Shown one piece after another: positions 1 to 64,000 of a DNA stretch of 64,000 nt (positions within the stretch are counted from its first letter, which is position 1; every line of letters starts with the position of its first letter). The stretch is from assembly GCA_964450735.1 (NCBI GenBank), contig CAYVDC010000005.1, forward strand, positions 22,628-86,627. Reading direction: 5' to 3'. Source of the DNA: an uncultured Candidatus Saccharibacteria bacterium. GTDB lineage: Bacteria; Patescibacteriota; Minisyncoccia; Phycocordibacterales; UBA9973. The translations under genes were made by a program, and so were the position numbers. The notes below the pieces were generated by a model. That model ran no database searches. It was not told where the DNA came from and worked only from the letters and a program-made list of their open reading frames with translations.

Positions 1-951
1 CTGGAAGCCGAGATCGCTCGAATACAAAAAAATGGCGGCAGGTCATTTATCTTTGCCCTGCGAAATGGAATTGCAAGCATGACTGCCTGCCGAGATTGCT
101 CCGAAGTCCTTTCATGCGAATTCTGCAATGCGCCGCTCGCCCTCTACAAAACTGGCGAAAAACGAGTCTTCATCTGCAACGCCTGCAAGCGCCATGCGCC
201 GAACGACAGCGCTTGCAGGCGTTGCGGCAGCTGGAACTTGCATTCATACGGAGTAGGCATCGAAAGCGTGTATGAAGAATGCGTCGCACGTTTCCCAGAA
301 GCGCAGATATTTCGCATCGACCGCGCGACAATCAAAAACGACAAGGAGGCTCGCACCATGATGGAAAACTTTGAGACGAGTGCTGGCGGTATCCTCGTAG
401 GCACCGAACTTGCACTCAATTACATTACTGCCAAAGTCCCACTGATAGGTGTTGCCTCATTTGATTCACTGTTTTCAATACCAAGTTTCCGAGTCAGCGA
501 ACGAATTGTCGAGCTCGTCACTACGCTTCGAGAAAAAACCGAGAAGCTGCTCATGATCCAAACTATTTATCCAGACGACAGACTGCTCTCAATCACCGCA
601 AAACCTCGCCTCTTTTCATGGTACGCCGAAGAACTCGCAGAACGCCAGGATTTCAACTACCCACCATTTTGTACGCTCATCAAAATCGTCGGACATTTCC
701 CCAAAGACAAGATCAATCAGGCACGAGAATCACTCGCCACAGAACTCGCAGTATGGACGCCCGACATATTTACCGGAAATTCCGCCGAGAACAAAAACTA
801 CGCCAAGCTCGTCGCGCTCATAAAGCTCCCAAAATCAGACTGGTGGTTCCCCCACCTCGGCAAAAACAAACAAAACGCCGACCTCAAAAAAGTCCTTACT
901 TCGCTGCGGCAAAACTATGCAGTCCTTGTAAACCCAGAGGATTTACTCTAA
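1..951 (+). CDS. priA: Primosomal protein N' (PriA), C-terminal part; 5' end lies outside the window
   Basis: Frame open from nt 1; Cys-rich zinc-binding segment (CRDC..CEFC..CNAC..CRRC) then helicase C-terminal and winged-helix region, typical PriA tail. Confidence 0.75.
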   Translation: MEAEIARIQKNGGRSFIFALRNGIASMTACRDCSEVLSCEFCNAPLALYKTGEKRVFICNACKRHAPNDSACRRCGSWNLHSYGVGIESVYEECVARFPEAQIFRIDRATIKNDKEARTMMENFETSAGGILVGTELALNYITAKVPLIGVASFDSLFSIPSFRVSERIVELVTTLREKTEKLLMIQTIYPDDRLLSITAKPRLFSWYAEELAERQDFNYPPFCTLIKIVGHFPKDKINQARESLATELAVWTPDIFTGNSAENKNYAKLVALIKLPKSDWWFPHLGKNKQNADLKKVLTSLRQNYAVLVNPEDLL

Positions 952-977
952 TTTACCAGCATAAACCCAAATCTCTG

Positions 978-1099
978 CCACCTATGGCGATGAGATGCTC
1001 ATGGCGCGTCGGCGCACTTTTGAGCGGAGCACAAAGGTGCCCGATCAAAAGTGCGCCGTAAGCGTTCTCCCAGAACTTCATCCCATTTCACCACCTAGG
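978..1099 (+). repeat. Copy 1 of a conserved structured intergenic element of about 95 nt (long imperfect hairpin)
   Basis: About 90% identical to 5375-5471 and to the reverse complement of 26448-26545; 14-bp stem CGGCGCACTTTTGA/TCAAAAGTGCGCCG around an inner stem-loop. Confidence 0.6.
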
Positions 1100-1130
1100 T
1101 ATTGCTTTTAAAAGGAATTATGCTACTATT

Positions 1131-1394
1131 ATGCCCATGTCAAAAACCGTTATAGAAGTAAAGAAAAACAGCAACGAAAACAACGCAACCCTCTTGCGCC
1201 GATTTTCACGTAAGGTCATGGATGCAGGAATCATCCACTCAGTAAAAAACAACCGCTACAGCGAGCGCGATACATCAAAACTTTCACTCAAAGTCATCGC
1301 ACTCCGCCGACTCGCACGCCGAAAGGAAGTCGAGAAATTGAAGAAGCTCGGCAAAATGAAAGAACGCGAGCACCGCGGCGGCCCACGACAATAA
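1131..1394 (+). CDS. rpsU: 30S ribosomal protein S21-like
   Basis: 87 aa, basic; LLRRFSRKV...SERDTSK..ALRRLARRK pattern resembles S21. Confidence 0.5.
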   Translation: MPMSKTVIEVKKNSNENNATLLRRFSRKVMDAGIIHSVKNNRYSERDTSKLSLKVIALRRLARRKEVEKLKKLGKMKEREHRGGPRQ

Positions 1395-1398
1395 AACC

Positions 1399-1809
1399 AT
1401 GGTTGATACAGATCTCACATCCGTCATCAACAAGACAAAAGGCAAGCTCCCAAGCTTGCCTTTTGTCGAAATGAAAGAAAAAATCCTCGGCAAAGGATAC
1501 GAGCTTTCGATTTCCTTTGTCAGCCCAAAAGAATCACAGAAGCTCAATCTCACCTACCGCGGAAAAGACAACCCAACAAACGTACTTAGTTTCGAACTTT
1601 CAAAAAAATCAGGAGAACTCGTTCTCCAACTTGCATGCGTGAAGCGCGATGCAAAAAAATTCAACATGGATTACCCCAATTTCTTGGCATTTTTACTTAT
1701 CCACGGAATGCTGCATTTGAAAGGAATGCAACATGGTAGTACAATGGAGAAACAAGAGGCTCGTTTCAAAAAAATATTTGGCATCACCGAAGTCGCTTCG
1801 AACAAATAA
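1399..1809 (+). CDS. ybeY: Endoribonuclease YbeY (rRNA maturation factor)
   Basis: HGMLHLKGMQH zinc-binding motif (H-x3-H-x5-H), about 136 aa. Confidence 0.85.
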   Translation: MVDTDLTSVINKTKGKLPSLPFVEMKEKILGKGYELSISFVSPKESQKLNLTYRGKDNPTNVLSFELSKKSGELVLQLACVKRDAKKFNMDYPNFLAFLLIHGMLHLKGMQHGSTMEKQEARFKKIFGITEVASNK

Positions 1810-1844
1810 TTTACTTGAGACGGAACTTTTCGTACCCAACCCTT

Positions 1845-3011
1845 ATGCGAAAAATCACCGTCGGCATTGATATCGGAACACACACGACACGCGTCGTGGT
1901 TTCAGAGCACGTCAAAGAATCTTCCCTCCCAATTATTATCGGTACCGGCCTCGCCGAATCAAAAGGCATGCGCCACGGCTACATCGTTAACTCGAGCGAA
2001 ATCCTCAAATCAATCAAGCGAGCTTTGTATGAAGCCGAAAAAGCAAGCGGCGTAAAGATCAAGCAAGTCGTCGCATCTATCGGCGGCATCAGCCTCAAGT
2101 CAGACATCACTGCGGGCTCAGCAATTATCTCAAAAGCAGATTCTGAGGTCACCGCGCTCGACGTCGACAAAGCAATCAAAGAAAGCGAACAAGCCCTCAC
2201 GCTTACCAATCGCCGTATTATTTTCTCTAACACTCTTTCATGCAAACTCGATGGCAAGGACGTACTTGGCCGACCAGAAGGAATGAAAGGAATCAAGCTT
2301 GAAACTCGCGTACTCTATGTAACTGCGCTTGAACAGCATCTTGATGATTTCGAAGCAGTGCTTCTTGAAGCTGGCGTCGAGGTTATTGATATTCTCCCAT
2401 CTCCAGTTGCCGCAAGCGCAATCGCACTGACTGAGCGCCAGCGCACCGTTGGAGTAGCGCTTGTGAACATCGGCGCAGAAACAGTATCGCTTGCTGTCTA
2501 CGAAAATAGCGCGCTTATCGGCCTGCATGTTTTCTCTATCGGTTCTACTGATATCACCAACGACATTGCTCTCGGCCTGAAGATCCCGCTCGAAGAAGCA
2601 GAAAGCATCAAGATCGGAACTTCAATGAGCAACAGTTTCTCAAAACGAAAACTCGACGACATTGTCGAAGCTCGGCTCACTGATATTTTCGAACTTGTAG
2701 AAAGCTACCTCAAAAAAATAAAACGCAGCGAACTCCTGCCAGCAGGCATCATCATGACTGGCGGCGGAGTTGGACTTCCACTCATAGAAGAAATGGCGCG
2801 CACCGTTCTCAAACTCCCGACCAAAATTGGATCAGGCGAAATGGTTACTGTAGCCAAAGGCAAGCTCCGCGACTCTTCATGGTTCGTTTCCTATGGACTC
2901 GTCGTGACCGCACGCCGCAACTCATCGCTTTTCGACGAATCGTCATTCGGAGGTTTCGCAAAAAGCGCTAAAGACGCAGTACAGTCTTTCTTTAAGCAAT
3001 TTCTGCCATAA
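1845..3011 (+). CDS. ftsA: Cell division protein FtsA
   Basis: ITVGIDIGT actin-fold phosphate-1 motif; about 390 aa; immediately upstream of ftsZ region; ORF opens at 1815, the ATG at 1845 is preferred. Confidence 0.85.
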   Translation: MRKITVGIDIGTHTTRVVVSEHVKESSLPIIIGTGLAESKGMRHGYIVNSSEILKSIKRALYEAEKASGVKIKQVVASIGGISLKSDITAGSAIISKADSEVTALDVDKAIKESEQALTLTNRRIIFSNTLSCKLDGKDVLGRPEGMKGIKLETRVLYVTALEQHLDDFEAVLLEAGVEVIDILPSPVAASAIALTERQRTVGVALVNIGAETVSLAVYENSALIGLHVFSIGSTDITNDIALGLKIPLEEAESIKIGTSMSNSFSKRKLDDIVEARLTDIFELVESYLKKIKRSELLPAGIIMTGGGVGLPLIEEMARTVLKLPTKIGSGEMVTVAKGKLRDSSWFVSYGLVVTARRNSSLFDESSFGGFAKSAKDAVQSFFKQFLP

Positions 3012-3072
3012 AAAAAGTGTCATGCAGAGTATATTCCGCATAACACTTACCATGAATCTTTTTGTTTTAATA

Positions 3073-3750
3073 CTAATTTCCATTCTTATTTAAGAATTTT
3101 TGGGGTTCTCGAACCTCCAGTTTCTTTTTTTTCTTTTTTGTTAAGACAAGCAACTTATCGAATAATGCATTCAGTTCTTTTTGTACTTTTGCAAATTCTG
3201 TTTTCTTAACAAACACCGGAGCAAAGTTATCCTTAATTCTACCTAGCTCATCATACGAACGCAGACCCAATCTTTTGGATTCATACCCGATTGAAGAGAA
3301 ATTGTAATGTAGTGCATTTCCAGTAGAAACCTGGAACCTAGATGCCAAACTAAATAATCCGCCACCTACAGCGAAAGAGGTAAATTGAGTTGAAATATCG
3401 GTATACCATACTTCGCCTTTCTTTAGTTCTGGATGTGTAAAAGGTTTTTTCTTTTTTTTCAATTCCTTTTGGTTTTGCAAATATTCGGACTTTTGCACAA
3501 AGATTGGCCTGTTTGATTCTATTACATCCCCTTTAGAGTTGTATGCTGTAACTCCTAAGCGTTTAGTTTTGAAGCCACAATCATCAAAGTTTTGTTGCGC
3601 GGCTTTTCTCTTATTACTATCAAACATTATAAAGCCCGACTCTGACTTTGTATGTACATATTCACTCGAAATGTTTGTAAGCCACATTTCACCTCGTTTT
3701 AATTCAGGATGAACGAATGGTTTTTTCTTGGTTGGTTTTGGTTTTTTCAT
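3073..3750 (-). CDS. Hypothetical lysine-rich protein built from two tandem domains of about 95 aa
   Basis: Internal duplication KKKPF[VT]HPELK[RK]GE[MV]W...SKRLG...P[IV]FV.K[ST]E[YF].K.QKEL; very AT-rich; inserted on the opposite strand between ftsA and ftsZ. Confidence 0.5.
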   Translation of the reverse strand: MKKPKPTKKKPFVHPELKRGEMWLTNISSEYVHTKSESGFIMFDSNKRKAAQQNFDDCGFKTKRLGVTAYNSKGDVIESNRPIFVQKSEYLQNQKELKKKKKPFTHPELKKGEVWYTDISTQFTSFAVGGGLFSLASRFQVSTGNALHYNFSSIGYESKRLGLRSYDELGRIKDNFAPVFVKKTEFAKVQKELNALFDKLLVLTKKKKKKLEVREPQKFLNKNGN

Positions 3751-3892
3751 TGTTAAGGCTTAAAGTTAATTAAAACAAAACGCACAATTTTTTACGCTCT
3801 TTGTTTTAATTAACTTACAAAAAGTTTGCTGCATTATATACTATTTTATAGTTTTTGTCAATATCACACAGCTTAATTCCCTTTTTCTGCCA

Positions 3893-3904
3893 TTGTGCTA
3901 TGAT
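3893..3904 (+). promoter_or_regulatory. Candidate extended -10 promoter element upstream of ftsZ (TGcTATGAT)
   Basis: TG-N-TATGAT about 60 nt upstream of the ftsZ ATG; sequence pattern only. Confidence 0.3.
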
Positions 3905-3962
3905 ACGGAAAGTTATCAGATATTCAGCACAAATCAGTGCTTTTTAACCAACAGCAACCTTT

Positions 3963-5168
3963 ATGGCAAAAATTAACCCAGACATCGAAACAATCGCACG
4001 AATCAAAGTCATCGGAGTCGGTGGATCAGGCAAAAACGCCTTGAACCACATGATTTCATCAAAAGTCCGCAACGTCGAGTTCATTGCAATGAACACCGAT
4101 ACGCAGGACCTTCACAATTCCCTCGCAGAAAAGAAAATCCACCTCGGCAAGAACTTGACCAAGGGTCTTGGTGCTGGAATGAATCCTGAAGTTGGAAAGC
4201 GTGCTGCCGAAGAAACAAAAGCTGAAGTTCAGGATGCAATCAAAGGCGCTGATATGGTTTTCATTGCTTGTGGTATGGGTGGCGGAACTGGAACAGGTGC
4301 TGCTCCGATCGTTGCTCGCGCTTCAAAGGAACAAGGCATCCTCACTGTTGGTGTTGTCACCAAGCCGTTCTTCTTCGAAGGAAACCAGCGCATGCGCATT
4401 GCTGAGTCTGGACTTGCTGAACTCTCAAAGGAAGTCGATGCAATCATCGTCATTCCTAACGACCGCCTCCTCGCTATTTCTGGAAAGGATACTTCTCTCA
4501 AAGATGCATTCGCACTCTGCGACGATGTTCTCCGCGATGCAGTAGAAGGTATCTCTGACCTCATTACTACTCCAGGTATCATCAACGTTGACTTCGCCGA
4601 TATTCGCGCGATCATGGCTGATGCTGGTACTGCGCTTATGGGTATTGGTTCTGCTTCTGGTGAAAACCGAGCAGTTACTGCTGCAACTGAGGCTATCAAC
4701 TCTCCTCTCCTCGACATTTCAATCAATGGCGCACGTGGCGTACTCTTTGCAATCTCTGGTTCTGATGATCTCACTATGCACGAGATTCAGGAAGCTGCTA
4801 AAGTCATCACTGAAGCTATCGACAAGGATGCAAAAGTTATCTTTGGAACTATCCATGATGAGCGCCTCAAGAAAGGCGAAGTCAAAGTCACTGTTATCGC
4901 AACTGGATTTGCTGGCGAACTTCCAAAGAAATCCCTCTTCACTGATCGTGAAGTATTCCAGTCAGTAAAAGAAGTTGTTACTCCTCCTATCTCAAAGCCA
5001 ACTCCTGTCGCTGAAGAAAAGAAAGAAATCAACAATTCTCTTCCTCCGACAAACGAGTATGTCAAAAAGCCGACTGAAACTATCATCATCGAAGACGACT
5101 CATTCCTTGACGACGCTGGCGAAGATTGGAGCGCAGTTCCTGCATTCCTCCGACGACCTAAAAAATAA
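3963..5168 (+). CDS. ftsZ: Cell division GTPase FtsZ
   Basis: GVGGSGKNA and GMGGGTGTGAAP tubulin signature (GGGTGTG). Confidence 0.95.
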   Translation: MAKINPDIETIARIKVIGVGGSGKNALNHMISSKVRNVEFIAMNTDTQDLHNSLAEKKIHLGKNLTKGLGAGMNPEVGKRAAEETKAEVQDAIKGADMVFIACGMGGGTGTGAAPIVARASKEQGILTVGVVTKPFFFEGNQRMRIAESGLAELSKEVDAIIVIPNDRLLAISGKDTSLKDAFALCDDVLRDAVEGISDLITTPGIINVDFADIRAIMADAGTALMGIGSASGENRAVTAATEAINSPLLDISINGARGVLFAISGSDDLTMHEIQEAAKVITEAIDKDAKVIFGTIHDERLKKGEVKVTVIATGFAGELPKKSLFTDREVFQSVKEVVTPPISKPTPVAEEKKEINNSLPPTNEYVKKPTETIIIEDDSFLDDAGEDWSAVPAFLRRPKK

Positions 5169-5177
5169 GATTTTAAA

Positions 5178-5205
5178 AGACCGCCTGTGTGGCGGTTTTT
5201 TTATT
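5178..5205 (+). terminator. Rho-independent terminator after ftsZ
   Basis: ACCGCC-tgtgt-GGCGGT hairpin followed by a T-run. Confidence 0.7.
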
Positions 5206-5225
5206 TGTGGTTATTTGGAATTATG

Positions 5226-5471
5226 TTCTGGGAGAGCGCACCAGCAGTAGTTTCCTGACTTGCTCACGCTGCGTCAGGAGAACTACTGCTTCGCGCCCTG
5301 TGCATCTCATCACCATACTCATTGGCAATCACTACCTTTACGGTAAAAACATCTAAGTCACTTGCCACCTATGGCACAGAGATGTTCATGGCGCGTCGGT
5401 GCACTTTTGAGCGGAGCACGGATGTGCCCGATCAAAAGTGCACCGTAAGCGCTCTCCGAGGACTCAAATCC
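5226..5471 (+). repeat. Copy 2 of the intergenic structured element, composite: 17-bp hairpin, linker module, then 95-nt core
   Basis: GCAGTAGTTTCCTGAC/GTCAGGAGAACTACTGC hairpin; module cgccctgtgcatctcatcacc...ttacggtaaaaa shared with 26521-26580; core 5375-5471 matches copy 1. Confidence 0.6.
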
Positions 5472-5523
5472 CAATATTAATCTATTTTTGTATTCAAACG
5501 ACCACATGATACAATAGCACTCT

Positions 5524-6447
5524 ATGAACGACCTGATCATTATTGGTGGCGGACCGGCAGCATGTGCTGCGGCGGTTTACGCTTCACGAAAAAGACTTAA
5601 AACTGTACTGCTTGCTTATGAGTTTGGCGGACAATCTACCGTATCTGAAGACATCCAAAACTGGATTGGCACACCTCATATTTCAGGCGCTGATTTAGCC
5701 AAGTCTTTGAAGGCTCACGTTTTTGAATACAAAGCAGACATCCTCGAAGTTCGCGAAGGACAGAATGTAGCAAAAATCGAAAAGGTTGGCGAAACATTCA
5801 AAGTAACCACCGACGCAAACGAATCATTCGAAGCCAGAAGTGTGCTTGTCTGCAGCGGCTCAGGACGACGAAAACTCGAGGTTCCCGGTGCAGCTGAATT
5901 TGAAAACAAAGGCCTCACCTACTGCGCATCATGTGATGGTCCGCTTTTTGCCGACCAAGACGTCATTGTTGTCGGAGGAGGAAACGCTGCCTTCGAATCA
6001 GCAGCCCAGCTTCTCGCCTACTGCAAATCAGTAACGCTCATCAACCGCAGCGAAAAATTCCGCGCAGATGAAATCACTATCGAGAAACTTTCAAAGAATC
6101 CAAAACTCCGCCTCATCACCAATGTAGAAATGAAAGCTGTGACCGGCGAACGATTTGTGAACGGCATGGATATTGTCCACACCAAAGACGGTACAGCTGA
6201 ACACATCACTGCAAACGGTATCTTCATCGAGATCGGACAGATCCCAAACACTGACTACGTAAAAGGCTTTCTAGACCTCGACAAAGGCAACAAGATCATC
6301 ATAGACCCAATGACGCAGCAAACCTCTGTAAAGGGCGTATGGGCTGCTGGAGACGTTACTAACGGCCTCTACCACCAGAACAATATCGCTGCTGGAGACG
6401 CGGTGAAGGCTCTCGAAGATCTCTACGTAAACTTAACTTCAAAATAA
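5524..6447 (+). CDS. trxB: Thioredoxin-disulfide reductase
   Basis: IIGGGPAACAAA FAD site, CASCDG redox-active disulfide, VVGGGNAAFE NADPH site. Confidence 0.85.
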   Translation: MNDLIIIGGGPAACAAAVYASRKRLKTVLLAYEFGGQSTVSEDIQNWIGTPHISGADLAKSLKAHVFEYKADILEVREGQNVAKIEKVGETFKVTTDANESFEARSVLVCSGSGRRKLEVPGAAEFENKGLTYCASCDGPLFADQDVIVVGGGNAAFESAAQLLAYCKSVTLINRSEKFRADEITIEKLSKNPKLRLITNVEMKAVTGERFVNGMDIVHTKDGTAEHITANGIFIEIGQIPNTDYVKGFLDLDKGNKIIIDPMTQQTSVKGVWAAGDVTNGLYHQNNIAAGDAVKALEDLYVNLTSK

Positions 6448-6462
6448 GATCAATCAGATATA

Positions 6463-6498
6463 AAAAAATCCCTCACTTTTTTGAGGGATTTTTTTATA
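6463..6498. terminator. Bidirectional intrinsic terminator between trxB and the convergent nucleotidyltransferase gene
   Basis: aaaaaaa-TCCCTCA-ctttttt-TGAGGGA-ttttttt. Confidence 0.7.
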
Positions 6499-6503
6499 TC
6501 TGA

Positions 6504-7256
6504 TTATCTTTGGTCAAAGAGTTGCTCAAGTACGCCAAGCTGTTCTTTTGAGTTTGCACCAAGTGCCTCTATCGGTGGAATTGAAACTGTTTCTATTGGA
6601 GCGCCTTCTGCAAATGCTGCCTTGATAAGATCTGTCAGGTAGTATTCATGCTGAGCATTTTCTTTTGAAAGCGTTTTGATTTTCTTGAACAACCAGTCTC
6701 GGTTGAAGACGAGATAACATGGATTTACTTCAAGGATCTCTTTTTCAGAATCTGTAGCATCCTTGAATTCTACGGTGCCATGAATCTTTCCTTCCGCATC
6801 ACGGATCACGCGGCTGTAGTTCTGGAATCCTGCACGCCACTCTCCAAAGTCTGGAAGTGTGGTTGTCGCCATCGTAATGATTGGCTTTTTTTCTGTGTGA
6901 GTTTTGAGTAATGATTCAATTGTGCTGCCTTTTAGAAATGGCTGGTCAGCATAGAGAACGACGATGGTATCTACTCCCGGTCGAATCTCATTTTCAGTAA
7001 TTGCTACTGCATGCCCTGTTCCCAACTGTTCTTGCTGATGTACATACCGTTTGTCAGCACCGAGATGATTACGCACATCTTCGTGCTTGTGACCGACAAC
7101 CATGATCGGTTCAGCCTGGACTTTCAAGGTATCAAGCGACTCGAGGATATAGTCGACAAAAGGGCGTCCACGGAGGTCCGTAAGCGCTTTTGGCAAATCT
7201 GACTCCATCCGCTTGCCTTGGCCGGCGGCTAAAATAATGAATTCGGTGTTGTGCAT
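6504..7256 (-). CDS. Sugar-phosphate nucleotidyltransferase (GlmU N-terminal-like uridylyltransferase domain)
   Basis: LAAGQGKRM and GTGHA motifs of the NTP-transferase fold, 250 aa. Confidence 0.65.
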   Translation of the reverse strand: MHNTEFIILAAGQGKRMESDLPKALTDLRGRPFVDYILESLDTLKVQAEPIMVVGHKHEDVRNHLGADKRYVHQQEQLGTGHAVAITENEIRPGVDTIVVLYADQPFLKGSTIESLLKTHTEKKPIITMATTTLPDFGEWRAGFQNYSRVIRDAEGKIHGTVEFKDATDSEKEILEVNPCYLVFNRDWLFKKIKTLSKENAQHEYYLTDLIKAAFAEGAPIETVSIPPIEALGANSKEQLGVLEQLFDQR

Positions 7257-7263
7257 ATTGGTG

Positions 7264-7335
7264 TGATCCCACGGAGAGTCGAACTCCGGTTAACGGATTG
7301 AAAACCCGCTGTCCTAACCACTAGACGATGGGACC
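7264..7335 (-). tRNA. tRNA-Glu (anticodon UUC), no encoded CCA
   Basis: Reverse-strand cloverleaf GGTCCCA/TGGGATC acceptor stem, anticodon loop TTTTCAA; near-identical to 37770-37844. Confidence 0.85.
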
Positions 7336-7430
7336 TAATTGAACGAGGATAATATACCAGAAAAGTTAGATTTTTTCAAGCAAAAGTGGTATTATGCCTG
7401 CGTTCGACCCATAAATCTCTTGATTCTCCT

Positions 7431-7517
7431 GGAGGAGTGCGTGAGTGGTTGAAACGAACGGTTTCGAAAACCGTCATGGGGTCAAACCCATCGAGAGTTC
7501 GAATCTCTCCTCCTCCG
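7431..7517 (+). tRNA. tRNA-Ser (anticodon CGA), long variable arm
   Basis: GGAGGAG/CTCCTCC acceptor stem, anticodon stem ACGGT/ACCGT with loop TTCGAAA, long variable arm CATGGGGTCAAACCCATC, T-arm GAGAG-TTCGAAT-CTCTC. Confidence 0.8.
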
Positions 7518-7645
7518 CAAAATAGGAAGCACGCAGTGCGACCATATTTTGCGTGAGTGCAGAACAAGGGGCACCTGTTGTTTCCTGGTGCGACTATGTT
7601 CTGCCTCCGCCACATAGTCCAGAATTACCACTGTAAAATAATTAC

Positions 7646-8317
7646 ATGCAAAAATCCTACAAATACCTCACCCTCATTACCGTTTCATTCGTCTCAGTAC
7701 TTTTAATCTCTAACATCGCCTCAACCAAGATCGTCGATCTCAAATGGTTCGTTTTCGATGCAGGAACACTCCTTTTTCCGCTCAGCTACATTTTTGGCGA
7801 CATTCTCACCGAAGTCTACGGCTATAAGCAGTCACGCAAAGTTGTGTGGATGGGATTTGCCATGGCGCTGCTCATGTCAGTCGTTTTCATCATTGTCGGA
7901 AAACTTCCGCCTGCGTCAGACTGGGGAAACCAAGCTGCTTATGACGCAATCCTCGGACTTACCCCTCGTATAGTCTTTGCAAGCCTTATCGCCTTCTTTG
8001 TCGGTGAATTTTCAAACTCATACATTCTCGCAAAGCTTAAAATCCTGACCAAAGGGAAATGGCTTTGGATGCGAACAATTGGCTCAACTATCATCGGCGA
8101 ATTGCTCGACACTACCCTCTTCATCATCATCGCGTTTTACGGAGTTCTTCCATCAAGCCTGCTCTTGACCCTTATAGTTTCAAATTACCTCTTCAAGGCA
8201 GGTCTTGAAATCATCTTTACGCCGATCACCTACAAGGTGGTTAATTTCCTGAAGAAAAAGGAAAATGAAGACTACTACGATACGGACACAAACTTCAATC
8301 CGTTTTCGACGAAATAA
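7646..8317 (+). CDS. yhhQ: Queuosine-precursor transporter, YhhQ/COG1738 family
   Basis: FDAGTLLFPLSYIFGDILTEVYG signature region, six TM helices. Confidence 0.7.
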   Translation: MQKSYKYLTLITVSFVSVLLISNIASTKIVDLKWFVFDAGTLLFPLSYIFGDILTEVYGYKQSRKVVWMGFAMALLMSVVFIIVGKLPPASDWGNQAAYDAILGLTPRIVFASLIAFFVGEFSNSYILAKLKILTKGKWLWMRTIGSTIIGELLDTTLFIIIAFYGVLPSSLLLTLIVSNYLFKAGLEIIFTPITYKVVNFLKKKENEDYYDTDTNFNPFSTK

Positions 8318-8369
8318 AAAAGCCAACTCTGACAGTAGAGCTGGCGTTATAATCTCGGATACAATATTC

Positions 8370-9035
8370 TTAATTTCCTGCCTCAGGTTTTACATTCAAA
8401 ATAGTCTTTTCGACCTTTGCATTATTAAACCTGGTTCTTTTATCTGTTTTCTTTTTCTTGCTTGCTCTGCGTTTTTGAATTTGCTTATCGCTAAGCATCT
8501 TCTTAATTTCTGATTTTGTTCGATCCTCATGCACGATACCTGAAACGAATTCACCAAACGGGCAAAGATACATCTCAAAGATTTCTGATTGCGTCTCGAA
8601 TACATCAACTGGTGCAACGCATAAATCATACGGCATAAACGAAAGATCTTCCGTTGCGTCAATAATTTTTATATTCCATTCTGCATCGGGAAGTTTTATA
8701 TTATCGTGGAATATATCAACCAAAGCTTCAAAATCAGAAACTTCGACAAGTATGATGACGGTTGCGCTTTGTTCCTTATCAGCCTTCTCACCTGCAAAAA
8801 GGTCCTGAAAATCAAGTAAGTCGCCCTTGAATAGATCCATGGTGATTTTTTCTACTTGTTCTTCCGTCATTTTTTTGGGCGGATCATAGCAAATAGGAAA
8901 AAGATACACGCCGGTATCGTACAATTCTAGTATCGTGTCTTTTGGCAAGTAAAAAATATCAAGCACTGGATCGGCACCAAAAGTAGCGGCTGATTGTTCA
9001 GCGCTAAGCAGACAGGTAATTATTAGAGTATTCAT
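8370..9035 (-). CDS. Hypothetical secreted protein with basic C-terminal tail
   Basis: N-terminal signal peptide MNTLIITCLLSAEQSAA; KRRASKKKKTDKR tail; no recognised motif. Confidence 0.45.
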   Translation of the reverse strand: MNTLIITCLLSAEQSAATFGADPVLDIFYLPKDTILELYDTGVYLFPICYDPPKKMTEEQVEKITMDLFKGDLLDFQDLFAGEKADKEQSATVIILVEVSDFEALVDIFHDNIKLPDAEWNIKIIDATEDLSFMPYDLCVAPVDVFETQSEIFEMYLCPFGEFVSGIVHEDRTKSEIKKMLSDKQIQKRRASKKKKTDKRTRFNNAKVEKTILNVKPEAGN

Positions 9036-9128
9036 ATGGCAATATTTTTCTTTACTCTATACTCATGTGACAAAAAGTAAAGACCCCTTGAAAAAAACAC
9101 GATTTTAGTGTATCTTGTCTGGGTATTT

Positions 9129-9201
9129 GCGCGGTTAGCTCAGTTGGTAGAGCGACCCCTTGACGTGGGGTAGGTCAGAGGTTCGACTCCTCTATCGCGC
9201 A
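9129..9201 (+). tRNA. tRNA-Val (anticodon GAC)
   Basis: GCGCGGT/ATCGCGC acceptor stem, anticodon loop TTGACGT, T-arm AGAGG-TTCGACT-CCTCT. Confidence 0.85.
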
Positions 9202-9274
9202 CTTTTTGAAAATCAACCCGACCAATAAAAAATAGCCCGGATACATTTCCGGGCTGTTGAAATTTACATATGTT

Positions 9275-10501
9275 CTATTTCATGACCGCATTGTACGTGT
9301 TCATGAAGATTGTTCTGTGGTCCATATAATAAGCGATATCGTCCAGACTACAGGAAACCACATTGCGTCCGAATCCTTGCTTGAGAACTGGCAGACCGCT
9401 ACCGATAGAAGAGAGGATGTTCAAGGTACCCTCAAGATTATTACAATCCATAAAATCTCTTAGCAGTGCAACTTGATCAGGTCCAATAACCGCTGACATA
9501 TAGTTCGCCGGCAGCATTCGAGCCGCACAAAATATATACACCTGACCAAAATAATTGTAAACCAATCGGCCAATGCTTCCTGGCATTTTTTCTGTAGCAA
9601 CCTTGAGTAAATCAAAAAAGGTACAAGCATTTTCATTAATCTCTTTAAGATAATTCTTGTTCCTTTTAATACAAGCTCCAATCAGTTGCATATGCACATT
9701 AAGCTGGCGAAGTTCGTCAAAAATTTTAGCCATATTGCTTCCCATCAAATACTGCTGTCGCAGTTCGGCAAGTACCTTGGTACAAACATCTGAATCTTTT
9801 CCTCCTAAGGTTTGATAGATCTCTGCCTCAGGTGTCTGGTTAATAACAAAATCAATGCTTCCATGTCCTGTGAAGTCATGGCTGAACTCATTGAGGATTA
9901 TATACAGAAGTGCAAACAGACGTTCAAACTCTGGTGTTTTCATCAAAAGCTGCACCGGTTCTTCTTCAAGAAAAACAAGTCCGTAAATCATATGGATAGT
10001 ACTTTTGCCTTTGCCGGTAACAACATGATCATTGGCTGCAAAATAAAACTTCCATGAGCTGTTCTTGAGGTGTAATGCACCGCTAGGCAAACGGAATGTC
10101 GATCTTGAAACTTCTTTGTTTTTTAACTTGAAGTCTTTGCAGTACCTCTCATAATCCGATTTTGGCATCACTTGTGTGGTTTTGAGATACCTAATCGGCG
10201 CAAAATCAGTTGTCGCCGACATAACAATCGGAGAATGAGGAAATTTTTTGAATCTATCAACAGTAAAAGCTTTGAGTGAGAAACCTGTAACATCAACGAA
10301 CGGATCTTTTGAAATCGTTGTTTTAATGTCTTCTCCAGTCTTAGCTTGAATGAAATCATCATAAATCTCCTGCTGACTTATTCGTAGTTGCTGAGGCGTA
10401 TACAGTTTTAACTCCTCGAGGCGTTCAATCATGCACTGGTCAATCTGAGTATTCGACTTGAAAAGTAATCCCTGGTCGTTAATTTTTAATTTCATAATCA
10501 A
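9275..10501 (-). CDS. Hypothetical protein (408 aa), AT-rich gene
   Basis: Long ORF with no recognisable motif; sits in the AT-rich block after tRNA-Val. Confidence 0.45.
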   Translation of the reverse strand: MIMKLKINDQGLLFKSNTQIDQCMIERLEELKLYTPQQLRISQQEIYDDFIQAKTGEDIKTTISKDPFVDVTGFSLKAFTVDRFKKFPHSPIVMSATTDFAPIRYLKTTQVMPKSDYERYCKDFKLKNKEVSRSTFRLPSGALHLKNSSWKFYFAANDHVVTGKGKSTIHMIYGLVFLEEEPVQLLMKTPEFERLFALLYIILNEFSHDFTGHGSIDFVINQTPEAEIYQTLGGKDSDVCTKVLAELRQQYLMGSNMAKIFDELRQLNVHMQLIGACIKRNKNYLKEINENACTFFDLLKVATEKMPGSIGRLVYNYFGQVYIFCAARMLPANYMSAVIGPDQVALLRDFMDCNNLEGTLNILSSIGSGLPVLKQGFGRNVVSCSLDDIAYYMDHRTIFMNTYNAVMK

Positions 10502-10542
10502 TTGGGTTTTCGTGACTATACATAGTTTTTTCTATTTTGTCA

Positions 10543-10580
10543 AAAAAATCCCCGTGCTTTTTAGGCACCGGGATATTACT
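10543..10580. terminator. Bidirectional terminator hairpin, member of a repeated aaaaaaaTCCC..GGGAT family
   Basis: ATCCCCGTGC-tttttag-GCACCGGGAT; 34 of 38 nt identical to 13206-13243. Confidence 0.6.
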
Positions 10581-10591
10581 TTAACCTTACG

Positions 10592-11614
10592 TTACTTAAT
10601 TATTGTTTCAATTTTTCTATATGCAGCCATACGGCTTATTGCAGCAGGGCTCGTAATCATATACGAATCATCCAGTGGATGCGCAGATGAATTCAATACT
10701 ACCCTATGAAGCTCAAAACAAAGTGTTTCCAAATTGCCTTTTCGCTTTAGTAAGTAGATAAACTCATCATACGTTAACCAAAAGTATGGATTTTGTATAT
10801 CGGTAGTCCGATGATTGATACGCACCCCTATTGGAGTAAGCGTAATATATACCTGATCCGCCCGGAACTCCAATTCACTTTTTACCGCACGGCGAGTTAT
10901 ATCCATGTAATCCGCCATTGTAGTATCAAAATGTTTTGAGGCCTTAGCGATAATCCTTCTGCTCATGATAAAAGTTTTCACCCAAGAGTACTGCAAGAAG
11001 GTTGTTCCGTCATACATATCAAGGTCGTAATTTTTTTCATATTCAGTAAGCATGCTAGGCTGTATTTCAAAATCATTGCCGAGCTTATCGATCATAGCTT
11101 CATCTAGCTGTTGTATTGAATGCCGCGAATCGCGAAACTGCCGCAAGGACATAAAATTGGTATTGAAGGATACCTGCAATCTTGAAATCTCAGATTTAAA
11201 AAATGCATCAGCTATGGGAAACACCTGATCGTATTTATTAATACAGATTGCATGCCCAGGAACATAGGACGCGAGATCTAAGTTAATTTGAGGAAAGCGT
11301 TCTGAAATTTGCCTAAAAATTCCTAATGCAACCTTGCCATCAAGCGGAAGATTCACATAGCTCGCCAATTGTTTTGGGGCGTACTGTATCTTAAATTCTT
11401 CAATGTGTTTGGTTAGATTTCGCACATCTCCCAAAAACGACAGCCGATAGTCTGCATTTCTTAGTTTTCTTTCTTCCAGAAGCTTGAAGGTTTCTCTAAT
11501 TTTCTTTGCGTACGGGCCTTTCATAGTTCTGACGGCAGAAGGACACGTGGGGCACGACATAATACATTCTTCTTCGGGAATCGCTATTTCAATGGTAAAA
11601 AACGTTTCTGCCAT
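10592..11614 (-). CDS. Hypothetical protein with N-terminal CX3CX2C motif (possible divergent radical-SAM enzyme)
   Basis: CIMSCPTC at residues 17-24; LSFLGD about 35 aa downstream where a GGE-type SAM motif would sit; otherwise unrecognised. Confidence 0.45.
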   Translation of the reverse strand: MAETFFTIEIAIPEEECIMSCPTCPSAVRTMKGPYAKKIRETFKLLEERKLRNADYRLSFLGDVRNLTKHIEEFKIQYAPKQLASYVNLPLDGKVALGIFRQISERFPQINLDLASYVPGHAICINKYDQVFPIADAFFKSEISRLQVSFNTNFMSLRQFRDSRHSIQQLDEAMIDKLGNDFEIQPSMLTEYEKNYDLDMYDGTTFLQYSWVKTFIMSRRIIAKASKHFDTTMADYMDITRRAVKSELEFRADQVYITLTPIGVRINHRTTDIQNPYFWLTYDEFIYLLKRKGNLETLCFELHRVVLNSSAHPLDDSYMITSPAAISRMAAYRKIETIIK

Positions 11615-11756
11615 TTTTTTATTTTTAAGGGTTATGCCACTATTGGCGGAAATTTAATTCACTTTACTATAGTTTTTTCATTTGTCAAAAGCTCTTATTT
11701 TGAAAATGGTTTTGAGCATGGTATCGTATTCGTTATATAAAATTAATATTTATTTC

Positions 11757-13196
11757 ATGTCTACCACCTCCCACTCAAACAAAAAATGGCTTACCCTCGC
11801 AATCCTCTGTCTCGGCGCTTTGATGATCGTGCTTGATACGACGATCGTTAACGTTGCATTGCCTTCAATCAAGGCCAGCCTTGGATTTTCTGATACCTCT
11901 CTCGCCTGGGTGGTGAATGCGTACATGCTGACATTCGGCGGATTTTTGTTGCTTGGCGGCAGACTTAGTGACATCTATGGGCAGAGAAAGTTCTTCTTAG
12001 TCGGAATTACCATATTCACTATTGCTTCACTTTTATGTGGCCTCGCTCAGTCACAACTATTCCTCATCATTGCTCGCGCAATCCAAGGACTTGGAGGCGC
12101 GTTAGTAACATCAATTGCGCTTTCACTCATCATGAACCTCTTCACGGAAACAAATGAACGGGCAAAAGCCATGGGAGTATACGGATTCGTTTCTGCTGGC
12201 GGAGGCTCGATCGGCGTACTGCTCGGCGGCATCATTACAAGCACATTGAATTGGAATTGGATTTTCTTGGTAAACATTCCAGTCGGAATCGCCGTTTTTG
12301 CACTATGCATGTTCCTCTTGCCAGAATATAAGGACGAAAAAACAAAACATCACCTCGATGTATGGGGCGCAGTAACTATTACTTCAGCCCTTCTTCTTGC
12401 GGTGTATGCAATTATCAATGGAAATGCCGCAGGATGGACTTCGCTTCAGACATTGTCGCTTCTCGGCATAAGCGCGGTATTGATCGGCATCTTTATTTTT
12501 ATCGAAAGAAAAGTTCATTCTCCCCTCATGCCGCTTCATCTTTTTAACAAGAAAACGATCGCTGCATCAAATGTAATCGCCATGCTTTGGGCGGCGGCAA
12601 TGTTCTCATGGTTCTTCCTCTCAGCGCTCTATCTTCAGCTCGTGCTCGGCTATGATCCACTTCATGTCGGGCTTTCATTCCTGCCTGGAAACACCATTAT
12701 GGCTCTTCTCTCACTTGGCATTTCCGCGAAGATCGTCATAAAGTTTGGCATCAAAAAACCTCTTGCTGTTGGTATGGGATTGGTAGCTCTTGGCTTACTC
12801 CTTCTGGCCCGCGCACCAGTTGGCGGCGAATACTTTATACATGTCTTCCCAAGCATGGTATTGCTCGGCATCGGCGGCGGTATTGCTTTCAATCCGCTTC
12901 TCCTTGCAGCAATGAGTGAAGTAACTCCTGCCGAGTCCGGTCTCGTTTCTGGAATGATCAACACGGCGTTTATGATGGGAGGCCCGCTTGGACTCGCGCT
13001 TCTCGCAAGCGTTGCGGACTCTCGAACTCATCATGCATTGTCACTCGGAATGAGCCAGCTTGCTTCATTAGTAAGTGGATACCATGGATCATTTGTTGTT
13101 GGAGGATGCTTCGCCATTGCGGCGGCGCTTCTCGCCTTGGCATTTTTCCCAAACTATTCTGACAACAATCAAAAAGCGGGCCCTTCGATCCATTAG
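11757..13196 (+). CDS. MFS transporter, DHA2 (EmrB/QacA-like, 14-TMS) family
   Basis: LGALMIVLDTTIVNVALPSI and GRLSDIYGQRK motif-A region; 14 predicted TM helices; ORF opens at 11682, start at 11757 preferred. Confidence 0.85.
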   Translation: MSTTSHSNKKWLTLAILCLGALMIVLDTTIVNVALPSIKASLGFSDTSLAWVVNAYMLTFGGFLLLGGRLSDIYGQRKFFLVGITIFTIASLLCGLAQSQLFLIIARAIQGLGGALVTSIALSLIMNLFTETNERAKAMGVYGFVSAGGGSIGVLLGGIITSTLNWNWIFLVNIPVGIAVFALCMFLLPEYKDEKTKHHLDVWGAVTITSALLLAVYAIINGNAAGWTSLQTLSLLGISAVLIGIFIFIERKVHSPLMPLHLFNKKTIAASNVIAMLWAAAMFSWFFLSALYLQLVLGYDPLHVGLSFLPGNTIMALLSLGISAKIVIKFGIKKPLAVGMGLVALGLLLLARAPVGGEYFIHVFPSMVLLGIGGGIAFNPLLLAAMSEVTPAESGLVSGMINTAFMMGGPLGLALLASVADSRTHHALSLGMSQLASLVSGYHGSFVVGGCFAIAAALLALAFFPNYSDNNQKAGPSIH

Positions 13197-13205
13197 CATT
13201 TAGAA

Positions 13206-13243
13206 TAAAAAAAAATCCCTGTGTTTTTAGGCACAGGGATATT
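13206..13243. terminator. Bidirectional terminator hairpin, second copy of the aaaaaaaTCCC..GGGAT family
   Basis: ATCCCTGTG-ttttta-GGCACAGGGAT; A-run upstream and T-run on the other strand. Confidence 0.6.
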
Positions 13244-13269
13244 ACATATCATTCTATTTGTCGCTTTAA

Positions 13270-13719
13270 TTAAAATCCTCCTTTCATATACACCAGCTCG
13301 AAACCCAGTAATTTTTTCATAACTGAGTTCAGTATGCTTTTTTCGGTTAGATTAAGCGGTTCATAAACTTCAATTACAAAAAACCAGACTTCCCTTAGAT
13401 TATCGAAAAAATCTTTTTCTCCTGGTTCTTTCGGGATTTCATAATTTTCTGGCGGCTCTGGAGTCAGTTCTTTGGCTCTTTCTGCCACAGCGATACACCA
13501 ATTGTTAAAAAGAAATACATACCAACTCTTGTGAGCTCGGATTTCTTTATATACCAGAATAAATTCAGCACTCGTCTTTGCAGTATTTATTTTTTCTTGT
13601 AGTTGCTTTGCAGTTACTTTTGCTTTTGATTTCATTCTCGGCCTGCTAACCAAAAAATATATAGCGGCAATAAAAACTGCGACAACAATAAGGTAATCAT
13701 ACCAGTAGAAGTTCCACAT
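13270..13719 (-). CDS. Hypothetical membrane-anchored protein
   Basis: N-terminal TM helix; no motif recognised. Confidence 0.4.
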   Translation of the reverse strand: MWNFYWYDYLIVVAVFIAAIYFLVSRPRMKSKAKVTAKQLQEKINTAKTSAEFILVYKEIRAHKSWYVFLFNNWCIAVAERAKELTPEPPENYEIPKEPGEKDFFDNLREVWFFVIEVYEPLNLTEKSILNSVMKKLLGFELVYMKGGF

Positions 13720-13764
13720 CGTAGCACTATTTTAAGAGTAAAATAATTTGGTTTAGTTCAGAAT

Positions 13765-14076
13765 TTACAAAGTAATTTTTTGAGAATAAGTAAGGCCGCG
13801 GCAGGTAATCGTCAGGTCATATTCACCTTCAAGCTTGCCAGGAATTAGAATAATTAAGCGGTGAAATAGATCATTATCCATTTTTAGCACTGCTTCATAT
13901 TTCTCATCCTTGCGAGATACAACCCCATACACCTTTTCAGACTTGGCGGGCTTTTCTTTGGTGTAAAAATCAATAGCCAATTCTGTTTGGCTGAACAAAA
14001 TATGGGGGTTAATTTGGTAAATAAAACTTTCGGTTTGGGCAAAAAGAAGAAACAAAAAGATAATTAGAGTTTTCAT
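13765..14076 (-). CDS. Hypothetical small secreted protein
   Basis: Signal peptide MKTLIIFLFLLFAQTES; 103 aa. Confidence 0.4.
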   Translation of the reverse strand: MKTLIIFLFLLFAQTESFIYQINPHILFSQTELAIDFYTKEKPAKSEKVYGVVSRKDEKYEAVLKMDNDLFHRLIILIPGKLEGEYDLTITCRGLTYSQKITL

Positions 14077-14192
14077 AGATAAAGTTTAGATGAATAAAAA
14101 CAGAACCAACGATTATTCATTGCCTCTGCTTTTACTCATCATTTTTCAATGAGCTTTGCTTCTCAATTTACAACTTTGCGGCTATTTGTCAA

Positions 14193-15440
14193 TCAATACA
14201 CTTCCCCCATATACGGCAGCGGCAGGTTCCAAATATACGCATCGCGGCTTGTCTGTTCATCGCGCTCAACTTTTCTCCATGATACTGAGCCTAAACTTGC
14301 AGCCAGGTTGATTGCACCCGTCCCAAACCGCGCACGGATCTGGTCCACGGCGTGCAGTATTTCATTTTTCTCCAAAACTTTTTCCTGCGAGCCGAACAGA
14401 TCAAACTGAAGGTCTTTATTTTCCCGGAGCTCCATGACAGTAATTCCCGTTGCGCGATACATCATTCCCCGTTCATGCAGGCCCGTAATTTCTTTTTCGA
14501 GATAGGCCAGCATGTCACTCGGATTGTTCGTATGTTTTGGAAATCGCGTCCATGCAGACGTATAGCCTCTCAAACCATGTTTCCAGAATATCGAAGCTGC
14601 GCCGGCATACTGTCCGCTTTCTCGCAATCGCATACAGATGATTTCTATATTTCGGGAAAGTTCGGAACGCATGAAAGCAATATCGCTCGTCGCGTGGCTG
14701 AACGTGCGCACGGCCTGAAACGATTTCTGGACTTGATGCGATCCACCAACACGCACCGGCATGACGCTTCGGCAATTCAATTCATGCCACATTTCTTTGA
14801 TTGGCATGGCAAATTTTTTGATGTCAAAATCATTCATTCGTGCGAAGTCATATGCATACTGCCAGCCGCGATTGCGGAATTGCTCGCCAAGCCGCCAGCC
14901 AATGCCCCAGATATTTCCAATTGGAATTTTCTTGAGCGTTTCAATCACTTGTTCATCAAGCAAGACAGTACAGCCATCAGGCTTCTGTAATTTAGAGGCA
15001 ACTTTTGCCAGCACTTTTGTACTTGCTAATCCAAATGAAAACGTAATACCAAGCTCTCGCTGAACGGTAGTTTTGATACTGCGAAGCATTGCTTCCCACG
15101 AACCGTATTTCTTCATGTCTTCCTCTGAAAATTCTGCAAAGCATTCATCGATACTGTAGTGCTCGACTCGAGAGGTAAAACGCTTCATGACACTGTACAA
15201 TTTTTCCGAGTACATGTGATAGAGCTCAAAATGCGCATTCAGGATCGTGACCTGCGGAAACTCCCGCTTTATTTTAAAAATCGGCATGGCGCGATGAATA
15301 CCCAACGCTTTCGCTTCGTATGTCATGGCGCAAGCGATACCGCGGTCGCCTCCGACAACGACCGGTTTGCCTTTTAAGTTCGGGAATCTGGCCACCTCGC
15401 AGGCAGCAAAGAATCCGTCTCCATCTACATGCAAGATCAT
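14193..15440 (-). CDS. Y-family translesion DNA polymerase (DinB/UmuC-like)
   Basis: N-terminal ILHVDGDGFFAACE with catalytic Asp pair, SIDECF acidic motif; 4-nt overlap with upstream lexA. Confidence 0.85.
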   Translation of the reverse strand: MILHVDGDGFFAACEVARFPNLKGKPVVVGGDRGIACAMTYEAKALGIHRAMPIFKIKREFPQVTILNAHFELYHMYSEKLYSVMKRFTSRVEHYSIDECFAEFSEEDMKKYGSWEAMLRSIKTTVQRELGITFSFGLASTKVLAKVASKLQKPDGCTVLLDEQVIETLKKIPIGNIWGIGWRLGEQFRNRGWQYAYDFARMNDFDIKKFAMPIKEMWHELNCRSVMPVRVGGSHQVQKSFQAVRTFSHATSDIAFMRSELSRNIEIICMRLRESGQYAGAASIFWKHGLRGYTSAWTRFPKHTNNPSDMLAYLEKEITGLHERGMMYRATGITVMELRENKDLQFDLFGSQEKVLEKNEILHAVDQIRARFGTGAINLAASLGSVSWRKVERDEQTSRDAYIWNLPLPYMGEVY

Positions 15441-15442
15441 GA

Positions 15443-16024
15443 CTAATATTTACGGACTACTGCTTTGACCACGGCGGCAATACGCAGGCCTTCTTTGGGG
15501 TATATCGCCTTGTAGCGCTTGTTTGCAGGCTCAAGATGAGAAACACCACGTTCTGTGCGCAAATACTTCATGGTCCACATTCCATCGACTTCCGCGATCA
15601 CAATCTCACCAGGTTTGGCAGTTTCAGTACGTTCAACAATAACCAAATCGCCTTCTTTGATACCGGCATCATCCATCGAGTCGCCTTTTACTTTGAGCAT
15701 GAAGCTAGCGTCGCGATTGTCTATCAAAAAGTCATCGAGCGTTACCGTATCAAGCAAGTTTTCTTCGCCGGGAGTTGGAAAACCGGCCTCAACCAAGCCA
15801 AGGACTTTCAATGGGCCTTTCTGGAACATAATTTCATTTGGAATCATGCGGCCGCTTTTATCTTTGGAAAGAACTCCCATTGAGCAGAGATGCGAAATGA
15901 TGCGATGGGCAGAATCCTTGGAACGAAGCCCAAAAATGCGCGCGGCTTCTGAGTATGACGGCATGCGGCGCTGGCTTTTGTAAAAATCGGCCAATTTTTT
16001 GATGTAGGAAGCTTCGTTATGCAT
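15443..16024 (-). CDS. lexA: LexA repressor (S24 peptidase with N-terminal winged HTH)
   Basis: wHTH SYSEAARIFGL..AHRIISHL; VEAGFP Ala-Gly cleavage site; GDSM serine and downstream Lys of the S24 dyad. Confidence 0.9.
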   Translation of the reverse strand: MHNEASYIKKLADFYKSQRRMPSYSEAARIFGLRSKDSAHRIISHLCSMGVLSKDKSGRMIPNEIMFQKGPLKVLGLVEAGFPTPGEENLLDTVTLDDFLIDNRDASFMLKVKGDSMDDAGIKEGDLVIVERTETAKPGEIVIAEVDGMWTMKYLRTERGVSHLEPANKRYKAIYPKEGLRIAAVVKAVVRKY

Positions 16025-16030
16025 CCCTCT

Positions 16031-16059
16031 ATTGTACCGAACGATCGTTCGGCATGCAA
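16031..16059 (-). promoter_or_regulatory. lexA promoter (-35 TTGCAT, 17-nt spacer, -10 TACAAT) with a perfect SOS (Cheo-type) box CCGAACGATCGTTCGG in the spacer
   Basis: Palindrome 16037-16052 = GAAC-N4-GTTC; the -10 hexamer ends 6 nt before the ATG, so the mRNA may be leaderless. Confidence 0.7.
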
Positions 16060-16065
16060 GTTTCT

Positions 16066-16102
16066 AATAAAAAAATGCCGCCAGTATAAAAACCGGCGGC
16101 AT
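16066..16102 (-). terminator. Intrinsic terminator after the 372-aa secreted-protein gene
   Basis: ATGCCGCC-loop-GGCGGCAT followed by a T-run on the minus strand. Confidence 0.6.
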
Positions 16103-16118
16103 ATTACAAATTTGTTTA

Positions 16119-17237
16119 TTATTGTTTCTGTATAGTCAGCACCATCGGCTCTTCACCCACAAATGTTCCTAAATCGAACTTTTCGCCGGATTCAAGCTTT
16201 ACGCCAATAGTACAACTTCTCAGTGTACCTTCTGAAACTGCAGTAAATTTAACCACGCTGCCGGGAGATACTGTAAAAGATCTCCATAGAACTGGAGGCA
16301 GTTCAAATGTTTCCGTACTTCCCTGAAATGTATCGTTTACAAATAAGCTAACAAACACACTATCATGGTCATAAACAGAGTTATCGCCAATTGTTACTTC
16401 GATAGACTTATCTGTAAAAAGTGTTGCTTCACGTCCAGAAGTTTGTACGTAACTTTTCTTTTCAGGCTCTATCGGTGGAGCAGTAGCTGGAATTGTTATC
16501 GGCAATTTTTGATCTACTTTGTTGGTAGCCAAAACATTGAAGTACGTACGTGTTCCTTCTTCGCCTCCGCATGCACATTTTCCTACAATGCTATTGCTTA
16601 TTACATATACCGGCATGGGATACATAACGCTTTGCTTGTAGTCATTAACAAACCTGGTAATTGAAACATATACAAGTATATGCAATTCGCCGTTCGGTAT
16701 GTTGATGTTACCTGATTCCAGTACTTCACCCAAGTGGATGTTGCCATTTTTCCAGGCGTCCATGCTTTTGGTGCGACGATCGGAATTTACATACGAAGCA
16801 GCTTTCGCAGAAAGTAGCGAGGTCGCTCTGTCGTATGCAACAATCGGCAATGACTTATTGCTTTCAATATCTGCCTGTACCGGCTTCAGTATAAATGTTA
16901 CATCGCATACTATTCCACTAAAAGCATCTTCCATATTTCGGTAGCTGTCATCAGGATCTTTCAATCCGTATGGCCCAGCGGCGGAATACTTTTTTCTGGC
17001 AGTAGCAATGTCCATTTCTGTGTACCCCACCGGAGTAAATAAGTCCGGGCGAGAATACGCAAACCTCAGCAGCTCACGCGAGTGCAGCTCGATGCTGTTT
17101 GTGCTGCGTTCCTCAATCGTTTGTTTTTGATACTGGCTGATTTGGGCAACCATTTGTTTTGGTTCCATGCCTGATTGAGCAAACACAGATACCGAGAACA
17201 AACATACAAAGGAAAATAGAAAAAGGATTGGTTTCAT
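16119..17237 (-). CDS. Hypothetical secreted protein (372 aa)
   Basis: Signal peptide MKPILFLFSFVCLFSVSVFA; beta-rich C-terminal half; no motif recognised. Confidence 0.45.
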   Translation of the reverse strand: MKPILFLFSFVCLFSVSVFAQSGMEPKQMVAQISQYQKQTIEERSTNSIELHSRELLRFAYSRPDLFTPVGYTEMDIATARKKYSAAGPYGLKDPDDSYRNMEDAFSGIVCDVTFILKPVQADIESNKSLPIVAYDRATSLLSAKAASYVNSDRRTKSMDAWKNGNIHLGEVLESGNINIPNGELHILVYVSITRFVNDYKQSVMYPMPVYVISNSIVGKCACGGEEGTRTYFNVLATNKVDQKLPITIPATAPPIEPEKKSYVQTSGREATLFTDKSIEVTIGDNSVYDHDSVFVSLFVNDTFQGSTETFELPPVLWRSFTVSPGSVVKFTAVSEGTLRSCTIGVKLESGEKFDLGTFVGEEPMVLTIQKQ

Positions 17238-17365
17238 AATAATTGGTTTAATGGGTCAAAAAATATGTTGTTTTTAAAGAGATTTTAGCATATTACCATA
17301 TATTTGACATACAGTCAATGGTGTCCTTGAAAAATACCAGCAAGTAGTGTATCGTGTTGGTATAC

Positions 17366-17914
17366 ATGGCAAAAATCACTATTTTCGGATTAGCAGGTAC
17401 TGGCAAAAGTTCTACAGCAAAAGAACTTGCCGGTATTTTAAACTATGAATACCGATCAACCGGAAACATGTTTCGCGAGATGGCCGAAGAAGCAGGCATG
17501 GGGCTCAATGAGTTTGAAATAGTTTGCCAGGCAAATCCAAACCATGACCGAGAACTCGATGCGCGAACAGCTGATTATGGCAAAACGCATGACAATTTTA
17601 TTTTTGAATCTCGATTAGCATGGCATTTTATCCCCGACTCTTTCAAGATCATGCTTGTATGCGGACAAGAAGAGCGCATTAAGCGCGTTGCCGAACGAGA
17701 AAGTAAAACTGTTGAACTCGTCACAGAACAGACCTTGCATAGAGAATCTTCTATATACCGCCGTTTCAAAGAATTTTATGATATCGATGATATTAACGAT
17801 CCAAGCCATTATGACCTCATCGTTGATACTCAAAAAAACAACCTCATGGAAGTTGTTGCATTGATACTCCAGGCTCTGAAAGACCGCGAAATAGTTTCTA
17901 TTCCACAAAAATAG
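17366..17914 (+). CDS. cmk: Cytidylate kinase-like P-loop kinase (short/archaeal-type CMP kinase)
   Basis: IFGLAGTGKSS Walker A; about 180 aa; ORF opens at a GTG at 17354, ATG at 17366 preferred. Confidence 0.6.
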   Translation: MAKITIFGLAGTGKSSTAKELAGILNYEYRSTGNMFREMAEEAGMGLNEFEIVCQANPNHDRELDARTADYGKTHDNFIFESRLAWHFIPDSFKIMLVCGQEERIKRVAERESKTVELVTEQTLHRESSIYRRFKEFYDIDDINDPSHYDLIVDTQKNNLMEVVALILQALKDREIVSIPQK

Positions 17915-18923
17915 GCTCTGGCTCTATCTCAATATCAAACCTCTCCCGCACTTGTTGCTGTATATCAGCCACAAGTGCTTTGAGTTCGTCCGCAGTCGCA
18001 CCGCCTTTGTTGACGATGACCAATGCGTTTCCTGGATAAAGCTGTAAGTTGCCAAATTCTTTTCCTTTGAGTCCAAGCGTGTCGATAAGCCAACCCGCAC
18101 CCACCTTTACCGTCTGTTCATCAACTGGAAAAACAACAGCTTTCTCAAATGAAGCCTTGAGCTCGTTTCCCTTTTCGACAGATACAAATGGATTCTTGAA
18201 GAATGAACCGACGGATGCGATTTCTCGGGGATCAGGGAGTTTGTTTTTGCGAATTTCGATGATTGCTTCGCGAATTTCTTGAAGGGTCGGCTTGGCAATT
18301 CCTTTTTTCTCAAAGTATGAAGCCACGCCAGGATATGCTGGTGCCGTTGCCTCTTTTTTCTCAAGCTGAAAATCGACAGAAACGATAACATAACGATCTT
18401 TGCCCTCTCCTTTAAAAATACTGTTGCGGTACCCAAACTGACAGTCTTCGTTGAGAAAGGTGACAAATCCACCAAGGAGCGTATCGTAGGCATCAAGAGA
18501 GACGATCGTATCGGCAACTTCTGCGCCATACGCTCCGACGTTTTGAACTGGAGTTCCTCCAACAGATCCTGGTATAGCTGAGAGCGCCTCGAGGCCTGTA
18601 TATCCCATGTCTACTGTTCGAGAAACAACACTGTCCCATTCTTCACCTGCACCAAAACGGAAGATCGCCGTATTACCCTCTTCGTGTGTCTTTTCAAAGC
18701 CCGGGATTGCAATCTGAAGTACCAGCGCCTCAAGATTTGGCTCTGCGAAAATTGTATTTGACCCACCGCCAAGCACGACAACGGGGACGGCGTGAGATTC
18801 TGCGAACAAGTACGCATCAGTGATATCCATTTTGTCGGTAATTCGGGCAAAATACCGGGCCTCGGCCTGCATTCGGAATGTGGACAGTCCACTGAGATCT
18901 TTGTTTTCTTCGATCTGTAACAT
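17898..18923 (-). CDS. murB: UDP-N-acetylenolpyruvoylglucosamine reductase MurB
   Basis: VVVLGGGSNTIF FAD-binding motif; C-terminal MurB domain. Confidence 0.9.
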   Translation of the reverse strand: MLQIEENKDLSGLSTFRMQAEARYFARITDKMDITDAYLFAESHAVPVVVLGGGSNTIFAEPNLEALVLQIAIPGFEKTHEEGNTAIFRFGAGEEWDSVVSRTVDMGYTGLEALSAIPGSVGGTPVQNVGAYGAEVADTIVSLDAYDTLLGGFVTFLNEDCQFGYRNSIFKGEGKDRYVIVSVDFQLEKKEATAPAYPGVASYFEKKGIAKPTLQEIREAIIEIRKNKLPDPREIASVGSFFKNPFVSVEKGNELKASFEKAVVFPVDEQTVKVGAGWLIDTLGLKGKEFGNLQLYPGNALVIVNKGGATADELKALVADIQQQVRERFDIEIEPEPIFVE

Positions 18924-18951
18924 ATTGCAATTATATCATATATGATATAAA

Positions 18952-20502
18952 ATGCTACTTATGAACAAAGCGTCACAAGACACAACTACTACCAGCGAAC
19001 AAGAAAAGGTCGGATTTCTGATCAAAAAGCTCCGCGAACAGCGCGGCATGACCCAGGCCGAGTTTGCCAAAGCGCTTGCTACTTCCCAATCCGCAGTCGC
19101 CCGCATGGAATCTGGCGGCCAAAATCTCACTGTGGATCAACTCTCAAAAATCGGCGAGGTTCTTGACCGAAAGATCATGTCTCTTTCAGATGACTCAGTA
19201 GACTTCCAGATCGAAGGCGGACGCAAGCTTTCAGGAACCATTGAAACCAACTTTTCAAAAAACGGCGCCGTTGCACTCATTCCTGCTGCCCTGCTTAACA
19301 AAGGCACAACCATTTTGAATGGTATTCCAAAGATCGAAGAAGTATTTCGGCAAATTGAACTCTTCAAATCTATAGGAGTAGATGTTCAGTGGACCAAAGA
19401 AAATACTTTGAAGATCACTCCTCCAAAGCAATACGACCTCAAGCATATGGACGCTGGCGTAGCCAAGAAAATCCGCGTATCGCTCTATCTCTTTGGCGCA
19501 CTCGGCAAACAGTTGAAGTCTTTTTCTCTTCCCCATTCCGGCGGATGCAAAATGGGCAAACGAACAATCAAGGCGCATGAAGCTGGCCTTCATGAATTGG
19601 GATTGAATATCAAGACAACTGACACTGCATATGAAGTCAGCCACACGAAACTTTCAGGAGGAGAAGTTACTCTCTATGAATCAAGCGACATGGCAACGAT
19701 CAATATTCTTCTCCTTGCTGCGCAAATTCCACAGGAAACAGTAATTCACTTCGCTCAGGCAAACTACATGGTGCAAGATGTATGCTTCTTCCTCCAGGAA
19801 CTTGGCGTATCTATAGATGGCGTAGGTTCGAGCACCCTTCGCGTTCGAGGAATAGAAAGCATTACTAAGCCGATCGAATATTGCAACAGCGAAGACCCAA
19901 TTGAATCTATGATGTGGCTTTCTGCTGCAATCGTCACCAAGTCAAAACTTATCATCACTCGCTGCCCTATCGATTTCTTGCGACGAGAGCTTCTTGTTCT
20001 TGAAGACATGGGATTGAAGTTCACTACATCAAAAAAATACTTCTCATTTAATAACAAAACCGTACTTGTTGATATTACGGTTTTGCCTTCAAAGCTCCAC
20101 GCTCCAGAAGACAAGATCACTGCTCAGCCATATCCAGGCATTAACACCGACAACCTGCCATTCTTCGTTCCTATTGTTACTCAGGCAGAAGGAACAACGC
20201 TCATTCACGACTGGATGTGGGAAAATCGCGCGATCTATTTCACTGAGCTCAATCGCCTCGGTGCGCAGGTTACTTTGGCAGATCCGCATCGTGCATTCAT
20301 TACCGGCCCAAGCAAATTAAAAGGCGCACAAGTTGTTTGTCCTCCGGCACTTCGTCCTGCAACAATTATCCTTATCGCCATGCTTGCGGCCGAAGGCACT
20401 TCAACGCTTCGCAACGTGTATTCGATCAAACGCGGCTATGCTGAGATCGCTGAGCGTTTGAACTCAATCGGCGCGAATATTAAAGTCTTGAAAGGAATGT
20501 AA
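18952..20502 (+). CDS. murA: UDP-GlcNAc 1-carboxyvinyltransferase MurA with an in-frame N-terminal XRE-family HTH domain
   Basis: Residues about 20-75 are a Cro/C1-type HTH (LREQRGMTQAEFAKALATSQSAVARMESG); MurA begins at MSLSDDSVDFQIEGGRKLSG; active-site Cys in PHSGGCKMGKR. Confidence 0.85.
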   Translation: MLLMNKASQDTTTTSEQEKVGFLIKKLREQRGMTQAEFAKALATSQSAVARMESGGQNLTVDQLSKIGEVLDRKIMSLSDDSVDFQIEGGRKLSGTIETNFSKNGAVALIPAALLNKGTTILNGIPKIEEVFRQIELFKSIGVDVQWTKENTLKITPPKQYDLKHMDAGVAKKIRVSLYLFGALGKQLKSFSLPHSGGCKMGKRTIKAHEAGLHELGLNIKTTDTAYEVSHTKLSGGEVTLYESSDMATINILLLAAQIPQETVIHFAQANYMVQDVCFFLQELGVSIDGVGSSTLRVRGIESITKPIEYCNSEDPIESMMWLSAAIVTKSKLIITRCPIDFLRRELLVLEDMGLKFTTSKKYFSFNNKTVLVDITVLPSKLHAPEDKITAQPYPGINTDNLPFFVPIVTQAEGTTLIHDWMWENRAIYFTELNRLGAQVTLADPHRAFITGPSKLKGAQVVCPPALRPATIILIAMLAAEGTSTLRNVYSIKRGYAEIAERLNSIGANIKVLKGM

Positions 20503-20503
20503 T

Positions 20504-21694
20504 ATGGCAGTTGAAATTATCCTTGGAATTGAATCATCCTGCGACGATACTGGTATCGCCGTTTTAAAGGCGTCTCCAACTAAAACAAAAACAAATTTTG
20601 AAATTCTTGCAAATGAAATTAGTTCACAAACCAAGCTACATGAACAATATGGCGGCGTATTCCCTGCAATGGCAAAACGCGAACATGCAAAAAACATCGT
20701 TCCGCTTTTTACTGTTGCACTTGATAAAAGCAAACTGCTCAAAAAACGCAAAAAAGTAAAAGAGATAGACCCTAAGGTATTGCAAAAACTTACCAAGCTT
20801 CTCGAACGAGAAGCGGAAATGGTTTCGGTTATTGTTGATTTCGTTCAAACATATGAAAAACCAAAAATTGATAAAATTACTGTAACATCTGGGCCAGGAC
20901 TGGAACCGACATTGTGGGTTGGAATCAATTTTGCCCGAGCACTGGGCTTCCTCTTTGATGTACCGGTTATTCCGACAAACCACATGGAAGGACATATCCT
21001 TTCTGTAGCAATTCCTGAAGAGAAGACCTTTAGTATTTCTAAAGATAGTTTTAATTTCCCGCTAATCTCTCTCTTGGTTTCAGGAGGACACACAGAACTG
21101 GTTTTAGTAAAAGATATTGGCAAATACAAGCTCATAGGCGCAACGCGCGACGATGCAGCAGGCGAAGCATTCGACAAAGTCGCCCGCATGATGGACTTCC
21201 CCTATCCTGGCGGACCAAAGATATCTCAGCTCGCCCATGAAGGCCGCACAACGCTGGCATTTTCAGAATTCTCCTTCCCTCGTCCAATGATCCACTCAGG
21301 AGATCTTGATTTCTCTTTCTCAGGATTAAAAACAGCCGTACTCTACACGCTTCGCGATATGGGCGGCGTACTTTCAGAGAGCCGCAAGAAAGATCTTTCT
21401 CGAGAGTTCGAAGATGCAGTCGTTGAAGTATTGGTTACCAAGACACTGAAAGCCGTTCAGCAGAACAATGCTCGCGCCATAGTAGTTGGCGGCGGCGTAT
21501 CTGCAAACCAATGGCTCCGTTCTGAGCTCATGCGACGAGGAAAAGAATTCAATAAAAACCTTGCAATATATTTCCCAACCAAGCAGCTTTCAACCGACAA
21601 TGCACTTATGATCACCCTCGCTGGCTATTTAAAGTCACTTCGCATAAAAAAATTCCCCCGCACCATAAAGGCGGAGGGAAATTTGAAATTATAG
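20504..21694 (+). CDS. tsaD: tRNA N6-adenosine threonylcarbamoyltransferase TsaD (Kae1/Gcp family) with a lysine-rich insertion
   Basis: GIESSCDDTG and HMEGH metal-binding motifs; about 45-aa K-rich insert before TSGPG. Confidence 0.9.
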   Translation: MAVEIILGIESSCDDTGIAVLKASPTKTKTNFEILANEISSQTKLHEQYGGVFPAMAKREHAKNIVPLFTVALDKSKLLKKRKKVKEIDPKVLQKLTKLLEREAEMVSVIVDFVQTYEKPKIDKITVTSGPGLEPTLWVGINFARALGFLFDVPVIPTNHMEGHILSVAIPEEKTFSISKDSFNFPLISLLVSGGHTELVLVKDIGKYKLIGATRDDAAGEAFDKVARMMDFPYPGGPKISQLAHEGRTTLAFSEFSFPRPMIHSGDLDFSFSGLKTAVLYTLRDMGGVLSESRKKDLSREFEDAVVEVLVTKTLKAVQQNNARAIVVGGGVSANQWLRSELMRRGKEFNKNLAIYFPTKQLSTDNALMITLAGYLKSLRIKKFPRTIKAEGNLKL

Positions 21695-21703
21695 CTAGTT
21701 GTA

Positions 21704-22279
21704 TTATTTGTTTTTAGTGACAGTAAAATAGTGAAGCGAATTGTTTGCAATATCGACTACTCCTCTTTTATCTTGTCTTTTAGAGAACTCTTCGTACGGA
21801 GCTAAAAGAGCATTACCCCACACATCTTTTTTGTTATGGCCTGGGCGTTTAAGAATTAAGGAATTTTTCTCGTTATTCTTATATATGTCAGCGTTGCCGA
21901 AATGATGGATAGCAACACAATATATTTGTTGGTGAATTTCAATTGCACCATTAGCACCTAACAACAAATACTGATGACTTCGATAATCATAATGAATAGT
22001 AGTAGCATTATTTTTTAGCTGCGACCAACTAGAAAAATTCCCGAGTTCCATCTCCCTAAAATCACAGAAAGTAAGATTCTGGTATTGTGCTACTTTTTTC
22101 TCTTGCTCGTGGGCGCTTGCCTCAACCGCAGCAAGTTCATTTTTTATAAATGTAAACGCACTCATAGCATTTCGGGCGATAAAAGCAGAAGCGTGAATGT
22201 TCACATATAACTGCTGAACCCTAGCGGCTTTGGGAACCGAAGTCTCATGGTCATATTCAAGGAAGTATTGCTGTTCCAT
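21704..22279 (-). CDS. Hypothetical protein, AT-rich gene divergent from valS
   Basis: ORF extends to 22381 but that overlaps valS; internal start MEQQYF at 22279 preferred; no motif recognised. Confidence 0.35.
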   Translation of the reverse strand: MEQQYFLEYDHETSVPKAARVQQLYVNIHASAFIARNAMSAFTFIKNELAAVEASAHEQEKKVAQYQNLTFCDFREMELGNFSSWSQLKNNATTIHYDYRSHQYLLLGANGAIEIHQQIYCVAIHHFGNADIYKNNEKNSLILKRPGHNKKDVWGNALLAPYEEFSKRQDKRGVVDIANNSLHYFTVTKNK

Positions 22280-22365
22280 TTTTATGTATTTTTTATTATT
22301 TAAACATGAAAAAAAATTAAAGTCAATTTTGTGGCAGTATAGCGTATATGATATAGTCTTTCTAT

Positions 22366-25143
22366 ATGGAAAACCCTCCAAACATTCCGGAAAAGTTCCT
22401 CAAGGCCTATGATGCTGCGGCTACTGAAAAAGATGTGTATCAGCGCTGGGAAGCCAGCGGCTTTTTTAATCCAGACAAATGCATAGAAGCTGGCGTCACT
22501 GCCCCCGATGCAAAGGCATTCACTATCATGATGCCTCCTCCGAACGTCACCGGCGTTCTTCACATGGGACATGCCATGATGCTCACCCTCGAAGACATTA
22601 TGATCCGATTCAAGCGAATGCAGGGCTACAAGACATTATGGCTTCCAGGAACTGACCACGCCGCAATTGCAACGCAATCAAAAGTAGAAAAAGAAATTCA
22701 AAAAAAAGAAGGCAAGTCTCGCCACGATCTCGGGCGAGAAGAATTGTTGAGCCGAGTGAATGCGTTTGCCCAAGACAGCCACGACACTATTGTCTCGCAG
22801 GTAAAAGTGATGGGCGCATCATGTGACTGGTCACGAGAGGCCTTTACCCTTGATGCTCCTCGCAATCGCGCGGTAAACACCATGTTCAAGAAAATGTACG
22901 ACGATGGATTGATCTATCGCGGACATCGCATCGTCAACTGGGATCCAAAAGGCCAAACAACTATCGCTGACGATGAAATCGTATACGAAGAGCGAAAGTC
23001 AAAGATGTACACATTTAAGTACTCAAAAGACTTCCCTATCTCGATCTCTACTACTCGACCTGAAACAAAGGTTGGTGACTCTGCGGTTGCAGTTCATCCC
23101 GAAGACCCTCGATACCAGGAATTTATCGGAAAAGAGTACGATGCAGTATTCTGCGGAGTTCCAATCCATATCAAAATCATTGCAGATGAATCGGTAGAAA
23201 AAGACTTTGGCACTGGCGCACTCGGCGTTACTCCTGCTCATTCGATGACAGACTGGGAAATCGCTGATCGTCACAACCTTCCACGCAATCCTGTCATCAA
23301 TGAATACGCAAAAATGACCGTTGGTGGAGAGAATATTAAAGGGAAAAAGACGACCGAAGCACGCGAAGTCATTGTTCAATGGTTGCGCGATGAGGGTTTG
23401 CTTGAAAAAGAAGAAGACGTCACTCAAAACATTGGAACTGCTGAACGAACCGGCGGCATTATTGAGCCGTTGCCGAAACTTCAGTGGTTTGTAGACGTAA
23501 ACAAGGAGTTCGAACTTCCTCACTCAAATCTCACCGGAATTCCAAGTGGATCAAAAACTACATTCAAAGAAATCATGCGCAAGACCGTCGAAAGCGGACA
23601 GATCAAAATTCTGCCTGAGTATTTCGACAAAACATATTTCCACTGGATCGACAATTTGCGCGACTGGTGCATCTCACGACAGATTTGGTACGGACACCGC
23701 GTGCCAGTGTGGTATGACGCAGAAAAGAAAGAACATCTTCCAAAAAAGATAACTCTTTTGCTTGCTCGGCACGGGGAAAGCGAAGCTAATGCCAACGACA
23801 TATTTAGCGGCGGCAATTTTGACAGCCCGCTCACTCAAAAAGGAATCGATCAAGCGCATGAACTCGGCAAGAACTGCAAGACAATGAAAATCGACGGCGT
23901 TCTTTCATCGGCAATGAGCCGCAGCAAAGACACTGCGAAGTTTGCTTGCGAGGAACTCGGTATCAATCCTACCTCGGTCATTGAAATTCCTGAACTGCAT
24001 GAAGTTAAAAGCGACATGGACGGAAAGCCGAAGACAAAAGACCACTTCCGATTGAGCCAATTGATTCGTGAAGGAAAGGGAGAAACGATTGAACAAATAA
24101 AAGACCGTGCGGATGCGGCGCTTGCGAAAATTTCTGCCCTCGACGAAGGCACGTATCTCGTTGTTGCTCATAATGCATTCAATGCCTGCCTCCAAGCCCG
24201 CATCATGGGGATGGACGGAGAAAAAATTATTCAGCACTGGGAACATGTTGGTATCCGAGATAATGGCTCGGTAATGGAAGTTACTCTCATTGTTAATCCT
24301 ACTGATCCAGAACTTAAACAAGATGAAGACACGCTCGACACTTGGTTTTCATCTGCTCTTTGGACATTCTCAACCCTCGGATGGCCTGACAAAACAAAAG
24401 ACTTGGAAATCTATCACCCAACCGATGTTCTTGAAACTGGATACGAGATCCTTTTCTTCTGGGTTGCCCGCATGATCCTCATGACTGGCTACGCACTCGG
24501 AGACATTCCATTCCACACCGTATACCTGCACGGTACTGTTCGAGACGGCCAAGGACGCAAAATGTCCAAATCACTCGGCAATGGAATCGATCCGCTCGAC
24601 ATCGCTGCAAAATACGGCGCTGACGCGGGACGTATGGCTCTTGTTGTTGGAACTGCAGCTGGAACTGACTCAAAAATTTCTGAAGACAAAATCAAAGGTT
24701 ACAAGAACTTCTGCAATAAGCTCTGGAACATTACACGATTCATTCTTTCCAACACAGAAAATGTCACTCTCGATGAATCCTTCGGCGCATGGAGCGAACA
24801 AGACACAAAACTGATCGCGGAATTCAATACCATCAAAGCAGAAGTCACCCGAGAATATTCTGAGTACAAATTCCATATCGTTTCTGAAAAATTGTATCAC
24901 TATGCATGGCACAGCCTCGCTGATGTGATACTTGAAGACAGTAAAAAAATATTTACCGAAGGCACCGATGCTGAGAAAGCTTCGCGAGCACAGTTCTTGC
25001 TTGCAACACTCTACGATCTCTTGAAGCTTCTCCATCCGCTCATGCCGTTTGTTACCGAAGAAATTTGGAGTTTGCTTCCTACACAGGGTCGACTCTTAAT
25101 GGTAACAAAGTGGCCTGCATTGGCCGAGCAGCATGAATCCTAA
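22366..25143 (+). CDS. valS: Valyl-tRNA synthetase carrying an inserted histidine-phosphatase domain
   Basis: HIGH motif PNVTGVLHMGHA, KMSKS motif, WYGHRVPVWYD and QDEDTLDTWFSSALW blocks; insert at residues about 458-648 has an RHGESEAN signature; no C-terminal coiled coil. Confidence 0.95.
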   Translation: MENPPNIPEKFLKAYDAAATEKDVYQRWEASGFFNPDKCIEAGVTAPDAKAFTIMMPPPNVTGVLHMGHAMMLTLEDIMIRFKRMQGYKTLWLPGTDHAAIATQSKVEKEIQKKEGKSRHDLGREELLSRVNAFAQDSHDTIVSQVKVMGASCDWSREAFTLDAPRNRAVNTMFKKMYDDGLIYRGHRIVNWDPKGQTTIADDEIVYEERKSKMYTFKYSKDFPISISTTRPETKVGDSAVAVHPEDPRYQEFIGKEYDAVFCGVPIHIKIIADESVEKDFGTGALGVTPAHSMTDWEIADRHNLPRNPVINEYAKMTVGGENIKGKKTTEAREVIVQWLRDEGLLEKEEDVTQNIGTAERTGGIIEPLPKLQWFVDVNKEFELPHSNLTGIPSGSKTTFKEIMRKTVESGQIKILPEYFDKTYFHWIDNLRDWCISRQIWYGHRVPVWYDAEKKEHLPKKITLLLARHGESEANANDIFSGGNFDSPLTQKGIDQAHELGKNCKTMKIDGVLSSAMSRSKDTAKFACEELGINPTSVIEIPELHEVKSDMDGKPKTKDHFRLSQLIREGKGETIEQIKDRADAALAKISALDEGTYLVVAHNAFNACLQARIMGMDGEKIIQHWEHVGIRDNGSVMEVTLIVNPTDPELKQDEDTLDTWFSSALWTFSTLGWPDKTKDLEIYHPTDVLETGYEILFFWVARMILMTGYALGDIPFHTVYLHGTVRDGQGRKMSKSLGNGIDPLDIAAKYGADAGRMALVVGTAAGTDSKISEDKIKGYKNFCNKLWNITRFILSNTENVTLDESFGAWSEQDTKLIAEFNTIKAEVTREYSEYKFHIVSEKLYHYAWHSLADVILEDSKKIFTEGTDAEKASRAQFLLATLYDLLKLLHPLMPFVTEEIWSLLPTQGRLLMVTKWPALAEQHES

Positions 25144-25885
25144 CTTCGCACAGGATCCTCTCACATTTCTCATCGCCCTTACTGGCGGCATGCTGCCGTC
25201 AGTAATTTGGCTATGGTACTGGATCAAGGAAGACGACATCAAGAAGCCGCCGCTCATGCTGGTGGGGCTTACTTTTGTCACCGGAATGCTGATGGTAGTC
25301 CTCGTCGTTCCGCTTGAAAAATTCATGGAAACACGATTTCATGACCAAGCGACGCTCATTGTCATGTGGGCAATCTGCGAAGAAGCTCTCAAGCTTGTTG
25401 CGTTTGGAATTATCGCCTACGCATCTGACTACATCGAAGAACCGATCGACTTCCCCGTCTACTGTATGACAGCGGCGCTTGGATTTGCCGCATTTGAAAA
25501 CACAATGTACCTCATCAAGCCGATTGGAATGCAAGATACGACCATCACGCTTCTCACGACTAACTTGCGATTCCTTGGATCAACACTACTCCACTCAATC
25601 ACTACTGGATTTGTTGGACTAATGATGGGACTTGCCTTCTTTCAGAACAAAACTATTCGATTTGGATCGCTTGTTATCGGCTTTGCACTCGCAGTCGGCT
25701 TGCACTCGGTCTTTAACTTTTTTATAATGAAGAACAACGGAGAAAATTTCCTGCAAGTGTTCGCTGTTCTCTGGGTTGTCTCTATTATCAGCATTCTAGT
25801 ATTTGAAAAAGTTAGACGTATGAGCGAAGCGATGTACATGAAAAGCGTGTACGCCGACCACCGCCGCACCTCTAATAATTCCTAA
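25133..25885 (+). CDS. PrsW-family intramembrane protease-like protein
   Basis: EEALK, FxxxEN (AAFENTMY) and HxxxN (LHSVFN) motifs in a multi-TM protein. Confidence 0.6.
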   Translation: MNPNFAQDPLTFLIALTGGMLPSVIWLWYWIKEDDIKKPPLMLVGLTFVTGMLMVVLVVPLEKFMETRFHDQATLIVMWAICEEALKLVAFGIIAYASDYIEEPIDFPVYCMTAALGFAAFENTMYLIKPIGMQDTTITLLTTNLRFLGSTLLHSITTGFVGLMMGLAFFQNKTIRFGSLVIGFALAVGLHSVFNFFIMKNNGENFLQVFAVLWVVSIISILVFEKVRRMSEAMYMKSVYADHRRTSNNS

Positions 25886-25891
25886 AGCCTT

Positions 25892-26392
25892 ATGACTAAA
25901 AAAAGATCTTTTTTCGAGCGTCTCACTGGCAGCGTCAATCTTGAAGATGAATTCGAAGAAGAAGAAAATCCTGAATTCGAACCGATCGAAAAGAAACCTG
26001 CGCACAGCATCAAGTCCATCACCAGAGAAGAAAAAGACGAGTGGATGGAAGCTGAGGCAGAAGAGGGCCAGCTCACCGTTGATGTATATCAGAACAATAC
26101 TGATCTGTATGTAGAAACAATGGTTGCCGGCGTTCGCCCTGAAGACCTCCACATCAGCATCACTCGAGATATGATCACTATCCGCGGCAAGCGCGAACAG
26201 GCTCGCAAGGTAAACGATGACGACTTCTTTACTCGCGAACTCTACTGGGGTTCATTCTCTCGAACAATCTCACTTCCTGCTGAAGTAGAAGCCGAAGACG
26301 CTGAGGCAATTGAAAAGCACGGCCTTCTCGTCATCCGACTTCCAAAGATCAACAAAGACAAACAAACAAATCTCAAAGTAAAATCAGTCTAA
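25892..26392 (+). CDS. Small heat-shock protein, Hsp20/alpha-crystallin family
   Basis: Alpha-crystallin domain GQLTVDVY...LYVETMVAGVRPEDLHISI...YWGSFSRTISLP...LLVIRLPK. Confidence 0.85.
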   Translation: MTKKRSFFERLTGSVNLEDEFEEEENPEFEPIEKKPAHSIKSITREEKDEWMEAEAEEGQLTVDVYQNNTDLYVETMVAGVRPEDLHISITRDMITIRGKREQARKVNDDDFFTRELYWGSFSRTISLPAEVEAEDAEAIEKHGLLVIRLPKINKDKQTNLKVKSV

Positions 26393-26399
26393 ACAATAC

Positions 26400-26436
26400 A
26401 AAAGAGCGGCGCCTTCGGCGCCGCTCTTTTGTATTT
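26400..26436 (+). terminator. Rho-independent terminator after hsp20
   Basis: AAGAGCGGCGCC-ttcg-GGCGCCGCTCTT followed by a T-run. Confidence 0.75.
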
Positions 26437-26445
26437 AGATCGTTT

Positions 26446-26745
26446 ATGGATTTGAGTCCTCGGAGAGCGCTTACGGTGCACTTTTGATCGGGCACCTTTG
26501 TGCTCCGCTCAAAAGTGCACCGACGCGCCCTGAGCATCTCATCGCCTTACTCATTTGCAATCGAAACTTTTACGGTAAAAATTTCGATTGCAATACTCTG
26601 GGAAAGAAGATGCCAGGAGCACGGAGCCGAGTATGCCTGAAAGGGGCTTTCGGAGCGCGACCCGGCGCGAGAACGAGCCAAAAACTCAGCAGAGTTTTAT
26701 GGCGTCCCCTTTCAGGCATACTCGGCGTAGTGCCCTCCGAGAACC
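26446..26745 (-). repeat. Copy 3 of the intergenic structured element (core inverted), plus linker module and a large hairpin with 21-bp perfect arms
   Basis: Reverse complement of 26448-26545 matches the core of copies 1 and 2; module 26521-26580 matches 5291-5352; arms GCCGAGTATGCCTGAAAGGGG (26626-26646) and its complement (26706-26726). Confidence 0.6.
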
Positions 26746-26770
26746 CTAATCCAAACGACCTATGAGATCA

Positions 26771-28024
26771 TTAGTATCCCATTGCTTTCTGAATTCGCTC
26801 CAAAGCAACGATGAACGCGGCGCGGCGGAGGTCAGTTTTGAGATCGGTCGCTTTTGTGTAGATGACAGTGGACTGCTCGTCGAGGATTTTTTGGAGTTTT
26901 GCGTTTACGTCAGCTTCTGACCATCGCTCGCCTTTGAGATTCTGCTCCCATTCAAATGTAGAAACCGTCACGCCACCAGAGTTAGCCAAGATATCTGGCA
27001 CCACAGGAATTCCCATTGAAAGAAGAATTTCATCTGCTTCCGGAGTAAGCGGTCCATTTGCAAGCTCGAGAATAAGCTTTGCTTTTACATTAGCAGCATT
27101 TGCATCAGTGATCTGGTTTTCAAGAGCGGCTGGAATCAAAACATCACATGAAAGCTCAAGAAGTTCTGCATTGGTAATTGTTCGTGATCCTGGGAAGCCT
27201 TCAAGCTTGCCGTTTTCTTTCTTGTAGGCAGCAAGTGCTGCAATATCCAAACCGTCTTCTTTGATGATCGCATGCTTTGAGTCAGACGTTGCAATAACCT
27301 TGTGTCCGTGTGCAGTAAAGATTTCTGCAGCATGCCCTCCAACGTTTCCAAATCCTTGGATGACTACTGTTGAAGATTCTGGAAGATTGTAATGCTTTCG
27401 CAAAACATCAAAGACGTAAAATCCTCCGAGGCCTGTTGCCGCTCCGCGTCCTTCTGATCCGCCTTTGTCGAGCGGCTTGCCGGTAAATGTAGCACCAGTT
27501 GTATCTCCTGAGATCTTTGCGAATTCGTCAGTCATCCATGCCATGATTTCTGGTGTTGTGTTTACGTCTGGAGCTGGAACGTCTTTCTTTGGACCGAGGA
27601 TATCTGCCATACCGCGGACCCATCCACGTGACAATTTCTCAAGTTCAGATTTTGAGAGCTTCTTTGGATCTACGGTGATTCCTCCTTTTCCTCCTCCCAT
27701 AGGAATATCCACTACAGCGCATTTCAAAGCCATCCAAAACGCCAAAGCGCGGACTTCGTTGATATCGGTATCCTGGTGATAGCGAATTCCGCCTTTATAT
27801 GGACCTCGGGCATTGTTATGTTCCACTCTGTAGCCCTCATAAACGGCCGTAGAACCGTCATCCATGACAACTGGGATACTTATCATGACTTCGCGTTCTG
27901 GACGTGAAATTCGGCTCATAAAGGCCTCTGGGAAGTTTCCTAATGAGGCTGCGCGCTTCAATTGCTCAAGCGCATTTTCAAATGGATTGTGTTGCATATG
28001 GGACAAGTATACTCCTCTCACCAA
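26771..28024 (-). CDS. gdhA: Glutamate dehydrogenase (Glu/Leu/Phe/Val dehydrogenase family)
   Basis: PMGGGKGG catalytic glycine-rich motif; GFGNVG NAD(P) Rossmann motif. Confidence 0.9.
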   Translation of the reverse strand: MVRGVYLSHMQHNPFENALEQLKRAASLGNFPEAFMSRISRPEREVMISIPVVMDDGSTAVYEGYRVEHNNARGPYKGGIRYHQDTDINEVRALAFWMALKCAVVDIPMGGGKGGITVDPKKLSKSELEKLSRGWVRGMADILGPKKDVPAPDVNTTPEIMAWMTDEFAKISGDTTGATFTGKPLDKGGSEGRGAATGLGGFYVFDVLRKHYNLPESSTVVIQGFGNVGGHAAEIFTAHGHKVIATSDSKHAIIKEDGLDIAALAAYKKENGKLEGFPGSRTITNAELLELSCDVLIPAALENQITDANAANVKAKLILELANGPLTPEADEILLSMGIPVVPDILANSGGVTVSTFEWEQNLKGERWSEADVNAKLQKILDEQSTVIYTKATDLKTDLRRAAFIVALERIQKAMGY

Positions 28025-28090
28025 ACCTCACAACATCTAGACAGCAACAAAAAAGTGTTTCAATAAAACTGAAACACTTTTTGAGATGAA

Positions 28091-28705
28091 CTATTCTGAT
28101 GTTAGGACTTGAACAAATTTTTCCTGAAGCTTTGTTTCAAATGCAGCTTTTTCGTCATTTCCTACTTTTGAAACTTCTCCAGCAGAAGAATCATAAATTT
28201 TGTATTCTGAGGTACTGAGATCGAAATATACAAAATTTTCTCCTGTTATTGAACTTAATGACAATTCAGTTTCTGAAGGCGATGACATGAACAAAAGTTT
28301 TTGGGCAATTTCTACATCAGTAACTTCTTTGTGTCCTTCGTTTTTATCTAAATACACACCATCAGTTTTTCCATCTCCATTTCGATCCCAATAATACTTG
28401 CCTTCTTTGTGGACCAAAAAGCCCGTTGCATGTTGTCGTGAATCGTCTGAGTAGCTCACTTGGGTCAATTTACCATTACCAGAGAGAGATGCGGTTGGTA
28501 CGTTATTTACCGTACCCAGCGCATTTCCTTTTGCCGCTTTTTGGGCGATATCCAATTCTATCTTTTTTGCTTTGCTGATTAAGTCTTCCATTGTTCCCTG
28601 TGCCACAGCTTTTTCTGCCATACTCATCCCAACAACCAATATCAAAGCCTTGAGGACTTTTGAAGAGAGGCCTTCTTTCTTAAAAAATGAGGTTAGTTTT
28701 TCCAT
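28091..28705 (-). CDS. Hypothetical secreted protein
   Basis: Signal/TM segment near the N-terminus; D/G-rich repeats (DRNGDGKTDGVY); no confident motif. Confidence 0.4.
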   Translation of the reverse strand: MEKLTSFFKKEGLSSKVLKALILVVGMSMAEKAVAQGTMEDLISKAKKIELDIAQKAAKGNALGTVNNVPTASLSGNGKLTQVSYSDDSRQHATGFLVHKEGKYYWDRNGDGKTDGVYLDKNEGHKEVTDVEIAQKLLFMSSPSETELSLSSITGENFVYFDLSTSEYKIYDSSAGEVSKVGNDEKAAFETKLQEKFVQVLTSE

Positions 28706-28733
28706 TACAGAATTGTATCATGCGAATAAAAAA

Positions 28734-29450
28734 TTACTCAACATCCGCAACAATCGCCATATGATCGCTCACGCCGCTTATCAGTCGGACATTCTTGGCC
28801 GTATATGATGGTGTTGTAAACAATCCATCCACCATCCACTGCAAACCTTTTACTCGATGCAGGTCTTGGTCAAGGCTCGTCATGTAATGCGCAGGAATAT
28901 TATCTGTGTATCGTTCTGCCAACTTTGCAAAAGCTTCTTTGCCACGCGGCGCATTGAAATCGCCAGTAAGGATAAATTGCCCAGACTTTTCGAGAATGCT
29001 GATCATGGCATCAAAGTCAGTAAGCTGGTAATCAGTCGTATCACCATTTTGTGTCCACGGTCCATGAGTTGTTGCAACACGATAGCGCATATCTCCGATC
29101 TGAATTACGCACAAAAGCACTGCGTTTTGAACAGACTCTGGCAAAGCGGCTGGTGATGATTTATCAACAACAACCACGCGTTCTTCAGAACCGACATAAT
29201 AGCTTTTGTGAATTTCAGTCATCGGATATTTTGAAAAGACAGCAATGCCTGTTAATCCTTTTTGTTCAGTCGGAAGATCATATCCCATCGGGACAAAGTA
29301 TCCCTTCATACCAAGCTCAAGTCCAAAGAACGTAACATCAGCGCTCATGATTTCCTGCACACAAACAACATCGGGTTTTTCGATCCGCAAAAACGGAATG
29401 ACGCGATGGAGATGTTTGCTGCCTTCGATGTTGATTGAAACTAATTTCAT
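28734..29450 (-). CDS. Endonuclease/exonuclease/phosphatase (EEP) family protein
   Basis: VVCVQE, GDFNA and SDH catalytic motifs of the EEP fold. Confidence 0.75.
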   Translation of the reverse strand: MKLVSINIEGSKHLHRVIPFLRIEKPDVVCVQEIMSADVTFFGLELGMKGYFVPMGYDLPTEQKGLTGIAVFSKYPMTEIHKSYYVGSEERVVVVDKSSPAALPESVQNAVLLCVIQIGDMRYRVATTHGPWTQNGDTTDYQLTDFDAMISILEKSGQFILTGDFNAPRGKEAFAKLAERYTDNIPAHYMTSLDQDLHRVKGLQWMVDGLFTTPSYTAKNVRLISGVSDHMAIVADVE

Positions 29451-29522
29451 GATGACTTAGGATATATTTTTTAACCCAATTTGGCAAGAAAAAATCCGCC
29501 CCAAAGCGGAGTATTCCAACTT

Positions 29523-29930
29523 TTATTTTTCTATTTTCTCTCCTTCAACTATTTCCGTATCAACCTTTCCAAGATTCTTCCGAGTTGTGAGAAACGCTGG
29601 AATCAGCATACTTACCACCAATCCAACTAATGAAGCAATAATGACGCTTACTAACACAAGAAGTACATAGCCAAATTTTTTGTAGAGTTTTTTCTCTTTT
29701 AAAACAATACAAGAAATAATAAGAGCATATATCGGTCCAGCGATAATCCCAACTCTCATTCCCACAGTAAAACCAGATTGGAATGTTGAAGCCTGATCCA
29801 AGATGAATCCGCCAACAATTCCTGCAAGTATTGAGATTGCCAGAAGTCCCATAAGCAAAAAAGCCAGATAGAAGCCGATCGCTTCTTTCCAGTTTCGTTC
29901 ATAAGAGAAATCCATCAAATGTTTAAACAT
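29523..29930 (-). CDS. Hypothetical membrane protein (start trimmed to avoid tRNA-Ala)
   Basis: ORF track extends to 30047 across tRNA-Ala and its terminator; internal ATG at 29930 (MFKHL) chosen; three to four TM helices. Confidence 0.4.
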   Translation of the reverse strand: MFKHLMDFSYERNWKEAIGFYLAFLLMGLLAISILAGIVGGFILDQASTFQSGFTVGMRVGIIAGPIYALIISCIVLKEKKLYKKFGYVLLVLVSVIIASLVGLVVSMLIPAFLTTRKNLGKVDTEIVEGEKIEK

Positions 29931-29957
29931 ACGCCCTATAGTAGCAATAGTTTCGTA

Positions 29958-29986
29958 AAAAGCAAAAACGCCTTTCGGCGTTTTTT
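29958..29986 (-). terminator. Intrinsic terminator downstream of tRNA-Ala
   Basis: AAACGCC-tttc-GGCGTTT with a T-run on the minus strand. Confidence 0.5.
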
Positions 29987-29990
29987 CTGT

Positions 29991-30063
29991 GGACCCTAGC
30001 GGATTCGAACCGCTGACCTCCTCTTTGCAAAAGAGGCGCTCTACCAACTAAGCTAAGGGCCCA
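29991..30063 (-). tRNA. tRNA-Ala (anticodon UGC), no encoded CCA
   Basis: Reverse complement gives GGGCCCT...anticodon loop TTTGCAA...TTCGAATCC T-arm; G3:T70 (G3:U70) Ala identity pair present. Confidence 0.85.
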
Positions 30064-30111
30064 TGGCTATTTAACTCCGATAATCTTACCCTATTTTAGA
30101 TTTTTTGCAAC

Positions 30112-31023
30112 CTACGAGGCCTTGCCAAGGGCTTGTTTTATGATGTGATCTATAAAGTCAGGTACATGCGCCCCAACCTCTCGGAGCGACTCTCGAACCA
30201 TTGAGCTTTCGTGCATCGCAGGGTTTATAGTGGCTTTGGAGAAATATGCCTTCTTGGGAGCAACAACAAAGTGAAGCTCTGCAAAATGACGCAGTCCAAG
30301 CTTGTCATACAATGTCCGCGCATGCTTTGAAATCATCTCTTTTTCATTGCGGCTGATCCCCTGCCCAATAGGCAAAAATGAATATACCGGCTGGCCTCTA
30401 AAATTGTCAGCAACCAAGACCGAGGCATGTTTACCAGAAATGAATTCTTCTACGACGCAATCACCCGGCTTCTCCGATGCAGCTCGAAGCGCATCCAAAA
30501 GCTCGCCGCGAGTCTTGGCAGCAACTGACTGACCATCTGCAGATATAATTAACCACGGTGGTGAAAATTTGAGGAAAATATTTTGTGCATGCTCTTTGAG
30601 ATACACTTCTGGCGTGAGTTCAACTTGAGTCCGATAATCAGGAACAACATATTCATCGCTCGTATGGATCTTGTTTTCACGGGCGCGGTCCTTTGAGAGC
30701 AAGCTAGTAGCAACAGCAGAAGCAACTGGGCCAGAACCAGTGTACGGAATACCAAGCTCATCAAGCTGCGATTGCACAGTACCATCTTCGCCATATGCCC
30801 CGTGCAGAGCATTCCACACAACATCGACGCTCGACTTTAGTTGTTGAGAATCAACAGGCCGTCCAGCAATATGCCAGACACCATCTTTGGTCACCAAAAT
30901 ATCCACTGCTTTGTATGAGCTCGGAAAATGATCACGCAGCACCTGCAAAACAGCAGCGCCATTTTCAAGCGATGCAGCATACTGATGACTGATTCCTCCG
31001 CGAACAACTCCAACTCGTATCAT
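30112..31023 (-). CDS. ddl: D-alanine--D-alanine ligase
   Basis: NALHGAYGEDGTVQSQLDELGIPYTGSG N-terminal Ddl block; ATP-grasp C-terminal domain. Confidence 0.85.
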   Translation of the reverse strand: MIRVGVVRGGISHQYAASLENGAAVLQVLRDHFPSSYKAVDILVTKDGVWHIAGRPVDSQQLKSSVDVVWNALHGAYGEDGTVQSQLDELGIPYTGSGPVASAVATSLLSKDRARENKIHTSDEYVVPDYRTQVELTPEVYLKEHAQNIFLKFSPPWLIISADGQSVAAKTRGELLDALRAASEKPGDCVVEEFISGKHASVLVADNFRGQPVYSFLPIGQGISRNEKEMISKHARTLYDKLGLRHFAELHFVVAPKKAYFSKATINPAMHESSMVRESLREVGAHVPDFIDHIIKQALGKAS

Positions 31024-31035
31024 GCAAATATTATA

Positions 31036-32322
31036 CTACTTCAAAAAACTTTTTGCCCGTTTCTGCTTATGAAACGCAATTCCATACCGATGCGCTTCAC
31101 TATTAGCAAGAATAATTTCGCGCTTGTATTTTTTTGCCATAGCCTCGTCGCCCAAAATCTCACGGGCTTTGTGACGATCATCTTTGACTACCGAAACAAC
31201 CGGAACTTCCAGCTGATACCGATTCAACACCTGCTTGCCAATACGCAACTGCGCCTCGCCGCCATCCATTACCACAAGATCAGGCATGCCCCATTCAGTA
31301 TGACGAAAACGACGAGACAGAACTTCCTCGAGCGATCCAATATCATTGCTTCCGGTTTGGGTACGGATAATAAACTTGCGATATTCATTCTTCGCAACCT
31401 CTCCACCTTCGATAACCGTCATAACGCCAACCATGTTTTTGCCGCTCATATGCGCAATATCATACGCCTCAATACGAAATGACCGCTCTCCAGGAACCAC
31501 ATACCCCGTTTTTTCATTCTTGATCAGCGCGACATCGTTGATATGTTCAAGCGCAAATAGCTGGCGTCGGATTTCCCCCGCGCGCTCGAATTCCAATTTC
31601 TTGGCAAATGCCATCATCTGCTTGGTCAGCTCTTTGATAATGATTTTCTTCTTTCCTTCAAAAAACAATTGTATGTTTCGAATGTTTCGGAAATACGCTT
31701 TGCAATTTTCGTCAGACTGAATTTTCTCAATCGGATCGTCAGGATTGACTGTAGGAGTCAGCCCCAATTGCCGATAGAAATGATAATTATCTTTCTTGGC
31801 GGAACTCGCATCTATGTACGGAAAAATACGGCGAATGATTTTCATCGCTTCTTTGAGCGCGCCTCCAGAAGTAAACGGGCCGTAGATAGATTTCAGCTTG
31901 AAGCCTTCTGCTTCTTTGGTATCAAAATCAATTTCTTTGCCGCGGATCACCAACACCTTGGGCAGATCTTCTTTGGTAATACAAACATAGTTCCAGCTTT
32001 TGTCATCCTTTTCTTTGACGTTATAGTATGGCTGGTGTTTTTTGATCAAGTTCGCTTCCAGGATAAGCGCTTCAAGAACAGTATCAGTTTCCTGGTACTC
32101 GATCTTGGTTGATTTGAAGACCATGTCCAGGATCGATGGTCCGCGAGTGACAATAAGATCTTTGGTAAAATAACTTCGCGTACGGTCACGCAACGAAGTA
32201 GCTTTTCCGATATACAACAAAGTAGCGCCTTTCTTAAAGAAATAGACGCCAGGCTTGTCAGGAAGTTTCAATTTTGCGTGCTGTTTGATATCCACGATAT
32301 GGGCATTATAACAAATAGCCAT
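31036..32322 (-). CDS. uvrC: Excinuclease ABC subunit C-like, short form lacking the C-terminal (HhH)2 domain
   Basis: GIY-YIG (PGVYFFKKGATLLYIGKATSLRDR), UVR domain (KKLEFERAGEIRRQL), RNaseH-like endonuclease block (EAYDIAHMSG); ends at 428 aa. Confidence 0.75.
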   Translation of the reverse strand: MAICYNAHIVDIKQHAKLKLPDKPGVYFFKKGATLLYIGKATSLRDRTRSYFTKDLIVTRGPSILDMVFKSTKIEYQETDTVLEALILEANLIKKHQPYYNVKEKDDKSWNYVCITKEDLPKVLVIRGKEIDFDTKEAEGFKLKSIYGPFTSGGALKEAMKIIRRIFPYIDASSAKKDNYHFYRQLGLTPTVNPDDPIEKIQSDENCKAYFRNIRNIQLFFEGKKKIIIKELTKQMMAFAKKLEFERAGEIRRQLFALEHINDVALIKNEKTGYVVPGERSFRIEAYDIAHMSGKNMVGVMTVIEGGEVAKNEYRKFIIRTQTGSNDIGSLEEVLSRRFRHTEWGMPDLVVMDGGEAQLRIGKQVLNRYQLEVPVVSVVKDDRHKAREILGDEAMAKKYKREIILANSEAHRYGIAFHKQKRAKSFLK

Positions 32323-32345
32323 TAAATTTAATCGCTATTTGATGT

Positions 32346-32771
32346 TTGACTATTAGCTTAAAATATAGTATAATACCGACAACTAAAACAAATTCGATGA
32401 AAACTAAATCCCTACTTATTGCTGGAGTCGCACTGCTGACCATTCATCCGTACGACAAAAAAGTTGCACCAACAACTACGTCAGAATTGATTACATTTGT
32501 ATCACCTGAAGACAGAACACCAGGACAGCTTGCCTATGCCGTGATTACCTACTTGTGGGAAAAAAGCAAAATCTCTACTGAGGTGCTGCAGAACCACATT
32601 AACAGCTTGAGTTTAGATACTTCCGAAATTAAGATTACGGAACTAAAAGTATTCGATACTGACTACAAGGAAATCAAGAACGCTGCCGACAACATTTTGG
32701 ATGTATTCAATACATCGATTATGGACAAAAAACAAATTAAAGAACTCAAACCCAAAAAAGCAACGGCATGA
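32346..32771 (+). CDS. Hypothetical protein (possible secreted; alternative start at 32397)
   Basis: MKTKSLLIAGVALL signal-like segment; no motif. Confidence 0.35.
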   Translation: MTISLKYSIIPTTKTNSMKTKSLLIAGVALLTIHPYDKKVAPTTTSELITFVSPEDRTPGQLAYAVITYLWEKSKISTEVLQNHINSLSLDTSEIKITELKVFDTDYKEIKNAADNILDVFNTSIMDKKQIKELKPKKATA

Positions 32772-33046
32772 AAGAGAACTATTTAACCTTAAAAAGAATC
32801 TTCAGTATTATTGGCGGTACGCTGCTCGCAATCGGATTGAATATTGCGTATATACGCTTGAACCCATCACTTTTTGGCCCTACAACTCTTACTGGCCCTG
32901 AAGGTGCTCCTGTGCACATATCGGTGAACACTATAATTGGTTTCAGTAGTATATTTGTATTGATTGTGATTGCTTTTATTATTGGGCTTCACTATTGCAT
33001 ATGGTCCGAAAACAAAAAAGATGCCCGAAGAACTATAGAAATGTAA
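32768..33046 (+). CDS. Hypothetical small membrane protein
   Basis: Two TM helices; 92 aa. Confidence 0.35.
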   Translation: MKENYLTLKRIFSIIGGTLLAIGLNIAYIRLNPSLFGPTTLTGPEGAPVHISVNTIIGFSSIFVLIVIAFIIGLHYCIWSENKKDARRTIEM

Positions 33047-33067
33047 CAAAATACGATTATCCAAACT

Positions 33068-33097
33068 AGCCCTGAGTAATTCTCGGGGCTGTTTTTT
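33068..33097 (+). terminator. Rho-independent terminator
   Basis: AGCCCTGAG-taatt-CTCGGGGCT followed by a T-run. Confidence 0.65.
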
Positions 33098-33181
33098 ATT
33101 GAATATGTTCCGTTGACGCATCTGGGAGTATGTACTATAGTCACGGAAATACTGCGATTTTGCGAAAACTTATTTAACATT

Positions 33182-33517
33182 ATGGACATGGTACTTTTAA
33201 CTCTTAACGTCAACAGTAAAATGTACGCTCGACTGAAAAATAATTCTAAAACAATTGAGCTGCGAACTTCTTCGAAAATTATAGATTCTATTCAGACGGG
33301 ATATACGATCAAGTTTAGAGAAACAGGAACAGAGGCATTTCTCAACAAAACTATTTCCAATGTCCAACGGTTTCAATCGCTCGAAGTTGCGCTTTTAGAA
33401 CTTGATGTATCTGCAGTTATACCCAATACGTCTTACGCTGAAGCAAAACAAGCGATAAAAAATTCATTTCCACTTCATAACCACGACAAAGAAATTGTTG
33501 CATTTTATTTACAATAA
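33182..33517 (+). CDS. ASCH/PUA-like domain protein
   Basis: ARLKNNSKTIELRTSSK...IQTGYTIKFRE pattern resembles the ASCH fold (sGrKtvElR...vGD); ORF opens at 33113. Confidence 0.45.
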   Translation: MDMVLLTLNVNSKMYARLKNNSKTIELRTSSKIIDSIQTGYTIKFRETGTEAFLNKTISNVQRFQSLEVALLELDVSAVIPNTSYAEAKQAIKNSFPLHNHDKEIVAFYLQ

Positions 33518-33547
33518 TTCATTTACCGCCAAAACAATATAGTAATA

Positions 33548-33577
33548 TCGCCCGAACATAATCGGGCGTTTTTTTAT
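33548..33577 (+). terminator. Rho-independent terminator
   Basis: CGCCCGA-acataa-TCGGGCG followed by a T-run. Confidence 0.65.
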
Positions 33578-33654
33578 TGCATTGACTGAAATTACCAATA
33601 TTGTATAGTCAGCATAAGACACCAATTATCTAACAACACTAAATACCACAATGT

Positions 33655-33966
33655 ATGGAAACAGCAGGAAAATCCCTTTCGAAAGGCTCATGCGTACGCA
33701 TTAGTACTTTTACGTATCAACAATGGATTGCTCGCGCGATTCAACTTCAAATTGATTTAAAAGACTACTACGAACCATCGAGTACACCCAGCGAAGCACC
33801 GTCACCACCAATGTGCAGCAAGCTTAAAGAAGGCAAGGAAAAAGAATGGATTGAAATGAACACCAAGCTTGACTACCCCGGCAGAGAATTTACCGTTGAG
33901 GTAAAACATCAGGGAATGATGCGGGCATGGGTTACATTAACCAATGAACCAACTAAATCTGAATAA
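33655..33966 (+). CDS. Hypothetical protein
   Basis: 103-aa ORF; no motif. Confidence 0.3.
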   Translation: METAGKSLSKGSCVRISTFTYQQWIARAIQLQIDLKDYYEPSSTPSEAPSPPMCSKLKEGKEKEWIEMNTKLDYPGREFTVEVKHQGMMRAWVTLTNEPTKSE

Positions 33967-34333
33967 AATTAAATTACGACCTAAAACAAATTTTATGAAA
34001 ACGAAACAAATCCTTATCGCCTTATTCTGGATTACACTGTATACCGGATATACCTATTTATTTTGGACACACTTTGCTCCTTCCTTGCAGAACGATCCTC
34101 GGAACGAGACTCGCGACCCGGGCTTCTTTGCTTCTTCCTTTTTTATGATTTGGCTCGGTCCTATATTGGCCGGGACAATAAACAAGACTCACCCAAGAAT
34201 AACACTGGGGATACTGTGGTTTTCTTCTCTACTATCTCCTTTTTGGTATCTTGCAATAGGCCTCATCTGGCTCTGCATACAAGGAGCCAAGAAAGTAGTT
34301 ATCTTTTTCAGAACCGTCAACTGGGCAATTTAA
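33944..34333 (+). CDS. Hypothetical membrane protein
   Basis: Three TM helices; 129 aa. Confidence 0.35.
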   Translation: MNQLNLNKIKLRPKTNFMKTKQILIALFWITLYTGYTYLFWTHFAPSLQNDPRNETRDPGFFASSFFMIWLGPILAGTINKTHPRITLGILWFSSLLSPFWYLAIGLIWLCIQGAKKVVIFFRTVNWAI

Positions 34334-34362
34334 AATTCAATCGAGGTTTTCACCTAAAATAC

Positions 34363-34399
34363 AAAAGCCGCCTTTCTTTCGACTGGCGGCTTTTTTTCT
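34363..34399. terminator. Bidirectional terminator between the convergent hypothetical gene and uvrA
   Basis: AAGCCGCC-tttctttcgact-GGCGGCTT with T-runs on both strands. Confidence 0.65.
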
Positions 34400-34438
34400 T
34401 TCCCACTTCGCTCGAGACGAGCTTCGCGGGACAGGCCT

Positions 34439-37042
34439 TTATTTCCGCAATACTTTCTTGAGATACTTTCCCGTATGCGACTTTGGATTGTTCGCCACTT
34501 CTTCTGGCGTTCCAACTGCTACGATCTTTCCACCGCCGACGCCGCCCTCTGGGCCAATGTCGATGAGATAGTCAGAGCATTTGATGATATCCATGTTGTG
34601 CTCAATGAGGACGACAGTATTCCCTTTCGTAACAAGCAATTGTAATACTTCGAGCAGTTTCGCCACATCGTCGTAGTGAAGTCCGACAGTAGGTTCATCC
34701 AACAAGTAAATTGTTTTCTCAACATGTGGACGATAGAGTTCAGAGCTGATCTTCACGCGCTGCGCTTCTCCACCGGAGAGTGTTGTTGCGCTCTGGCCAA
34801 GCTTCACATATGACAATCCTACTTCTCCAAGCGTCTTGATGCGGTCATGGATAGCAGGAACATCTTCGAAAAATGTCAGAGCTTCCTCAACAGTCATTTC
34901 AAGAATGTCGTGAATATTTTTCTTTTTGTATTTAACAGCCAATGTTTCCTTGTCGAATCGTTTTCCTCCGCAGATATCACAGGTTACATACACAGTCGGG
35001 AGGAAGTGCATTTCAACAGCAATCTCGCCGTTTCCTTCGCAGGCCTCGCAGCGTCCGCCTTTGACGTTAAATGAAAATCGGTTCGACTTCCATCCGCGCA
35101 AGCGAGCTTCTTCGGTTGCAGCAAACATGTCGCGGATATGAGTCCATGCTCCAGTATAGGTAGCAATGTTTGAACGCGGTGTTCGGCCAATCGGAGACTG
35201 GTCGATCAAAATTGCGCGAGACACATACTCTGCGCCAGTAAATGAAGCTACATTGTAGCGATTGTTTGAACGATAGCGTCGGTCAAGCTTTGCAGCCAAG
35301 TTCTTGTGCAAGATCTCGTACATAAACGATGACTTTCCTGAACCAGAAACACCGGTGATAGTGATCATGCGTCCAAGCGGAACTTCAACATTCATATCTT
35401 TGATATTGAATACATTTCCGTTGACGATCTTGATCGAGCCTTTGTCTTTGTTTCGACGCTCGTCTGGTACTGGGATCTTGATCTCTTCGCGAAGGTATCC
35501 GAGCGTTCGTGAACCGCTGTCGTTTTTCTTGGCTGCGATGAGATCATCCAAATATCCTGAGACAATCACCTGTCCTCCGTGAACACCCGCTTTTGGTCCG
35601 ATATCAACGATATAGTCTGAAGCATAAATAGTATCTTCGTCGTGTTCAACAACGAGGATCGTGTTACCAAGATCTCTGAGGTTCAAAAGTGTTTCAATCA
35701 GGCGTTCATTGTCTCGCTGGTGAAGTCCAATCGTCGGTTCATCGAGCACATACAAAGCTCCCACTAGTCGTGAACCGAGCTGTGAAGCGAGACGAATGCG
35801 CTGCGCTTCTCCACCTGAGAGCGTATTAGCGCGGCGATCAAGGGTGAGATAATCTAGTCCCACATCGAGCATAAACTGCAAACGGGCTTCGATTTCTCGA
35901 ACGACGGGAACTGAGATTTCTTTGTCTTTGGGTGAAAGTTTCAATCCTTGCGTAAATGTTTGTGCGTCAAAAATTGACTGTGAAGCAAACTTCACGATAT
36001 TGATGCGAGTTTTTGGATTGTCACCAATGAAAACGTTCAAGGCTTCTTTGCGAAGACGTGCGCCTCCGCAGTCATCACATGGCTCATCGCCAAAGAAATG
36101 CTTGGTTCCAAGACCATTACAGGTAGGACATGCGCCGTATGGTGAGTTAAATGAGAACAATCGTGGTTCGATTTCTGGGAATGAGAATCCATCGTTTGGA
36201 CATGCGAACTTTGCAGAGAGTAAAAACTCTTCCTGGCCATCAAACTGCACGATCACCAAGCCGTCAGCTTCTAGGAGTGCTCGCTCAACTGCTTCTGAGA
36301 GTCGCAATCGGCTGGCATCTTTGTCGGACTTGAATTCATGCACGCCGAACTCATCCACCAATACTTCGATATTGTGAGCTTTTGTTTTTGAGAGAACGAT
36401 CTGTTCGCGCAAATTCTTCATCGTTCCATCAAGTCGGATGTGTGAAAATCCTTTGCCGAGCAAATCATAGAGCATCTGGTAGTGCTCGCCTTTTCGTCCA
36501 CGAACAAGCGGTGCAAAAATGTGTACCTTTGCTGTATCCCATTCAACACCCATGACTGACTTTTTCTTTGAACCGTCTTTCATGTATGTCTGCATCTTTT
36601 CCAATACAAAGTTCACAATTTCTTCATTTGAAAGTTTCTTGATCTCTGTTCCGCATTCAGGACAGATTGGTTTACCAACACGCGCGTAAAACACGCGGAG
36701 GTAGTCGTATATCTCCGTAATAGTAGCAACTGTTGAACGCGGGTTATTTGAGCGAGATTTTTGGTCGATTGAAATAGCTGGCGACAAACCAGTAATCTCG
36801 TCAACATCAGGCTTTGGCATTTGATTGAGGAACTGTCGTGCATATGCAGAAAGTGACTCAACATAGCGTCGCTGGCCTTCGGCGAAAATAGTATCAAAAG
36901 CAAGCGATGACTTTCCTGATCCTGACATACCTGTAATAACCACCATCTTGTTTCGTGGCATTTCTACGTCGATATTTTTCAGGTTATGAGTTCTGGCACC
37001 TTTTACGATGATTGAATCTTGTTGTTTGAGTTCTTTTTTCAT
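34439..37042 (-). CDS. uvrA: Excinuclease ABC subunit A
   Basis: Two ABC ATPase modules ([14 protein letters not shown]; GVSGSGKSS), zinc-finger [22 protein letters not shown] signatures. Confidence 0.95.
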
Positions 37043-37112
37043 TTGTATACACTCGCTTACACGATAATCGCACCCGCCAAGCTCGCTTGGGGGTGTCTAT
37101 CTCTATTTCCCT

Positions 37113-37141
37113 ATTGTACCATGGCTGTCAAATGTTGACAA
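37113..37141 (-). promoter_or_regulatory. Candidate uvrA promoter (-35 TTGTCA, 17-nt spacer, -10 TACAAT) overlapping the palindrome TGTCAAATGTTGACA
   Basis: Hexamers and spacing read directly; shares ccctattgtacc with the lexA promoter region; no GAAC-N4-GTTC box. Confidence 0.35.
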
Positions 37142-37181
37142 AAGCATTACATGAGCGCAAAATCAAAGAAAACGAGAACAT

Positions 37182-37640
37182 ATGAGCGAGATAATTGTAA
37201 ACCCAGTGCAGATACACACCCTGCCAAAAATTGAGCAATTGCTTGAAGCAAATTTGCCCGAACTTAGAAACAATATTTTAGAATTCTTTAAAAAAGAGAT
37301 TACACAGTACAGCATACTAGGAGCCCCACTGGAACTTCTAGTTGAATCGGAACAAGAAAGCTTTGAAATCAGACCAGCACCAATGCACAGCCCTGAGATG
37401 AAAGTTACTGCCGAATCAAAAAAAGTTGAACTTATCGAAAATAAATTATTTTTCACCACTGACAAGCAAATATATCTTGAAGACGGTGACAGCATTTATT
37501 TCATTAGTTCCCAACTTATGATTGAAAAGAAGAAGAACAATGACATGAAAGTCGTTTACGTATACGAGCACCAACTCACCGAAATGGAAGCTCGCAATAC
37601 TGCAAACGGCGAAAGCTATGTTAACGAACACAATCACTAG
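37182..37640 (+). CDS. Hypothetical protein
   Basis: 152-aa ORF; no motif. Confidence 0.35.
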   Translation: MSEIIVNPVQIHTLPKIEQLLEANLPELRNNILEFFKKEITQYSILGAPLELLVESEQESFEIRPAPMHSPEMKVTAESKKVELIENKLFFTTDKQIYLEDGDSIYFISSQLMIEKKKNNDMKVVYVYEHQLTEMEARNTANGESYVNEHNH

Positions 37641-37769
37641 TCCTATACCTCCCCGCCCCATGACCAAAAGTCATCGGGGCATTTTTTATTGAAAAAAAAC
37701 CTTTTTTCTGGTATCGTACACCCGTGCCATCAAAGGCCTGCCCTGCGAAGCTCGCCTCGAGCGAAGAAG

Positions 37770-37844
37770 GGTCCCATCGTCTAGTGGTTAGGACAGCGGG
37801 TTCTCAATCCGTTAACCGGAGTTCGACTCTCCGTGGGATCACCA
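37770..37844 (+). tRNA. tRNA-Glu (anticodon CUC) with encoded CCA
   Basis: Same sequence as the 7264-7335 tRNA except for the anticodon loop TTCTCAA; ends ACCA. Confidence 0.85.
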
Positions 37845-37895
37845 TAAATAGCTAGCGTAACAAGCTCACTTAAACTTTTCTGATATAATGAAATT

Positions 37896-38675
37896 ATGCC
37901 CGAAATCAATCCTTTCAAAAATGTAAATTTTGTTAAAAAAATTTCAGAAGAGAAACAGAATGAAAACCTGTTTCGTAACCCTGAGGGTTTTGAAAAAATA
38001 GCTGAAGAGTTTGGTATAAGAAAACTAGGCTCAGGAAATGAGTGTTTTGTAGTTGATGATCCTGAAAGTAAGGAAAAAGTTATTTCGATAAGCTTCAATA
38101 ATCTTTCACACGAAGAAGCGAAAGATATATATTACTCTGCAAAAATTTGGAGTACACTGTTTCCGCATAATTTCCCTAAGATTTACTCGGCAAGTGCTGA
38201 AACAGATGATGATAAATTTAATGGAACAGTGAGACAAAAAATACATGGCAAAACTTTAGCTGATCAAAACTATAATTATGCTCGAATGATTAATGCGGAT
38301 ATAAAAGAAAAAACAAGTCTCTCGTCAGTGATAAAGAATATTAAAAGTTATCTTTTGAATAAGAACACTGAAACACAATATCCTTTTGCAAATACATTAC
38401 AAGAAATGAAAATTCTTAGCCATGCGCCATACAACCTTCCATTCTTCATTGATATAAATGGAAAAAACTTCATAAAAAATGATGATGGAGATGAATATTA
38501 TGTTGATACTATAAAGATGGGAGAGCATATTAGACAAATGAATGCTGAAATAAATACTGAGGGAATAATAGAATACATGACAGAAAAAGGTTATCATAAA
38601 TCGGATATAACAAAAGTCATTAATTCAATAAAACGACTTAATGCGATTTTCATAAACAATAATCAGGAAGAATAG
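37896..38675 (+). CDS. Hypothetical protein (possible atypical kinase-like fold), very AT-rich
   Basis: GIRKLGSGNECFVV glycine-loop-like segment and DINGKNF..DDGDEYYVD; weak, by pattern only. Confidence 0.4.
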   Translation: MPEINPFKNVNFVKKISEEKQNENLFRNPEGFEKIAEEFGIRKLGSGNECFVVDDPESKEKVISISFNNLSHEEAKDIYYSAKIWSTLFPHNFPKIYSASAETDDDKFNGTVRQKIHGKTLADQNYNYARMINADIKEKTSLSSVIKNIKSYLLNKNTETQYPFANTLQEMKILSHAPYNLPFFIDINGKNFIKNDDGDEYYVDTIKMGEHIRQMNAEINTEGIIEYMTEKGYHKSDITKVINSIKRLNAIFINNNQEE

Positions 38676-38780
38676 TGGCACGAGAAGGGTTGTTTTACTT
38701 TATTAAAATTTATTAGACCAACCTTTCATGGTAAGGAATCAAGTTGGTTCTATCTGCTGAACGCTCACAGATACAAAAAA

Positions 38781-38812
38781 AATAGAGCCTCGGGTTAGGA
38801 GGCTCTATTGCT
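38781..38812 (-). terminator. Terminator hairpin after the 109-aa membrane-protein gene
   Basis: ATAGAGCCTC-gggttag-GAGGCTCTAT with a T-run on the minus strand. Confidence 0.55.
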
Positions 38813-38864
38813 AAATCATCTATTGGCTATGCCAAGTACTGGATAGATGCCAGTATTTTTTGTT

Positions 38865-39194
38865 CTACCATGGGCTTTTGAAAATAAAGTGGTAATACAG
38901 GCCGGCAATAAAACATACTAATGCAATCACAAAGATTGCCCATAGAAATGTATTACCCTGCATTTTTTCACCTATAAATAAATACGCGGAAATCCAAAAA
39001 TAAGCAACGGCGCATCCAACCATTAACAAAACAAAGAAAAACGTATCCCAACTGGAATCAAGTATTTCAGGGTTAATTGTTGAATGCGGGCCCATCATTT
39101 GTAGTCCAGCATAAATAAGTACGGCGGCAGCGATGCTGCTCAAAATTCCTGTTAAAACGCGAAGTGCTTTCATGTGTGTGTATATTTTTAGCAA
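38865..39194 (-). CDS. Hypothetical membrane protein (109 aa)
   Basis: Three TM helices. Confidence 0.4.
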   Translation of the reverse strand: MLKIYTHMKALRVLTGILSSIAAAVLIYAGLQMMGPHSTINPEILDSSWDTFFFVLLMVGCAVAYFWISAYLFIGEKMQGNTFLWAIFVIALVCFIAGLYYHFIFKSPW

Positions 39195-39344
39195 GTTCGT
39201 AACAACTCACGTTTGTTTAAGGTAACCCGGTTACGCGGTTTTGAATTATCGGTATTATAGTACATTTTGTTGTTTTTGTCAAACAAAAAAATAAAGGCAC
39301 CGAAGTACCTTTATAAACTACAATATCTATTCAAACTATATTCC

Positions 39345-39764
39345 CTACGCAACAACCAGCCGGTTGTCTTCTCCAAAATAGCATTTGGTTAATTCCGCAA
39401 AAACAGCGGGCACAACCACCACGATAACGGTGTTGCTCTTGCTGAGCATATTTGTAATATGCGACACTGCAAGATCCTTAAACATTCTCGGTATAAAACC
39501 GTCGGATGAAATAAAATTTTCTTTATCCAGAAAAGCAGTACTCGACATGTAAACCTGGCCAAAGTAATTACTGTATGTACCTATATTATTCTTAAAGTAC
39601 GAAGCATCTGCTCGAAGCGAATTCGCCGTACTGGTAATAATATGGATAATTCCAAGGTTAATTGTATCGGAATCTCCGAGAGTATTTTTCATACCCTGCA
39701 TAACCTTGTTTAAGTCCTTTCCTGGTTCTCCTTCGAGCTTTACTAGTATTATCGATTTTCCCAT
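39345..39764 (-). CDS. Hypothetical protein (139 aa)
   Basis: No recognised motif; AT-rich. Confidence 0.35.
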   Translation of the reverse strand: MGKSIILVKLEGEPGKDLNKVMQGMKNTLGDSDTINLGIIHIITSTANSLRADASYFKNNIGTYSNYFGQVYMSSTAFLDKENFISSDGFIPRMFKDLAVSHITNMLSKSNTVIVVVVPAVFAELTKCYFGEDNRLVVA

Positions 39765-39877
39765 AGCAAAATGTTTTAAGTGAATTGAATATTCACATCA
39801 CTTTACTACAAAAAATCTGTACGTCAAATCCATACAAGATTTAAAACTCACACTTGATATAAAAAAATCTGAAACAA

Positions 39878-40618
39878 CTATTGTTGTTTCAGATAGGGGT
39901 TTTCCCATATAAGTAGATTTTTGTTTTCTCGCACAAAAGCACGGAAATCTTTCTCATTGATGTTTCCATCAGGAAATCGTTGAGTTAGATATTTGGTGAA
40001 TATGTGCTGCACAAAGAGCGCATCGCATTCTAATTCTAATTGATCTTTCTTTATCTTTTTAAAAGTAAGGGATTCAATGGCACTTTCTCTCCCCGCCTCA
40101 TAAATAGACAACAATTGCTTGTTTTCGTAAGTCTGACCTCTCTTGGTCATTTTGCCTTTGATATAGTAATGCTGAAATCTATGTCTGACTTCATGATATG
40201 CAATACCGGCAAGTCTTACTGCATTCATATTTTGTAGATGCTTTTGCTTTGTAATAAAATATGATTCTCCACCTAATATTATTTTAATGAAACGCAAAGC
40301 ATTGCACGCTATCATTATATTATGGCGGTTTTGTAAACTTCTTTTGAAAAAGAAAACTATTCCCCCATACAAATATGCAACTAAAAATGCAAAAGGAAGG
40401 AGTAAAAATTTTATGTAATAACCGTGGTTATAACTTGCAGTATTAGTGTTTTCTAAAACTGACTGGTTTAAAATATGTACATCCAATGTATTATTAGGAA
40501 AATGTTCTTCTTCGCAAATTTCAATGAATTTCTTGAGCATTTCTGCCTGTCTTTTTATACTCATAACTCTCTTTTTTGTTTTAAAATAGCATGAAAAACA
40601 GAGTGTGTCAATGTACAC
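39878..40618 (-). CDS. Putative membrane-associated zinc metalloprotease (HExxH)
   Basis: IAYHEVRHRFQH HExxH motif plus a central TM segment; AT-rich. Confidence 0.4.
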   Translation of the reverse strand: MYIDTLCFSCYFKTKKRVMSIKRQAEMLKKFIEICEEEHFPNNTLDVHILNQSVLENTNTASYNHGYYIKFLLLPFAFLVAYLYGGIVFFFKRSLQNRHNIMIACNALRFIKIILGGESYFITKQKHLQNMNAVRLAGIAYHEVRHRFQHYYIKGKMTKRGQTYENKQLLSIYEAGRESAIESLTFKKIKKDQLELECDALFVQHIFTKYLTQRFPDGNINEKDFRAFVRENKNLLIWENPYLKQQ

Positions 40619-40651
40619 ACCCTGTTTAAAATCTAAGTTAACGAGTCTTAA

Positions 40652-41953
40652 CTACCTAACCTCCCATTCCCTCTCCTGTCGCACCAAAAATTGAGAGTCT
40701 GATTCCAATGCAAGCAAGTGTTTGACTGCTCGTTCCAGTCGAACGCTCTGTGATCCCTTTATCAGTATCACGTCTCCGGGAGAAATAACTGTTTTCAAAA
40801 ACTCCCCTGCTTGATCTGCGGTATCAAAATGTTTTATCTTTGTAAGATTAAATCCAGCTTCTTTTGCTCCTTCATCGATATATTTTGCACGGATACCGAC
40901 AGTGACGAGGAAGTCTGCTGAACCTGGAACTTGTTTTCCGAGTTCTTCGTGAGCTTCTTGAGTAAATTTACCAAGCTCCATCATATCGCCGAACACAGCG
41001 ATCTTGCGGCCATGCGCTTCTAATTCTTTGAGAAGTTCAAGCGAGCTCTTTGCAGCAATTGGCGAAGAGTTGTAAGTGTCATCGATGAGCGTGCTGTCAT
41101 TTACGCCATTAATAAGTGAGAGTCGTCCTGGCGGTGTGTGGTAGTCATGAAGTGCGGCAACTGCTTTCTCGAGATTGTAACCAAGTCCGTACACAACAGC
41201 ACAGGCAGCAAGCGCAGCACTGATGTGGCTCTCGCCGATGATGTACGGCATTGAAACAATGTAATTGTATTCGGGCAATGCAAGCGTAAACTCGCGACCA
41301 ATTGGAGAACGATGGCCTACTCCGTCATCAACGTAACTGAATTTCAGCTGTGTCGCGCGAACTGAGAGCGCATCGCTGAAGCCATACGAAATTGTCTTTG
41401 CGCCAAATTTGCCTGAGAGCGCAGCCACAACAGGATCGTCTCCATTTACTACGAGCAATCCGTCTGCACGCAAAGCCTCAGCCAAGCTCGTCTTCTCGGC
41501 GATAACATGTTCTTTGGATTCAAAAAATTCGATGTGCACTGGAACATCAGGAAAACGTGTGAGCACTACGACATCTGGCTTGAGCCACTTGGCAATGTCT
41601 TTGATATCGTTCGGTTTGTCTGCCCCGATTTCAAGCACCAGCCACTGCGGATATTTGTGCGGAAGTACAATCAAGCCAAAACCGCTCAAAAGCGTTCGAG
41701 CCCAGAGGATTGGATTGGTCCAGCCATTCGGTAAGCCAAGGATTGAGAGCGGAACACCCATTTCGCTGTTATAGCTCTTCTCGCTGCGTCTAACATGCGT
41801 ATAGGGCGCTAGGGCTGTATAAACAGCGTCTTTGGTAGAGGTTTTACCAACGCTTCCTGTAATTGCGATAATTTTCGGTTTATATCGGCGAAGGACCATT
41901 TTGGCTTCCCATGTAAGGATATGTACGATGATGTTTTTGAATGTTGATTTCAT
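40652..41953 (-). CDS. murF: UDP-MurNAc-tripeptide--D-Ala-D-Ala ligase MurF
   Basis: ITGSVGKTSTKD P-loop; Mur ligase central and C-terminal domains; downstream of ftsI in the dcw block. Confidence 0.85.
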   Translation of the reverse strand: MKSTFKNIIVHILTWEAKMVLRRYKPKIIAITGSVGKTSTKDAVYTALAPYTHVRRSEKSYNSEMGVPLSILGLPNGWTNPILWARTLLSGFGLIVLPHKYPQWLVLEIGADKPNDIKDIAKWLKPDVVVLTRFPDVPVHIEFFESKEHVIAEKTSLAEALRADGLLVVNGDDPVVAALSGKFGAKTISYGFSDALSVRATQLKFSYVDDGVGHRSPIGREFTLALPEYNYIVSMPYIIGESHISAALAACAVVYGLGYNLEKAVAALHDYHTPPGRLSLINGVNDSTLIDDTYNSSPIAAKSSLELLKELEAHGRKIAVFGDMMELGKFTQEAHEELGKQVPGSADFLVTVGIRAKYIDEGAKEAGFNLTKIKHFDTADQAGEFLKTVISPGDVILIKGSQSVRLERAVKHLLALESDSQFLVRQEREWEVR

Positions 41954-41986
41954 ATATTTTTCACTTTTTCTTCAGGCTAATCTGAT

Positions 41987-43702
41987 TTATCTATCTGGAG
42001 CTACATCATAGTACGTAAGGAGGAATTTGGCGAGATTCATGAACGGTATGGCCATGGTTTGAGATGAGTAGTCTACCCCTTTTGGATTTATGCCGTAGAG
42101 TAAGACAAGGAAGCGAGGATTGTAGGCTGGATAGTACCCGAACATTGAGTGAAGATATTGATCAGCGTAGTATCCTTTGCCATCTTCTCGAGCCATCTGC
42201 GCAGTTCCTGTTTTTGCGGCAACTGCGTAATGTTCCATTTTAAGCGTTCCACCGAGAAGATTGGTATCCACTGTTTGTACTAGCATGCGAGTAACTGTTG
42301 CTGCAGTCTCGGGTTTGATTACTTGCACTGGATCTGGTCGCGGAACGGTGTGAATGAATCCGTCAGGATAACTTATGGACTTCACTACTCGAGGAGAAAC
42401 AATTGCTCCCTCGTTTGCAAGTGCCGAGAATGCTCTCACTGCAGCAACTGGAGTAAGCGCTATACCCTGTCCGAATGATGCAGTTGCGTATTCAACTTCT
42501 CGCGTACTCTTGAGGTTTGTCATGATGTCATTAACTTCTCCTGGCATATCTACGCCAGTTTTTTCCATCAATCCGAATTTTGTAAAGTAATCTTTAAATT
42601 TGTCTTTGCCAAGCTGCTGCATGATGAATGTCGCGCCCATGTTGAGAGATTTATCAAAAATAGTCTGCATCGTTGTTGTATGCCGAGCAACTTTGTCGAA
42701 GTTACAAATCGTTTTAGTATTGAGCTTCATGCAGCCCGTATCATTGTAGGTAGTGTTTTGGGTAATTACGCCAGCATCAAGTCCAGCCGCCATGGTAAGG
42801 GCTTTCATAACGGATCCAAGCTCGTACACATCTTCAACATTGGGGTTCTGGAACACGCCAATATTTTTGACGCTGCCATAGTTTGCAGGATCAAAGTCGG
42901 GCGTACCGGCCATTGCAATAATGTCACCAGTTTTTGGATCGATAATAATGCCTCCAGCGCTATCGGTATGCCACTTTGCTGTAACATCGCCGAGAGTAGT
43001 TTCAAGCATATGCTGAGCTTCTGGTTCAATTGTCGCAATCAAGTCTCCTTCTGCATGCGGATCTCGAAAGAGCGTCTTGTGAAGATTGGTAAATAGTTCT
43101 GCGAAAAAGTTTACGTACAGATCACCCTTGCTTCGAGACAGGACGTCGTTGTATTCACGTTCAAGTCCATAACGACCGATGAGATCGTCACCTTTGAAAC
43201 CAACGAAGCCAAGCGTCTGTGATGCCATATGTCCTCCTGGATAAAAACGTTCTTTTCCATCTTCAAATCTCACGCCCTTGATCTTGAGATCCATGATTTT
43301 TGTTTTGAGCGACTCTGAAACACGATCAGCAAGCACTTCATACTGATCTCCTGGTTTTGTAAAAGAAACATCGTACGCTTTCCTGTCGATAGGAATGATT
43401 TCATTCAATGCAGCGTATGTGCTTTCGCGGTTTTCTGGCTTGATATCAATTGGTGAAATGACCAACTTGTAACGAGCATTTAGAGTTGCAGCAGGAACGA
43501 GTGTGCCGTTAGCTTGTGTAAAATAAATTGTGCCGCGGTCGTAGAGACCATTTACTTGGCTTGTGTACTCGCCGATTGCGGCGCTCGCATAATCATCATG
43601 ATGCACGATCTGCACCAAAAAAAGCTTGGTGATGATAAAAAAGCCAAGAACAATAAAAGCTGCTGCGACTATTTTGAGACGTAATGGAAAACTAGAATTC
43701 AT
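41987..43702 (-). CDS. ftsI: Penicillin-binding protein (FtsI/PBP3-like transpeptidase)
   Basis: SVMK (SxxK), SFG/SxN-type and KTGTA motifs; N-terminal TM anchor. Confidence 0.85.
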   Translation of the reverse strand: MNSSFPLRLKIVAAAFIVLGFFIITKLFLVQIVHHDDYASAAIGEYTSQVNGLYDRGTIYFTQANGTLVPAATLNARYKLVISPIDIKPENRESTYAALNEIIPIDRKAYDVSFTKPGDQYEVLADRVSESLKTKIMDLKIKGVRFEDGKERFYPGGHMASQTLGFVGFKGDDLIGRYGLEREYNDVLSRSKGDLYVNFFAELFTNLHKTLFRDPHAEGDLIATIEPEAQHMLETTLGDVTAKWHTDSAGGIIIDPKTGDIIAMAGTPDFDPANYGSVKNIGVFQNPNVEDVYELGSVMKALTMAAGLDAGVITQNTTYNDTGCMKLNTKTICNFDKVARHTTTMQTIFDKSLNMGATFIMQQLGKDKFKDYFTKFGLMEKTGVDMPGEVNDIMTNLKSTREVEYATASFGQGIALTPVAAVRAFSALANEGAIVSPRVVKSISYPDGFIHTVPRPDPVQVIKPETAATVTRMLVQTVDTNLLGGTLKMEHYAVAAKTGTAQMAREDGKGYYADQYLHSMFGYYPAYNPRFLVLLYGINPKGVDYSSQTMAIPFMNLAKFLLTYYDVAPDR

Positions 43703-44045
43703 GTGGAGCAGCGACCGAAACCTGTGAGACAGTTGGAGCAGTCCTGCTTACGAATGATATCTCATGAGCCTCATGTAAGCCAAGTGTTGCACCACGATCA
43801 AGGTTGATCGACTGTGCCTGAGCAAGGTATTCAACCTGGAGAGTTCCTATGCGCGCTGAGAGAGCTTGAGCTTCCTTCTGATAGGCTGAGCGTTCAATAA
43901 CAAAGTGGATAGTAGAACCAAGTGCATATGCATAGAGAATGATGCAAACGCCGATCAAGCCAAGTGCGATCAAAGCTGCGCGCTTATAGAGCGTTGCTTC
44001 TTCGATATCTCGAGTATGTGATTGTATGAATGCTGCTGTAGTCAT
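43692..44045 (-). CDS. ftsL: Cell division protein FtsL-like (small bitopic membrane protein)
   Basis: Single TM helix plus coiled-coil-like tail; positioned between rsmH and ftsI. Confidence 0.5.
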   Translation of the reverse strand: MTTAAFIQSHTRDIEEATLYKRAALIALGLIGVCIILYAYALGSTIHFVIERSAYQKEAQALSARIGTLQVEYLAQAQSINLDRGATLGLHEAHEISFVSRTAPTVSQVSVAAPHEF

Positions 44046-44062
44046 ATATTCAACTTTATTAC

Positions 44063-44956
44063 TTATGCTTTTTCGACGATTCTTAATTTTGCACTGCGTG
44101 ATCGAGGGTTTGATCTAGATTCGGTGTCTGTAGGAACAATGGGCTTCTTCGTCACTATGTTCACGATTCCTTCTGTCTGAGCTTCTCTGAAGGCATTTTT
44201 TACGATGCGATCTTCGAGAGAATGAAATGTAATAATGGCCAATCGTCCTTGTGGTGCAAGCATCTCAAGCGCTCCTGCGATTCCCTGTTTGAGAGCACCA
44301 AGCTCGTCGTTCACTGCAATACGGAATGCTTGGAATGTCTTGGTTGCAGGATTCGTTTTACCTTTCCTGAATCGAGCAGGAATTGAAGCTTCGACAACTC
44401 GCACGAGATCAAACGTTGTCTTGATCGGAGCAATCTCTCGAGCTTCAACGATGCCTTTGGCAATCCTTCGAGCGAATGTATCTTCGCCGTATGCATAGAT
44501 GATATCTGCAATCGCTGACTCGCTTGAAGTATTCACCAAGTCATACGCAGTGAGTGTCACATCAGGGACGATCTCATCTTCCATTGTCATCAGAAGCGGC
44601 TCGTCTTTCTGGAATGTAAATCCACGTCCAGAATCATCGAGCTGCACAGAGCTGATGCCAATGTCCATAAGAATCGCGTCTACCTCGGTGAAACCATGCG
44701 ACTTGAGCTGTGAAGCAATATTTCTAAAGCTGTCATTGATCAAGATCGGTTCCGCGCCAGCTGATGCAAGCAATGCACCTGCACGCTTGATAGCATCGCC
44801 TTCACGATCGAATCCAATGATCGTCAGATTCTCCTGCGATTGAAATGCCGCAAGAGCGTGACCACCGGAACCAAGCGTGCCATCCACATAGACAGCTCCA
44901 GGCTTAAGATTGAGGCCATTAATAGTTTCTTCTAAAAGGACAGGAATGTGCGCCAT
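44063..44956 (-). CDS. rsmH: 16S rRNA (cytosine1402-N4)-methyltransferase RsmH/MraW
   Basis: HIPVLLEE...VDGTLGSGGHA SAM-binding motif. Confidence 0.9.
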   Translation of the reverse strand: MAHIPVLLEETINGLNLKPGAVYVDGTLGSGGHALAAFQSQENLTIIGFDREGDAIKRAGALLASAGAEPILINDSFRNIASQLKSHGFTEVDAILMDIGISSVQLDDSGRGFTFQKDEPLLMTMEDEIVPDVTLTAYDLVNTSSESAIADIIYAYGEDTFARRIAKGIVEAREIAPIKTTFDLVRVVEASIPARFRKGKTNPATKTFQAFRIAVNDELGALKQGIAGALEMLAPQGRLAIITFHSLEDRIVKNAFREAQTEGIVNIVTKKPIVPTDTESRSNPRSRSAKLRIVEKA

Positions 44957-45086
44957 AAATGTTATTTTGTAACACCGCACACATAAGGAATTTTGAATCC
45001 GAGGAAACGCAGCCCGCCTTTGTGCTGCATATTGCGGGCGAACCCGCAGGATTAAAAATTACTTATGTGTAAGGTGTGCATGATTA

Positions 45087-45521
45087 CTAAAGTACTCCAA
45101 CACTGCCCAATTTTTCTGCCAACTGGTCAGCTTCCTTTTCGACCACTGCCTTGTAATCAGCCCAGATCTTCTCGTTCCAAATTTCAACGCGATTCTGAAC
45201 ACCAATAACAGCAACTGTCTTTTTGAGATTCGCACGATCTTTCAAAAAGTCAGGCACCAAGATGCGTCCGCTGCCATCAACGTCAACTTCAACCGCGCCT
45301 CCAAACATAAAACGGTTAAAACTACGATTGTCAGCCTGGAGCATAGAATTCTCGCCCAAGCGGCTAGCGATCTTTTCCCATTCTTTGACAGTGAACATGA
45401 AAATCGACTTATCCAAGCCCGGAGCAAGCACTACTTTCTTTCCCAACTCGCTTCGAAATTTCGCAGGTAACGACATGCGGTTCTTTTCATCCAACGTATG
45501 TATGTATTCTCCGATGAGCAT
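45087..45521 (-). CDS. mraZ: Transcriptional regulator MraZ
   Basis: MLIGEYIHTLDEKNRMSLPAKFR, the first of two DxxxR-type MraZ repeats. Confidence 0.85.
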   Translation of the reverse strand: MLIGEYIHTLDEKNRMSLPAKFRSELGKKVVLAPGLDKSIFMFTVKEWEKIASRLGENSMLQADNRSFNRFMFGGAVEVDVDGSGRILVPDFLKDRANLKKTVAVIGVQNRVEIWNEKIWADYKAVVEKEADQLAEKLGSVGVL

Positions 45522-45601
45522 TTTTGTTTGGACTATTGATCGCACGCCGACCAAGCTACTTCTCTAATAAATCTCTCAACTTTTCTCACAAAAACTAGTT
45601 C

Positions 45602-45667
45602 CCCACTTCCTCCCACTTAAGTCTAAGTTTACTCCACTTTATCCCACAATGCAAAGCAATAACCCAC
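45602..45667 (-). promoter_or_regulatory. mraZ promoter (-35 TTGCAT 45654-45649, -10 TAAACT 45631-45626) overlapped by a phased array of five GTGGG/GTGGA MraZ-box repeats
   Basis: CCCAC/TCCAC on the plus strand at 45602, 45612, 45633, 45643, 45663, i.e. 10- and 20-bp phasing spanning the hexamers. Confidence 0.6.
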
Positions 45668-45696
45668 AAAAAACTGTGGATAAATAAGGGTTTTTT

Positions 45697-45712
45697 GTGA
45701 ACGGACGTTCAC
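45697..45712. promoter_or_regulatory. LexA-like palindrome GTGAACGGACGTTCAC (GAAC-N4-GTTC) upstream of the mraZ promoter
   Basis: Same half-site architecture as the lexA autoregulatory box; flanks differ (T/A rather than C/G). Confidence 0.35.
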
Positions 45713-45774
45713 TTACCTAAAAATAAAAAAACGCAGGTTGTTAGCCCGCGTTATCAAAAAATTTTGTGTAGTAA

Positions 45775-47043
45775 CTATTTCTCAAATACTGTAATCTGCT
45801 TTCTAAAAGTAAAATTTTCTTTCCAAAGCTTAAGAACATCCTTAAAGGTAAGTGCTGCTTCCCTTTCATATTCTTCTTGTACTGAGAAGTTGCGATGAGT
45901 TTCTGGTAGACGCCGAGACATTCTATCGCGCAAATATTTGAAGATCGCAATAGTATCGAATTCAGTAAGCTCATAATCAAGCATAAATTCTTCGTGCATC
46001 TCATCAAAAACAGGCTTTAGAGAAGAAGGGTCATTCAATATTCCTAAAATAGAATTAACTATCTTATCTAGACCTTGAGTATCTTCTTCAGAATCGAGCG
46101 AACATACATTCATGAAAACATTGCCGCATATCTTCTTGTTATATTCGGTACCATAAATCAGATGCTGCTTTTCCCTCAAGTCATTGAATATCCACCTATC
46201 AAACATGCTGCCAGTATAGAATAAATGCTCGTGATAATTCCCTGTTGTGAAAATTTGTACTGACGAATCGATTAGCGTAGGATTAAAATCACTCATTTTT
46301 TTAGTAACAACATGCTCTCGACGAGCATGTTGTTCAGAAAATATAAAGCAATTTCTTTTTATAACCTGACCATTTCGTTCCCTCATAACAATTTTCCCAA
46401 GCGCTTGCTCGAGTTCTAACGCAGTTATGTTTCCATACACTACGAGAAATGCATTTTCATATACGAACATTTGATCAAAGTGCTTCTGCAGATCGGCAAG
46501 TGATATTGCTTTAATGCTTTCCCTAATACCTAATACGCTGGAACGAACCTGGTGAGGCGTATCATTCAATAGTGCCTGAGTAATGGAATCCTCATGTTGG
46601 TTGAGCGTAAGAGATGAATTTGATTCAGCATGTTCGCGTAGAATAATTTTTGTTTGTTTTTCCCAACCTTTTTCAATTTTGAGGTTAAAAGTGCCATCAA
46701 TCAAGAATTGTAATGCGGGTACAATATTTAACGGTAATACCTTGCATCCAAATCTCATATCAAGCATACCAGTATCCGGAGAGTGTAATTCGCCGCGTAG
46801 TCTGCGCATATGATTTCTTTGAGCACGAATGGTTTGAGCAAGAGGATTATTTTCCAGGATCATGTGCTCCAGTTTGTGCACTAAGCCTTCTTTTCCAGGA
46901 ACGTCATCAATGGCTCCGGTTTCAACAACTAATTGTATTTCAACGAAATTCACTTCTGTTTTGGGATAAAGTGCAACACGAAGGCCGTTTTGCAAAGTAA
47001 AGCAATCCGTTTTCTTAAATGGATCAAATAAGGTTGTATTCAT
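45775..47043 (-). CDS. M16-family (pitrilysin/insulinase-like) zinc peptidase
   Basis: Inverted zincin motif HKLEH (HxxEH) near the N-terminus; about 420 aa. Confidence 0.7.
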   Translation of the reverse strand: MNTTLFDPFKKTDCFTLQNGLRVALYPKTEVNFVEIQLVVETGAIDDVPGKEGLVHKLEHMILENNPLAQTIRAQRNHMRRLRGELHSPDTGMLDMRFGCKVLPLNIVPALQFLIDGTFNLKIEKGWEKQTKIILREHAESNSSLTLNQHEDSITQALLNDTPHQVRSSVLGIRESIKAISLADLQKHFDQMFVYENAFLVVYGNITALELEQALGKIVMRERNGQVIKRNCFIFSEQHARREHVVTKKMSDFNPTLIDSSVQIFTTGNYHEHLFYTGSMFDRWIFNDLREKQHLIYGTEYNKKICGNVFMNVCSLDSEEDTQGLDKIVNSILGILNDPSSLKPVFDEMHEEFMLDYELTEFDTIAIFKYLRDRMSRRLPETHRNFSVQEEYEREAALTFKDVLKLWKENFTFRKQITVFEK

Positions 47044-47192
47044 ATAACTAATGTTTATTAAGTTTTAAATGTAGTGACTCCAAAATAGCACAAAATTCCA
47101 ATTTGTCAAAATGTAGCATATTGGCATCTAGTAAAATAAAAAGCCTCTCGCACACATATGCAGAGGCTTTTTTATCCCAATTTCAGTAGGAT

Positions 47193-47942
47193 TTATTTTT
47201 TAGCAAATCCTTCGAGAGCTTTCAAGATTTCCATCGGAATCATGTACACAACTGTGTTTGATTGATCAGATGACATGTCGTTGATGGACTGAAGCGTTCG
47301 CAAGTGGAGAGCACCTGGCGAAGATGCGAGCATTGCAGCGGCCTTGGCCATGTTTTCGGATGAAGCGAGCTCTCCTTCTGAGGTAATGATCACGGCTCGC
47401 TTTTCTCGTTCTGCTTCTGCCTGTTTTCCTATTGTCCGTTCAAGTTCCGGAGGAAGACTTACGTCTTTGAGTTCGACGTTCTGAACCTTCAATCCCCATG
47501 CGTCTGTCTCGCTATCAACGATTTCGCGGATACGATCAGCGATCTTGTCTCGGCTCGCAAGCAGTTCATCGAGCGTCACTTCGCCGACGATGTTTCGCAT
47601 CGTTGTCTGTGCGTACTGGGAAATAGCGTGGCGAAAATCCTCAACTTCAATAATAGCTTTTGCTGCATCGCTTACCTTGTAGTAAATAACAGCATTAACA
47701 CGAACAGAAACATTGTCTCGAGTGATTGCGTTCTGATCTGGGACATCGACTGCTTTGGTTCGCACGTCTACCTTTTCATACGACTGCACGATTGGCAGTA
47801 CGAGGCGCCATCCTGGCTCCATCATGCCGGTAAATTTTCCGAAGGTAAACCGAACCCCACGTTCATACTGGTTTATTTGGCGGATACTTACTAGAAGGAT
47901 AGCGAGTACTCCGATTACGATTGCGATAAATAATACTTCCAT
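47193..47942 (-). CDS. SPFH/band-7 (stomatin/prohibitin-like) membrane protein
   Basis: N-terminal TM helix; SPFH core YERGVRFTFGKF...VDVRTK...RDNVSVRVNAV. Confidence 0.85.
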   Translation of the reverse strand: MEVLFIAIVIGVLAILLVSIRQINQYERGVRFTFGKFTGMMEPGWRLVLPIVQSYEKVDVRTKAVDVPDQNAITRDNVSVRVNAVIYYKVSDAAKAIIEVEDFRHAISQYAQTTMRNIVGEVTLDELLASRDKIADRIREIVDSETDAWGLKVQNVELKDVSLPPELERTIGKQAEAEREKRAVIITSEGELASSENMAKAAAMLASSPGALHLRTLQSINDMSSDQSNTVVYMIPMEILKALEGFAKK

Positions 47943-47966
47943 AAATACTCTAAGTTTATTTATTAA

Positions 47967-49874
47967 TTATGAATAACGCTCAAACTGCGCTGTTAATTTT
48001 TCTACTTCGCTCTTTGGTCCATATACCAATACGCCGAGGTATTCAATATCGCTAAAGTCTTTTGATTTCGTCATTTCGATCACTTTTTTGTCGTTAGTAG
48101 TCTCAATCATTTCGCGAGTGAATTCATCTACCTCAAGCTTTGCTTCTTTTGCAGAATGAGCAAGGGACTGGAGGTCGCTCGAAGAAGAAGCTGATTTGAT
48201 GATGATTGCCTGTTTTGTATTGAGCTTAATCGAAACATTATCCTTGGAAGTGATGGTGTCTTGAGTGAACAATTCCTTGCCTACTCGCGCACCAAAGGCC
48301 GCATTGAGATGCGCAACGGTATTCATTTCCTGCCACTTTTCAAGATTGATGCCAGTATTCAAAACCGCAACAGCAACCATAGTTTCTTTTTTCTTTGGAG
48401 CACCTTCGCCTTTCGGACGCATAAGAGGAAACATCACTGTTTCGCGAATTGGCTTTCCTGCAAGGACCGCAAACATACGATCACCCACAGGAGCGGAGCC
48501 GAACGCTGGCGGCATACCATGTTCAAGCATTTCTACGAATTCCCAGTCAGGCATCATTGCTTCATCATCTCCGCGTTCAATAAGTTTCTGCTGTTCTTCG
48601 AAACGTGCGCGCTGATCGAGCGGATCATTGAGCTCAGAGAAGCTGTTAGAAAATTCGCTTCCAGCCATAATAAGCTGACAGCGTTCTACTGTCTCAGGAT
48701 TTTCTGGACGTGCCTTTGCGAGCGGAGAAACGAGCTTTGGATGGTTGGTAAGCCACACAGGACCAGCAATTCCCTTTCGGCAATACTTCCAGAGCGAGTC
48801 GATCATTCGTTCACGAGTTGCGCCTTCGTATTCAACACCGAGTTCTTCGAGCTTGTCTGCAAGTTCTTTTTCGGAAGCCGTAAGCACGTCTACGCCGGTC
48901 TTTTCCAAAACGTATGGCACATATTCGATAACATCCCATTTTGGAGATAGATCGACATCGTAGCCTTTGACATTGAATTGCAATGTTCCAAAAGTCTTTT
49001 GGACGACGTCTTTGACCATTCGTTCAACGAGCTCCATGCCGCCTTTGTAATCCATGTATGCTGCATAGCACTCCATGTTGGTGAATTCCTGAAGATGTTC
49101 AGGAGATGAGCCTTCATTGCGGTATACGCGGCCAATCTCAAATACTTTCGGAAATCCTGCTGCAAGAGCGCGTTTCTGCCAGAGTTCTCCAACTGAGATA
49201 CGCATGTATACATCCATGCTGAAATCATTGTGATATGTTTTGAATGGTCGAGCTTCCGCACCTCCGGTAGTTGTCTCAATGGTAGGTGTTTCAATTTCCA
49301 GGAAACCTTCATTCAGCATGAATTCACGTGCTGACCTCCAAAAGAGCGATCGCTTTTCAAGAAGCGCGCGGAGATCCGCGTCCATGAGGATATCAAGATA
49401 TCGTTTGCGGTAGCGTTCATCTGGGTCGGTAATACCATGCCATTTTTCTGGAAGTGGAGCGAGTGTTTTGGTTCCCATTTTCCAATTTGAAACAAGGATA
49501 GATGGCTCCCCTCGTTCTGTAGTAAAGAGCGTTCCGGTGACCTGGATAAAATCCCCAAGGTCTACGGTTTCAGTGAATAATGAAAAGATTGATTCTTCAA
49601 TATCGTCTTTTTTGAAAACAGCCTGAAATTTTGCCGTGCCGTCATTGAGCACTGCAAAGAGGATCGCTCCTTGTCCGCGGAGGGCCATAACACGGCCAGC
49701 AAGCGTGATTGGGGCTTTGATATTATCAAACTGCGCTCGAACGTCAGCCAAGCTTTTGTCGCGGTCAATATGCGCTGGGTATGATTCCATGCCAGCGGCA
49801 GTAAGTTTCTCAAGTTTTTCCAACCGGTTCGCGCGTATTTCTTCGAGTGATGCCATATGGGACGAGTATAGCAA
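47967..49874 (-). CDS. lysS: Lysyl-tRNA synthetase (class II) with a C-terminal extension of about 147 aa
   Basis: OB anticodon-binding N-domain, class II motifs (FLEIETP; GGAEARPF; ELCNAFTE-like region), core ends ...MFPLMRPK at about residue 488, then an extra domain. Confidence 0.9.
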   Translation of the reverse strand: MLYSSHMASLEEIRANRLEKLEKLTAAGMESYPAHIDRDKSLADVRAQFDNIKAPITLAGRVMALRGQGAILFAVLNDGTAKFQAVFKKDDIEESIFSLFTETVDLGDFIQVTGTLFTTERGEPSILVSNWKMGTKTLAPLPEKWHGITDPDERYRKRYLDILMDADLRALLEKRSLFWRSAREFMLNEGFLEIETPTIETTTGGAEARPFKTYHNDFSMDVYMRISVGELWQKRALAAGFPKVFEIGRVYRNEGSSPEHLQEFTNMECYAAYMDYKGGMELVERMVKDVVQKTFGTLQFNVKGYDVDLSPKWDVIEYVPYVLEKTGVDVLTASEKELADKLEELGVEYEGATRERMIDSLWKYCRKGIAGPVWLTNHPKLVSPLAKARPENPETVERCQLIMAGSEFSNSFSELNDPLDQRARFEEQQKLIERGDDEAMMPDWEFVEMLEHGMPPAFGSAPVGDRMFAVLAGKPIRETVMFPLMRPKGEGAPKKKETMVAVAVLNTGINLEKWQEMNTVAHLNAAFGARVGKELFTQDTITSKDNVSIKLNTKQAIIIKSASSSSDLQSLAHSAKEAKLEVDEFTREMIETTNDKKVIEMTKSKDFSDIEYLGVLVYGPKSEVEKLTAQFERYS

Positions 49875-49913
49875 AATCCGCTCATTTAGGAAATGAGCGG
49901 ATTTTTGAGATCA

Positions 49914-50408
49914 TTATTTGATGTTTACAATCGTGTACTTTGTTTCTCCTTTTGGAGTATTGAAGGTGACGATTTCACCTTTCTTTTTTCCATACAACGC
50001 TTCACCAAGCGGTGAGTTATGAGAGATCATGCCGCGGGCCATGTCTGATTCCTGAGCGCCTACGACGGTAAAGATCTTTTCTTCTTTTTCCTTTTCTTTG
50101 CGAACGGTCACTACTGAGCCAATACCGACAACGGATGTCGTATGTTCTGTAACGAGTTCAGAATTCTGGAGGATTTCCTCGATCTGTCCGATTCGTTCTT
50201 CGAGGCGGCCTTGTTCTTCGCGAGCATTGTGGTACTCAGCGTTTTCAGAAAGGTCTCCAAGTGACTTTGCGAATGCAAGAGCATCGAGAATCTTCTGGCG
50301 AGCTGGTCCTTTGAGGTCGGCTAATTCATGTTCAAGCTCCAATTTCTTTTCAGATGATATAAAGTTTTGTCCGTTTTGCATGGCAACACTATAGCCTTTT
50401 TTTGTCAA
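49914..50408 (-). CDS. greA: Transcription elongation factor GreA
   Basis: N-terminal coiled-coil with acidic tip (DLSENAEY) and C-terminal FKBP-like domain. Confidence 0.9.
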   Translation of the reverse strand: MTKKGYSVAMQNGQNFISSEKKLELEHELADLKGPARQKILDALAFAKSLGDLSENAEYHNAREEQGRLEERIGQIEEILQNSELVTEHTTSVVGIGSVVTVRKEKEKEEKIFTVVGAQESDMARGMISHNSPLGEALYGKKKGEIVTFNTPKGETKYTIVNIK

Positions 50409-50443
50409 AAGGTCAACGGAGATAGGAGTGCGAATACTGTACG

Positions 50444-51451
50444 CTAGTACAGTCGCTGAATTTGTTTGCGAAGTTTGAACATGATTTGATAGATCTTATA
50501 CAAGAACGGAAATACCACCAAGTCATAGCTTCCGATCATTTCTACGGCTTCCCCGCCATAGCCTTTTTTGAAATCAGAAAATCCTGCCCAAGGGTTTGTA
50601 GGATCCGTGCTGTCTGGCGGGAGTATACCCCACAGGTCGAGCGATCTTGCGCCGTTTTCTTTGCCGAACACAATAACATTCCACATGAGAGCATTCATTG
50701 CTTTAAGATTGCGGTGTTCCATTGATGATCCTGCGTATGTGTAATAGAGAGTTCCTTTGTAGAGAAAAAGTTCGCAAGCACAGAGGATCTTGTCTTGGTA
50801 TTTTGCGGTAAGTATGTGAGCAATACCTATTTTTGAAAAGATGTCCCAGATTGTCTTGTGGTACTTTTTGGTATGACCACCAAAACGCTGTCGCTTTGTT
50901 GTTTCAGAATATATAGCATAAAAATCTTCAAAGCCTTGGTCCGTATCATTGTTTAAAACAACAACACCTTTTCGTTCTGCGAGGCCAATATTGTACCGTG
51001 TGTTTGCCTCGAGCTCTTTTTTGAGTGTTTCGATTGGCTTTGAAAGATCTATGATTCGTGTCCACTGATAAAAAAGCGGCGTGCCAGACTTTTGCAACAG
51101 TGGTGATGGAGTTTCAAAAGCATCATCATGACCGCCAGTAACAATCTGATCAGGCTCGAACATCACAAAAATAATCTTGTACTTTTTGCAATAAATTTGA
51201 AGGTAGCTCAAAAATTCTTCGCTTGGTATTTTTGATCGTGGAATATACCCGATGCTATAGTTTATGAATGGAACAGCATGCAAGGTCATCTGATACGTTT
51301 CAATCAGAATTTCATTTTCGCACACACCAAAACGCACAACGCGAAGGCCAGTCGTTTCTCGGATGGTACCCCAAGCATAATCCTGCAGTGGATGCGGAGC
51401 GCCTTGGTTAAAATCTGATGGTTCAATTGTAGGAAGTTCGCGGACTGACAT
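50444..51451 (-). CDS. FemAB/MurM-family peptidoglycan interpeptide-bridge aminoacyltransferase-like protein
   Basis: About 335 aa; GNAT-like duplicated fold pattern of FemAB; adjacent to PBP2; family call by overall pattern, moderate. Confidence 0.55.
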   Translation of the reverse strand: MSVRELPTIEPSDFNQGAPHPLQDYAWGTIRETTGLRVVRFGVCENEILIETYQMTLHAVPFINYSIGYIPRSKIPSEEFLSYLQIYCKKYKIIFVMFEPDQIVTGGHDDAFETPSPLLQKSGTPLFYQWTRIIDLSKPIETLKKELEANTRYNIGLAERKGVVVLNNDTDQGFEDFYAIYSETTKRQRFGGHTKKYHKTIWDIFSKIGIAHILTAKYQDKILCACELFLYKGTLYYTYAGSSMEHRNLKAMNALMWNVIVFGKENGARSLDLWGILPPDSTDPTNPWAGFSDFKKGYGGEAVEMIGSYDLVVFPFLYKIYQIMFKLRKQIQRLY

Positions 51452-53208
51452 TATTGAGTGTACTCAGGAGTATTTTCAGCCATCCATGAAAGCTGGTCGA
51501 GCGCCACAGCAGCAGCACCTAGAGAAGTAACTTCAGTTCCCTTTTCCATCATAACGACAATGACATACTTTGGATTGTCATATGGAAAGAACCCAGTCAT
51601 CCAAGCATTCAAAAATTCATTTCGTACGCCAACCTGAGCCGTACCTGTCTTTGCTGCAACTTTGAATGGAAGTACATTCAATGCCTTGGCGGATCCTAAA
51701 TTGTCGGTAACAACCAATCGCATACCCTCATGCACTACATTGAAGAATTCCTTGCTGAGATTAAGCTGGGTCTTTTTTGCCTCAAATGTTTTGTCGTCTT
51801 TGGTGATATGCGGAGATACAAGTAGCCCATTGCTTGCAATACCGGCTACAGCGCGAGCCATTTCAATCGGAGTAACTTGTACTCCGTACTGTCCGATTGC
51901 AGTGTTATAGGTGTCACCAATACGCCAAGCATCACCGTTGAAATTCTTGGCTTTCCAGGCAGGGCTTGGAATAACGCCGCCCTTTTCATTTGGAAGATCG
52001 ATGCCTGTTGGAACTCCGATACCGAACATAGTCAGATATTTTCCAATATTATCTATGCCGATACCCCGCTGCGATTGATATCCGCCGCCAACGTTATAAA
52101 AGAAAATGTTCGATGAATATGCGAGCGCATGGCGAACATCAATGACGCCGTTATCAGCACGATAATCGCGGAAGATCGTAGGATGAGCGGGGTCATAAGG
52201 ATTTGGCACGCTGATGGTACCGTGCGCAGCAATCTGGGTGTGCTCAGTGATCACTCCCTCAGTAAGCCCTGCCATTGCCATATAGGGTTTAACGATGGAA
52301 CCAGGAGAATAGAGACCTGCCACCGCGCGATCAAGAAATGGCTTTGCAGAATCTGTCAGATACTTTTGAATAAGCCCGCGGTCGTCGCCGGACGACATAA
52401 CCTGGGAAGAATATTCAGGAATGCTTGTAAGAGCGAGGAGCTCTCCGTTTTCAATATTCATAATGATTCCTGCTCCTCCTTTGTATCCTGATTGCTGCAT
52501 GATTTTGTGAATAGCACTGGCAAAATGCGACTGCAGTCGAGCATCAATCGAAAGTGTTATGTTGTCGCCTGGAATTGGTTTATAGATTTGGTTTGAGAGC
52601 GTCGTCTTGCCGTGCACATCGCGCTCAATCAACCGCGTGCCATTTTCTCCCTGCAGTTTGTCATTGTATTGTTTTTCAACTCCGTCTTTGCCCAAAAACT
52701 CTGTTTGCCAGAAGTTACCTGATGAATCTTTTGCTGGATAGCTAACATATCCCAGCAAATGACTGAAGCCTGGCTGATCAATATACGCACGTTTTGAAAA
52801 CGCTTCGTCAGTTGTTTGTGTTTCGTTCCAAGCAAGCAGCTGCTCATTACGGTCATAGATAACGCCGCGCTCAGCAAAGAGCGGCTCACGAGCAAGCTGG
52901 TTCTGCTGGCTTTGATTGTAGTATGCTGTTCCTTTGATCCCCTGCATGTAAAGCAGCCGGCCGACAAAAATGATAAAAACAATCAGGAAGAAAATCTGAG
53001 TACCGACAATAGTTTGCTTGCTGATTGCCTTCTCTATGCGGCCTTCAAATTGCTGTTTGTCGAACTGTGGCAGGTTTTTGGAATCCAAAAAGATCTCGTC
53101 TGGTTCAACGAATGCGTGCGAATATTTTCTGTTTTTTCGAAAAAAGTTAAGAAAGGCCATATCGGGTAAATCGCTTGCCGAGCTCAATAGCTGCAAAGAG
53201 CGCCGCAC
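51451..53208 (-). CDS. mrdA: Penicillin-binding protein 2 (elongation-type transpeptidase)
   Basis: SIVKP (SxxK), SSN and KTGTA motifs; N-terminal TM anchor. Confidence 0.85.
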   Translation of the reverse strand: MRRSLQLLSSASDLPDMAFLNFFRKNRKYSHAFVEPDEIFLDSKNLPQFDKQQFEGRIEKAISKQTIVGTQIFFLIVFIIFVGRLLYMQGIKGTAYYNQSQQNQLAREPLFAERGVIYDRNEQLLAWNETQTTDEAFSKRAYIDQPGFSHLLGYVSYPAKDSSGNFWQTEFLGKDGVEKQYNDKLQGENGTRLIERDVHGKTTLSNQIYKPIPGDNITLSIDARLQSHFASAIHKIMQQSGYKGGAGIIMNIENGELLALTSIPEYSSQVMSSGDDRGLIQKYLTDSAKPFLDRAVAGLYSPGSIVKPYMAMAGLTEGVITEHTQIAAHGTISVPNPYDPAHPTIFRDYRADNGVIDVRHALAYSSNIFFYNVGGGYQSQRGIGIDNIGKYLTMFGIGVPTGIDLPNEKGGVIPSPAWKAKNFNGDAWRIGDTYNTAIGQYGVQVTPIEMARAVAGIASNGLLVSPHITKDDKTFEAKKTQLNLSKEFFNVVHEGMRLVVTDNLGSAKALNVLPFKVAAKTGTAQVGVRNEFLNAWMTGFFPYDNPKYVIVVMMEKGTEVTSLGAAAVALDQLSWMAENTPEYTQ

Positions 53209-53419
53209 TTATCAGCGTTCCAACCAATAAAAGATTGTGGAAGCGTGCAAGCGGCGACCCAAACAGTACGTCAGTCAGAATGACAGCAAGGATACCTTCA
53301 ATATACCAGTCAAAGAGCGCATAGCCAACTGCTGCTATAAAAAACGTTACCCAGTAAGGGAAAAGTAATGCGGAACAGAGGCATAGAATGCCGTACAGAG
53401 GTCGGTAATATGTCTTCAT
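53147..53419 (-). CDS. Small membrane protein (possibly MreD-like)
   Basis: 90 aa, three TM helices; lies immediately upstream of PBP2 and overlaps it by 62 nt. Confidence 0.3.
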   Translation of the reverse strand: MKTYYRPLYGILCLCSALLFPYWVTFFIAAVGYALFDWYIEGILAVILTDVLFGSPLARFHNLLLVGTLISAALFAAIELGKRFTRYGLS

Positions 53420-53916
53420 ACGATAATATTAAAATAACGGAATATAATGCGAAGGCCAAAAAAGATTGCAGCGAGAATTGCTCCATAGAAAATGAAGCGG
53501 TATCCAAAGAAAAACGCCAATGCAGCATAAAGATAGTACCAAGCTTTTGGGGCGGCATCGACCGATGCTTGTACCTTGCTGCCTTTTACCTCAACCGAAA
53601 CAGCGCTTGCCTTCTCGGAAGTGTCGCGAAGCTCGGAATATTTTCCAGCGAGCTCTGCCCGCTTTGCGTCAAAATTATTTACGCTGTCTTTGATAGATTG
53701 TGGAATTGCGGCTACGATCTTTGTTTCCCACTTAGAAAGAATCTCGAACTCATCTGAAAAAGTTGCAGTGGTCGGTTGCTGCGCCGGCGACTCATTTCGA
53801 GCAGGAGCGAACTGTATAGTTTGCTCTGCAAAGGCAGTCGAAGCCATCGCACAAAGCGATAGAACACCGACGACACATGCAATAGCATTTCTTTTCATGC
53901 ACACAGTATATCGCAC
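53416..53916 (-). CDS. Hypothetical exported protein with C-terminal TM anchor
   Basis: Signal peptide; coiled region; C-terminal hydrophobic helix. Confidence 0.4.
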   Translation of the reverse strand: MRYTVCMKRNAIACVVGVLSLCAMASTAFAEQTIQFAPARNESPAQQPTTATFSDEFEILSKWETKIVAAIPQSIKDSVNNFDAKRAELAGKYSELRDTSEKASAVSVEVKGSKVQASVDAAPKAWYYLYAALAFFFGYRFIFYGAILAAIFFGLRIIFRYFNIIV

Positions 53917-53943
53917 AAAACAGCCTACCGCAAAATAAGCCTT

Positions 53944-54213
53944 TTAGAGAGCATCTTCGCTAATTGGAGCAGTGGCAATCAATTCTAATTTCCTGTCACG
54001 ACGAAGGGCTTTTATTTCATGTTCACGCGAAAGTGCCTCACCGAGGGTTTCATATGGTTCAATATACTTCAAAGAAACTGGCCGTCGCATTTTTGTATAA
54101 TGCGCTCCAGATTTTGAATGGTTATGACGATAGAGTCGTCGTTTAAGATCATTAGTGCAACCAACGTACAATGTCTCGTCAGCGCATTCTACAATGTAAA
54201 CATAATGCTTCAT
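53944..54213 (-). CDS. GIY-YIG nuclease-family small protein (YhbQ/UPF0213-like)
   Basis: YVYIVEC...LYVGCTNDLKRRLYRHN GIY-YIG core. Confidence 0.8.
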   Translation of the reverse strand: MKHYVYIVECADETLYVGCTNDLKRRLYRHNHSKSGAHYTKMRRPVSLKYIEPYETLGEALSREHEIKALRRDRKLELIATAPISEDAL

Positions 54214-54214
54214 A

Positions 54215-55768
54215 TTATTTGTCGAGGTCGAGCGTTTCGTCGATGCGAATCTGTTCGACGAATTCTGGAACGTGAGAAACGAGGATCATAGCACCTTCAT
54301 AAGAATCGAGTGCTTTAGCGATGACTGGCAAATGACGGAAGTTGATATGGTTCGTTGGTTCGTCAAGGATAAGCAAACCTGGTTTCTGCAAAACTAGTCG
54401 TGCAAATGCAACGAGACCTTTTTGTCCTTCAGAAAGCGAGCCAATTTTGGTATAGACCATGTCTCCTGTTATCAAAAAGCTTGCCGCTGTTGCACGCAAT
54501 CGTTCTTCGTTTACTTTCTCTCCTGAGAACTCAATACCTGAGGCTAGTGACTGAAAAACAGTATCGTTAAAGTCCAATGTTGAAAAGTCCTGTCGGTAAT
54601 AGCCAACTCGAACACCTTCCATGATCGTTGATCCTTCAGCTTCCCCGCTTGCAATCTTTTCGAGCAAGGTACTCTTACCAATACCGTTTGGGCCTTTCAA
54701 AAGCAGGTGCTGTTTCTTTTTCAATGAAACATTGGCCTTGTATTTGACGATTTTGTGGTTCTTCATGACAGTACATGAAGTAATGCCGATAATTTCACCG
54801 ATCAAATCTGGCTGGCATGGAATAGTGAAGTTTCTAATAGTCTTGTCTTCTTTTCGAACATCAACCATTTCTTCTTCGAGATCTTCGGCAAGCTCACGCA
54901 TGCGTTTCGCAACGAGACGCAATCGTCCTCCTTTGTGAGCGAATTCATTGGACTTGTCTTTCTTGGCTTGGATTTCTTTTGCCAACTGAGCGTTCTTCAT
55001 GTTTTCTTTTTCTACTCGAGCTGAAATGTCCTTTACTACGTTGTAGTAGTTTCCAACATACTGTTCAATCTTGCGAGTATAGATATCCAAATACAAGACG
55101 CCTTCAGTAAAGGCATTCAAAAACTCCGCATCGTGGGAGATAACGACAACAGTCTTAGAATAGTTCTGCAAAAATTCTGTGAGATGAGCGATACCGGCCT
55201 TGTCGAGATTGTTCGTCGGCTCATCAAGGAGCAAGATATCAGGATTTTGAATAAGCGCTGAAGCCAACAACAATCGAGCTTGCTGACCACCCGAAAATGT
55301 TTTTATGACGCGATCATGCACTTTTTCATGTCCAACCAAATGAACGATCTCAAGCGCCTCATCTATTCGAGGATCGATGTCATATACTTTTTCTTTGAAA
55401 CATTTCTGGAAAAATTCTCTCACGGTCAGATCCATCTGATCGCGAGGAATTACCTGACGGCTGATCGCAATACTGACGCCTTTGACGATATTGATCATGC
55501 CATCTTCTGGCTCCATTGTTCCCATGATGAGCCCGAAAATCGTGCTTTTTCCGGCACCGTTCTGTCCCATGAGCGTTAATTTCGCGCCACGTCGAATACC
55601 AAAGCTCACCTCTTCAAGAATTGGCTTTGTGTGGCTATATTCAAATGATACTTCTTCAAACCGAACGATAGTCTCGCCTCGTGACATGGAACTTCTCGAT
55701 AAATGATAATTGCTCAATAATAGTGCCCGCCAAATTGACGGGCTGTGTAACACTTGCAATTCTAACAC
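54215..55768 (-). CDS. ABC-F family ATPase (two tandem ABC domains, no TM domain)
   Basis: Two Walker A motifs (GQNGAGKST; GPNGIGKST), two LSGG signatures (LSGGQQARL; LSEGQKGLV), linker between them; likely start at the internal MSRGET. Confidence 0.85.
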   Translation of the reverse strand: MLELQVLHSPSIWRALLLSNYHLSRSSMSRGETIVRFEEVSFEYSHTKPILEEVSFGIRRGAKLTLMGQNGAGKSTIFGLIMGTMEPEDGMINIVKGVSIAISRQVIPRDQMDLTVREFFQKCFKEKVYDIDPRIDEALEIVHLVGHEKVHDRVIKTFSGGQQARLLLASALIQNPDILLLDEPTNNLDKAGIAHLTEFLQNYSKTVVVISHDAEFLNAFTEGVLYLDIYTRKIEQYVGNYYNVVKDISARVEKENMKNAQLAKEIQAKKDKSNEFAHKGGRLRLVAKRMRELAEDLEEEMVDVRKEDKTIRNFTIPCQPDLIGEIIGITSCTVMKNHKIVKYKANVSLKKKQHLLLKGPNGIGKSTLLEKIASGEAEGSTIMEGVRVGYYRQDFSTLDFNDTVFQSLASGIEFSGEKVNEERLRATAASFLITGDMVYTKIGSLSEGQKGLVAFARLVLQKPGLLILDEPTNHINFRHLPVIAKALDSYEGAMILVSHVPEFVEQIRIDETLDLDK

Positions 55769-55792
55769 AAGATTTCATTTTTGTCTTGTTTT

Positions 55793-57286
55793 CTACTCAA
55801 CGTGTACTTGGACATCAGTTCGTTCATTCTTAACCTTAAGGAAAAGCACGGCGAATGCTCCAACAAGAACTAGTATGCTCGCAATAAGAAAAACATAATC
55901 ATACGCGTTGATTTGAGCTTTGAGTGATATAAGTGCAATGTATTTTTGTACATCGACAGGATTGGTGCTATTCAAGAAACTGTGACTGTTAATTGCAAGC
56001 ACATTATGCGTCACACGGTTACTCAAAATCGTACCGAACAAAGCAATTCCAAACGCTCCCGCCAAATTTCGCACGAGCGCGAGAATAGAAGAAGCAATAC
56101 CGATCTCATGAGAATCTACAACTGAAGCAACAACGTTGGTACGCTGAGCCATTCCAAAACCAAGTCCAAATGCCATGATCGAAAGCGGAATAATAATATC
56201 GAGCGCGGTTGATTTTGGATCAAGGAATGAGAAGAAATAAATACCTATTCCCGCTACAAGCGTACTTGCAAAGATCACATATCGCGCTGAAACACGACCA
56301 GTAAGCGCTCCTCCGATTGGAGCAGCGAGCATCAATGCTCCAGCCATTGGCATAAACAAGTAGCCAGATTCTGTTGCGTTGTAACCGAGGAATGTTTGCG
56401 CAAATACCGGAATCAAAAATAATCCTCCCATCATTCCCATAAACACGACGAAGTTATTGAAAAGCGTGTTCACGAACGCAGGGATCTTGAAGAACCGCAA
56501 ATCAACGATTGGCTCAGGTACTGTCTTTTCAATTTTAATAAAGAGCATCATTAACACAATGGTGACAATGTAACAAATGAGAGACTCAATTGAGAACCAA
56601 CCCCAGTCCATTCCCTTGTCGAGCACGAGCACAAAAGCAGAAAGTGATCCACCCAAAGTGATTGCTCCCCACCAGTCAAAGAACTGCAACTTCTTTTCGG
56701 AAACAGATTCATTGATAAATCGAAGCGCCATCCAAATACCAAGTATTCCAATCGGGAGATTGATCAAGAAAACTGAACGCCAGCCAAAGACATCGATCAA
56801 TGGTCCGCCAAGCAATGGTCCAAAAACTGATGCCGCCGCAAAGGAGCTAGACCAAATACCAAGCGCCTGTGCGCGTTCTTTGCCTTCGCTAAACGTTACC
56901 GCGATGATCGCCATTGCCGTTGGATAGTCTGCTGAACCAGCAATTGCTTGGATAACGCGAAACACAATCATTGACGAAAGATTCCACGCAAGCCCCGCCA
57001 GTACTGATCCGGCAATAAATATGGAAAATCCAATGATATACACTTTCTTGCGTCCAATTGTGTCACCGAGCTTGCCCCAAATCGGAACAAAGATAGCATT
57101 AGCCAAAATGTATGCTGTAGCAATCCATCCCGCGGCAGAAACACTGATGCCGAAGTCATTGATGATCTTTGGGAGCGCAAGGTTCACAATTGTTTGGTCA
57201 AGTCGCCCCAAAAACGTTCCCACGATAACCGTGAGAAGTATCCACCAGCGTAAATTGTTTTTTTTAGTTTCTGGTGCTGCTTCCAT
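55793..57286 (-). CDS. MFS transporter, DHA2 family (EmrB-like)
   Basis: 14 TM helices; LGRLDQTIVNLALP; GKLGDTIGRKK motif A. Confidence 0.8.
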   Translation of the reverse strand: MEAAPETKKNNLRWWILLTVIVGTFLGRLDQTIVNLALPKIINDFGISVSAAGWIATAYILANAIFVPIWGKLGDTIGRKKVYIIGFSIFIAGSVLAGLAWNLSSMIVFRVIQAIAGSADYPTAMAIIAVTFSEGKERAQALGIWSSSFAAASVFGPLLGGPLIDVFGWRSVFLINLPIGILGIWMALRFINESVSEKKLQFFDWWGAITLGGSLSAFVLVLDKGMDWGWFSIESLICYIVTIVLMMLFIKIEKTVPEPIVDLRFFKIPAFVNTLFNNFVVFMGMMGGLFLIPVFAQTFLGYNATESGYLFMPMAGALMLAAPIGGALTGRVSARYVIFASTLVAGIGIYFFSFLDPKSTALDIIIPLSIMAFGLGFGMAQRTNVVASVVDSHEIGIASSILALVRNLAGAFGIALFGTILSNRVTHNVLAINSHSFLNSTNPVDVQKYIALISLKAQINAYDYVFLIASILVLVGAFAVLFLKVKNERTDVQVHVE

Positions 57287-57291
57287 GCTAA

Positions 57292-57933
57292 TTAATTTTT
57301 AGTGTGAACGGTGATTTTTGCTGACATGCCGTTTTTAAGTTCAGGATATGAAGCTACATCAAAACGAACTTTGATGGCAAACTTTTTCGTCGGTCGCTTG
57401 TCAGAGATAGAAAAGAGAACTCCAGTTTCAACAGATGTCTGGCTTACTTCATCAACGATTCCAACATAGGTAGTGCCCGGGAAAGCATCAACTGTAAATG
57501 TTGCGCGCTGCCCAACTGCAATGTCTTTGAGGCCTTTGTTTTCTTCTATTGAGCCAACGACTTTCATATCGCTTGTTTTGACCATCGAAACAACAACTGA
57601 ACCCGGATTGTAGTAACCACCAAGTGCCTCAGGAGTGTGGATGATAGTACCTCCTTCTTTTGCAGTAATGGTCGTAGTCCCGACAAGTGCAACTGGAGTA
57701 TTGGCAGTGATAACATCACCAGTATGCACATAGAGATCATTCAAAGTTCCTGCTGTGACTGGAGAAAGATTAATAATCGGAGCTTCGAGATCAGAATTCT
57801 CAACGAGGATTGAACCGCGTGATGACTGCCAATACAGAAAAGCTCCGAGTATTCCAAACACGACAACAAGCGCGACCATGCTGCCCACCCACGGTTTCTT
57901 TATAAAAATATTTTCCTTTTTTTGTTCTTCCAT
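57292..57933 (-). CDS. Short HlyD-like periplasmic adaptor lacking the coiled-coil hairpin
   Basis: N-terminal TM; biotin-lipoyl-like half-motifs (VHTGDVI...ALVG; TFTVDAFPGTTYVGIVDEV). Confidence 0.5.
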   Translation of the reverse strand: MEEQKKENIFIKKPWVGSMVALVVVFGILGAFLYWQSSRGSILVENSDLEAPIINLSPVTAGTLNDLYVHTGDVITANTPVALVGTTTITAKEGGTIIHTPEALGGYYNPGSVVVSMVKTSDMKVVGSIEENKGLKDIAVGQRATFTVDAFPGTTYVGIVDEVSQTSVETGVLFSISDKRPTKKFAIKVRFDVASYPELKNGMSAKITVHTKN

Positions 57934-57951
57934 ATACTGTAAATGTGATTA

Positions 57952-59211
57952 TTAATGAGTCGCCACAGAGTCGGCATTTGTAAGACCAGTCAGCACTTCG
58001 ACATTCGTGCCATCAGTAAGTCCAGTTGTTATGCTTGTTTCTACTGTTGATGTACCAACCTTTTTTAGTACATAGCTTGAGCCATTTCTGACAAAGACTG
58101 CTGATTTTGGAATCATTAACGCTACATCTTTTTTAGTCACCGTCGCTAGAATTTCAATCGCTGGAGAATTCGCTCCTGCGATCTGTCCGGGAGCAATAAA
58201 TACCGCAGTTACCGTGCCACTGCCTGGAGCAGTTATAACAGTGTTGCCGTATGCAGCTTCTGCCACTTGAAGTGAGCCTCGAGCGCTTTCAACTTGTGCC
58301 TCAGCTGCCGCAACATCTTCTGGACGTGCAGTGCTTACTGTCTGAGTAAGGCTCGCTTGCGCCTGATCGACAACTGCTTGCGCGGAAGCAACTGCCTGGC
58401 TTTTTGCCTGAACTGCCTGCTGATATGCATTGTAATTTGTTAAATAGGTAGCAGATGCAGTGTTCGGAATACTGATAGTCCATGTTGCGCTTGTAGAGAA
58501 TGACGAGGATGGAAACTGTATAAACAATCCAGAATCTCCAATAGCAACTGGCACTGTTGTTTTAATATCACCTGTTCCAGTTACTAATCCAGAAGCCGTA
58601 AAATATCCTTCTCCAGAAATAGGATGGGTTTCAATTGTAATTATTCCTTCGGCAGTTTTTGTATATGCTCCGGAAATAGTCGGCGCTGCAAGTGTTGTGT
58701 CGCTGCTTGATCGAGCGACAAGGCCTGAGTTTAAATATGTTCGACGCGCATTTTCAACAAGCACGTTCTGCTGTTTTGTGACTTCAGCTAGATTCACCTG
58801 CGCTGTATTGAGGGCTGCCTTTGCAACGTCAATAGCAGTACCGGTAGCACCGTTAATCACTTTTTGATAATTTGCCTGCGCGCTTGCATATGCAGCTCGA
58901 GCCTGTGAAAGAATACCTGCTGCATTGCCTGCATCAAGCATAGCAAGCACCTGGCCAGAAGTAACAGTATCGCCTGCTTTCACTTTTACTGAAGCAATCC
59001 GGCCGCCTGAAACAAAACCAAGAGTAAGGTCACGCACGGCTGAAGCAGCATCTTTTTGGTCAATAGTTCCTGGCTGAACTTGGACGAATGTGTAACTCGG
59101 CGCCCGGTTAATTGCAAAATATCCAATCAGACCGACTGGAATAGCGATAATGATTGCAACGATCGTTACAAGTTTTGGGTTATTAAAAAATCGAATGATT
59201 GATTGTTTCAT
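57952..59211 (-). CDS. HlyD-family membrane fusion protein (EmrA-like)
   Basis: TM anchor; lipoyl half (VKVKAGDTVTSGQVLAMLD); long Ala/Gln-rich coiled coil; TVITAPGSGTV second lipoyl half. Confidence 0.75.
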   Translation of the reverse strand: MKQSIIRFFNNPKLVTIVAIIIAIPVGLIGYFAINRAPSYTFVQVQPGTIDQKDAASAVRDLTLGFVSGGRIASVKVKAGDTVTSGQVLAMLDAGNAAGILSQARAAYASAQANYQKVINGATGTAIDVAKAALNTAQVNLAEVTKQQNVLVENARRTYLNSGLVARSSSDTTLAAPTISGAYTKTAEGIITIETHPISGEGYFTASGLVTGTGDIKTTVPVAIGDSGLFIQFPSSSFSTSATWTISIPNTASATYLTNYNAYQQAVQAKSQAVASAQAVVDQAQASLTQTVSTARPEDVAAAEAQVESARGSLQVAEAAYGNTVITAPGSGTVTAVFIAPGQIAGANSPAIEILATVTKKDVALMIPKSAVFVRNGSSYVLKKVGTSTVETSITTGLTDGTNVEVLTGLTNADSVATH

Positions 59212-59221
59212 ACTCTACAAT

Positions 59222-59644
59222 TTAATTGCTAATAAGTATCTTGATAATTCTCTCAAGCGAGACCCTATCTTTGGCATTGAGCCTTGAAAGCATGTCGTGC
59301 AGGATATTTTCTTTGTGCTTAGCCATTGCGCCATACAGGGCTTTGGCTTTCTTCGTTAAAGAGACTGAAACGATGCGTCTATCCTGTGGGTCTGGCTGTC
59401 TTGTGACGACGCCTTTTTTCTCTAGCTCATCTACAATAGATGTTACTGATGGCGGCGTAATCTTGAGATGATCGGCTATGGCCCTCATCGGCACCGAACG
59501 ATCAAGTCCAATGAATTTAACGATCTCGATCTGAGAGAACGTAAGATCGCTGGTCAGGCCCTCTTTGCGACAGACATCCATGACTTTACGACGAAACGTC
59601 AGGATGAGATCCTCGAGGTTTGGTTTTGATGATTGTGGTTGCAT
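59222..59644 (-). CDS. MarR-family transcriptional regulator
   Basis: wHTH LTFSQIEIVKFI...MRAIADHLKITPPSVTSIVDELEKKGVV...DRR. Confidence 0.85.
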   Translation of the reverse strand: MQPQSSKPNLEDLILTFRRKVMDVCRKEGLTSDLTFSQIEIVKFIGLDRSVPMRAIADHLKITPPSVTSIVDELEKKGVVTRQPDPQDRRIVSVSLTKKAKALYGAMAKHKENILHDMLSRLNAKDRVSLERIIKILISN

Positions 59645-59655
59645 ATGATTAGTGT

Positions 59656-59676
59656 TCCTAATAGTTAGGTTACCTA
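59656..59676 (-). promoter_or_regulatory. Candidate MarR operator: overlapping palindromes CCTAA-tag-TTAGG and TTAGGT-t-ACCTAA
   Basis: Three TTAGG/CCTAA half-sites within 21 bp, 12 nt upstream of the marR start codon. Confidence 0.35.
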
Positions 59677-59730
59677 AGTATATAGGACATAGTAAAGTCT
59701 GTCAAATGAGGTGTAATCTGGCATATACAC

Positions 59731-59770
59731 AAAAAAACGCGCGCGGGCTTCGCCCGCGCGCGTTTTTTGG
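59731..59770. terminator. Bidirectional intrinsic terminator (GC-rich 14-bp stem)
   Basis: AAACGCGCGCGGGC-ttcg-GCCCGCGCGCGTTT with an A-run before and a T-run after. Confidence 0.75.
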
Positions 59771-59776
59771 TTGTTA

Positions 59777-60397
59777 TTAATACTCGATTGTCACTGGTAT
59801 CGATACTGATGCTTCCTTCTCAGAAAGCCCGGAAGGGTTGTCTTTTTTTAGAATAATCGTAGCCTCGCCAATATATGTTTCTGGAATCTTTACGACAGTC
59901 TCAAACGAAGTAAAATCAGTGTTCATCCATGCTTCCCCTACTTCTACAAGCCCAGATGCAAGTGTCTTGCCGTCTTTGTCCAAGACTTCATACGGAGCAG
60001 AACCTTCGAAGAACCATGTTCCGCGCGCTTTGCCGATAATGCTGAATTCTTTGCCCGTAACGGCGCCAGAAAAAGGTAACATGACAACAATGTCGTCTTT
60101 TGTTGCATTCACATACGTGTTTTTTTCTTGCAATACTTCGGTAAATGTTTTGCCATAGGTCAGATCACGACACTGTCGAGGATAGCTCTCCATGACTGGA
60201 TAACCAATAGCGGCGCAATCATCAAACGATGTTGCAGGTGTAAAGATTACTTTCTTTGGCATTTGCAGGTAGCTCTGTATACCCAACATAATGCAAACTT
60301 CTAGAATTAAGACGAAAATCAACCATGTGATAACGGTTGCATTAAAATGTTTTACAGAAGAAGATGCGCGAGCTGTTTTTTTTCTTGGCATGAACAA
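59777..60397 (-). CDS. Hypothetical membrane-anchored protein
   Basis: Basic N-terminus plus one TM helix; beta-rich C-terminal domain; no motif recognised. Confidence 0.4.
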   Translation of the reverse strand: MFMPRKKTARASSSVKHFNATVITWLIFVLILEVCIMLGIQSYLQMPKKVIFTPATSFDDCAAIGYPVMESYPRQCRDLTYGKTFTEVLQEKNTYVNATKDDIVVMLPFSGAVTGKEFSIIGKARGTWFFEGSAPYEVLDKDGKTLASGLVEVGEAWMNTDFTSFETVVKIPETYIGEATIILKKDNPSGLSEKEASVSIPVTIEY

Positions 60398-60508
60398 AAA
60401 TGTTAGCGACTAATGCGTATATTGTATCATCTTTATTTTTAATTCCATAGATATAATGTGCATATGTATTTTTCTATTGCACTCTGATATACTCACACCT
60501 ATAACTAT

Positions 60509-61507
60509 ATGTCACATACTACAGGTTCCAAGTCGGTCGGATTCGCCCTTGCAGGAAACATTTTCGTAACGATACTCAAAACAATCGTCGCGGTAATGAC
60601 TGGGTCTGCCAGCATGTTCGCAGAAAGCGTTCACAGCTTCGCCGACACGCTCAATCAATCTCTCCTTATGATCGGCATCAAGCGCTCCAAGCGCCCTGCT
60701 GATAAGATTCGCGGCTACGGGTATGGTATCGAACGATTTTTCTGGTCTCTCATCTCTGCGTGCGGCATTCTGTTCGTTGGTGCAGGCATTACCATCTATC
60801 ACTCAGTTGAAACGCTCATGCATGGAAACACTGAGTATAGTTTCAATATTGTAAGCATCGCTGTTTTGTCTGTCGCTTTTGTTGTTGAAAGCTTTACGCT
60901 CTATATCGCCCTTAAAGAGTTAAAAGGTACCAAGAAATTCTCAAAGAAATTGTTTGACGAAGCTGATCCTGTAACATTAGCTGTTGTCTACGAAGACGGA
61001 GCTGCAGTGTTGGGTGTTCTGGTTGTAATGATCTCTCAATTCCTTATGTATATCACCAAGAACGCCTACTTTGATGCATGGGGCGGTATTATCGTTGGTG
61101 TAATTCTTGGATTCCTCGCCATTGTATTGATAATCAAGAACCATCATTATCTTATTGGTAAATCGATTCCAGAAGACACGAGCGAAGCAATTATTGAGCT
61201 TCTCCTTGCAGATACATGTATCGAAAAAATCATTGAATTTAAGTCAGTAGCAGTTGATATCGGCAAGTATCGCATCTTTGCCACTGTTGAATGGAATGGC
61301 ACACCACTCTACAGCGAGATCTATGATGCTGGCGACCTCAAGCAAGAGTTCGAGGAAATCAAAGACGACTTCGGCGAATTCACCAAACTTATGTACAAAA
61401 CTATTGACCGTATTCCCCGCTTGGTCGGAACACGAATCGATGAGATCGAAAAGAAGATCACTGAAGAGTTCCCTGAAGTAGCGTACGTAGATATCGAAAT
61501 AAACTAA
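60509..61507 (+). CDS. Cation diffusion facilitator (CDF) family metal transporter
   Basis: Six TM helices; AESVHSFADT signature of TM2 metal site; cytoplasmic C-terminal domain. Confidence 0.8.
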   Translation: MSHTTGSKSVGFALAGNIFVTILKTIVAVMTGSASMFAESVHSFADTLNQSLLMIGIKRSKRPADKIRGYGYGIERFFWSLISACGILFVGAGITIYHSVETLMHGNTEYSFNIVSIAVLSVAFVVESFTLYIALKELKGTKKFSKKLFDEADPVTLAVVYEDGAAVLGVLVVMISQFLMYITKNAYFDAWGGIIVGVILGFLAIVLIIKNHHYLIGKSIPEDTSEAIIELLLADTCIEKIIEFKSVAVDIGKYRIFATVEWNGTPLYSEIYDAGDLKQEFEEIKDDFGEFTKLMYKTIDRIPRLVGTRIDEIEKKITEEFPEVAYVDIEIN

Positions 61508-61510
61508 TAT

Positions 61511-61548
61511 AAAAAGCCGGGAATATATTCCTGGCTTTTTATTTATTT
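61511..61548. terminator. Bidirectional terminator between the CDF gene and the convergent minus-strand genes
   Basis: AGCCGGGAAT-atat-ATTCCTGGCT followed by a T-run. Confidence 0.65.
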
Positions 61549-61662
61549 CTTTTTAGGATCTTTGGATTTCTCGTAATTCCAACAAATCTGGCAGCGACTG
61601 CCAACATACTCGTGCCCGCGGCTGCAGACTTTTCCTTCAGAATTTTTTTTCTGCTTGCTCAT
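61543..61662 (-). CDS. Candidate 39-aa zinc-ribbon-like small protein, start overlapping the upstream stop (TAATG)
   Basis: MSKQKKNSEGKVCSRGHEYVGSRCQICWNYEKSKDPKKK; C-x3-H-x6-C-x2-C; below the ORF-track length cut-off; found by reading the strand. Confidence 0.3.
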   Translation of the reverse strand: MSKQKKNSEGKVCSRGHEYVGSRCQICWNYEKSKDPKKK

Positions 61663-64000
61663 TAGTGAGAATTTACGAATGATCTGGTAAGCGGTCCGAA
61701 GTACCCAATGGCAGGCGCAATTTTGTTCGCTTTCTGGAATTTAATCAAGGCGGCAGCTGTCTTTGCACCAAAGGTGGTAACCTCGTTACCGGCTGAACCC
61801 ATTCCAGAAGTTGCTATTGGAAAACCATGAGTGTTTAAGTACTTTTGCAATTGTAGTACTTCCTCACTGCCTGAACCAAGCTTCAACGTTTGAGTAAATA
61901 CAAACTTGGCAGCTGATGGCTGTGTATTTAGGGATGTAATAGTAGCAGGCTGTAATGTAGTTAAAGTTCCTACTGACGGTGTCTGACTTGAAACGAATTG
62001 TACGGGAACACCGCCACCGTTCGTTGTATTTGCCTGTGCAGCAATACCAACACATCCAGAGACGACACCTCCATCTATGACTGACCAATTATATACCCCC
62101 ATCAAACGAGCTCGAGACGCTGATGCCAAGCAATACTTGCTTTGTCCTCCGTCAAAAGAAACATTTGATCGGAGATTTTGGCTTGCCCAAGAGCTCAGCA
62201 TGGCATCATAATTTGTCCGTGAAAGCGTAACTCCAGTAAACATATCAACCATATTGGTAACATCAGCGACATCCCACGAGCTCAAATTCTGGTCAAAATC
62301 TGTGGTGAGATAAAACATGCTGTCCATGTTTGTAACATTACTAGTATCCCACGAGCTAATATCCTGATTGAAGTGCGTGTCATACGCAAACATTGCATAC
62401 ATATCTGTTGCAGCACTTACATCCCAACCGCTGATGTCTTGATTGAAACTTGTGCCTTGAAATGCGTTTCCAAAATATGTCACATGGCTGACATCCCAAT
62501 TATCCAGTGGCTGATTAAAAAGCTCAGCACCCATAAACAGTGTCCCCATTCCAATGACGCTTGAAGTATCCCAATTATTGAGTGGCTGGTTGAATGCATT
62601 CGCCTCATAGAACATTCCGCCCATTCCGGTAACATGTGACACATCCCATGAATTGAGCGGCTGGTTGAATGCATTTGTGCTCATAAACATTGAAGACATA
62701 TTCGTCACATTGGCAGTATTCCAGTTGCTTATGTTTTGGTTGAATACGGAAGCTCCCATAAACATGCCATCAAAACTTGTCGCACTTGATACATCCCAGT
62801 TATTGAGCGGCTGGTTGAATGCAGCTGCACCGGTAAACATCGAATCAAATCGAGTAACATGAGAGACATCCCAAGAGTTGAGCGGCTGGTTGAATGCGGC
62901 ATCAGCGTAAAACAAACCAATCATATTAGTCACATTTGAAGTGTCCCACGATGAAATGTCTCCATTGAATGCTGTTCCTTGAAAAACCCCGATCATTGAA
63001 ATGATAGATCCAGTATCCCAACCGCTCAGATCTTCGGTAGTGACTCCGCTGTCTCGAAGCATATATGTCATATCTGTGACGCCGGAAAGGTCGGGAGCAT
63101 CAGTGGCGGTAATTGCAAGATTGGTACATCCAAAAAATGCACCAGCCATATTTTCCCATGCTATCGTGCCCCATTGATCAACTGAGAGTATTTTATTTTT
63201 ATCACCAGCATATGCAAACGTTATCGCTGGAAAAACACCAGAAATTGATACTGTGTATGTACCGGGCGTCACATAGGTATGTGTAATTGCCCCTGTAACA
63301 CCAGTATCTGTATTTGAATCTCCCCAATCAACATTGTAGTTATACGTAAGACCATTTGTTGTTGGAATAGTGATCTGATTGCTGCTGGATACTCCAGGAT
63401 TGTCTGTTTTCCAAGTAGTAATAAATTCTGTTGCAGGAGCATCAAGGTCCGTAATTACAATCTCATCAACATAGTCACGATCAACTGCAGCTCCATATCC
63501 AGCTGTGTATTGAACAAGACCAGATGGGTAGGTCGCATCTGTTGCAGAACCAAGCAGCGTATAGGTAACGCCGTCATCTGAATAGTAAAAACTCAATGAA
63601 GTGCCAATTGCGGTTGCTTTAAACCAGCGAGGCTGTGATTTCGGCAAACTACCACTCCACAGCGGAGTATATGTTCCTGAAGAAACTCGCCAAATATATA
63701 CGTTGCTTGAATCATAGACATGGAATAAATATCCCATTCGCGCACCTGCTGAGTTTACTACGCTCGTATCAATTGCTTGGGCGCGAAGAGTAAATCCACC
63801 GCGACCAAGATTGTTCGAGTAAGCCTGTTTCCATATTACTGATTGATCCGCTGAACCAGCAAAGTTATCAAATAATATTCCGGCAATAACGCCAGTTTGC
63901 GTAACAGCTCGTAATGAATTACCCAATGTTGGTTCATTTTGAACATCAAAAGTTCCTGCAGTTACTGTTGTATTTGCAGGAACTTGGCCGATTGTATCAG
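61662..64000 (-). CDS. Large surface protein with PKD domain, DUF285-type repeats and C-terminal peptidoglycan-binding domain; 5' end lies outside the window
   Basis: Frame open to the window edge; PKD-like VDWGDSNTDTG..PGTYTV; about 12 repeats FNQPLN[NS]WDVS.VT.M; C-terminal PG_binding_1-like LQLQKYLNTHGF... Confidence 0.7.
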   Translation of the reverse strand, partial: DTIGQVPANTTVTAGTFDVQNEPTLGNSLRAVTQTGVIAGILFDNFAGSADQSVIWKQAYSNNLGRGGFTLRAQAIDTSVVNSAGARMGYLFHVYDSSNVYIWRVSSGTYTPLWSGSLPKSQPRWFKATAIGTSLSFYYSDDGVTYTLLGSATDATYPSGLVQYTAGYGAAVDRDYVDEIVITDLDAPATEFITTWKTDNPGVSSSNQITIPTTNGLTYNYNVDWGDSNTDTGVTGAITHTYVTPGTYTVSISGVFPAITFAYAGDKNKILSVDQWGTIAWENMAGAFFGCTNLAITATDAPDLSGVTDMTYMLRDSGVTTEDLSGWDTGSIISMIGVFQGTAFNGDISSWDTSNVTNMIGLFYADAAFNQPLNSWDVSHVTRFDSMFTGAAAFNQPLNNWDVSSATSFDGMFMGASVFNQNISNWNTANVTNMSSMFMSTNAFNQPLNSWDVSHVTGMGGMFYEANAFNQPLNNWDTSSVIGMGTLFMGAELFNQPLDNWDVSHVTYFGNAFQGTSFNQDISGWDVSAATDMYAMFAYDTHFNQDISSWDTSNVTNMDSMFYLTTDFDQNLSSWDVADVTNMVDMFTGVTLSRTNYDAMLSSWASQNLRSNVSFDGGQSKYCLASASRARLMGVYNWSVIDGGVVSGCVGIAAQANTTNGGGVPVQFVSSQTPSVGTLTTLQPATITSLNTQPSAAKFVFTQTLKLGSGSEEVLQLQKYLNTHGFPIATSGMGSAGNEVTTFGAKTAAALIKFQKANKIAPAIGYFGPLTRSFVNSH
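62232..63164 (-). repeat. In-frame tandem repeats of about 66-69 nt (22-23 aa) inside the surface-protein gene
   Basis: Protein-level repeats F[ND]Q.[LI][SN].WD[VT]S.VT.M.[SG]MF repeated about 12 times. Confidence 0.6.

Follow-up and report, generated by a model that had tools for sequence, protein, structure and literature searches.

Does a bacterial valyl-tRNA synthetase (ValRS) carry a second enzyme within its catalytic domain, and what might that enzyme do there? The question is raised by valS of an uncultured Candidatus Saccharibacteria bacterium, located in the window (the whole 64,000-nucleotide stretch of DNA that was analysed), in which a first-pass annotation had placed an in-frame histidine-phosphatase (HP) domain. 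Few enzymes are as conserved as the aminoacyl-tRNA synthetases, whose accessory domains are best known in eukaryotes and confer functions outside translation there.

We assessed whether the host gene is a genuine ValRS. As had been claimed, valS forms one continuous 925-aa frame in which HIGH, KMSKS, WYGHRVPVWY (aa 441-450) and QDEDTLDTWFSS were all located. Its product was assigned as a valine--tRNA ligase equivalog by the NCBIfam models NF004349 (888.4 bits; cutoff, 704) and TIGR00422 (820 bits; cutoff, 612.1), each match being broken in two stretches by the insert, and valS is the sole class Ia synthetase ORF within the window. The N-terminal body comprises the first half of the Rossmann fold, the CP core, the CP1 editing domain, CP2 and the CP2-CP3 linker; the C-terminal body comprises QDEDTLDTWFSS (aa 652-663), the second half of the Rossmann fold, KMSKS and the anticodon-binding domain (Pfam Anticodon_1, aa 813-921). 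In a 50-sequence ValRS alignment (A2), H69, K732, S734 and K735 are unchanging, and TTRPET, the GTG...TPAHS...D block and D296 of the editing domain are conserved; crystal structures 1wka and 1wk9 of this domain match aa 212-353. All catalytic and editing motifs are intact, and valS encodes the housekeeping valyl-tRNA synthetase of the organism. The C-terminal coiled-coil arm typical of bacterial ValRS (PF10458) had no Pfam match in the valS product and was listed for none of the 120 best ValRS matches, which include insert-less relatives of 722-821 aa. Since the arm is also missing from insert-less relatives, its absence has nothing to do with the insert and is a trait of the lineage; the arm is present in other HP-bearing ValRS. 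The features of the gene are collected in Table 1.

Table 1. Features of valS and its nested domain (positions are those of the window)
Feature	Position	Strand	Basis
valS, valine--tRNA ligase with nested histidine-phosphatase domain	22366..25143	+	ORF list; 925 aa + stop
N-terminal ValRS body, aa 1-445	22366..23700	+	Pfam tRNA-synt_1 aa 24-474; 1GAX residues 5-418
HIGH motif (HMGH, aa 66-69)	22561-22572	+	motif position
CP1 editing-domain motif TTRPET	23050-23067	+	motif position
CP1 editing-domain motif GTGALGVTPAHS	23209-23244	+	motif position
CP2-CP3 linker LRDWCISRQIWYGHR	23656-23700	+	motif position; CCA-pocket role from PMC7955072
Inserted segment at CP3 position, aa 451-651	23716..24318	+	alignment vs insert-less relatives
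His_Phos_1 (PF00300) match, aa 464-640	23755..24285	+	Pfam, E=8.7e-28, 97.7 bits
R468-H469 codons of RHG motif	23767..23772	+	invariant A1 columns R18, H19; H469 predicted phospho-accepting nucleophile
R519 codon, second phosphate-binding arginine	23920..23922	+	invariant A1 column R69
E546 codon, predicted proton donor	24001..24003	+	invariant A1 column E96
H602 codon, distal catalytic histidine, AHN context	24169..24171	+	invariant A1 column H152
C-terminal ValRS body, aa 652-925	24319..25140	+	aligns to 1GAX residues 443-707
KMSKS (aa 732-736)	24559-24573	+	motif position

The extra residues noticed after WYGHRVPVWY were then delimited. The gap from VPVWY to QDEDTLDTW is 201 residues in the window ValRS, compared with 18 in the closest insert-less relatives (24 from V446 to Q; 72 of 118 sequences) and about 25 in the ValRS of T. 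thermophilus (residues 418-443). The range annotated in the first pass, 23737-24309, corresponds to aa 458-648 and falls within the insert, and at the DNA level homology to the insert-less sister locus L001 stops at 23725 and restarts at 24316. The insert consists of an N-terminal linker (DAEKKEHLPKK), the HP domain and a C-terminal linker (NPTDPELK). When the excised segment was searched against PF00300, the HP identity proposed for it was confirmed far beyond chance (E=2.7e-29, 102.6 bits; gathering cutoff, 21.7), with coverage of about positions 1-180 of the 194 in the profile. The insert is a full domain of the branch-1 histidine phosphatase superfamily.

The signature residues quoted by the first-pass annotation are real: R468-H469-G470 form the RHG motif, and R519, E546 and H602 are in place. 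In an alignment of ValRS inserts (A1), the corresponding R18, H19, G20, R69, E96 and H152 are identical in 28 of 28 sequences that diverge to as low as 22% identity, and the complete R-H-R-E-H set is present in 70 of 77 synthetase-embedded HP domains. Substitution rates show the insert architecture to be under apparent purifying selection, with dN/dS values of 0.18-0.24 in the insert vs 0.04-0.06 in the ValRS core, at saturated dS. Judged by these residues, the HP domain is probably a catalytically active phosphomonoesterase. Being acidic (mean net charge, -4.7), the inserts give no hint of an RNA-binding module, and the GC content of the window insert equals that of its flanks.

The fold and the position of the domain were examined in predicted structures. 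The structure prediction called for by the first-pass annotation gave AF2 pLDDT values of 84-97 over the inserted segment in the full-length model, and the HP domain modelled alone reached 96.1. The insert has the alpha/beta fold of the PGM/PhoE type, and its closest folds are those of the small-metabolite phosphatases HFP, PspA, CobC and PhoE, not those of protein phosphatases. The first and last beta-strands of the domain adjoin both junctions in the model, which fits plugging into a hairpin; unlike free-standing HPs, the insert has an extra C-terminal strand by which its two ends come close to each other, as loop insertion requires. Alignment of orthologs bore out the expected surface loop after the WY block, here CP3, near the ValRS active site; however, the segment is not simply added to that loop, since the HP domain replaces the short CP3 hairpin.

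CP3 is a known module that is structurally variable and tolerates replacement; it usually has 25-77 residues, is non-enzymatic and has no assigned function (PMC10810186). The Cys-rich CP3 zinc knuckle of T. thermophilus ValRS and IleRS occupies the same position as the HP insert: it follows the CP2-CP3 linker (W-x-ISR-x-x-WG) and precedes the D-x-W-F-x-S helix, with which the second Rossmann half is resumed. Cys-x2-C knuckles still flank the HP domain in three HP-bearing ValRS (P0034, P0070 and P0076). Unlike an ordinary CP3, that of the window ValRS accommodates an enzyme domain of 200 residues from an unrelated superfamily. The CP2-CP3 linker forms part of the tRNA CCA pocket (PMC7955072). 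Given that CP3 begins about 10 residues past this linker, closeness of the HP domain to the tRNA 3' end is plausible.

Next, the insert was compared with named phosphatases and with known fusions. It is only 24-29% identical to free-standing HFP (9mmh), PspA (4ij5), CobC (6e4b) and PhoE/YhfR (1h2e), and it reached the cutoff of no curated HP family in NCBIfam. The best named family was the alpha-ribazole phosphatase CobC (TIGR03162, 68.4 bits; cutoff, 162.9), and lower scores were obtained with CobC NF011580 (66 bits; cutoff, 250) and the dPGM models NF038349 (60.7 bits; cutoff, 225) and TIGR01258 (32.3 bits; cutoff, 81.7). The insert also matches NF005567, a model of RnhC type, weakly (45 bits). 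Mycobacterial RnhC (MSMEG_4305, Rv2228c) combines an RNase HI with a CobC-like acid phosphatase in one fusion protein, and its two activities are functionally separate. It resembles the present case in that a branch-1 HP is joined to an enzyme of nucleic-acid metabolism, and its separable activities match the role inferred for the insert. However, RnhC is an end-to-end fusion confined to Actinomycetales, whereas the HP of ValRS and IleRS is nested in a catalytic-domain loop, occurs in CPR-type bacteria, varies in copy number and is polymorphic for presence and absence. A class Ia synthetase with an extra enzyme has its own NCBI exception model, NF040702 (isoleucine--tRNA ligase, N-acetyltransferase domain-containing), but the accessory domain there is a GNAT, not an HP; none of the NCBIfam models returned names a synthetase with an HP domain.

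Whether the architecture recurs was determined in NCBI, JGI, ENA and Logan sequences. The survey of relatives proposed in the first pass returned the PF00300 architecture in 27 of the 120 best ValRS matches, at 57-86% identity; these are 27 other protein clusters from independent assemblies. One HP-bearing ValRS sits on a 1.37-Mb contig. The order murB, murA-like, tsaD, valS, prsW, hsp20 is found in the window and in most of the compared loci with and without HP, and valS-prsW-hsp20 is kept in all of them. That independent assemblies show the same in-frame architecture in a conserved gene order excludes a chimeric assembly, and the nested architecture of the window valS is real with near certainty. 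Genuine IleRS carry the same HP subfamily at their homologous CP3 site, and HP domains also occupy two other synthetase loops, one of them in the anticodon-binding domain, giving at least three insertion sites across ValRS and IleRS hosts; up to four copies per synthetase were seen, tandem arrays included. In a search of 1.84 billion representatives, all hosts with a non-HP part were ValRS or IleRS among the best 150 profile matches, taken from 545 with E<=1e-30; these match lists are score-ranked and so carry an ascertainment bias. JGI product names of the HP-bearing clusters are likewise valyl- or isoleucyl-tRNA synthetase. A reference-genome scan with a 7-sequence insert alignment yielded one species representative only (L011, which encodes P0003), and a word search with the 28-insert alignment yielded chiefly free-standing HPs together with a fragment, P0341, that joins PF00133 and PF00300. 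The HP module is recurrent and widespread in synthetases of many uncultured, CPR-type bacteria and is not confined to the ValRS of the present lineage: it is polymorphic between sister species and is found in IleRS as well. The first-pass reader did not recognise such an arrangement as described; in agreement, no paper describing an HP domain inside ValRS or IleRS was found in the full-text literature, and the nested module seems to be undescribed.

Presence of the HP domain is patchy, even between sister species. Pairs of sisters with and without it share ValRS cores that are 90-97% identical, and the sisters without it have the plain hairpin. Considering the sister species that have the plain hairpin at 95-97% core identity, the HP module is dispensable for ValRS function. 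No core substitution consistently paired with the insert, as a docking signature would be, was found. Insert identity and core identity are uncorrelated (Spearman -0.01, 378 pairs), and in neighbour-joining trees without support values the insert and host-gene phylogenies are uncoupled; in addition, valS of locus L005 has a mosaic stretch immediately downstream of the insert. The uncoupled phylogenies suggest cassette exchange by recombination. With flanks this highly conserved, homologous recombination may exchange cassettes bearing the HP domain for cassettes bearing the hairpin among valS alleles. No donor emerged when the insert by itself was used in a word search: the matches were all distant free-standing HPs at 32-35% identity, and ValRS was not among them. 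The genes around P0201 and P0246, the closest free-standing relatives, were uninformative. In L005, a 266-aa His_Phos gene stands free 3.5 kb downstream of valS; it was rejected as donor (54 bits against the insert profile).

What the domain does was approached from its residues, relatives and positions. We favour an autonomous role on a small substrate, to which we assign a probability of about 0.5. The reaction would proceed through a phospho-His469 intermediate, with the phosphate bound by Arg468, Arg519 and His602 and the leaving group protonated by Glu546; the substrate would most likely be a small phosphorylated metabolite or a nucleotide. The HP domain would then accompany the synthetase as a tethered accessory enzyme and take no part in aminoacylation itself. 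Its occurrence at other loops, including that in the anticodon-binding domain, and in tandem arrays implies that position is not critical. However, the autonomous role leaves the restriction of hosts to ValRS and IleRS unexplained, and our confidence in it is therefore moderate; this host specificity, seen among the best 150 matches, argues for some functional coupling.

Such coupling could take the form of a repair or immunity phosphatase that restores aminoacylation by acting in cis on a macromolecule whose phosphorylation blocks charging. Candidate targets would be a 3'-phosphate or 3'-pyrophosphate on the cognate tRNA's CCA end, of the toxSAS type, or a phospho-serine that a Hip-type kinase toxin has left at the KMSKS region of the synthetase itself. 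Toxins of both classes are known: CCA ends are pyrophosphorylated in a tRNA-specific manner by toxSAS enzymes (PMC11559606), and class I synthetases are phosphorylated by HipA and HipT (PMC6581861). HP embedding only in ValRS and IleRS among the best 150 matches, by several independent insertions, is in line with coupling, as are the linker that forms part of the CCA pocket and directly precedes CP3, and a patchy, fast-turnover, multi-copy distribution that resembles that of conflict genes. Nevertheless, we consider it unlikely, given that the closest structural relatives are metabolite phosphatases rather than protein phosphatases, that the inserts are acidic and that the anticodon-binding-domain site is far from the catalytic cleft. 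It also counts against coupling that we know of no HP enzyme acting on RNA 3' ends and of no toxin specific for tRNA-Val/Ile or ValRS/IleRS; no gene for such a toxin was noticed near valS in the compared loci. More doubtful still is the specific proposal that HP is a synthetase-borne countermeasure stripping the CCA 3'-(pyro)phosphate of tRNA-Val or tRNA-Ile, or a toxin-added phosphate of the synthetase, at the very enzyme in need of that substrate. If it were true, the patchy, recombining, multi-copy distribution of HP in ValRS and IleRS would be the trace left by an arms race against toxins, kinases or pyrophosphokinases, that phages or competitors deploy.

The CP3 position, beside the ATP/adenylate site, and the small-substrate fold would also suit a phosphatase that hydrolyses AMP, pyrophosphate or a nearby nucleotide, either driving the reaction onward or supplying nucleoside salvage in an organism with a reduced genome, and broad-specificity relatives such as PhoE do hydrolyse nucleotides. 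All 20 synthetases make AMP and PPi, yet the hosts seen among the best 150 matches are ValRS and IleRS only; moreover, sister species do without the domain and the other insertion sites are far from the active site, which makes this clearing of products improbable, with long odds against it. Still less credence can be given to a non-catalytic module in which the HP fold serves as a CP3 scaffold, dimerising the enzyme or contacting tRNA, for example. HP enzymes often dimerise, CP3 varies structurally and tolerates replacement, pseudo-dimers could arise from tandem and paired HP domains, and of the seven HP copies with an incomplete R-H-R-E-H set two are second copies in their proteins; but catalytic residues that are invariant in all 28 inserts and complete in 70 of 77 embedded domains are unexpected for a scaffold, and the net negative charge does not favour one. 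A pseudo-enzyme scaffold was rejected because the catalytic residues are kept across divergent inserts. The patchy presence at one conserved site looks superficially like that of an intein-like element removed from the mature protein. As the first-pass annotation had argued, the insert is not an intein: the junctions read WY|DAEKK and PELK|QDED, that is D/A on the N-side and K/Q on the C-side instead of Cys/Ser/Thr and His-Asn, and Pfam gave no Hint, intein or homing-endonuclease domain in the valS product. Only chance-level matches were found in a search for junction repeats and target-site duplications, and no repeat pair brackets the insert. Together with recurrence in independent assemblies and sources, one on the 1.37-Mb contig, a GC content equal to that of the flanks and purifying selection, this renders an assembly artefact or a selfish element practically negligible.

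A complete second enzyme within the catalytic domain of a bacterial synthetase sets this case apart from the accessory domains best known so far, as does its recurrence in two paralogous synthetases, at three loops and in up to four copies, with turnover between close species. If the HP domain is autonomous, it would be a clear natural case of 'domain-in-loop' enzyme packaging in genome-reduced bacteria, and CP3 would be a natural plug-in site useful for engineering; if it is coupled to tRNA or synthetase, it would represent a new form of quality control in translation or of defence against toxins. The HP-synthetase sequences are now diverse enough for a direct biochemical test.

Finally, the first-pass annotation had suggested that this lineage decorates its translation enzymes, citing lysS and tsaD. 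For the tsaD product the Pfam match was split, and no additional domain was recognised; lysS does carry an extra module, a C-terminal DUF2000.

The valS gene of the window is a single unbroken frame, and its product is a valine--tRNA ligase (ValRS) according to the NCBIfam models NF004349 (888 bits, cutoff 704) and TIGR00422 (820 bits, cutoff 612). Both matches were broken in two, with the first stretch stopping at aa 456-458, and Pfam placed a histidine-phosphatase (HP) domain, His_Phos_1 (PF00300), at aa 464-640 (E=8.7e-28). The segment cut out of the protein matched PF00300 with E=2.7e-29 and spanned nearly the full profile. The first-pass annotation had claimed an HP domain within valS at what corresponds to aa 458-648; the PF00300 match within the single 925-aa ORF bears this out, and those residues all lie inside the insert as we define it (aa 451-651). 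The GC content of the insert is the same as that of its flanks. In the host enzyme, HIGH (aa 66-69), KMSKS (aa 732-736) and the motifs for CP1 editing are kept, and an anticodon-binding domain is present. AF2 modelled the full-length protein with a mean pLDDT of 89 and a pTM of 0.84, and with pLDDT values of 84-97 in the insert. The first (aa 460-468) and last (aa 636-643) HP strands adjoin the two junctions, consistent with domain ends that emerge near each other, as loop insertion needs.

Features of the window, with positions in window coordinates
Feature	Position	Strand	Remarks
tRNA-Val(GAC)	9129-9202	+	cognate substrate; looks ordinary, discriminator A73
MurA-like enolpyruvyl transferase (EPSP_synthase family), 516 aa	18952-20502	+	N-terminal HTH_3 DNA-binding domain
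TsaD, 396 aa	20504-21694	+	Pfam match in two stretches
valS ORF, 925 aa	22366-25143	+	single unbroken frame
Inserted segment of valS (aa 451-651)	23716-24318	+	our own definition
lysS, lysyl-tRNA synthetase, 634 aa	47967-49874	-	OB anticodon-binding domain and class II core
753-aa protein	61662-63926	-	four DUF285 repeats (Mycoplasma-type repeat family) and C-terminal peptidoglycan-binding domain

The protein aligned to residues 5-418 and 443-707 of Thermus thermophilus ValRS (1GAX), and the insert therefore stands for 1GAX residues 418-443. In the paralogous IleRS, the equivalent stretch is the CP3 subdomain, which is bounded by the CP2-CP3 linker on one side and the second Rossmann-fold half on the other. 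CP3 varies in fold among species, with zinc bound in the Thermus enzyme, and the linker directly ahead of it helps to form the tRNA CCA-end pocket (PMC7191050, PMC7955072). This linker reads ARDWNVSRNRYWG in yeast IleRS versus LRDWCISRQIWYG in the window ValRS. In a catalogue of class I insertion modules, CP3 is entered as a cysteine-rich zinc finger of 25-77 residues without assigned function (PMC10810186). The nearest relatives that lack the insert have a mere hairpin for CP3 (e.g. VPVWY-KDEEIFTGLEAPAGEGWK-Q), with an identical length in 72 of 118 sequences; the HP domain of the window gene stands in for this hairpin, between short conserved linkers, …HLPK… and …NP-x-G-x-x-L-x-Q. At this site, which is a general hot spot, other relatives have Cys-x2-Cys...Cys-x2-Cys (Cys4) knuckles or unrelated additional segments of 26-112 residues. 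Such CP3 variants include P0078, P0117, P0019, P0046 and P0118 (position equivalent to window 23701-24318); the segment of P0078 is 112 aa long, versus the usual 24, and has no obvious HP similarity. No core substitution consistently accompanied the insert across the ValRS cores (CP3 loop removed), and CP3 therefore acts as a plug-in site.

An alignment of 28 inserts, with identity to the window insert as low as 22%, showed R18, H19, G20, G43, S65, R69, T73, E96 and H152 to be invariant, including the complete branch-1 catalytic set (R468, H469, R519, E546 and H602 in protein numbering). As judged from sequence, both the synthetase part and the phosphatase part of the window ValRS are intact. 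In a wider search, the R-H-R-E-H set was kept in 70 of 77 synthetase-embedded HP domains; among the seven copies without it, P0183.2 and P0184.2 are second copies in their proteins. Comparison of the window with two HP-bearing relatives gave a dN/dS of 0.18-0.24 for the insert versus 0.04-0.06 for the core, rough values since dS is saturated. The inserts are acidic (mean net charge -4.7). The insert reached no curated NCBIfam HP subfamily cutoff (best, CobC, 68 bits versus 163), and homology therefore does not tell the substrate.

PF00300 was also present in 27 of the 120 best matches to the full protein (906-1001 aa, 57-86% identity), a frequency among score-ranked matches and not a prevalence. 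These sequences came from NCBI, JGI, ENA and Logan assemblies, and one is labelled 'Valine-tRNA ligase [Candidatus Nomurabacteria bacterium GW2011_GWB1_37_5]'. Judged by the names of related proteins, the window belongs to the Patescibacteria/CPR (Paceibacteria-type). On HP-bearing and HP-less contigs alike, valS, prsW and hsp20 stay together, and the upstream order murB, murA-like with HTH and tsaD is common to most of them. An assembly artefact was ruled out by the several independent sources, the kept synteny and the presence of one HP-bearing ValRS on a 1.37-Mb contig. Pfam found no Hint domain in the window ValRS and the junction residues are not intein-like, which rules out an intein; no repeat pair bracketing the insert was found at the junctions.

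In a neighbor-joining tree of the ValRS cores (loop removed, without support values), HP-bearing genes were scattered among HP-less ones. HP-bearing genes had HP-less sisters at high core identity: the window with P0005 (95%), P0003 with P0006 (90%), P0008 with P0015 (96%), and P0009 with P0036 and P0024 (97%). The window DNA, flanking genes included, is nearer to L001, an HP-less locus (80-86%), than to L003, an HP-bearing one (69-75%), and its homology with L001 stops exactly at 23725 and picks up again at 24316. Similarly, HP-bearing L005 and HP-less L007 are 87-93% identical across 10 kb except at CP3 (612 bp versus 54 bp). Core identity did not predict insert identity (Spearman -0.01, 378 pairs): against the inserts of P0045 and P0049, the genes with the most distant cores (61%), the window insert has 54% identity, and against those of P0007-P0010 just 33%, at a core identity of 75%. 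Collectively, these comparisons show that the HP module is dispensable and exchangeable. Simple deletion cannot interconvert hairpin and HP cassette, because both are conserved and old, and the pattern is suggestive of CP3 replacement by recombination across highly conserved flanks. In the most recent pair, L005/L007 identity falls to 78% in the 120 nt right downstream of the insert versus 85-98% elsewhere, and L017, which has the insert type of L005, matches this stretch of L005 just as closely (80%); such a mosaic may hint at recombination at CP3.

Searching 1.84 billion representative proteins with a profile built from the 28 inserts gave 545 matches at E<=1e-30; the best 150 of them were examined. 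About 30 of these 150, again a frequency among score-ranked matches and not a prevalence, were class Ia synthetases with one to four HP domains; the remainder were free-standing single HPs (~178-200 aa) or tandem proteins with two to four HP domains, and no other kind of host protein was found among the 150. Among the hosts were ValRS of another type, which have a C-terminal arm (P0187, P0197, P0223), and a genuine IleRS, P0333 (856 bits on TIGR00392, cutoff 621), whose HP domain, flanked by WAISRDRYWGTPLPVW and DVWFDSG, likewise occupies CP3. HP domains also occurred at two further sites, the loop just ahead of the CP2 helices and one between two helices of the anticodon-binding domain. P0184 is a ValRS with a tandem pair in CP3, P0182 a ValRS with one HP domain at the CP2 loop and one at CP3, and P0196, P0199, P0206, P0232 and P0238 are two-HP IleRS (761-857 bits on TIGR00392). 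These seven and P0181, all ValRS or IleRS, are 1087-1538 aa long and carry two to four HP domains each, placed as CP3 tandems and/or in the pre-CP2 and anticodon-binding-domain loops. In a neighbor-joining tree of HP domains (without support), the embedded domains formed several groups interleaved with free-standing ones, which would fit several independent insertions into synthetases. Tandem double-HP proteins of ~410-430 aa (68 of the best 150 of 545; e.g. P0185, P0194, P0189) and minimal ~178-aa single HPs were the closest non-embedded relatives of the inserts among these matches. HP-bearing L005 also has a separate 266-aa His_Phos gene (14296-15096, minus strand) 3.5 kb downstream of valS; it is distant from the insert (54 bits) and lies near a gene for a very large RHS/YD-repeat, SpvB-type protein (17121-18727, minus strand).

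The HP domain is most likely an active phosphomonoesterase that would act on a small substrate through a phospho-His469 intermediate, and would most likely be an accessory enzyme borne by the synthetase, outside aminoacylation. We favor this autonomous role on the grounds of the acidic surface, the fold neighbours and a core that shows no co-adaptation; insertion sites far from the catalytic cleft and the tandem arrays fit it as well. Mycobacterial RnhC, in which RNase HI is fused to a CobC-like HP domain that works independently of it (PMC7466739; bioRxiv 10.1101/2022.11.09.515703), offers a precedent for such independence from the host enzyme.

An accessory enzyme leaves unaccounted for the specificity for ValRS and IleRS hosts across repeated insertions, and since these insertions favor the two hosts, roles coupled to the synthetase are kept alive. 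The HP domain might remove a 3'-(pyro)phosphate from the CCA end of the cognate tRNA, such 3' ends being produced with tRNA specificity by toxSAS toxins (PMC11559606). It might likewise strip a toxin-added phosphate off the synthetase itself, as class I synthetases are phosphorylated by the HipA and HipT kinases (PMC6581861). A role in clearing AMP or PPi is also kept as a candidate.

Synthetases with an accessory domain are known, and an NCBI exception model exists for IleRS with a GNAT domain; here, the added domain belongs to the HP superfamily and is nested in CP3. None of the NCBIfam models matching the window ValRS names an HP-bearing synthetase, and the public records of HP-bearing sequences bear generic titles, among them 'valine--tRNA ligase' and 'class I tRNA ligase family protein'. 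A full-text literature search turned up no account of a synthetase, whether ValRS, IleRS or another, that contains an HP or PGM-like domain; this is not proof that none exists.

Extra modules had also been suspected in lysS and tsaD. LysS has a C-terminal DUF2000 (PF09391, E=8e-20) and is the second decorated synthetase of the window, as suspected; in TsaD, a Lys/Glu-rich extra sequence near aa 75-118 weakly suggests a module, and no additional Pfam domain was found. The tRNA-Val(GAC) gene does not encode the 3' CCA and is followed by CTTTTT. The fusion of HTH_3 to the MurA-like enzyme was kept in all related contigs examined (L001, L003, L005 and L007).

Follow-up and report, generated by a model that had tools for sequence, protein, structure and literature searches.

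A probable MITE-like family of mobile palindromic repeats occupies intergenic gaps in a Paceibacteria clade

The gap between the convergent genes hsp20 and gdhA is filled by one element of ~320 nt (26440-26760). The repeated core, the linker module and the hairpin with 21-bp arms, which the original prediction had listed as neighbouring but separate features, are all parts of this single unit. The block is probably a member of a small, non-coding, GC-enriched and MITE-like family of mobile repeats in a clade of Paceibacteria (Patescibacteria/CPR). Its anatomy, its membership of a repeat family, its presence or absence at orthologous sites and the paired changes in its stems were all directly observed. 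Positions refer to the window, i.e., the whole 64-kb stretch of DNA that was analysed. Homologues of Hsp20 and TrxB assigned the organism to Patescibacteria/Paceibacteria. The immediate neighbours of the site were genes for PrsW, Hsp20 and GdhA, a 204-aa ORF with no Pfam match and a gene of the endonuclease/exonuclease/phosphatase family (Exo_endo_phos).

The 21-bp perfect inverted repeat, the core on the opposite strand and the linker on the same strand were all present as first described, far above chance expectation. The 21-mer GCCGAGTATGCCTGAAAGGGG (26626-26646) recurs as its exact reverse complement at 26706-26726, 59 nt away. Shuffled sequences gave an expectation of zero for such an inverted pair, even with 3 mismatches tolerated, and the pairing can be extended to 28 nt at 89% (26619-26646 / 26706-26733). 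The core, ~100 nt in length (26446-26549), lies on the opposite strand relative to its matches at 983-1086 (89%) and 5370-5471 (91%), and local alignment to copy 2 gave 94.6% identity over 93 nt. The linker (26524-26581) matches 5292-5349 on the same strand (86% over 58 nt). The coordinates of the two flanking genes agree with the description of a 300-nt block that fills the convergent gap (Table 1). The core and linker matches overlap at 26524-26549, a point absent from the original prediction. They overlap because this stretch is one arm of hairpin B, whose arms are inverted copies of each other, and because the base of B (CGCGCC...GGCGCG) is palindromic. Likewise absent from it were the 25-nt inverted repeats that close the block and the hairpin that precedes it.

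Table 1 Coordinates of the three copies, their component parts and the genes flanking copy 3 within the window.
Feature	Position	Strand	Remarks
Copy 3, full element	26440..26760	+	Six-member nhmmer profile matches end to end
C-side terminal inverted repeat, TGGATTTGAGTCCTCGGAGAGCGCT	26447..26471	+	Pairs with 26729-26753, 80% over 25 nt
Hairpin C, 18-bp stem	26474..26522		Inverted repeat I5, 94%; centre of the 95-nt core of the original prediction
Hairpin B, central quasi-palindrome, tip TTTACGGTAAAAA	26524..26617		Inverted repeat I4 near tip, 19 bp, 95%
Hairpin D, 28-nt arms (21 nt perfect)	26619..26733		59-nt branched loop with two small hairpins
Far-arm terminal inverted repeat	26729..26753	+	Pairs with C-side arm; element ends at ~26760 (...AATCCAAACGACC)
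Hairpin outside the element, 19-bp perfect	26395..26435		Inverted repeat I3, 100%; directly after hsp20
hsp20	25892-26392	+	Convergent with gdhA; 5' flank of block
gdhA	26771-27997	-	Convergent with hsp20; 3' flank of block
Copy 2, full element	5209..5482	-	Opposite orientation to copy 3; ftsZ-trxB gap
Copy 2, far repeat (on + strand)	5214-5239
Copy 2, hairpin A (on + strand)	5243-5290		Replaces D
Copy 2, hairpin B (on + strand)	5292-5395
Copy 2, hairpin C (on + strand)	5397-5445
Copy 2, C-side repeat (on + strand)	5449-5473
Copy 1, half element	952..1093	-	One B arm to the tip, hairpin C and C-side end repeat

On the + strand of copy 3, taken here as the canonical orientation, the parts follow in the order C-adjacent end repeat, hairpin C, hairpin B, hairpin D and far end repeat. 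The core of the original prediction corresponds to hairpin C plus the end repeat, and its linker module to the left arm of hairpin B (26524-26581). The C-side end-repeat motif recurs at the ends of copies 1 and 2. The minimum-free-energy fold of copy 3 comprises a closing stem and three hairpins (-174 kcal/mol, z = -14.9), and the other strand folds equally well (z = -14.3). Judged by sequence, the two perfect 21-bp arms form the stem of module D and are a feature of the family. A stand-alone protein-binding site or an excision scar, both of which had been suggested for this hairpin, was not borne out, as the hairpin is module D and its geometry and loop are kept at another locus in a related assembly (L043). 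The remark that it is unlike a terminator did hold: no T-run follows it and a terminator scan found no terminator-like site there. Hairpin D was rejected as an intrinsic terminator (28-nt arms, 59-nt loop, no T-run, no scan match).

Copy 3 sits just downstream of a further hairpin (26395-26435), which is preceded by an A-run and followed by a T-rich stretch. We read this hairpin as the two-way terminator of hsp20 and as separate from the element. Matches to Rfam at 26395-26435 were weak and confined to terminator-like parts of unrelated small-RNA families.

Three copies of the element, two full and one half, occur in the 64-kb window, the half copy (copy 1) beginning immediately after the priA stop codon. 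The collected sample comprised about six independent members, and an nhmmer profile was built from 6 members. Full members are about 270-320 nt long and half units ~140-150 nt, with a G+C content of 50-53% vs 43.3% for the window. In full members, terminal inverted repeats of ~25-30 nt surround three hairpins, with C beside one end, B in the centre and a variable third hairpin beside the other end. In copy 3 and L043 this variable position is taken by D, in L036 and L034 by a shortened D, and in copy 2 by A. The far end has a consensus near GGTTRTTTGGAATnnnGTTCTSGGAGAGCGC, with ATTCCARAYAACC common to copy 2, L036, L034 and L043, and the ends of the family are of the type GGTTRTTTGGAAT...GGAGAGCGC. 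This layout amounts to two half units of ~150 nt joined head to head at the tip of B, and solo half units were found in copy 1 and L048. All five full members fold into a closing stem with three hairpins, and z-scores against shuffles, computed only for copy 3 and copy 2, ranged from -11 to -15.

Within the 64-kb window, the end-repeat motif had no match besides the three copies, and a search of ~190 kb of related loci with the six-member profile returned no further copies. Pattern scans of metagenomes gave no match for the D loop and, for the far end, only a contig that had already been collected (L045 = L036). A viral scan found nothing new, and plasmid and phage collections held no similar sequence. 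Scanning a genome collection with a stem-only pattern for hairpin C yielded 31 unrelated terminator-like hairpins and no family member; its matches in CPR genomes (L019, L026) were rejected as plain terminators.

Orthologous gene gaps in relatives differed in whether they carried the element. The hsp20-gdhA gap was filled in the window, in GCA_013558375 (L036), GCA_964654085 (L037), GCA_013565695 (L038) and GCA_031973655 (L034), and in two Logan contigs (L033, L035), both of which end inside the element. A GdhA query (408-aa start) retrieved a Logan contig from SRR12404947 (L032), a sample that contains the same organism; the contig is identical to the window and ends inside the D loop, so that three short-read contigs (L032, L033 and L035) are broken within the element. 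In close relatives by Hsp20 (87% identity), the element at this site is diverged, with the orientation and module order of the window and a shorter D (13-bp stem). More distant relatives (81%; L039/L040, i.e., GCA_964532495 and a Logan contig) have an empty gap of 75 nt. At ftsZ-trxB, where the window has copy 2, the three closest relatives (L041/L042/L044; TrxB 96-97% identical) have an empty 76-nt gap, and in L048 (TrxB 89%) the gap holds a half element oriented opposite to copy 2. At priA-rpsU, the half copy 1 of the window corresponds to a full element in the opposite orientation in L043 (GCA_964532495) and to empty sites in L046, L047 and L048. L041 has at this position a hairpin of ~105 nt that is unrelated or strongly diverged. 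Members at a different locus occur in GCA_964532495 and ERR14369865.

This genome-by-genome variation in occupancy indicates, from comparative evidence, that the element is mobile or was so recently. The original prediction had set beforehand, as a possible refutation, a comparison of orthologous hsp20-gdhA regions for an invariant arrangement or for the 21-mer being part of a known element. The arrangement is kept in the relatives that have the element, and the 21-mer is indeed part of a repeated element, of which no description was found in the libraries searched. Elements lying in opposite orientations in the same gene gaps of different lineages need either a strong site preference or inversion in place.

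A history without any mobility, in which the palindromes grew in place by template switching in intergenic DNA and served as regulatory or terminator structures, appears scarcely credible. It would suit the fact that an intrinsic terminator immediately precedes three of the five independent insertions, and passages of PMC8794818 describe hairpins arising and being extended by template switching. However, ~100-nt stretches of 85-95% identity, the end repeats and the D loop are common to members at different loci and in different genomes, the sites are cleanly empty in close relatives, and the hairpins are not followed by T-runs. The sequence identity between unlinked loci contradicts growth in place and leaves it, as far as such comparisons can tell, close to refuted.

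The element has several features of a MITE, being small, without coding capacity, bounded by terminal inverted repeats, dispersed in several copies and present or absent at orthologous positions. As a mobile repeat of this kind, it would be moved in trans by an enzyme that recognises its ends and is encoded elsewhere. Three of the five independent insertions, at hsp20-gdhA and at ftsZ-trxB in both the window and L048, lie in a T-rich spacer, within about 10-20 nt after an intrinsic terminator. The two insertions at priA-rpsU lie directly after the priA stop codon, and no terminator was seen there. By eye, the flanks contain imperfect, T-rich direct repeats of 7-13 nt, namely TATTTGT / TATTTTTGT for copy 2, TATTTAGATC / TATGAGATC for copy 3 and TTTTTTGTTTAG / TTTTTTGTTTGTAG for L048. 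In the shuffle test, flanking direct repeats reached p about 0.03 for copy 2 and p about 0.02 for L048 and were not significant for the other four of the six pairs; the test was weak and a target-site duplication is not claimed. TA dinucleotides flank every member, TA being common and non-diagnostic in AT-rich spacers. No transposase domain was found with Pfam in the 28 larger ORFs of the window that were tested, 9 of which had no Pfam match at all. Similarly, no autonomous partner with the same ends was found in the window, which holds no extra end-repeat match to bound one. The 151-aa ORFs in L039/L043 were considered as a multi-copy transposase and rejected; the three that were translated were mutually unrelated and one was an over-call.

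Since only two of the six flank pairs were weakly significant, a mechanism acting on single-stranded DNA through its hairpins remains a real rival to movement by the terminal repeats, albeit one that we rate as quite unlikely. Here, an HUH-type enzyme would recognise subterminal hairpins and not the terminal inverted repeats, as in REP/REPIN-RAYT systems or derivatives of IS200/IS605. The lack of a clear target-site duplication fits such a mechanism, as does the fact that no structural feature is better conserved than the hairpins next to the ends (C, and D or A). The full element also looks like two half units in inverted arrangement, much as a REPIN consists of two inverted REPs, and TAG or TAA precedes the C-side end in four of the five independent insertions and could be a short target motif, although this flank rests on five events in AT-rich DNA. 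On the other hand, units of ~150 nt are far larger than REPs (20-40 nt), and the element has long, true terminal inverted repeats. To our knowledge, ends of the IS200/IS605 type do not have these. Moreover, the window ORFs tested showed no transposase domain of the Y1/HUH type.

We compared the family, by description, with known systems of small bacterial repeats. Correia elements of Neisseria (100-155 bp) and the ERIC/IRU sequences of enterobacteria are bacterial MITEs with long terminal inverted repeats. Like them, the present element is small and non-coding, with terminal inverted repeats of ~25 nt, is dispersed in intergenic DNA, often beside terminators or promoters, with presence or absence at orthologous sites, and can fold in its entirety into a long hairpin. 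In contrast to these elements, it contains three separate internal hairpins in place of one overall palindrome and has one exchangeable hairpin module (D or A), and for this family no TA or other target duplication was shown and no parent insertion sequence was found. It is also two to three times longer than a Correia element. BOX elements of Streptococcus pneumoniae are modular, with boxA, boxB and boxC in direct order and a variable number of boxB units. Compared by description, they share with the present family distinct modules that vary in number or identity, a highly structured and intergenic nature and the lack of a known transposase of their own, whereas in the present element two half units stand in inverted arrangement with a closing stem; sequence kinship is not expected. 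REPINs are inverted doublets of REPs, which are 20-40 nt long, and are mobilised by RAYT transposases. They resemble the present family in forming a hairpin-shaped mobile unit from two related inverted units, in occurring also as solo units and in lying near terminators. The units here differ in being ~150 nt long with an internal hairpin of their own, and no RAYT-like gene or Y1 transposase domain was seen in the window ORFs tested.

The stems of the element have been maintained despite turnover of their sequence. In L043, hairpin D has 28-nt arms at 89% with 57 nt between them, compared with 28 nt, 89% and 59 nt in the window. The two D loops are nearly identical and the stems differ (GTACTGCATGTCTGGAAGGGG in L043 vs GCCGAGTATGCCTGAAAGGGG in the window), the L043 stem being as perfect as that of the window despite its different sequence. 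Between the two D hairpins, 10 of 44 predicted pairs were changed on both sides, 0 were changed on one side and 0 were broken. Among these two-sided differences are some that represent insertions placed symmetrically in the two arms. Hairpin C likewise kept its stem in 6 members, where 8 of the 15 pairs had changed in both partners. The consensus of the five full members retained C, the base of B and the closing stem, with two-sided changes at 16 of 70 pairs. The stems are perfect Watson-Crick helices with symmetric changes in length.

Passages of PMC8604942 and PMC8794818 describe how the arms of imperfect inverted repeats become homogenised, and the spacers inverted, when the template is switched between them, and PMC8794818 also describes the creation and extension of hairpins by this route. 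In the same way, the hairpins of the element may be kept near-perfect by a polymerase that switches template between the arms, so that the arms are made alike and the spacer may flip. The pattern in the stems fits such quasi-palindrome correction at the DNA level better than selection on one RNA strand. Shared with this process are perfect stems of drifting sequence, symmetric changes in both arms, including changes in length (window D vs L043 D), and inversion of a spacer or inner segment as a known outcome. Unlike the systems compared above, quasi-palindrome correction is a mutational process and not a family of elements. It covers the upkeep of the hairpins and their mixed orientation, but not their spread.

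Paired changes in stems together with a conserved single-stranded loop are also what would be expected of a functional RNA. The element could be a structured non-coding RNA gene or a cis-acting RNA family, transcribed as a four-way junction of ~300 nt and spread by duplication or RNA-linked mobility; this too is a serious rival, although we regard it as unlikely. It would account for the very stable folds (z = -11 to -15), for an architecture that persists as the sequence changes (C, D and the closing stem all show paired changes), and for a D loop of conserved sequence that sits on different stems in the window and L043. In addition, at hsp20-gdhA the strand that would be transcribed by read-through from gdhA folds better by 7-11 kcal/mol, with more G-U pairs (window, L036, L034). 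However, the two strands fold about equally well overall and the better strand is not constant across members; strand preference was dropped as a test of RNA function, the differences in energy and G-U content being small and inconsistent. The long stems are perfect Watson-Crick, with no one-sided or G-U changes in D, as is more usual in DNA palindromes. Nor do members keep one orientation relative to neighbouring genes: at priA-rpsU the element is canonical in L043 and reversed in copy 1. The third hairpin may also be shortened or replaced (A in place of D), and some members are half elements.

Database and signal searches also stood against an RNA gene. The element matched no Rfam family: across the window only tRNAs reached the gathering score and, at E up to 10, the block gave only terminator-like and microRNA-hairpin noise. 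Scans for promoters and terminators inside the elements returned nothing above shuffled sequences. As for coding capacity, the ORFs of the element at 26484-26765(+) and 26373-26537(-) had no Pfam match.

The mixed orientation that first drew attention to this locus can be accounted for by the symmetry of hairpin B within a mobile, MITE-like repeat. The whole of copy 3 is reversed relative to copies 1 and 2, such that the end repeat and hairpin C lie on the left and not on the right. The original suggestion of a mobile or invertible unit was thus upheld for mobility (several sites, and empty sites in relatives) and not for a core that inverts independently of its neighbour. The linker is the left arm of the quasi-palindromic B, and therefore either orientation matches to some degree. 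For a comparison of the B arms, hairpin C and the adjacent end repeat were used to bring all members into one orientation. In the left B arm, copy 3 shared 84% identity with copy 2 and only 71-72% with its orthologues in L034 and L036; in the right B arm, its identity to the orthologues was 76-77%. B of L034 is a composite that joins the left-arm type seen in copy 1, copy 2 and L048 (GCCATTAGTGGCAA) to the right-arm type of copy 3 (ATACTCTGGGA).

The mixed orientation can thus be taken apart in two steps. Copy 3 lies inverted, as a unit, relative to copies 1 and 2, and its left B arm carries the variant found on the left arm of copy 2. The ancestral element at hsp20-gdhA may have had an L034-like B, with the left arm in the lineage of the window later replaced by, or corrected towards, the copy-2 variant. 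Such a replacement could have come about by gene conversion or arm exchange between copies, or by a flip of the inner part of B; either would be easy because the B arms are inverted twins. We infer arm conversion as the source of the mixed orientation. Copy 2, which carries the shared arm variant, is itself an insertion absent from the closest relatives.

The same features could be taken for an invertible DNA switch, in which a site-specific recombinase flips the core or B by means of the inverted repeats and produces two states at the locus. Every module is bracketed by inverted repeats, copy 3 matches copy 2 directly in its left B arm and in reverse in hairpin C, and the same gene gaps hold elements in opposite orientations across lineages. 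Nevertheless, a switch seems highly improbable. Seven other assemblies (L032-L038) share the orientation of the window at hsp20-gdhA over the part that each covers, and among these seven, which cover one or other end or the whole element, both orientations were not seen. No Pfam domain of a recombinase was found in the genes around the site, at the orthologous loci or in the window ORFs scanned, there is no promoter-like signal inside the element to be flipped, and the palindromic symmetry of B together with arm exchange already accounts for the mixed orientation.

A more far-reaching reading, which we hold to be decidedly doubtful, is that of a mobile structured nucleic acid with a functional four-way junction, either as a new class of RNA that accompanies or guides its own mobility or as a new, CPR-specific type of single-stranded DNA transposon recognised by its hairpins. 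Such a junction would be compatible with the paired changes in the stems, the conserved loop and the failure to find a target duplication, a known transposase or a catalogued match. If true, the perfect hairpins C and D and the conserved D loop would represent the recognition or catalytic core.

In the literature searched, coverage of which was incomplete and gives no proof of novelty, we found no description of MITE-type or palindromic intergenic repeats in Patescibacteria or Parcubacteria. The family therefore looks like a seemingly undescribed set of MITE-like palindromic repeats in Patescibacteria that belongs to a well-known kind of element. Its unusual traits are the three hairpins inside a closing stem, the exchangeable third module and the construction from an inverted pair of half units. 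No major question is altered by this finding. In practical terms, the element fragments short-read assemblies, with three contigs ending within it, and gives rise to spurious ORF calls, for example one of 55 aa in L036 and one of 151 aa in L043, the latter extending from the element into the S21-like gene beyond it. Its stems provide a natural case of long hairpins that remain perfect despite drift in their sequence, which bears on the use of compensatory change as evidence for RNA function. Genomes of Patescibacteria (CPR) are very small and streamlined. The occupation of three gene gaps within 64 kb suggests that even these streamlined genomes carry and tolerate selfish DNA.

The element, a non-coding repeat of about 270-320 nt rich in hairpins, evidently breaks assemblies, since three independent short-read (Logan) contigs carrying it between hsp20 and gdhA end within it, in the D loop (L032), in hairpin C (L033) and in hairpin B (L035). 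It also attracts spurious ORFs from gene callers. In the GCA_013558375 contig L036, for example, such a call is 55 aa long; another, of 151 aa, is in L043, a contig of GCA_964532495, where the predicted frame extends out of the element and into the S21-like gene downstream of it. Gene content in GCA_964532495 also differed from the window at otherwise syntenic positions, through the genes listed for L039 and L043 in the table below.

In the close relative GCA_013565695, the priA-rpsU gap held a different sequence of ~105 nt at the position of the window's half copy 1, with a long hairpin of its own (...GGTATAAAATTTGC / GCAAATTTTCATACC...). The nhmmer family profile, built from six members of the element, gave no match to this sequence, which could be either a strongly diverged orthologue of the element or a second repeat family.

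Positions of the hairpin sequence, repeats and genes described in the text.
Sequence	Position (strand)	Feature
L041 (GCA_013565695)	4036-4180	priA-rpsU gap with ~105-nt hairpin sequence
L039 (GCA_964532495)	13871-19900	2009-aa SpvB/RHS-repeat protein, close to gdhA
L043 (GCA_964532495)	9113-9862	Extra 249-aa gene, ftsZ-trxB interval
Window	62485-62897	Tandem or direct repeats, 113-nt units, 75-nt spacing, 64-76% identity
Window	61662-63926 (-)	754-aa ORF
Window	32383-32422; 33981-34020	40-nt direct repeat, 78% identity
Window	7263-7335 (-); 37770-37842 (+)	tRNA-Glu genes
Window	14193-16024 (-)	Y-family DNA polymerase (415 aa) and Peptidase_S24 (193 aa) genes
Window	34439-37042	UvrA-like ORF

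Further repeats lay within or beside window ORFs. The 113-nt units fall inside the 754-aa ORF, whose four DUF285 stretches, PKD domain and peptidoglycan-binding domain make its product look like a repeat-built surface protein. The 40-nt repeat spans the upstream region and start (ATGAAAAC...) of two small ORFs ~1.6 kb apart, pointing to a small family of paralogous short proteins encoded around 32383-34020. The two tRNA-Glu genes were 99% identical over 73 nt (one difference) and had different anticodons (TTC vs CTC, ARAGORN); they appear to have arisen by a recent duplication, with a change of anticodon setting the two copies apart.

The window also encodes a UvrA-like ORF, and the Y-family polymerase gene (IMS domains) lies directly downstream of the LexA/UmuD-like Peptidase_S24 gene. 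Together these last two genes make up a damage-tolerance pair of the SOS type, carried here by a very small genome.

Follow-up and report, generated by a model that had tools for sequence, protein, structure and literature searches.

What does a lysyl-tRNA synthetase (LysRS) do with a second domain at its C-terminus, and could that domain act on tRNA? The question is raised by a gene in the window (the whole stretch of 64,000 nucleotides that was analysed), in which one uninterrupted open reading frame on the minus strand (47967..49874) encodes LysRS followed by an extra C-terminal domain.

Gene Structure and the Synthetase Body

The mechanically called frame opens at an upstream TTG at 49874 and gives 635 amino acids, the version on which residue numbering is based throughout. 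The ATG at 49856 is the likely start because relatives begin with MASLEEIR; the resulting length of 629 amino acids is the same as that of the homologue P0031. The gene and its domains are as follows.

47967..49856, minus strand: lysS-DUF2000 gene, 629 aa from the ATG at 49856
49479..49709, minus strand: OB-fold anticodon-binding domain of LysRS, aa 56-132 (PF01336, E 1.5e-13)
48420..49424, minus strand: class II catalytic core, aa 151-485 (PF00152, E 5.7e-61)
48381..48410, minus strand: flexible, Lys-rich linker GEGAPKKKET, aa 489-498 (43% identity; pLDDT below that of its flanks)
47970..48380, minus strand: DUF2000 domain with predicted Pth2 fold, aa 499-635 (PF09391, Foldseek, profile match to 2GAX)

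The window protein is, judged by its sequence, a complete class II LysRS comprising the OB anticodon domain and the catalytic core, and is predicted to carry out lysylation. PRK00484, a LysRS model, aligns over its full length with residues 12-488 (490.1 bits against a cut-off of 468), with TIGR00499 just below its threshold (424.9 bits against 427.6). A preliminary description of the locus had placed the end of the core near residue 488, where it indeed lies (...FPLMRPK), followed by a 10-residue linker and a 137-residue domain. The residues R252-N253-E254-G255, which we take to be motif 2 of the class II synthetases, and R466, presumably motif 3, are invariant together with E407, E414 and N416 across a set of 100 fused homologues that contains the window protein. 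The fused enzyme is the only LysRS detectable in the window, and the LysRS bearing the DUF2000 tail is apparently a housekeeping enzyme.

The in-frame continuation of 147 residues noted earlier was likewise recovered, the frame running on for 147 codons past the core (48410..47970) to a TAA stop codon, read directly from the sequence at 47969..47967. In a close relative, L001, whose core is 88% identical, lysS terminates where the core ends, at ...LMRPKE*.

Family and Fold of the C-Terminal Domain

The extension is a real, conserved DUF2000 domain with the modelled fold of the archaeal and eukaryotic peptidyl-tRNA hydrolase Pth2. Its match to PF09391 (DUF2000) spans positions 4-129 of the 133 in the profile and scores 75.6 bits, the gathering cut-off being 25; the E-value of 4.4e-21 places the 147-codon extension far beyond chance. 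PF01981 (PTH2), the other family named in the preliminary description, gave no match at E<=1 with either the whole protein or the tail. No Pfam or NCBIfam match linked the tail to known editing-domain families (AlaX/tRNA_SAD, B3_4, YbaK/tRNA_edit, CP1, DTD).

The secondary-structure elements of the domain follow the order beta-alpha-beta-beta-beta-alpha-beta-alpha-alpha-beta-alpha, and its AlphaFold model has a pLDDT of 78.5. The suggested PTH2/DUF2000-type fold is borne out by this model, since Foldseek returned 2gax_A (Atu0240) as the best match (E 7.1e-8, TM 0.76 normalised to target), followed by each of the seven solved structures of Pth2 with E-values of 4e-4 to 6e-2, and nothing further below E 1. 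At the level of sequence, phmmer found no match for the tail among PDB sequences and a profile was needed to reach 2GAX (E 2.4e-16).

Atu0240 of Agrobacterium, the only solved DUF2000 protein, is the best match by both structure and profile; it belongs to the same Pfam family but is a standalone protein of 135 aa, about 15% identical, with Phe at the position of His522 and without Gly619. Pth2/PTRH2/Bit1 (PF01981; 1xty, 1wn2, 1q7s, 2zv3, 3erj, 1rlk) shares the fold and the order of elements, at a Foldseek TM of about 0.7 normalised to target. The tail, however, is some 20 residues longer, contains an extra beta-hairpin, is fused rather than free, and has an acidic pI of 5.4 against the basic 8.8 of Pth2.

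Conserved Residues and the Pth2 Active Site

Profile-profile alignment of DUF2000 with Pth2 by hhalign gave full-length coverage (E 6.5e-5) and reproduced all four strand and helix correspondences that had been proposed by eye. Three elements carry the comparison (Pth2 residues are numbered as in S. solfataricus).

48309..48323, minus strand: helix alpha-1 signature N518-T-V-A-H522 (codons AAT 48323..48321 and CAT 48311..48309)
48090..48122, minus strand: motif F585-T-R-E-M-I-E-T-T-N-D595, beyond strand 4, with hardly any variation among fused proteins
47991..47993, minus strand: Thr628, invariant in the sampled DUF2000 sequences

Asn518 and His522 show no variation across 37 DUF2000 sequences, fused as well as standalone. 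His522 in helix 1 aligns with the invariant His25 of Pth2, and Thr628 near the C-terminus with the invariant Thr114; these are the only residues held in common with the Pth2 conserved set. The Pth2 invariants Lys16/Lys18, Gln22, Asp86, Gly88, Thr90 and the GP motif are unmatched in the tail. Fromant et al. are said to have identified, in 2005, Lys18, Asp86 and Thr90 as active-site residues of Pth2, the Lys18/Asp86 pair being catalytic. In the hhalign pairing Lys18 falls on Gln515, Asp86 on Thr592 and Thr90 on Lys596, the alignment around the Asp86 loop being of low confidence. The F585-D595 motif corresponds in topology to the D86-A-G-x-T90 loop of Pth2, with the Asp unmatched, and Lys597, two residues past its end, is also near-invariant. 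The domain harbors an invariant polar set of its own: Asn518, His522, Asp545, Asn552, Arg587, Glu588, Thr592/593, Asp595, Lys597 and Thr628.

Distribution, Conservation and Loss

The fusion is widespread in CPR bacteria and DPANN archaea. An in-frame LysRS-DUF2000 protein occurs in about 100 of the best 120 LysRS clusters. Of 80 GTDB species genomes, a set of loci biased toward the fused branch by the alignment used for the scan, nearly all carry it, a genuinely archaeal Woesearchaeota chromosome among them. The fusion is ancient or highly mobile. Identity to homologues is 61% in the domain, 62% in the catalytic core and 43% in the linker, and the tail is under purifying selection as strong as that on the core. 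The domain is nevertheless dispensable, because 19 unfused LysRS nest inside the fused clade and L001 has lost the tail cleanly; among close relatives such loss has happened more than once. In L004 recombination replaced the LysRS core and the tail was retained.

Among 1.84 billion representatives searched exhaustively by HMM, only 268 proteins match. Among the 45 matches of at least 200 aa, 36 carry a class II LysRS core N-terminal to DUF2000 and two more are, judged by Pfam or sequence similarity, C-terminal pieces of LysRS. Five (203-263 aa) have no identified fusion partner, and a fatty-acid desaturase fusion (P0246) is the only one with another identified partner. P0030, a HATPase/BRCT protein with a DUF2000 fragment, was set aside as it looks chimeric and lies on a 1.6-kb contig.

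Additional Modules and Gene Neighbourhoods

In some lineages only, further modules are added to LysRS-DUF2000. L050 carries an AlaXM-type editing domain (E 1.4e-43 to AlaXM), P0206 a PheRS B3/4-type domain, seen on two contigs, and L036, L041 and L028 an HD/HDIG domain. The HD/HDIG phosphohydrolase is the most frequent additional partner and weakly resembles the HD portion of NadD-HD proteins. The window tail itself has no match to an editing family.

Across seven loci, the neighbours of standalone DUF2000 genes follow no consistent theme, being mixed and mostly unrelated to translation (PnuC, rhodanese, CYTH, M14 peptidases, RidA); one standalone gene is followed after 12 nt by a YbaK-type tRNA_edit gene. 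Searches of the window and of 90 locus flanks by tblastn found neither Pth1 nor Pth2. As to a role in defence or in phage, there was no PADLOC or PHROGs match and no relative in IMG/VR contigs. A FemAB-family gene is located two genes upstream of lysS-DUF2000, in conserved synteny.

Proposed Function

The reading we tentatively prefer is that the tail is a module aimed at the 3' end of tRNA-Lys, where it would hydrolyse N-blocked, peptidyl or mis-acylated tRNA-Lys beside the enzyme that recharges it. The synthetase body would hold tRNA-Lys while the DUF2000 domain acts at the 3' (A76) end on ester-linked species that are of no use to LysRS or that it ought not to let go, candidates being N-blocked or peptidyl-Lys-tRNA-Lys from ribosome drop-off and mis-acylated tRNA-Lys; the freed tRNA-Lys could then be recharged on the spot. 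Such chemistry would differ from that of canonical Pth2 and would draw on the family's own polar residues Asn518, His522, Thr593 and Thr628, joined in the fused branch by Arg587, Asp595 and Lys597, a set predicted to sit on the structural elements that line the active-site crevice in Pth2.

Class II LysRS is a homodimer, and in E. coli tRNA-Lys sequestered as peptidyl-tRNA reportedly limits growth when Pth fails, a finding attributed to Heurgue-Hamard et al. Pth2 is also active as a homodimer (PMC11994314), and drop-off is high for Met-Lys-tRNA (PMC10192219).

Several observations argue for a hydrolase: the DUF2000 match and Pth2 fold, the shared His522 and Thr628, a constraint equal to that on the core, the near-exclusive partnership with LysRS at 200 aa or more, co-fused modules that act on A76 esters (AlaXM, B3/4, HD/HDIG), the standalone gene beside tRNA_edit and the tail kept through the core swap in L004. 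Against it stand the missing PTH2 match, the absent Lys18/Asp86 pair, the acidic pI, the dispensability of the domain, the Phe in place of His522 in Atu0240, the mostly non-translation contexts of standalone members and the desaturase fusion P0246. DPANN archaea, moreover, are expected to possess their own Pth2, and the presence of true editing domains in the same protein might just as well indicate that editing is not the task of DUF2000. Of the original suggestion, that a tRNA-directed hydrolase or deacylase is fused to LysRS, the DUF2000/Pth2 fold on a complete LysRS therefore stands, whereas the hydrolase or deacylase activity is putative, with no PTH2 match, Gln515 and Thr592 in place of Lys18 and Asp86, and a pI of 5.4.

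The arrangement has partial parallels. In the cis-editing synthetases and their free relatives (AlaRS/AlaX, ThrRS N2, PheRS-beta B3/4, ProRS INS/YbaK) a hydrolase-fold module is likewise tethered to reach the tRNA 3' end, but these known editing domains are not homologous to DUF2000. No LysRS is known to have a post-transfer editing domain, class II LysRS being known only for editing of the pre-transfer kind. LysX of mycobacteria (MprF-LysRS) provides a precedent in which class II LysRS is joined to a domain making use of (Lys-)tRNA-Lys, although there the added domain is an N-terminal lipid lysyl-transferase.

Alternative Readings

A fairly unlikely alternative is that the tail is a non-catalytic add-on, a degenerate Pth2 fold that no longer hydrolyses and instead serves to bind the acceptor end of tRNA-Lys or another protein. 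Many appended domains of aminoacyl-tRNA synthetases raise tRNA affinity or channel the product, and the tail might do either for Lys-tRNA-Lys, with EF-Tu, a FemXAB-type transferase or another synthetase as possible partners. The missing equivalents of Lys18 and Asp86, the lack of a PTH2 HMM match and the repeated loss, which marks the tail as accessory, are consistent with this, as is the conserved FemAB-family neighbour. CPR LysRS also gain plain RNA-binding add-ons, as in the Microgenomates LysRS with its C-terminal PheRS B2-like domain, a precedent that differs in being an OB fold (PMC5370408). However, a pI of 5.4 is unlike that of general tRNA-binding add-ons, and the dense invariant polar residues resemble a pocket or active site more than a docking surface.

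A function away from tRNA is unlikely. The domain would then be a module that binds or hydrolyses a small molecule or nucleotide (e.g., Ap4A or another by-product of LysRS) or that senses a metabolite, and its attachment would regulate or complement non-canonical LysRS chemistry. The heterogeneous neighbours of standalone members (PnuC NMN transporter, CYTH, rhodanese, RidA), the desaturase fusion, the acidic pI and the HD/HDIG partner with its faint likeness to NadD-HD point in this direction. Yet LysRS is the fusion partner in nearly every match of at least 200 aa, AlaXM and B3/4, the other modules found in the same protein, deacylate aminoacyl-tRNA, and the only structural relatives are peptidyl-tRNA hydrolases.

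It is exceedingly improbable that a missed stop or frameshift, raised at the outset as a possible refutation, has made one frame out of lysS and a DUF2000 gene of its own: databases contain a few fragments with the domain alone, beginning at the Met of ...PLMRPK, and L069 is a single 128-aa ORF on a 3.5-kb contig, but no support for an artefact was found, and we reject it because the in-frame fusion recurs across independent clusters (102 of 121 aligned LysRS, the window's plus the 120 best clusters, with the junction ...FPLMRPK-linker-KETM... conserved) and in nearly all of the 80 species genomes, which come from many studies and assemblers.

Significance

A hydrolase-fold domain tethered permanently to LysRS across hundreds of reduced-genome symbionts would matter because LysRS is regarded as one of the synthetases without a post-transfer editing domain and because tRNA-Lys becomes limiting when Pth fails in E. 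coli. If the hydrolase reading is true, it would give a first function to an orphan Pfam family with a structure solved since 2006, represent a new solution to quality control or tRNA recycling in organisms with minimal translation machinery, and show that part of the translation machinery has passed between CPR bacteria and DPANN archaea. The fullest form of the proposal is possible, if doubtful: DUF2000 would be an unrecognised family of tRNA-ester hydrolases, a Pth2-fold offshoot with an Asn/His-based site that gives CPR and DPANN class II LysRS built-in proofreading or recycling, the first post-transfer editing or peptidyl/N-acyl-Lys-tRNA-Lys rescue domain of any LysRS, passed between bacteria and archaea and, in some lineages, combined with AlaX, B3/4 or HD in a multi-tool LysRS. 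If non-catalytic, it would still be a well-defined, lineage-marking LysRS add-on.

The literature searched contained no paper on a LysRS-DUF2000 fusion, none mentioning DUF2000 and no reported activity for any DUF2000 protein. The statement that the fusion is undescribed fits this literature, but the architecture itself is common in public databases, where the fused proteins are labelled plainly 'lysine--tRNA ligase'.

The lysS gene and its product

The lysS gene encodes a class II lysyl-tRNA synthetase (LysRS) with a C-terminal DUF2000 tail, and its features are as follows (residues numbered on the 635-aa ORF).

49874..47967, minus: lysS-DUF2000 ORF, 635 codons from an upstream TTG
49856, minus: probable ATG start, giving a product of 629 aa
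aa 56-132, minus: OB anticodon-binding domain (Pfam)
aa 151-485, minus: class II core (Pfam)
47969..47967, minus: TAA stop codon, read in the sequence

The ATG at 49856 is probably the true start, since homologues begin with MASLEEIR; the resulting 629 aa equal the length of P0031, a homologue 93% identical to the window protein. The NCBIfam lysine--tRNA ligase model PRK00484 aligned end to end over residues 12-488 (490 bits, cut-off 468) and the class II motif residues did not vary among 100 homologues which, together with the OB and core domains, indicates a complete and apparently functional enzyme. No second LysRS copy was detected in the 64-kb window by tblastn. The frame stays open past ...FPLMRPK(488), first over the Lys-rich linker GEGAPKKKET and then over another 137 residues up to the TAA, and direct reading of the ORF gave the same coordinates and residue strings for this extension as the preliminary description.

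Family and fold of the tail

On profile and residue comparisons the tail is assigned to DUF2000 and lies outside peptidyl-tRNA hydrolase 2 (Pth2), by sequence as well as by conserved active-site residues. Both families had been suggested at the outset; Pfam DUF2000 (PF09391) matched over nearly its whole profile (E 4.4e-21, 75.6 bits, gathering score 25), whereas the PTH2 HMM gave no match. AlphaFold2 modelled the tail with a pLDDT of 78.5 alone and 84-93 inside the full-length model (mean pLDDT 88), the predicted order of elements being beta-alpha-beta-beta-beta-alpha-beta-alpha-alpha-beta-alpha. The top Foldseek match in the PDB was Atu0240/2GAX (E 7e-8, TM 0.76), the sole solved DUF2000 protein, followed only by Pth2 structures (human Bit1 1q7s, 1wn2, 3erj/1rzw, 2zv3, 1xty and 1rlk; E 4e-4 to 6e-2), with all remaining matches at E>1. 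A profile built from 37 DUF2000 sequences, fused as well as standalone, matched 2GAX (E 2.4e-16); in hhalign its entire length could be aligned with a profile made of five Pth2 sequences from the PDB (E 6.5e-5, probability 64%). This alignment reproduced each strand and helix pairing first drawn by eye, namely VAVAVLN with KMVIVVR, NTVAHLNAA with AAQVAHAA, AIIIKSAS with KIIVKV and EYLGVLVYGP with TCLGIGPAP. These searches uphold the fold given in the preliminary description, which was also right about the fusion to LysRS; the hydrolase activity that it proposed is putative.

Asn518, His522 and Thr628 are invariant in the sampled fused and standalone DUF2000 proteins, with Gly619 conserved in more than 90%. 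The fused branch also holds Trp514, Asp545, Asn552, Phe585 and Met589 invariant, and conserves Lys560, the TRE triplet (586-588), Thr592/593, Asp595, Lys597 and Lys621 at 90% or above. In the hhalign register the conserved residues map to helix 1, the post-strand-4 loop and the last strand-helix, the same elements that bear the invariant residues of Pth2 and that, in the Pth2 structures, line its active-site crevice. Pth2 His25 and Thr114 (S. solfataricus numbering) pair with tail His522 and Thr628, but Lys18, Asp86 and Thr90, reportedly described as catalytic by Fromant and colleagues in 2005, are matched by Gln515, Thr592 and Lys596 in a part of the alignment that has low confidence. In addition, the tail is acidic (pI 5.4) while Pth2 has a pI of 8.8, and Atu0240 has Phe at the position of His522.

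Distribution of the fusion

LysRS-DUF2000 is widespread in databases, and no description of it was found in the literature searched. Among the 120 clusters (90% identity) that scored best in a search with the full protein, about 100 have the same OB, core and DUF2000 arrangement of ca. 630 aa, at 55-93% identity to the window protein, and derive from NCBI, ENA, JGI and Logan assemblies; those named are annotated 'lysine--tRNA ligase' or 'lysyl-tRNA synthetase class 2' and, where organisms are given, come from Paceibacterota, Nomurabacteria, Minisyncoccia and Parcubacteria. When 1.84 billion representatives were searched exhaustively with an HMM of the tail alone, only 268 proteins matched. The best 150 include at least 37 fusions to LysRS, as well as about 35 standalone DUF2000 proteins, complete at 135-150 aa. 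Among the 45 matches of at least 200 aa within these best 150, 36 carry LysRS core sequence N-terminal to DUF2000, two further ones are LysRS C-terminal fragments, and in five of 203-263 aa no partner domain was found. The only other partner identified in this set is a fatty-acid desaturase domain preceding DUF2000 in P0246 (568 aa); P0030 was rejected as a fusion because it looks chimeric. Scanning of the GTDB species representatives revealed 122 genomes with the domain, and in the 80 retained it lies in frame with a LysRS core, except for a handful of truncated cases.

The hosts include Doudnabacteria, Peregrinibacteria/Peribacteria, Moranbacteria, Dojkabacteria and DPANN archaea. Variants with further domains, and loci of relatives (local coordinates), are listed below.

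CP060218.1, 2516-4465 (L056): class II LysRS-DUF2000, complete Woesearchaeota chromosome
L050:2546-5167: LysRS+DUF2000+AlaXM-type, archaeal MAG
L095:4001-6721: P0206, LysRS+B3/4+DUF2000, 906 aa
L087:1317-2218: standalone DUF2000 and YbaK/ProX-type tRNA_edit gene
L001:3746-5700 (GCA_964535545.1): unfused lysS, compared with window 45087..49874
L004:2450-4456: mosaic lysS, compared with window 48381..49784

CP060218.1 is truly archaeal, as genes for RNA polymerase Rpb4/RpoF and for a ProRS of archaeal type lie in the flank of its fused gene, which implies that the fused gene has passed between DPANN archaea and CPR bacteria.

Constraint, loss and core replacement

Identity to homologues is 61% in the tail, 62% in the core and 43% in the linker (56% and 65% for tail and core over all pairs), so that, judged from these alignments, the tail is under constraint equal to that on the enzyme core. 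In a neighbour-joining tree of LysRS cores, 19 unfused LysRS are nested within the fused clade. The relative L001 shares the FemAB-GreA-lysS synteny and a core 88% identical to that of the window, and its lysS stops at ...MRPKE* with no tail remnant; between lysS and mraZ it has other genes (113 aa and 234 aa, without Pfam match).

By its neighbours L004 is the closest genome (MraZ 98%, GreA 91% identical). Its LysRS is 87% identical over residues 1-30 and 83-90% over residues 481-600 (core end, linker and DUF2000), versus 23-80% per 30-aa window over residues 31-480 (ca. 53% on average; ca. 56% for the whole core). Near-identical neighbours and a close tail around a divergent core indicate that this core was replaced in situ by recombination with the tail retained. 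Constraint, repeated loss and retention through a core swap together mark the tail as a selected yet dispensable and modular accessory.

Possible function

The system is a variant, new in its form, of the known theme of a synthetase with an appended hydrolase-fold module. L050 and P0171 carry an AlaXM-type alanyl-tRNA editing domain C-terminal to DUF2000 (E 1.4e-43 against the AlaXM model), P0206 has a PheRS-beta B3/4 editing domain between core and DUF2000 (present on two independent contigs), and an HD/HDIG phosphohydrolase is the extra domain of L036, L041, L028, P0152 and P0153 (whole proteins of 833-840 aa in the three L loci, from Doudnabacteria and others). Two of the three add-on types, AlaXM and B3/4, are bona fide aminoacyl-tRNA deacylases working on the A76 ester.

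We tentatively favour, at somewhat less than even confidence, a hydrolase aimed at the tRNA-Lys 3' end, which, tethered to LysRS, would act on N-blocked, peptidyl or mis-acylated tRNA-Lys through a non-Pth2, Asn/His-type site and free the tRNA for immediate recharging. Attachment to LysRS would fit with tRNA-Lys being the limiting species in E. coli with failing Pth, according to the title of Heurgue-Hamard et al. (1996; via PMC11994314), and with Met-Lys-tRNA being one of the dipeptidyl-tRNAs that show high drop-off (PMC10192219). Counting against a hydrolase are the silent PTH2 HMM, the replacement of the reportedly catalytic Pth2 residues, the acidic tail and the Phe of Atu0240. Standalone DUF2000 genes, moreover, lie beside PnuC, rhodanese, CYTH, M14 peptidases and RidA with no common translation theme, and no published function for any DUF2000 protein was found in the literature searched. 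Only one of the seven standalone neighbourhoods, L087, is translation-linked, RidA preceding DUF2000 and tRNA_edit lying 12 nt downstream. No Pth1 or Pth2 was found by tblastn in the window or in the locus flanks analysed, and a replacement of Pth by the tail would be hypothetical. It is possible, if unlikely, that the tail is a non-catalytic remnant binding tRNA or a partner, and slightly less likely that it is a small-molecule or nucleotide module without relation to tRNA. An artefact, whether a missed stop or a frameshift, has negligible probability, being ruled out by recurrence of the fusion across clusters and genomes.

Neighbourhood and other genes of the window

The gene lies within a cell-wall/division cluster in the order PBP2-type transpeptidase, FemAB-family transferase (an aminoacyl-tRNA-dependent class), GreA and lysS, followed by MraZ, MraW, another PBP and a Mur ligase; relatives share the arrangement FemAB-GreA-lysS.

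50444..53208 and 40652..45554, minus: cell-wall/division cluster flanking lysS
47193..47942, minus: SPFH/Band-7 gene, starting 24 nt past the lysS stop
45775..47043, minus: weak M16-like peptidase gene, between lysS and mraZ
22366..25143, plus: ValRS, 925 aa (PRK05729, 888 bits)
18952..20502, plus: EPSP-synthase-fold protein (MurA/AroA family) with N-terminal HTH_3

Since mraZ directly follows lysS in L004, the SPFH/Band-7 and M16-like pair (45775..47942) looks like an insertion. The ValRS is a second synthetase of this genome with an unusual hydrolase-type insertion, a histidine-phosphatase/phosphoglycerate-mutase-like domain of ca. 180 aa between the class I core halves (PF00300 His_Phos_1, E 9e-28, aa 464-640). 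The HTH_3 DNA-binding domain on the MurA/AroA-family protein is likewise an unusual pairing.
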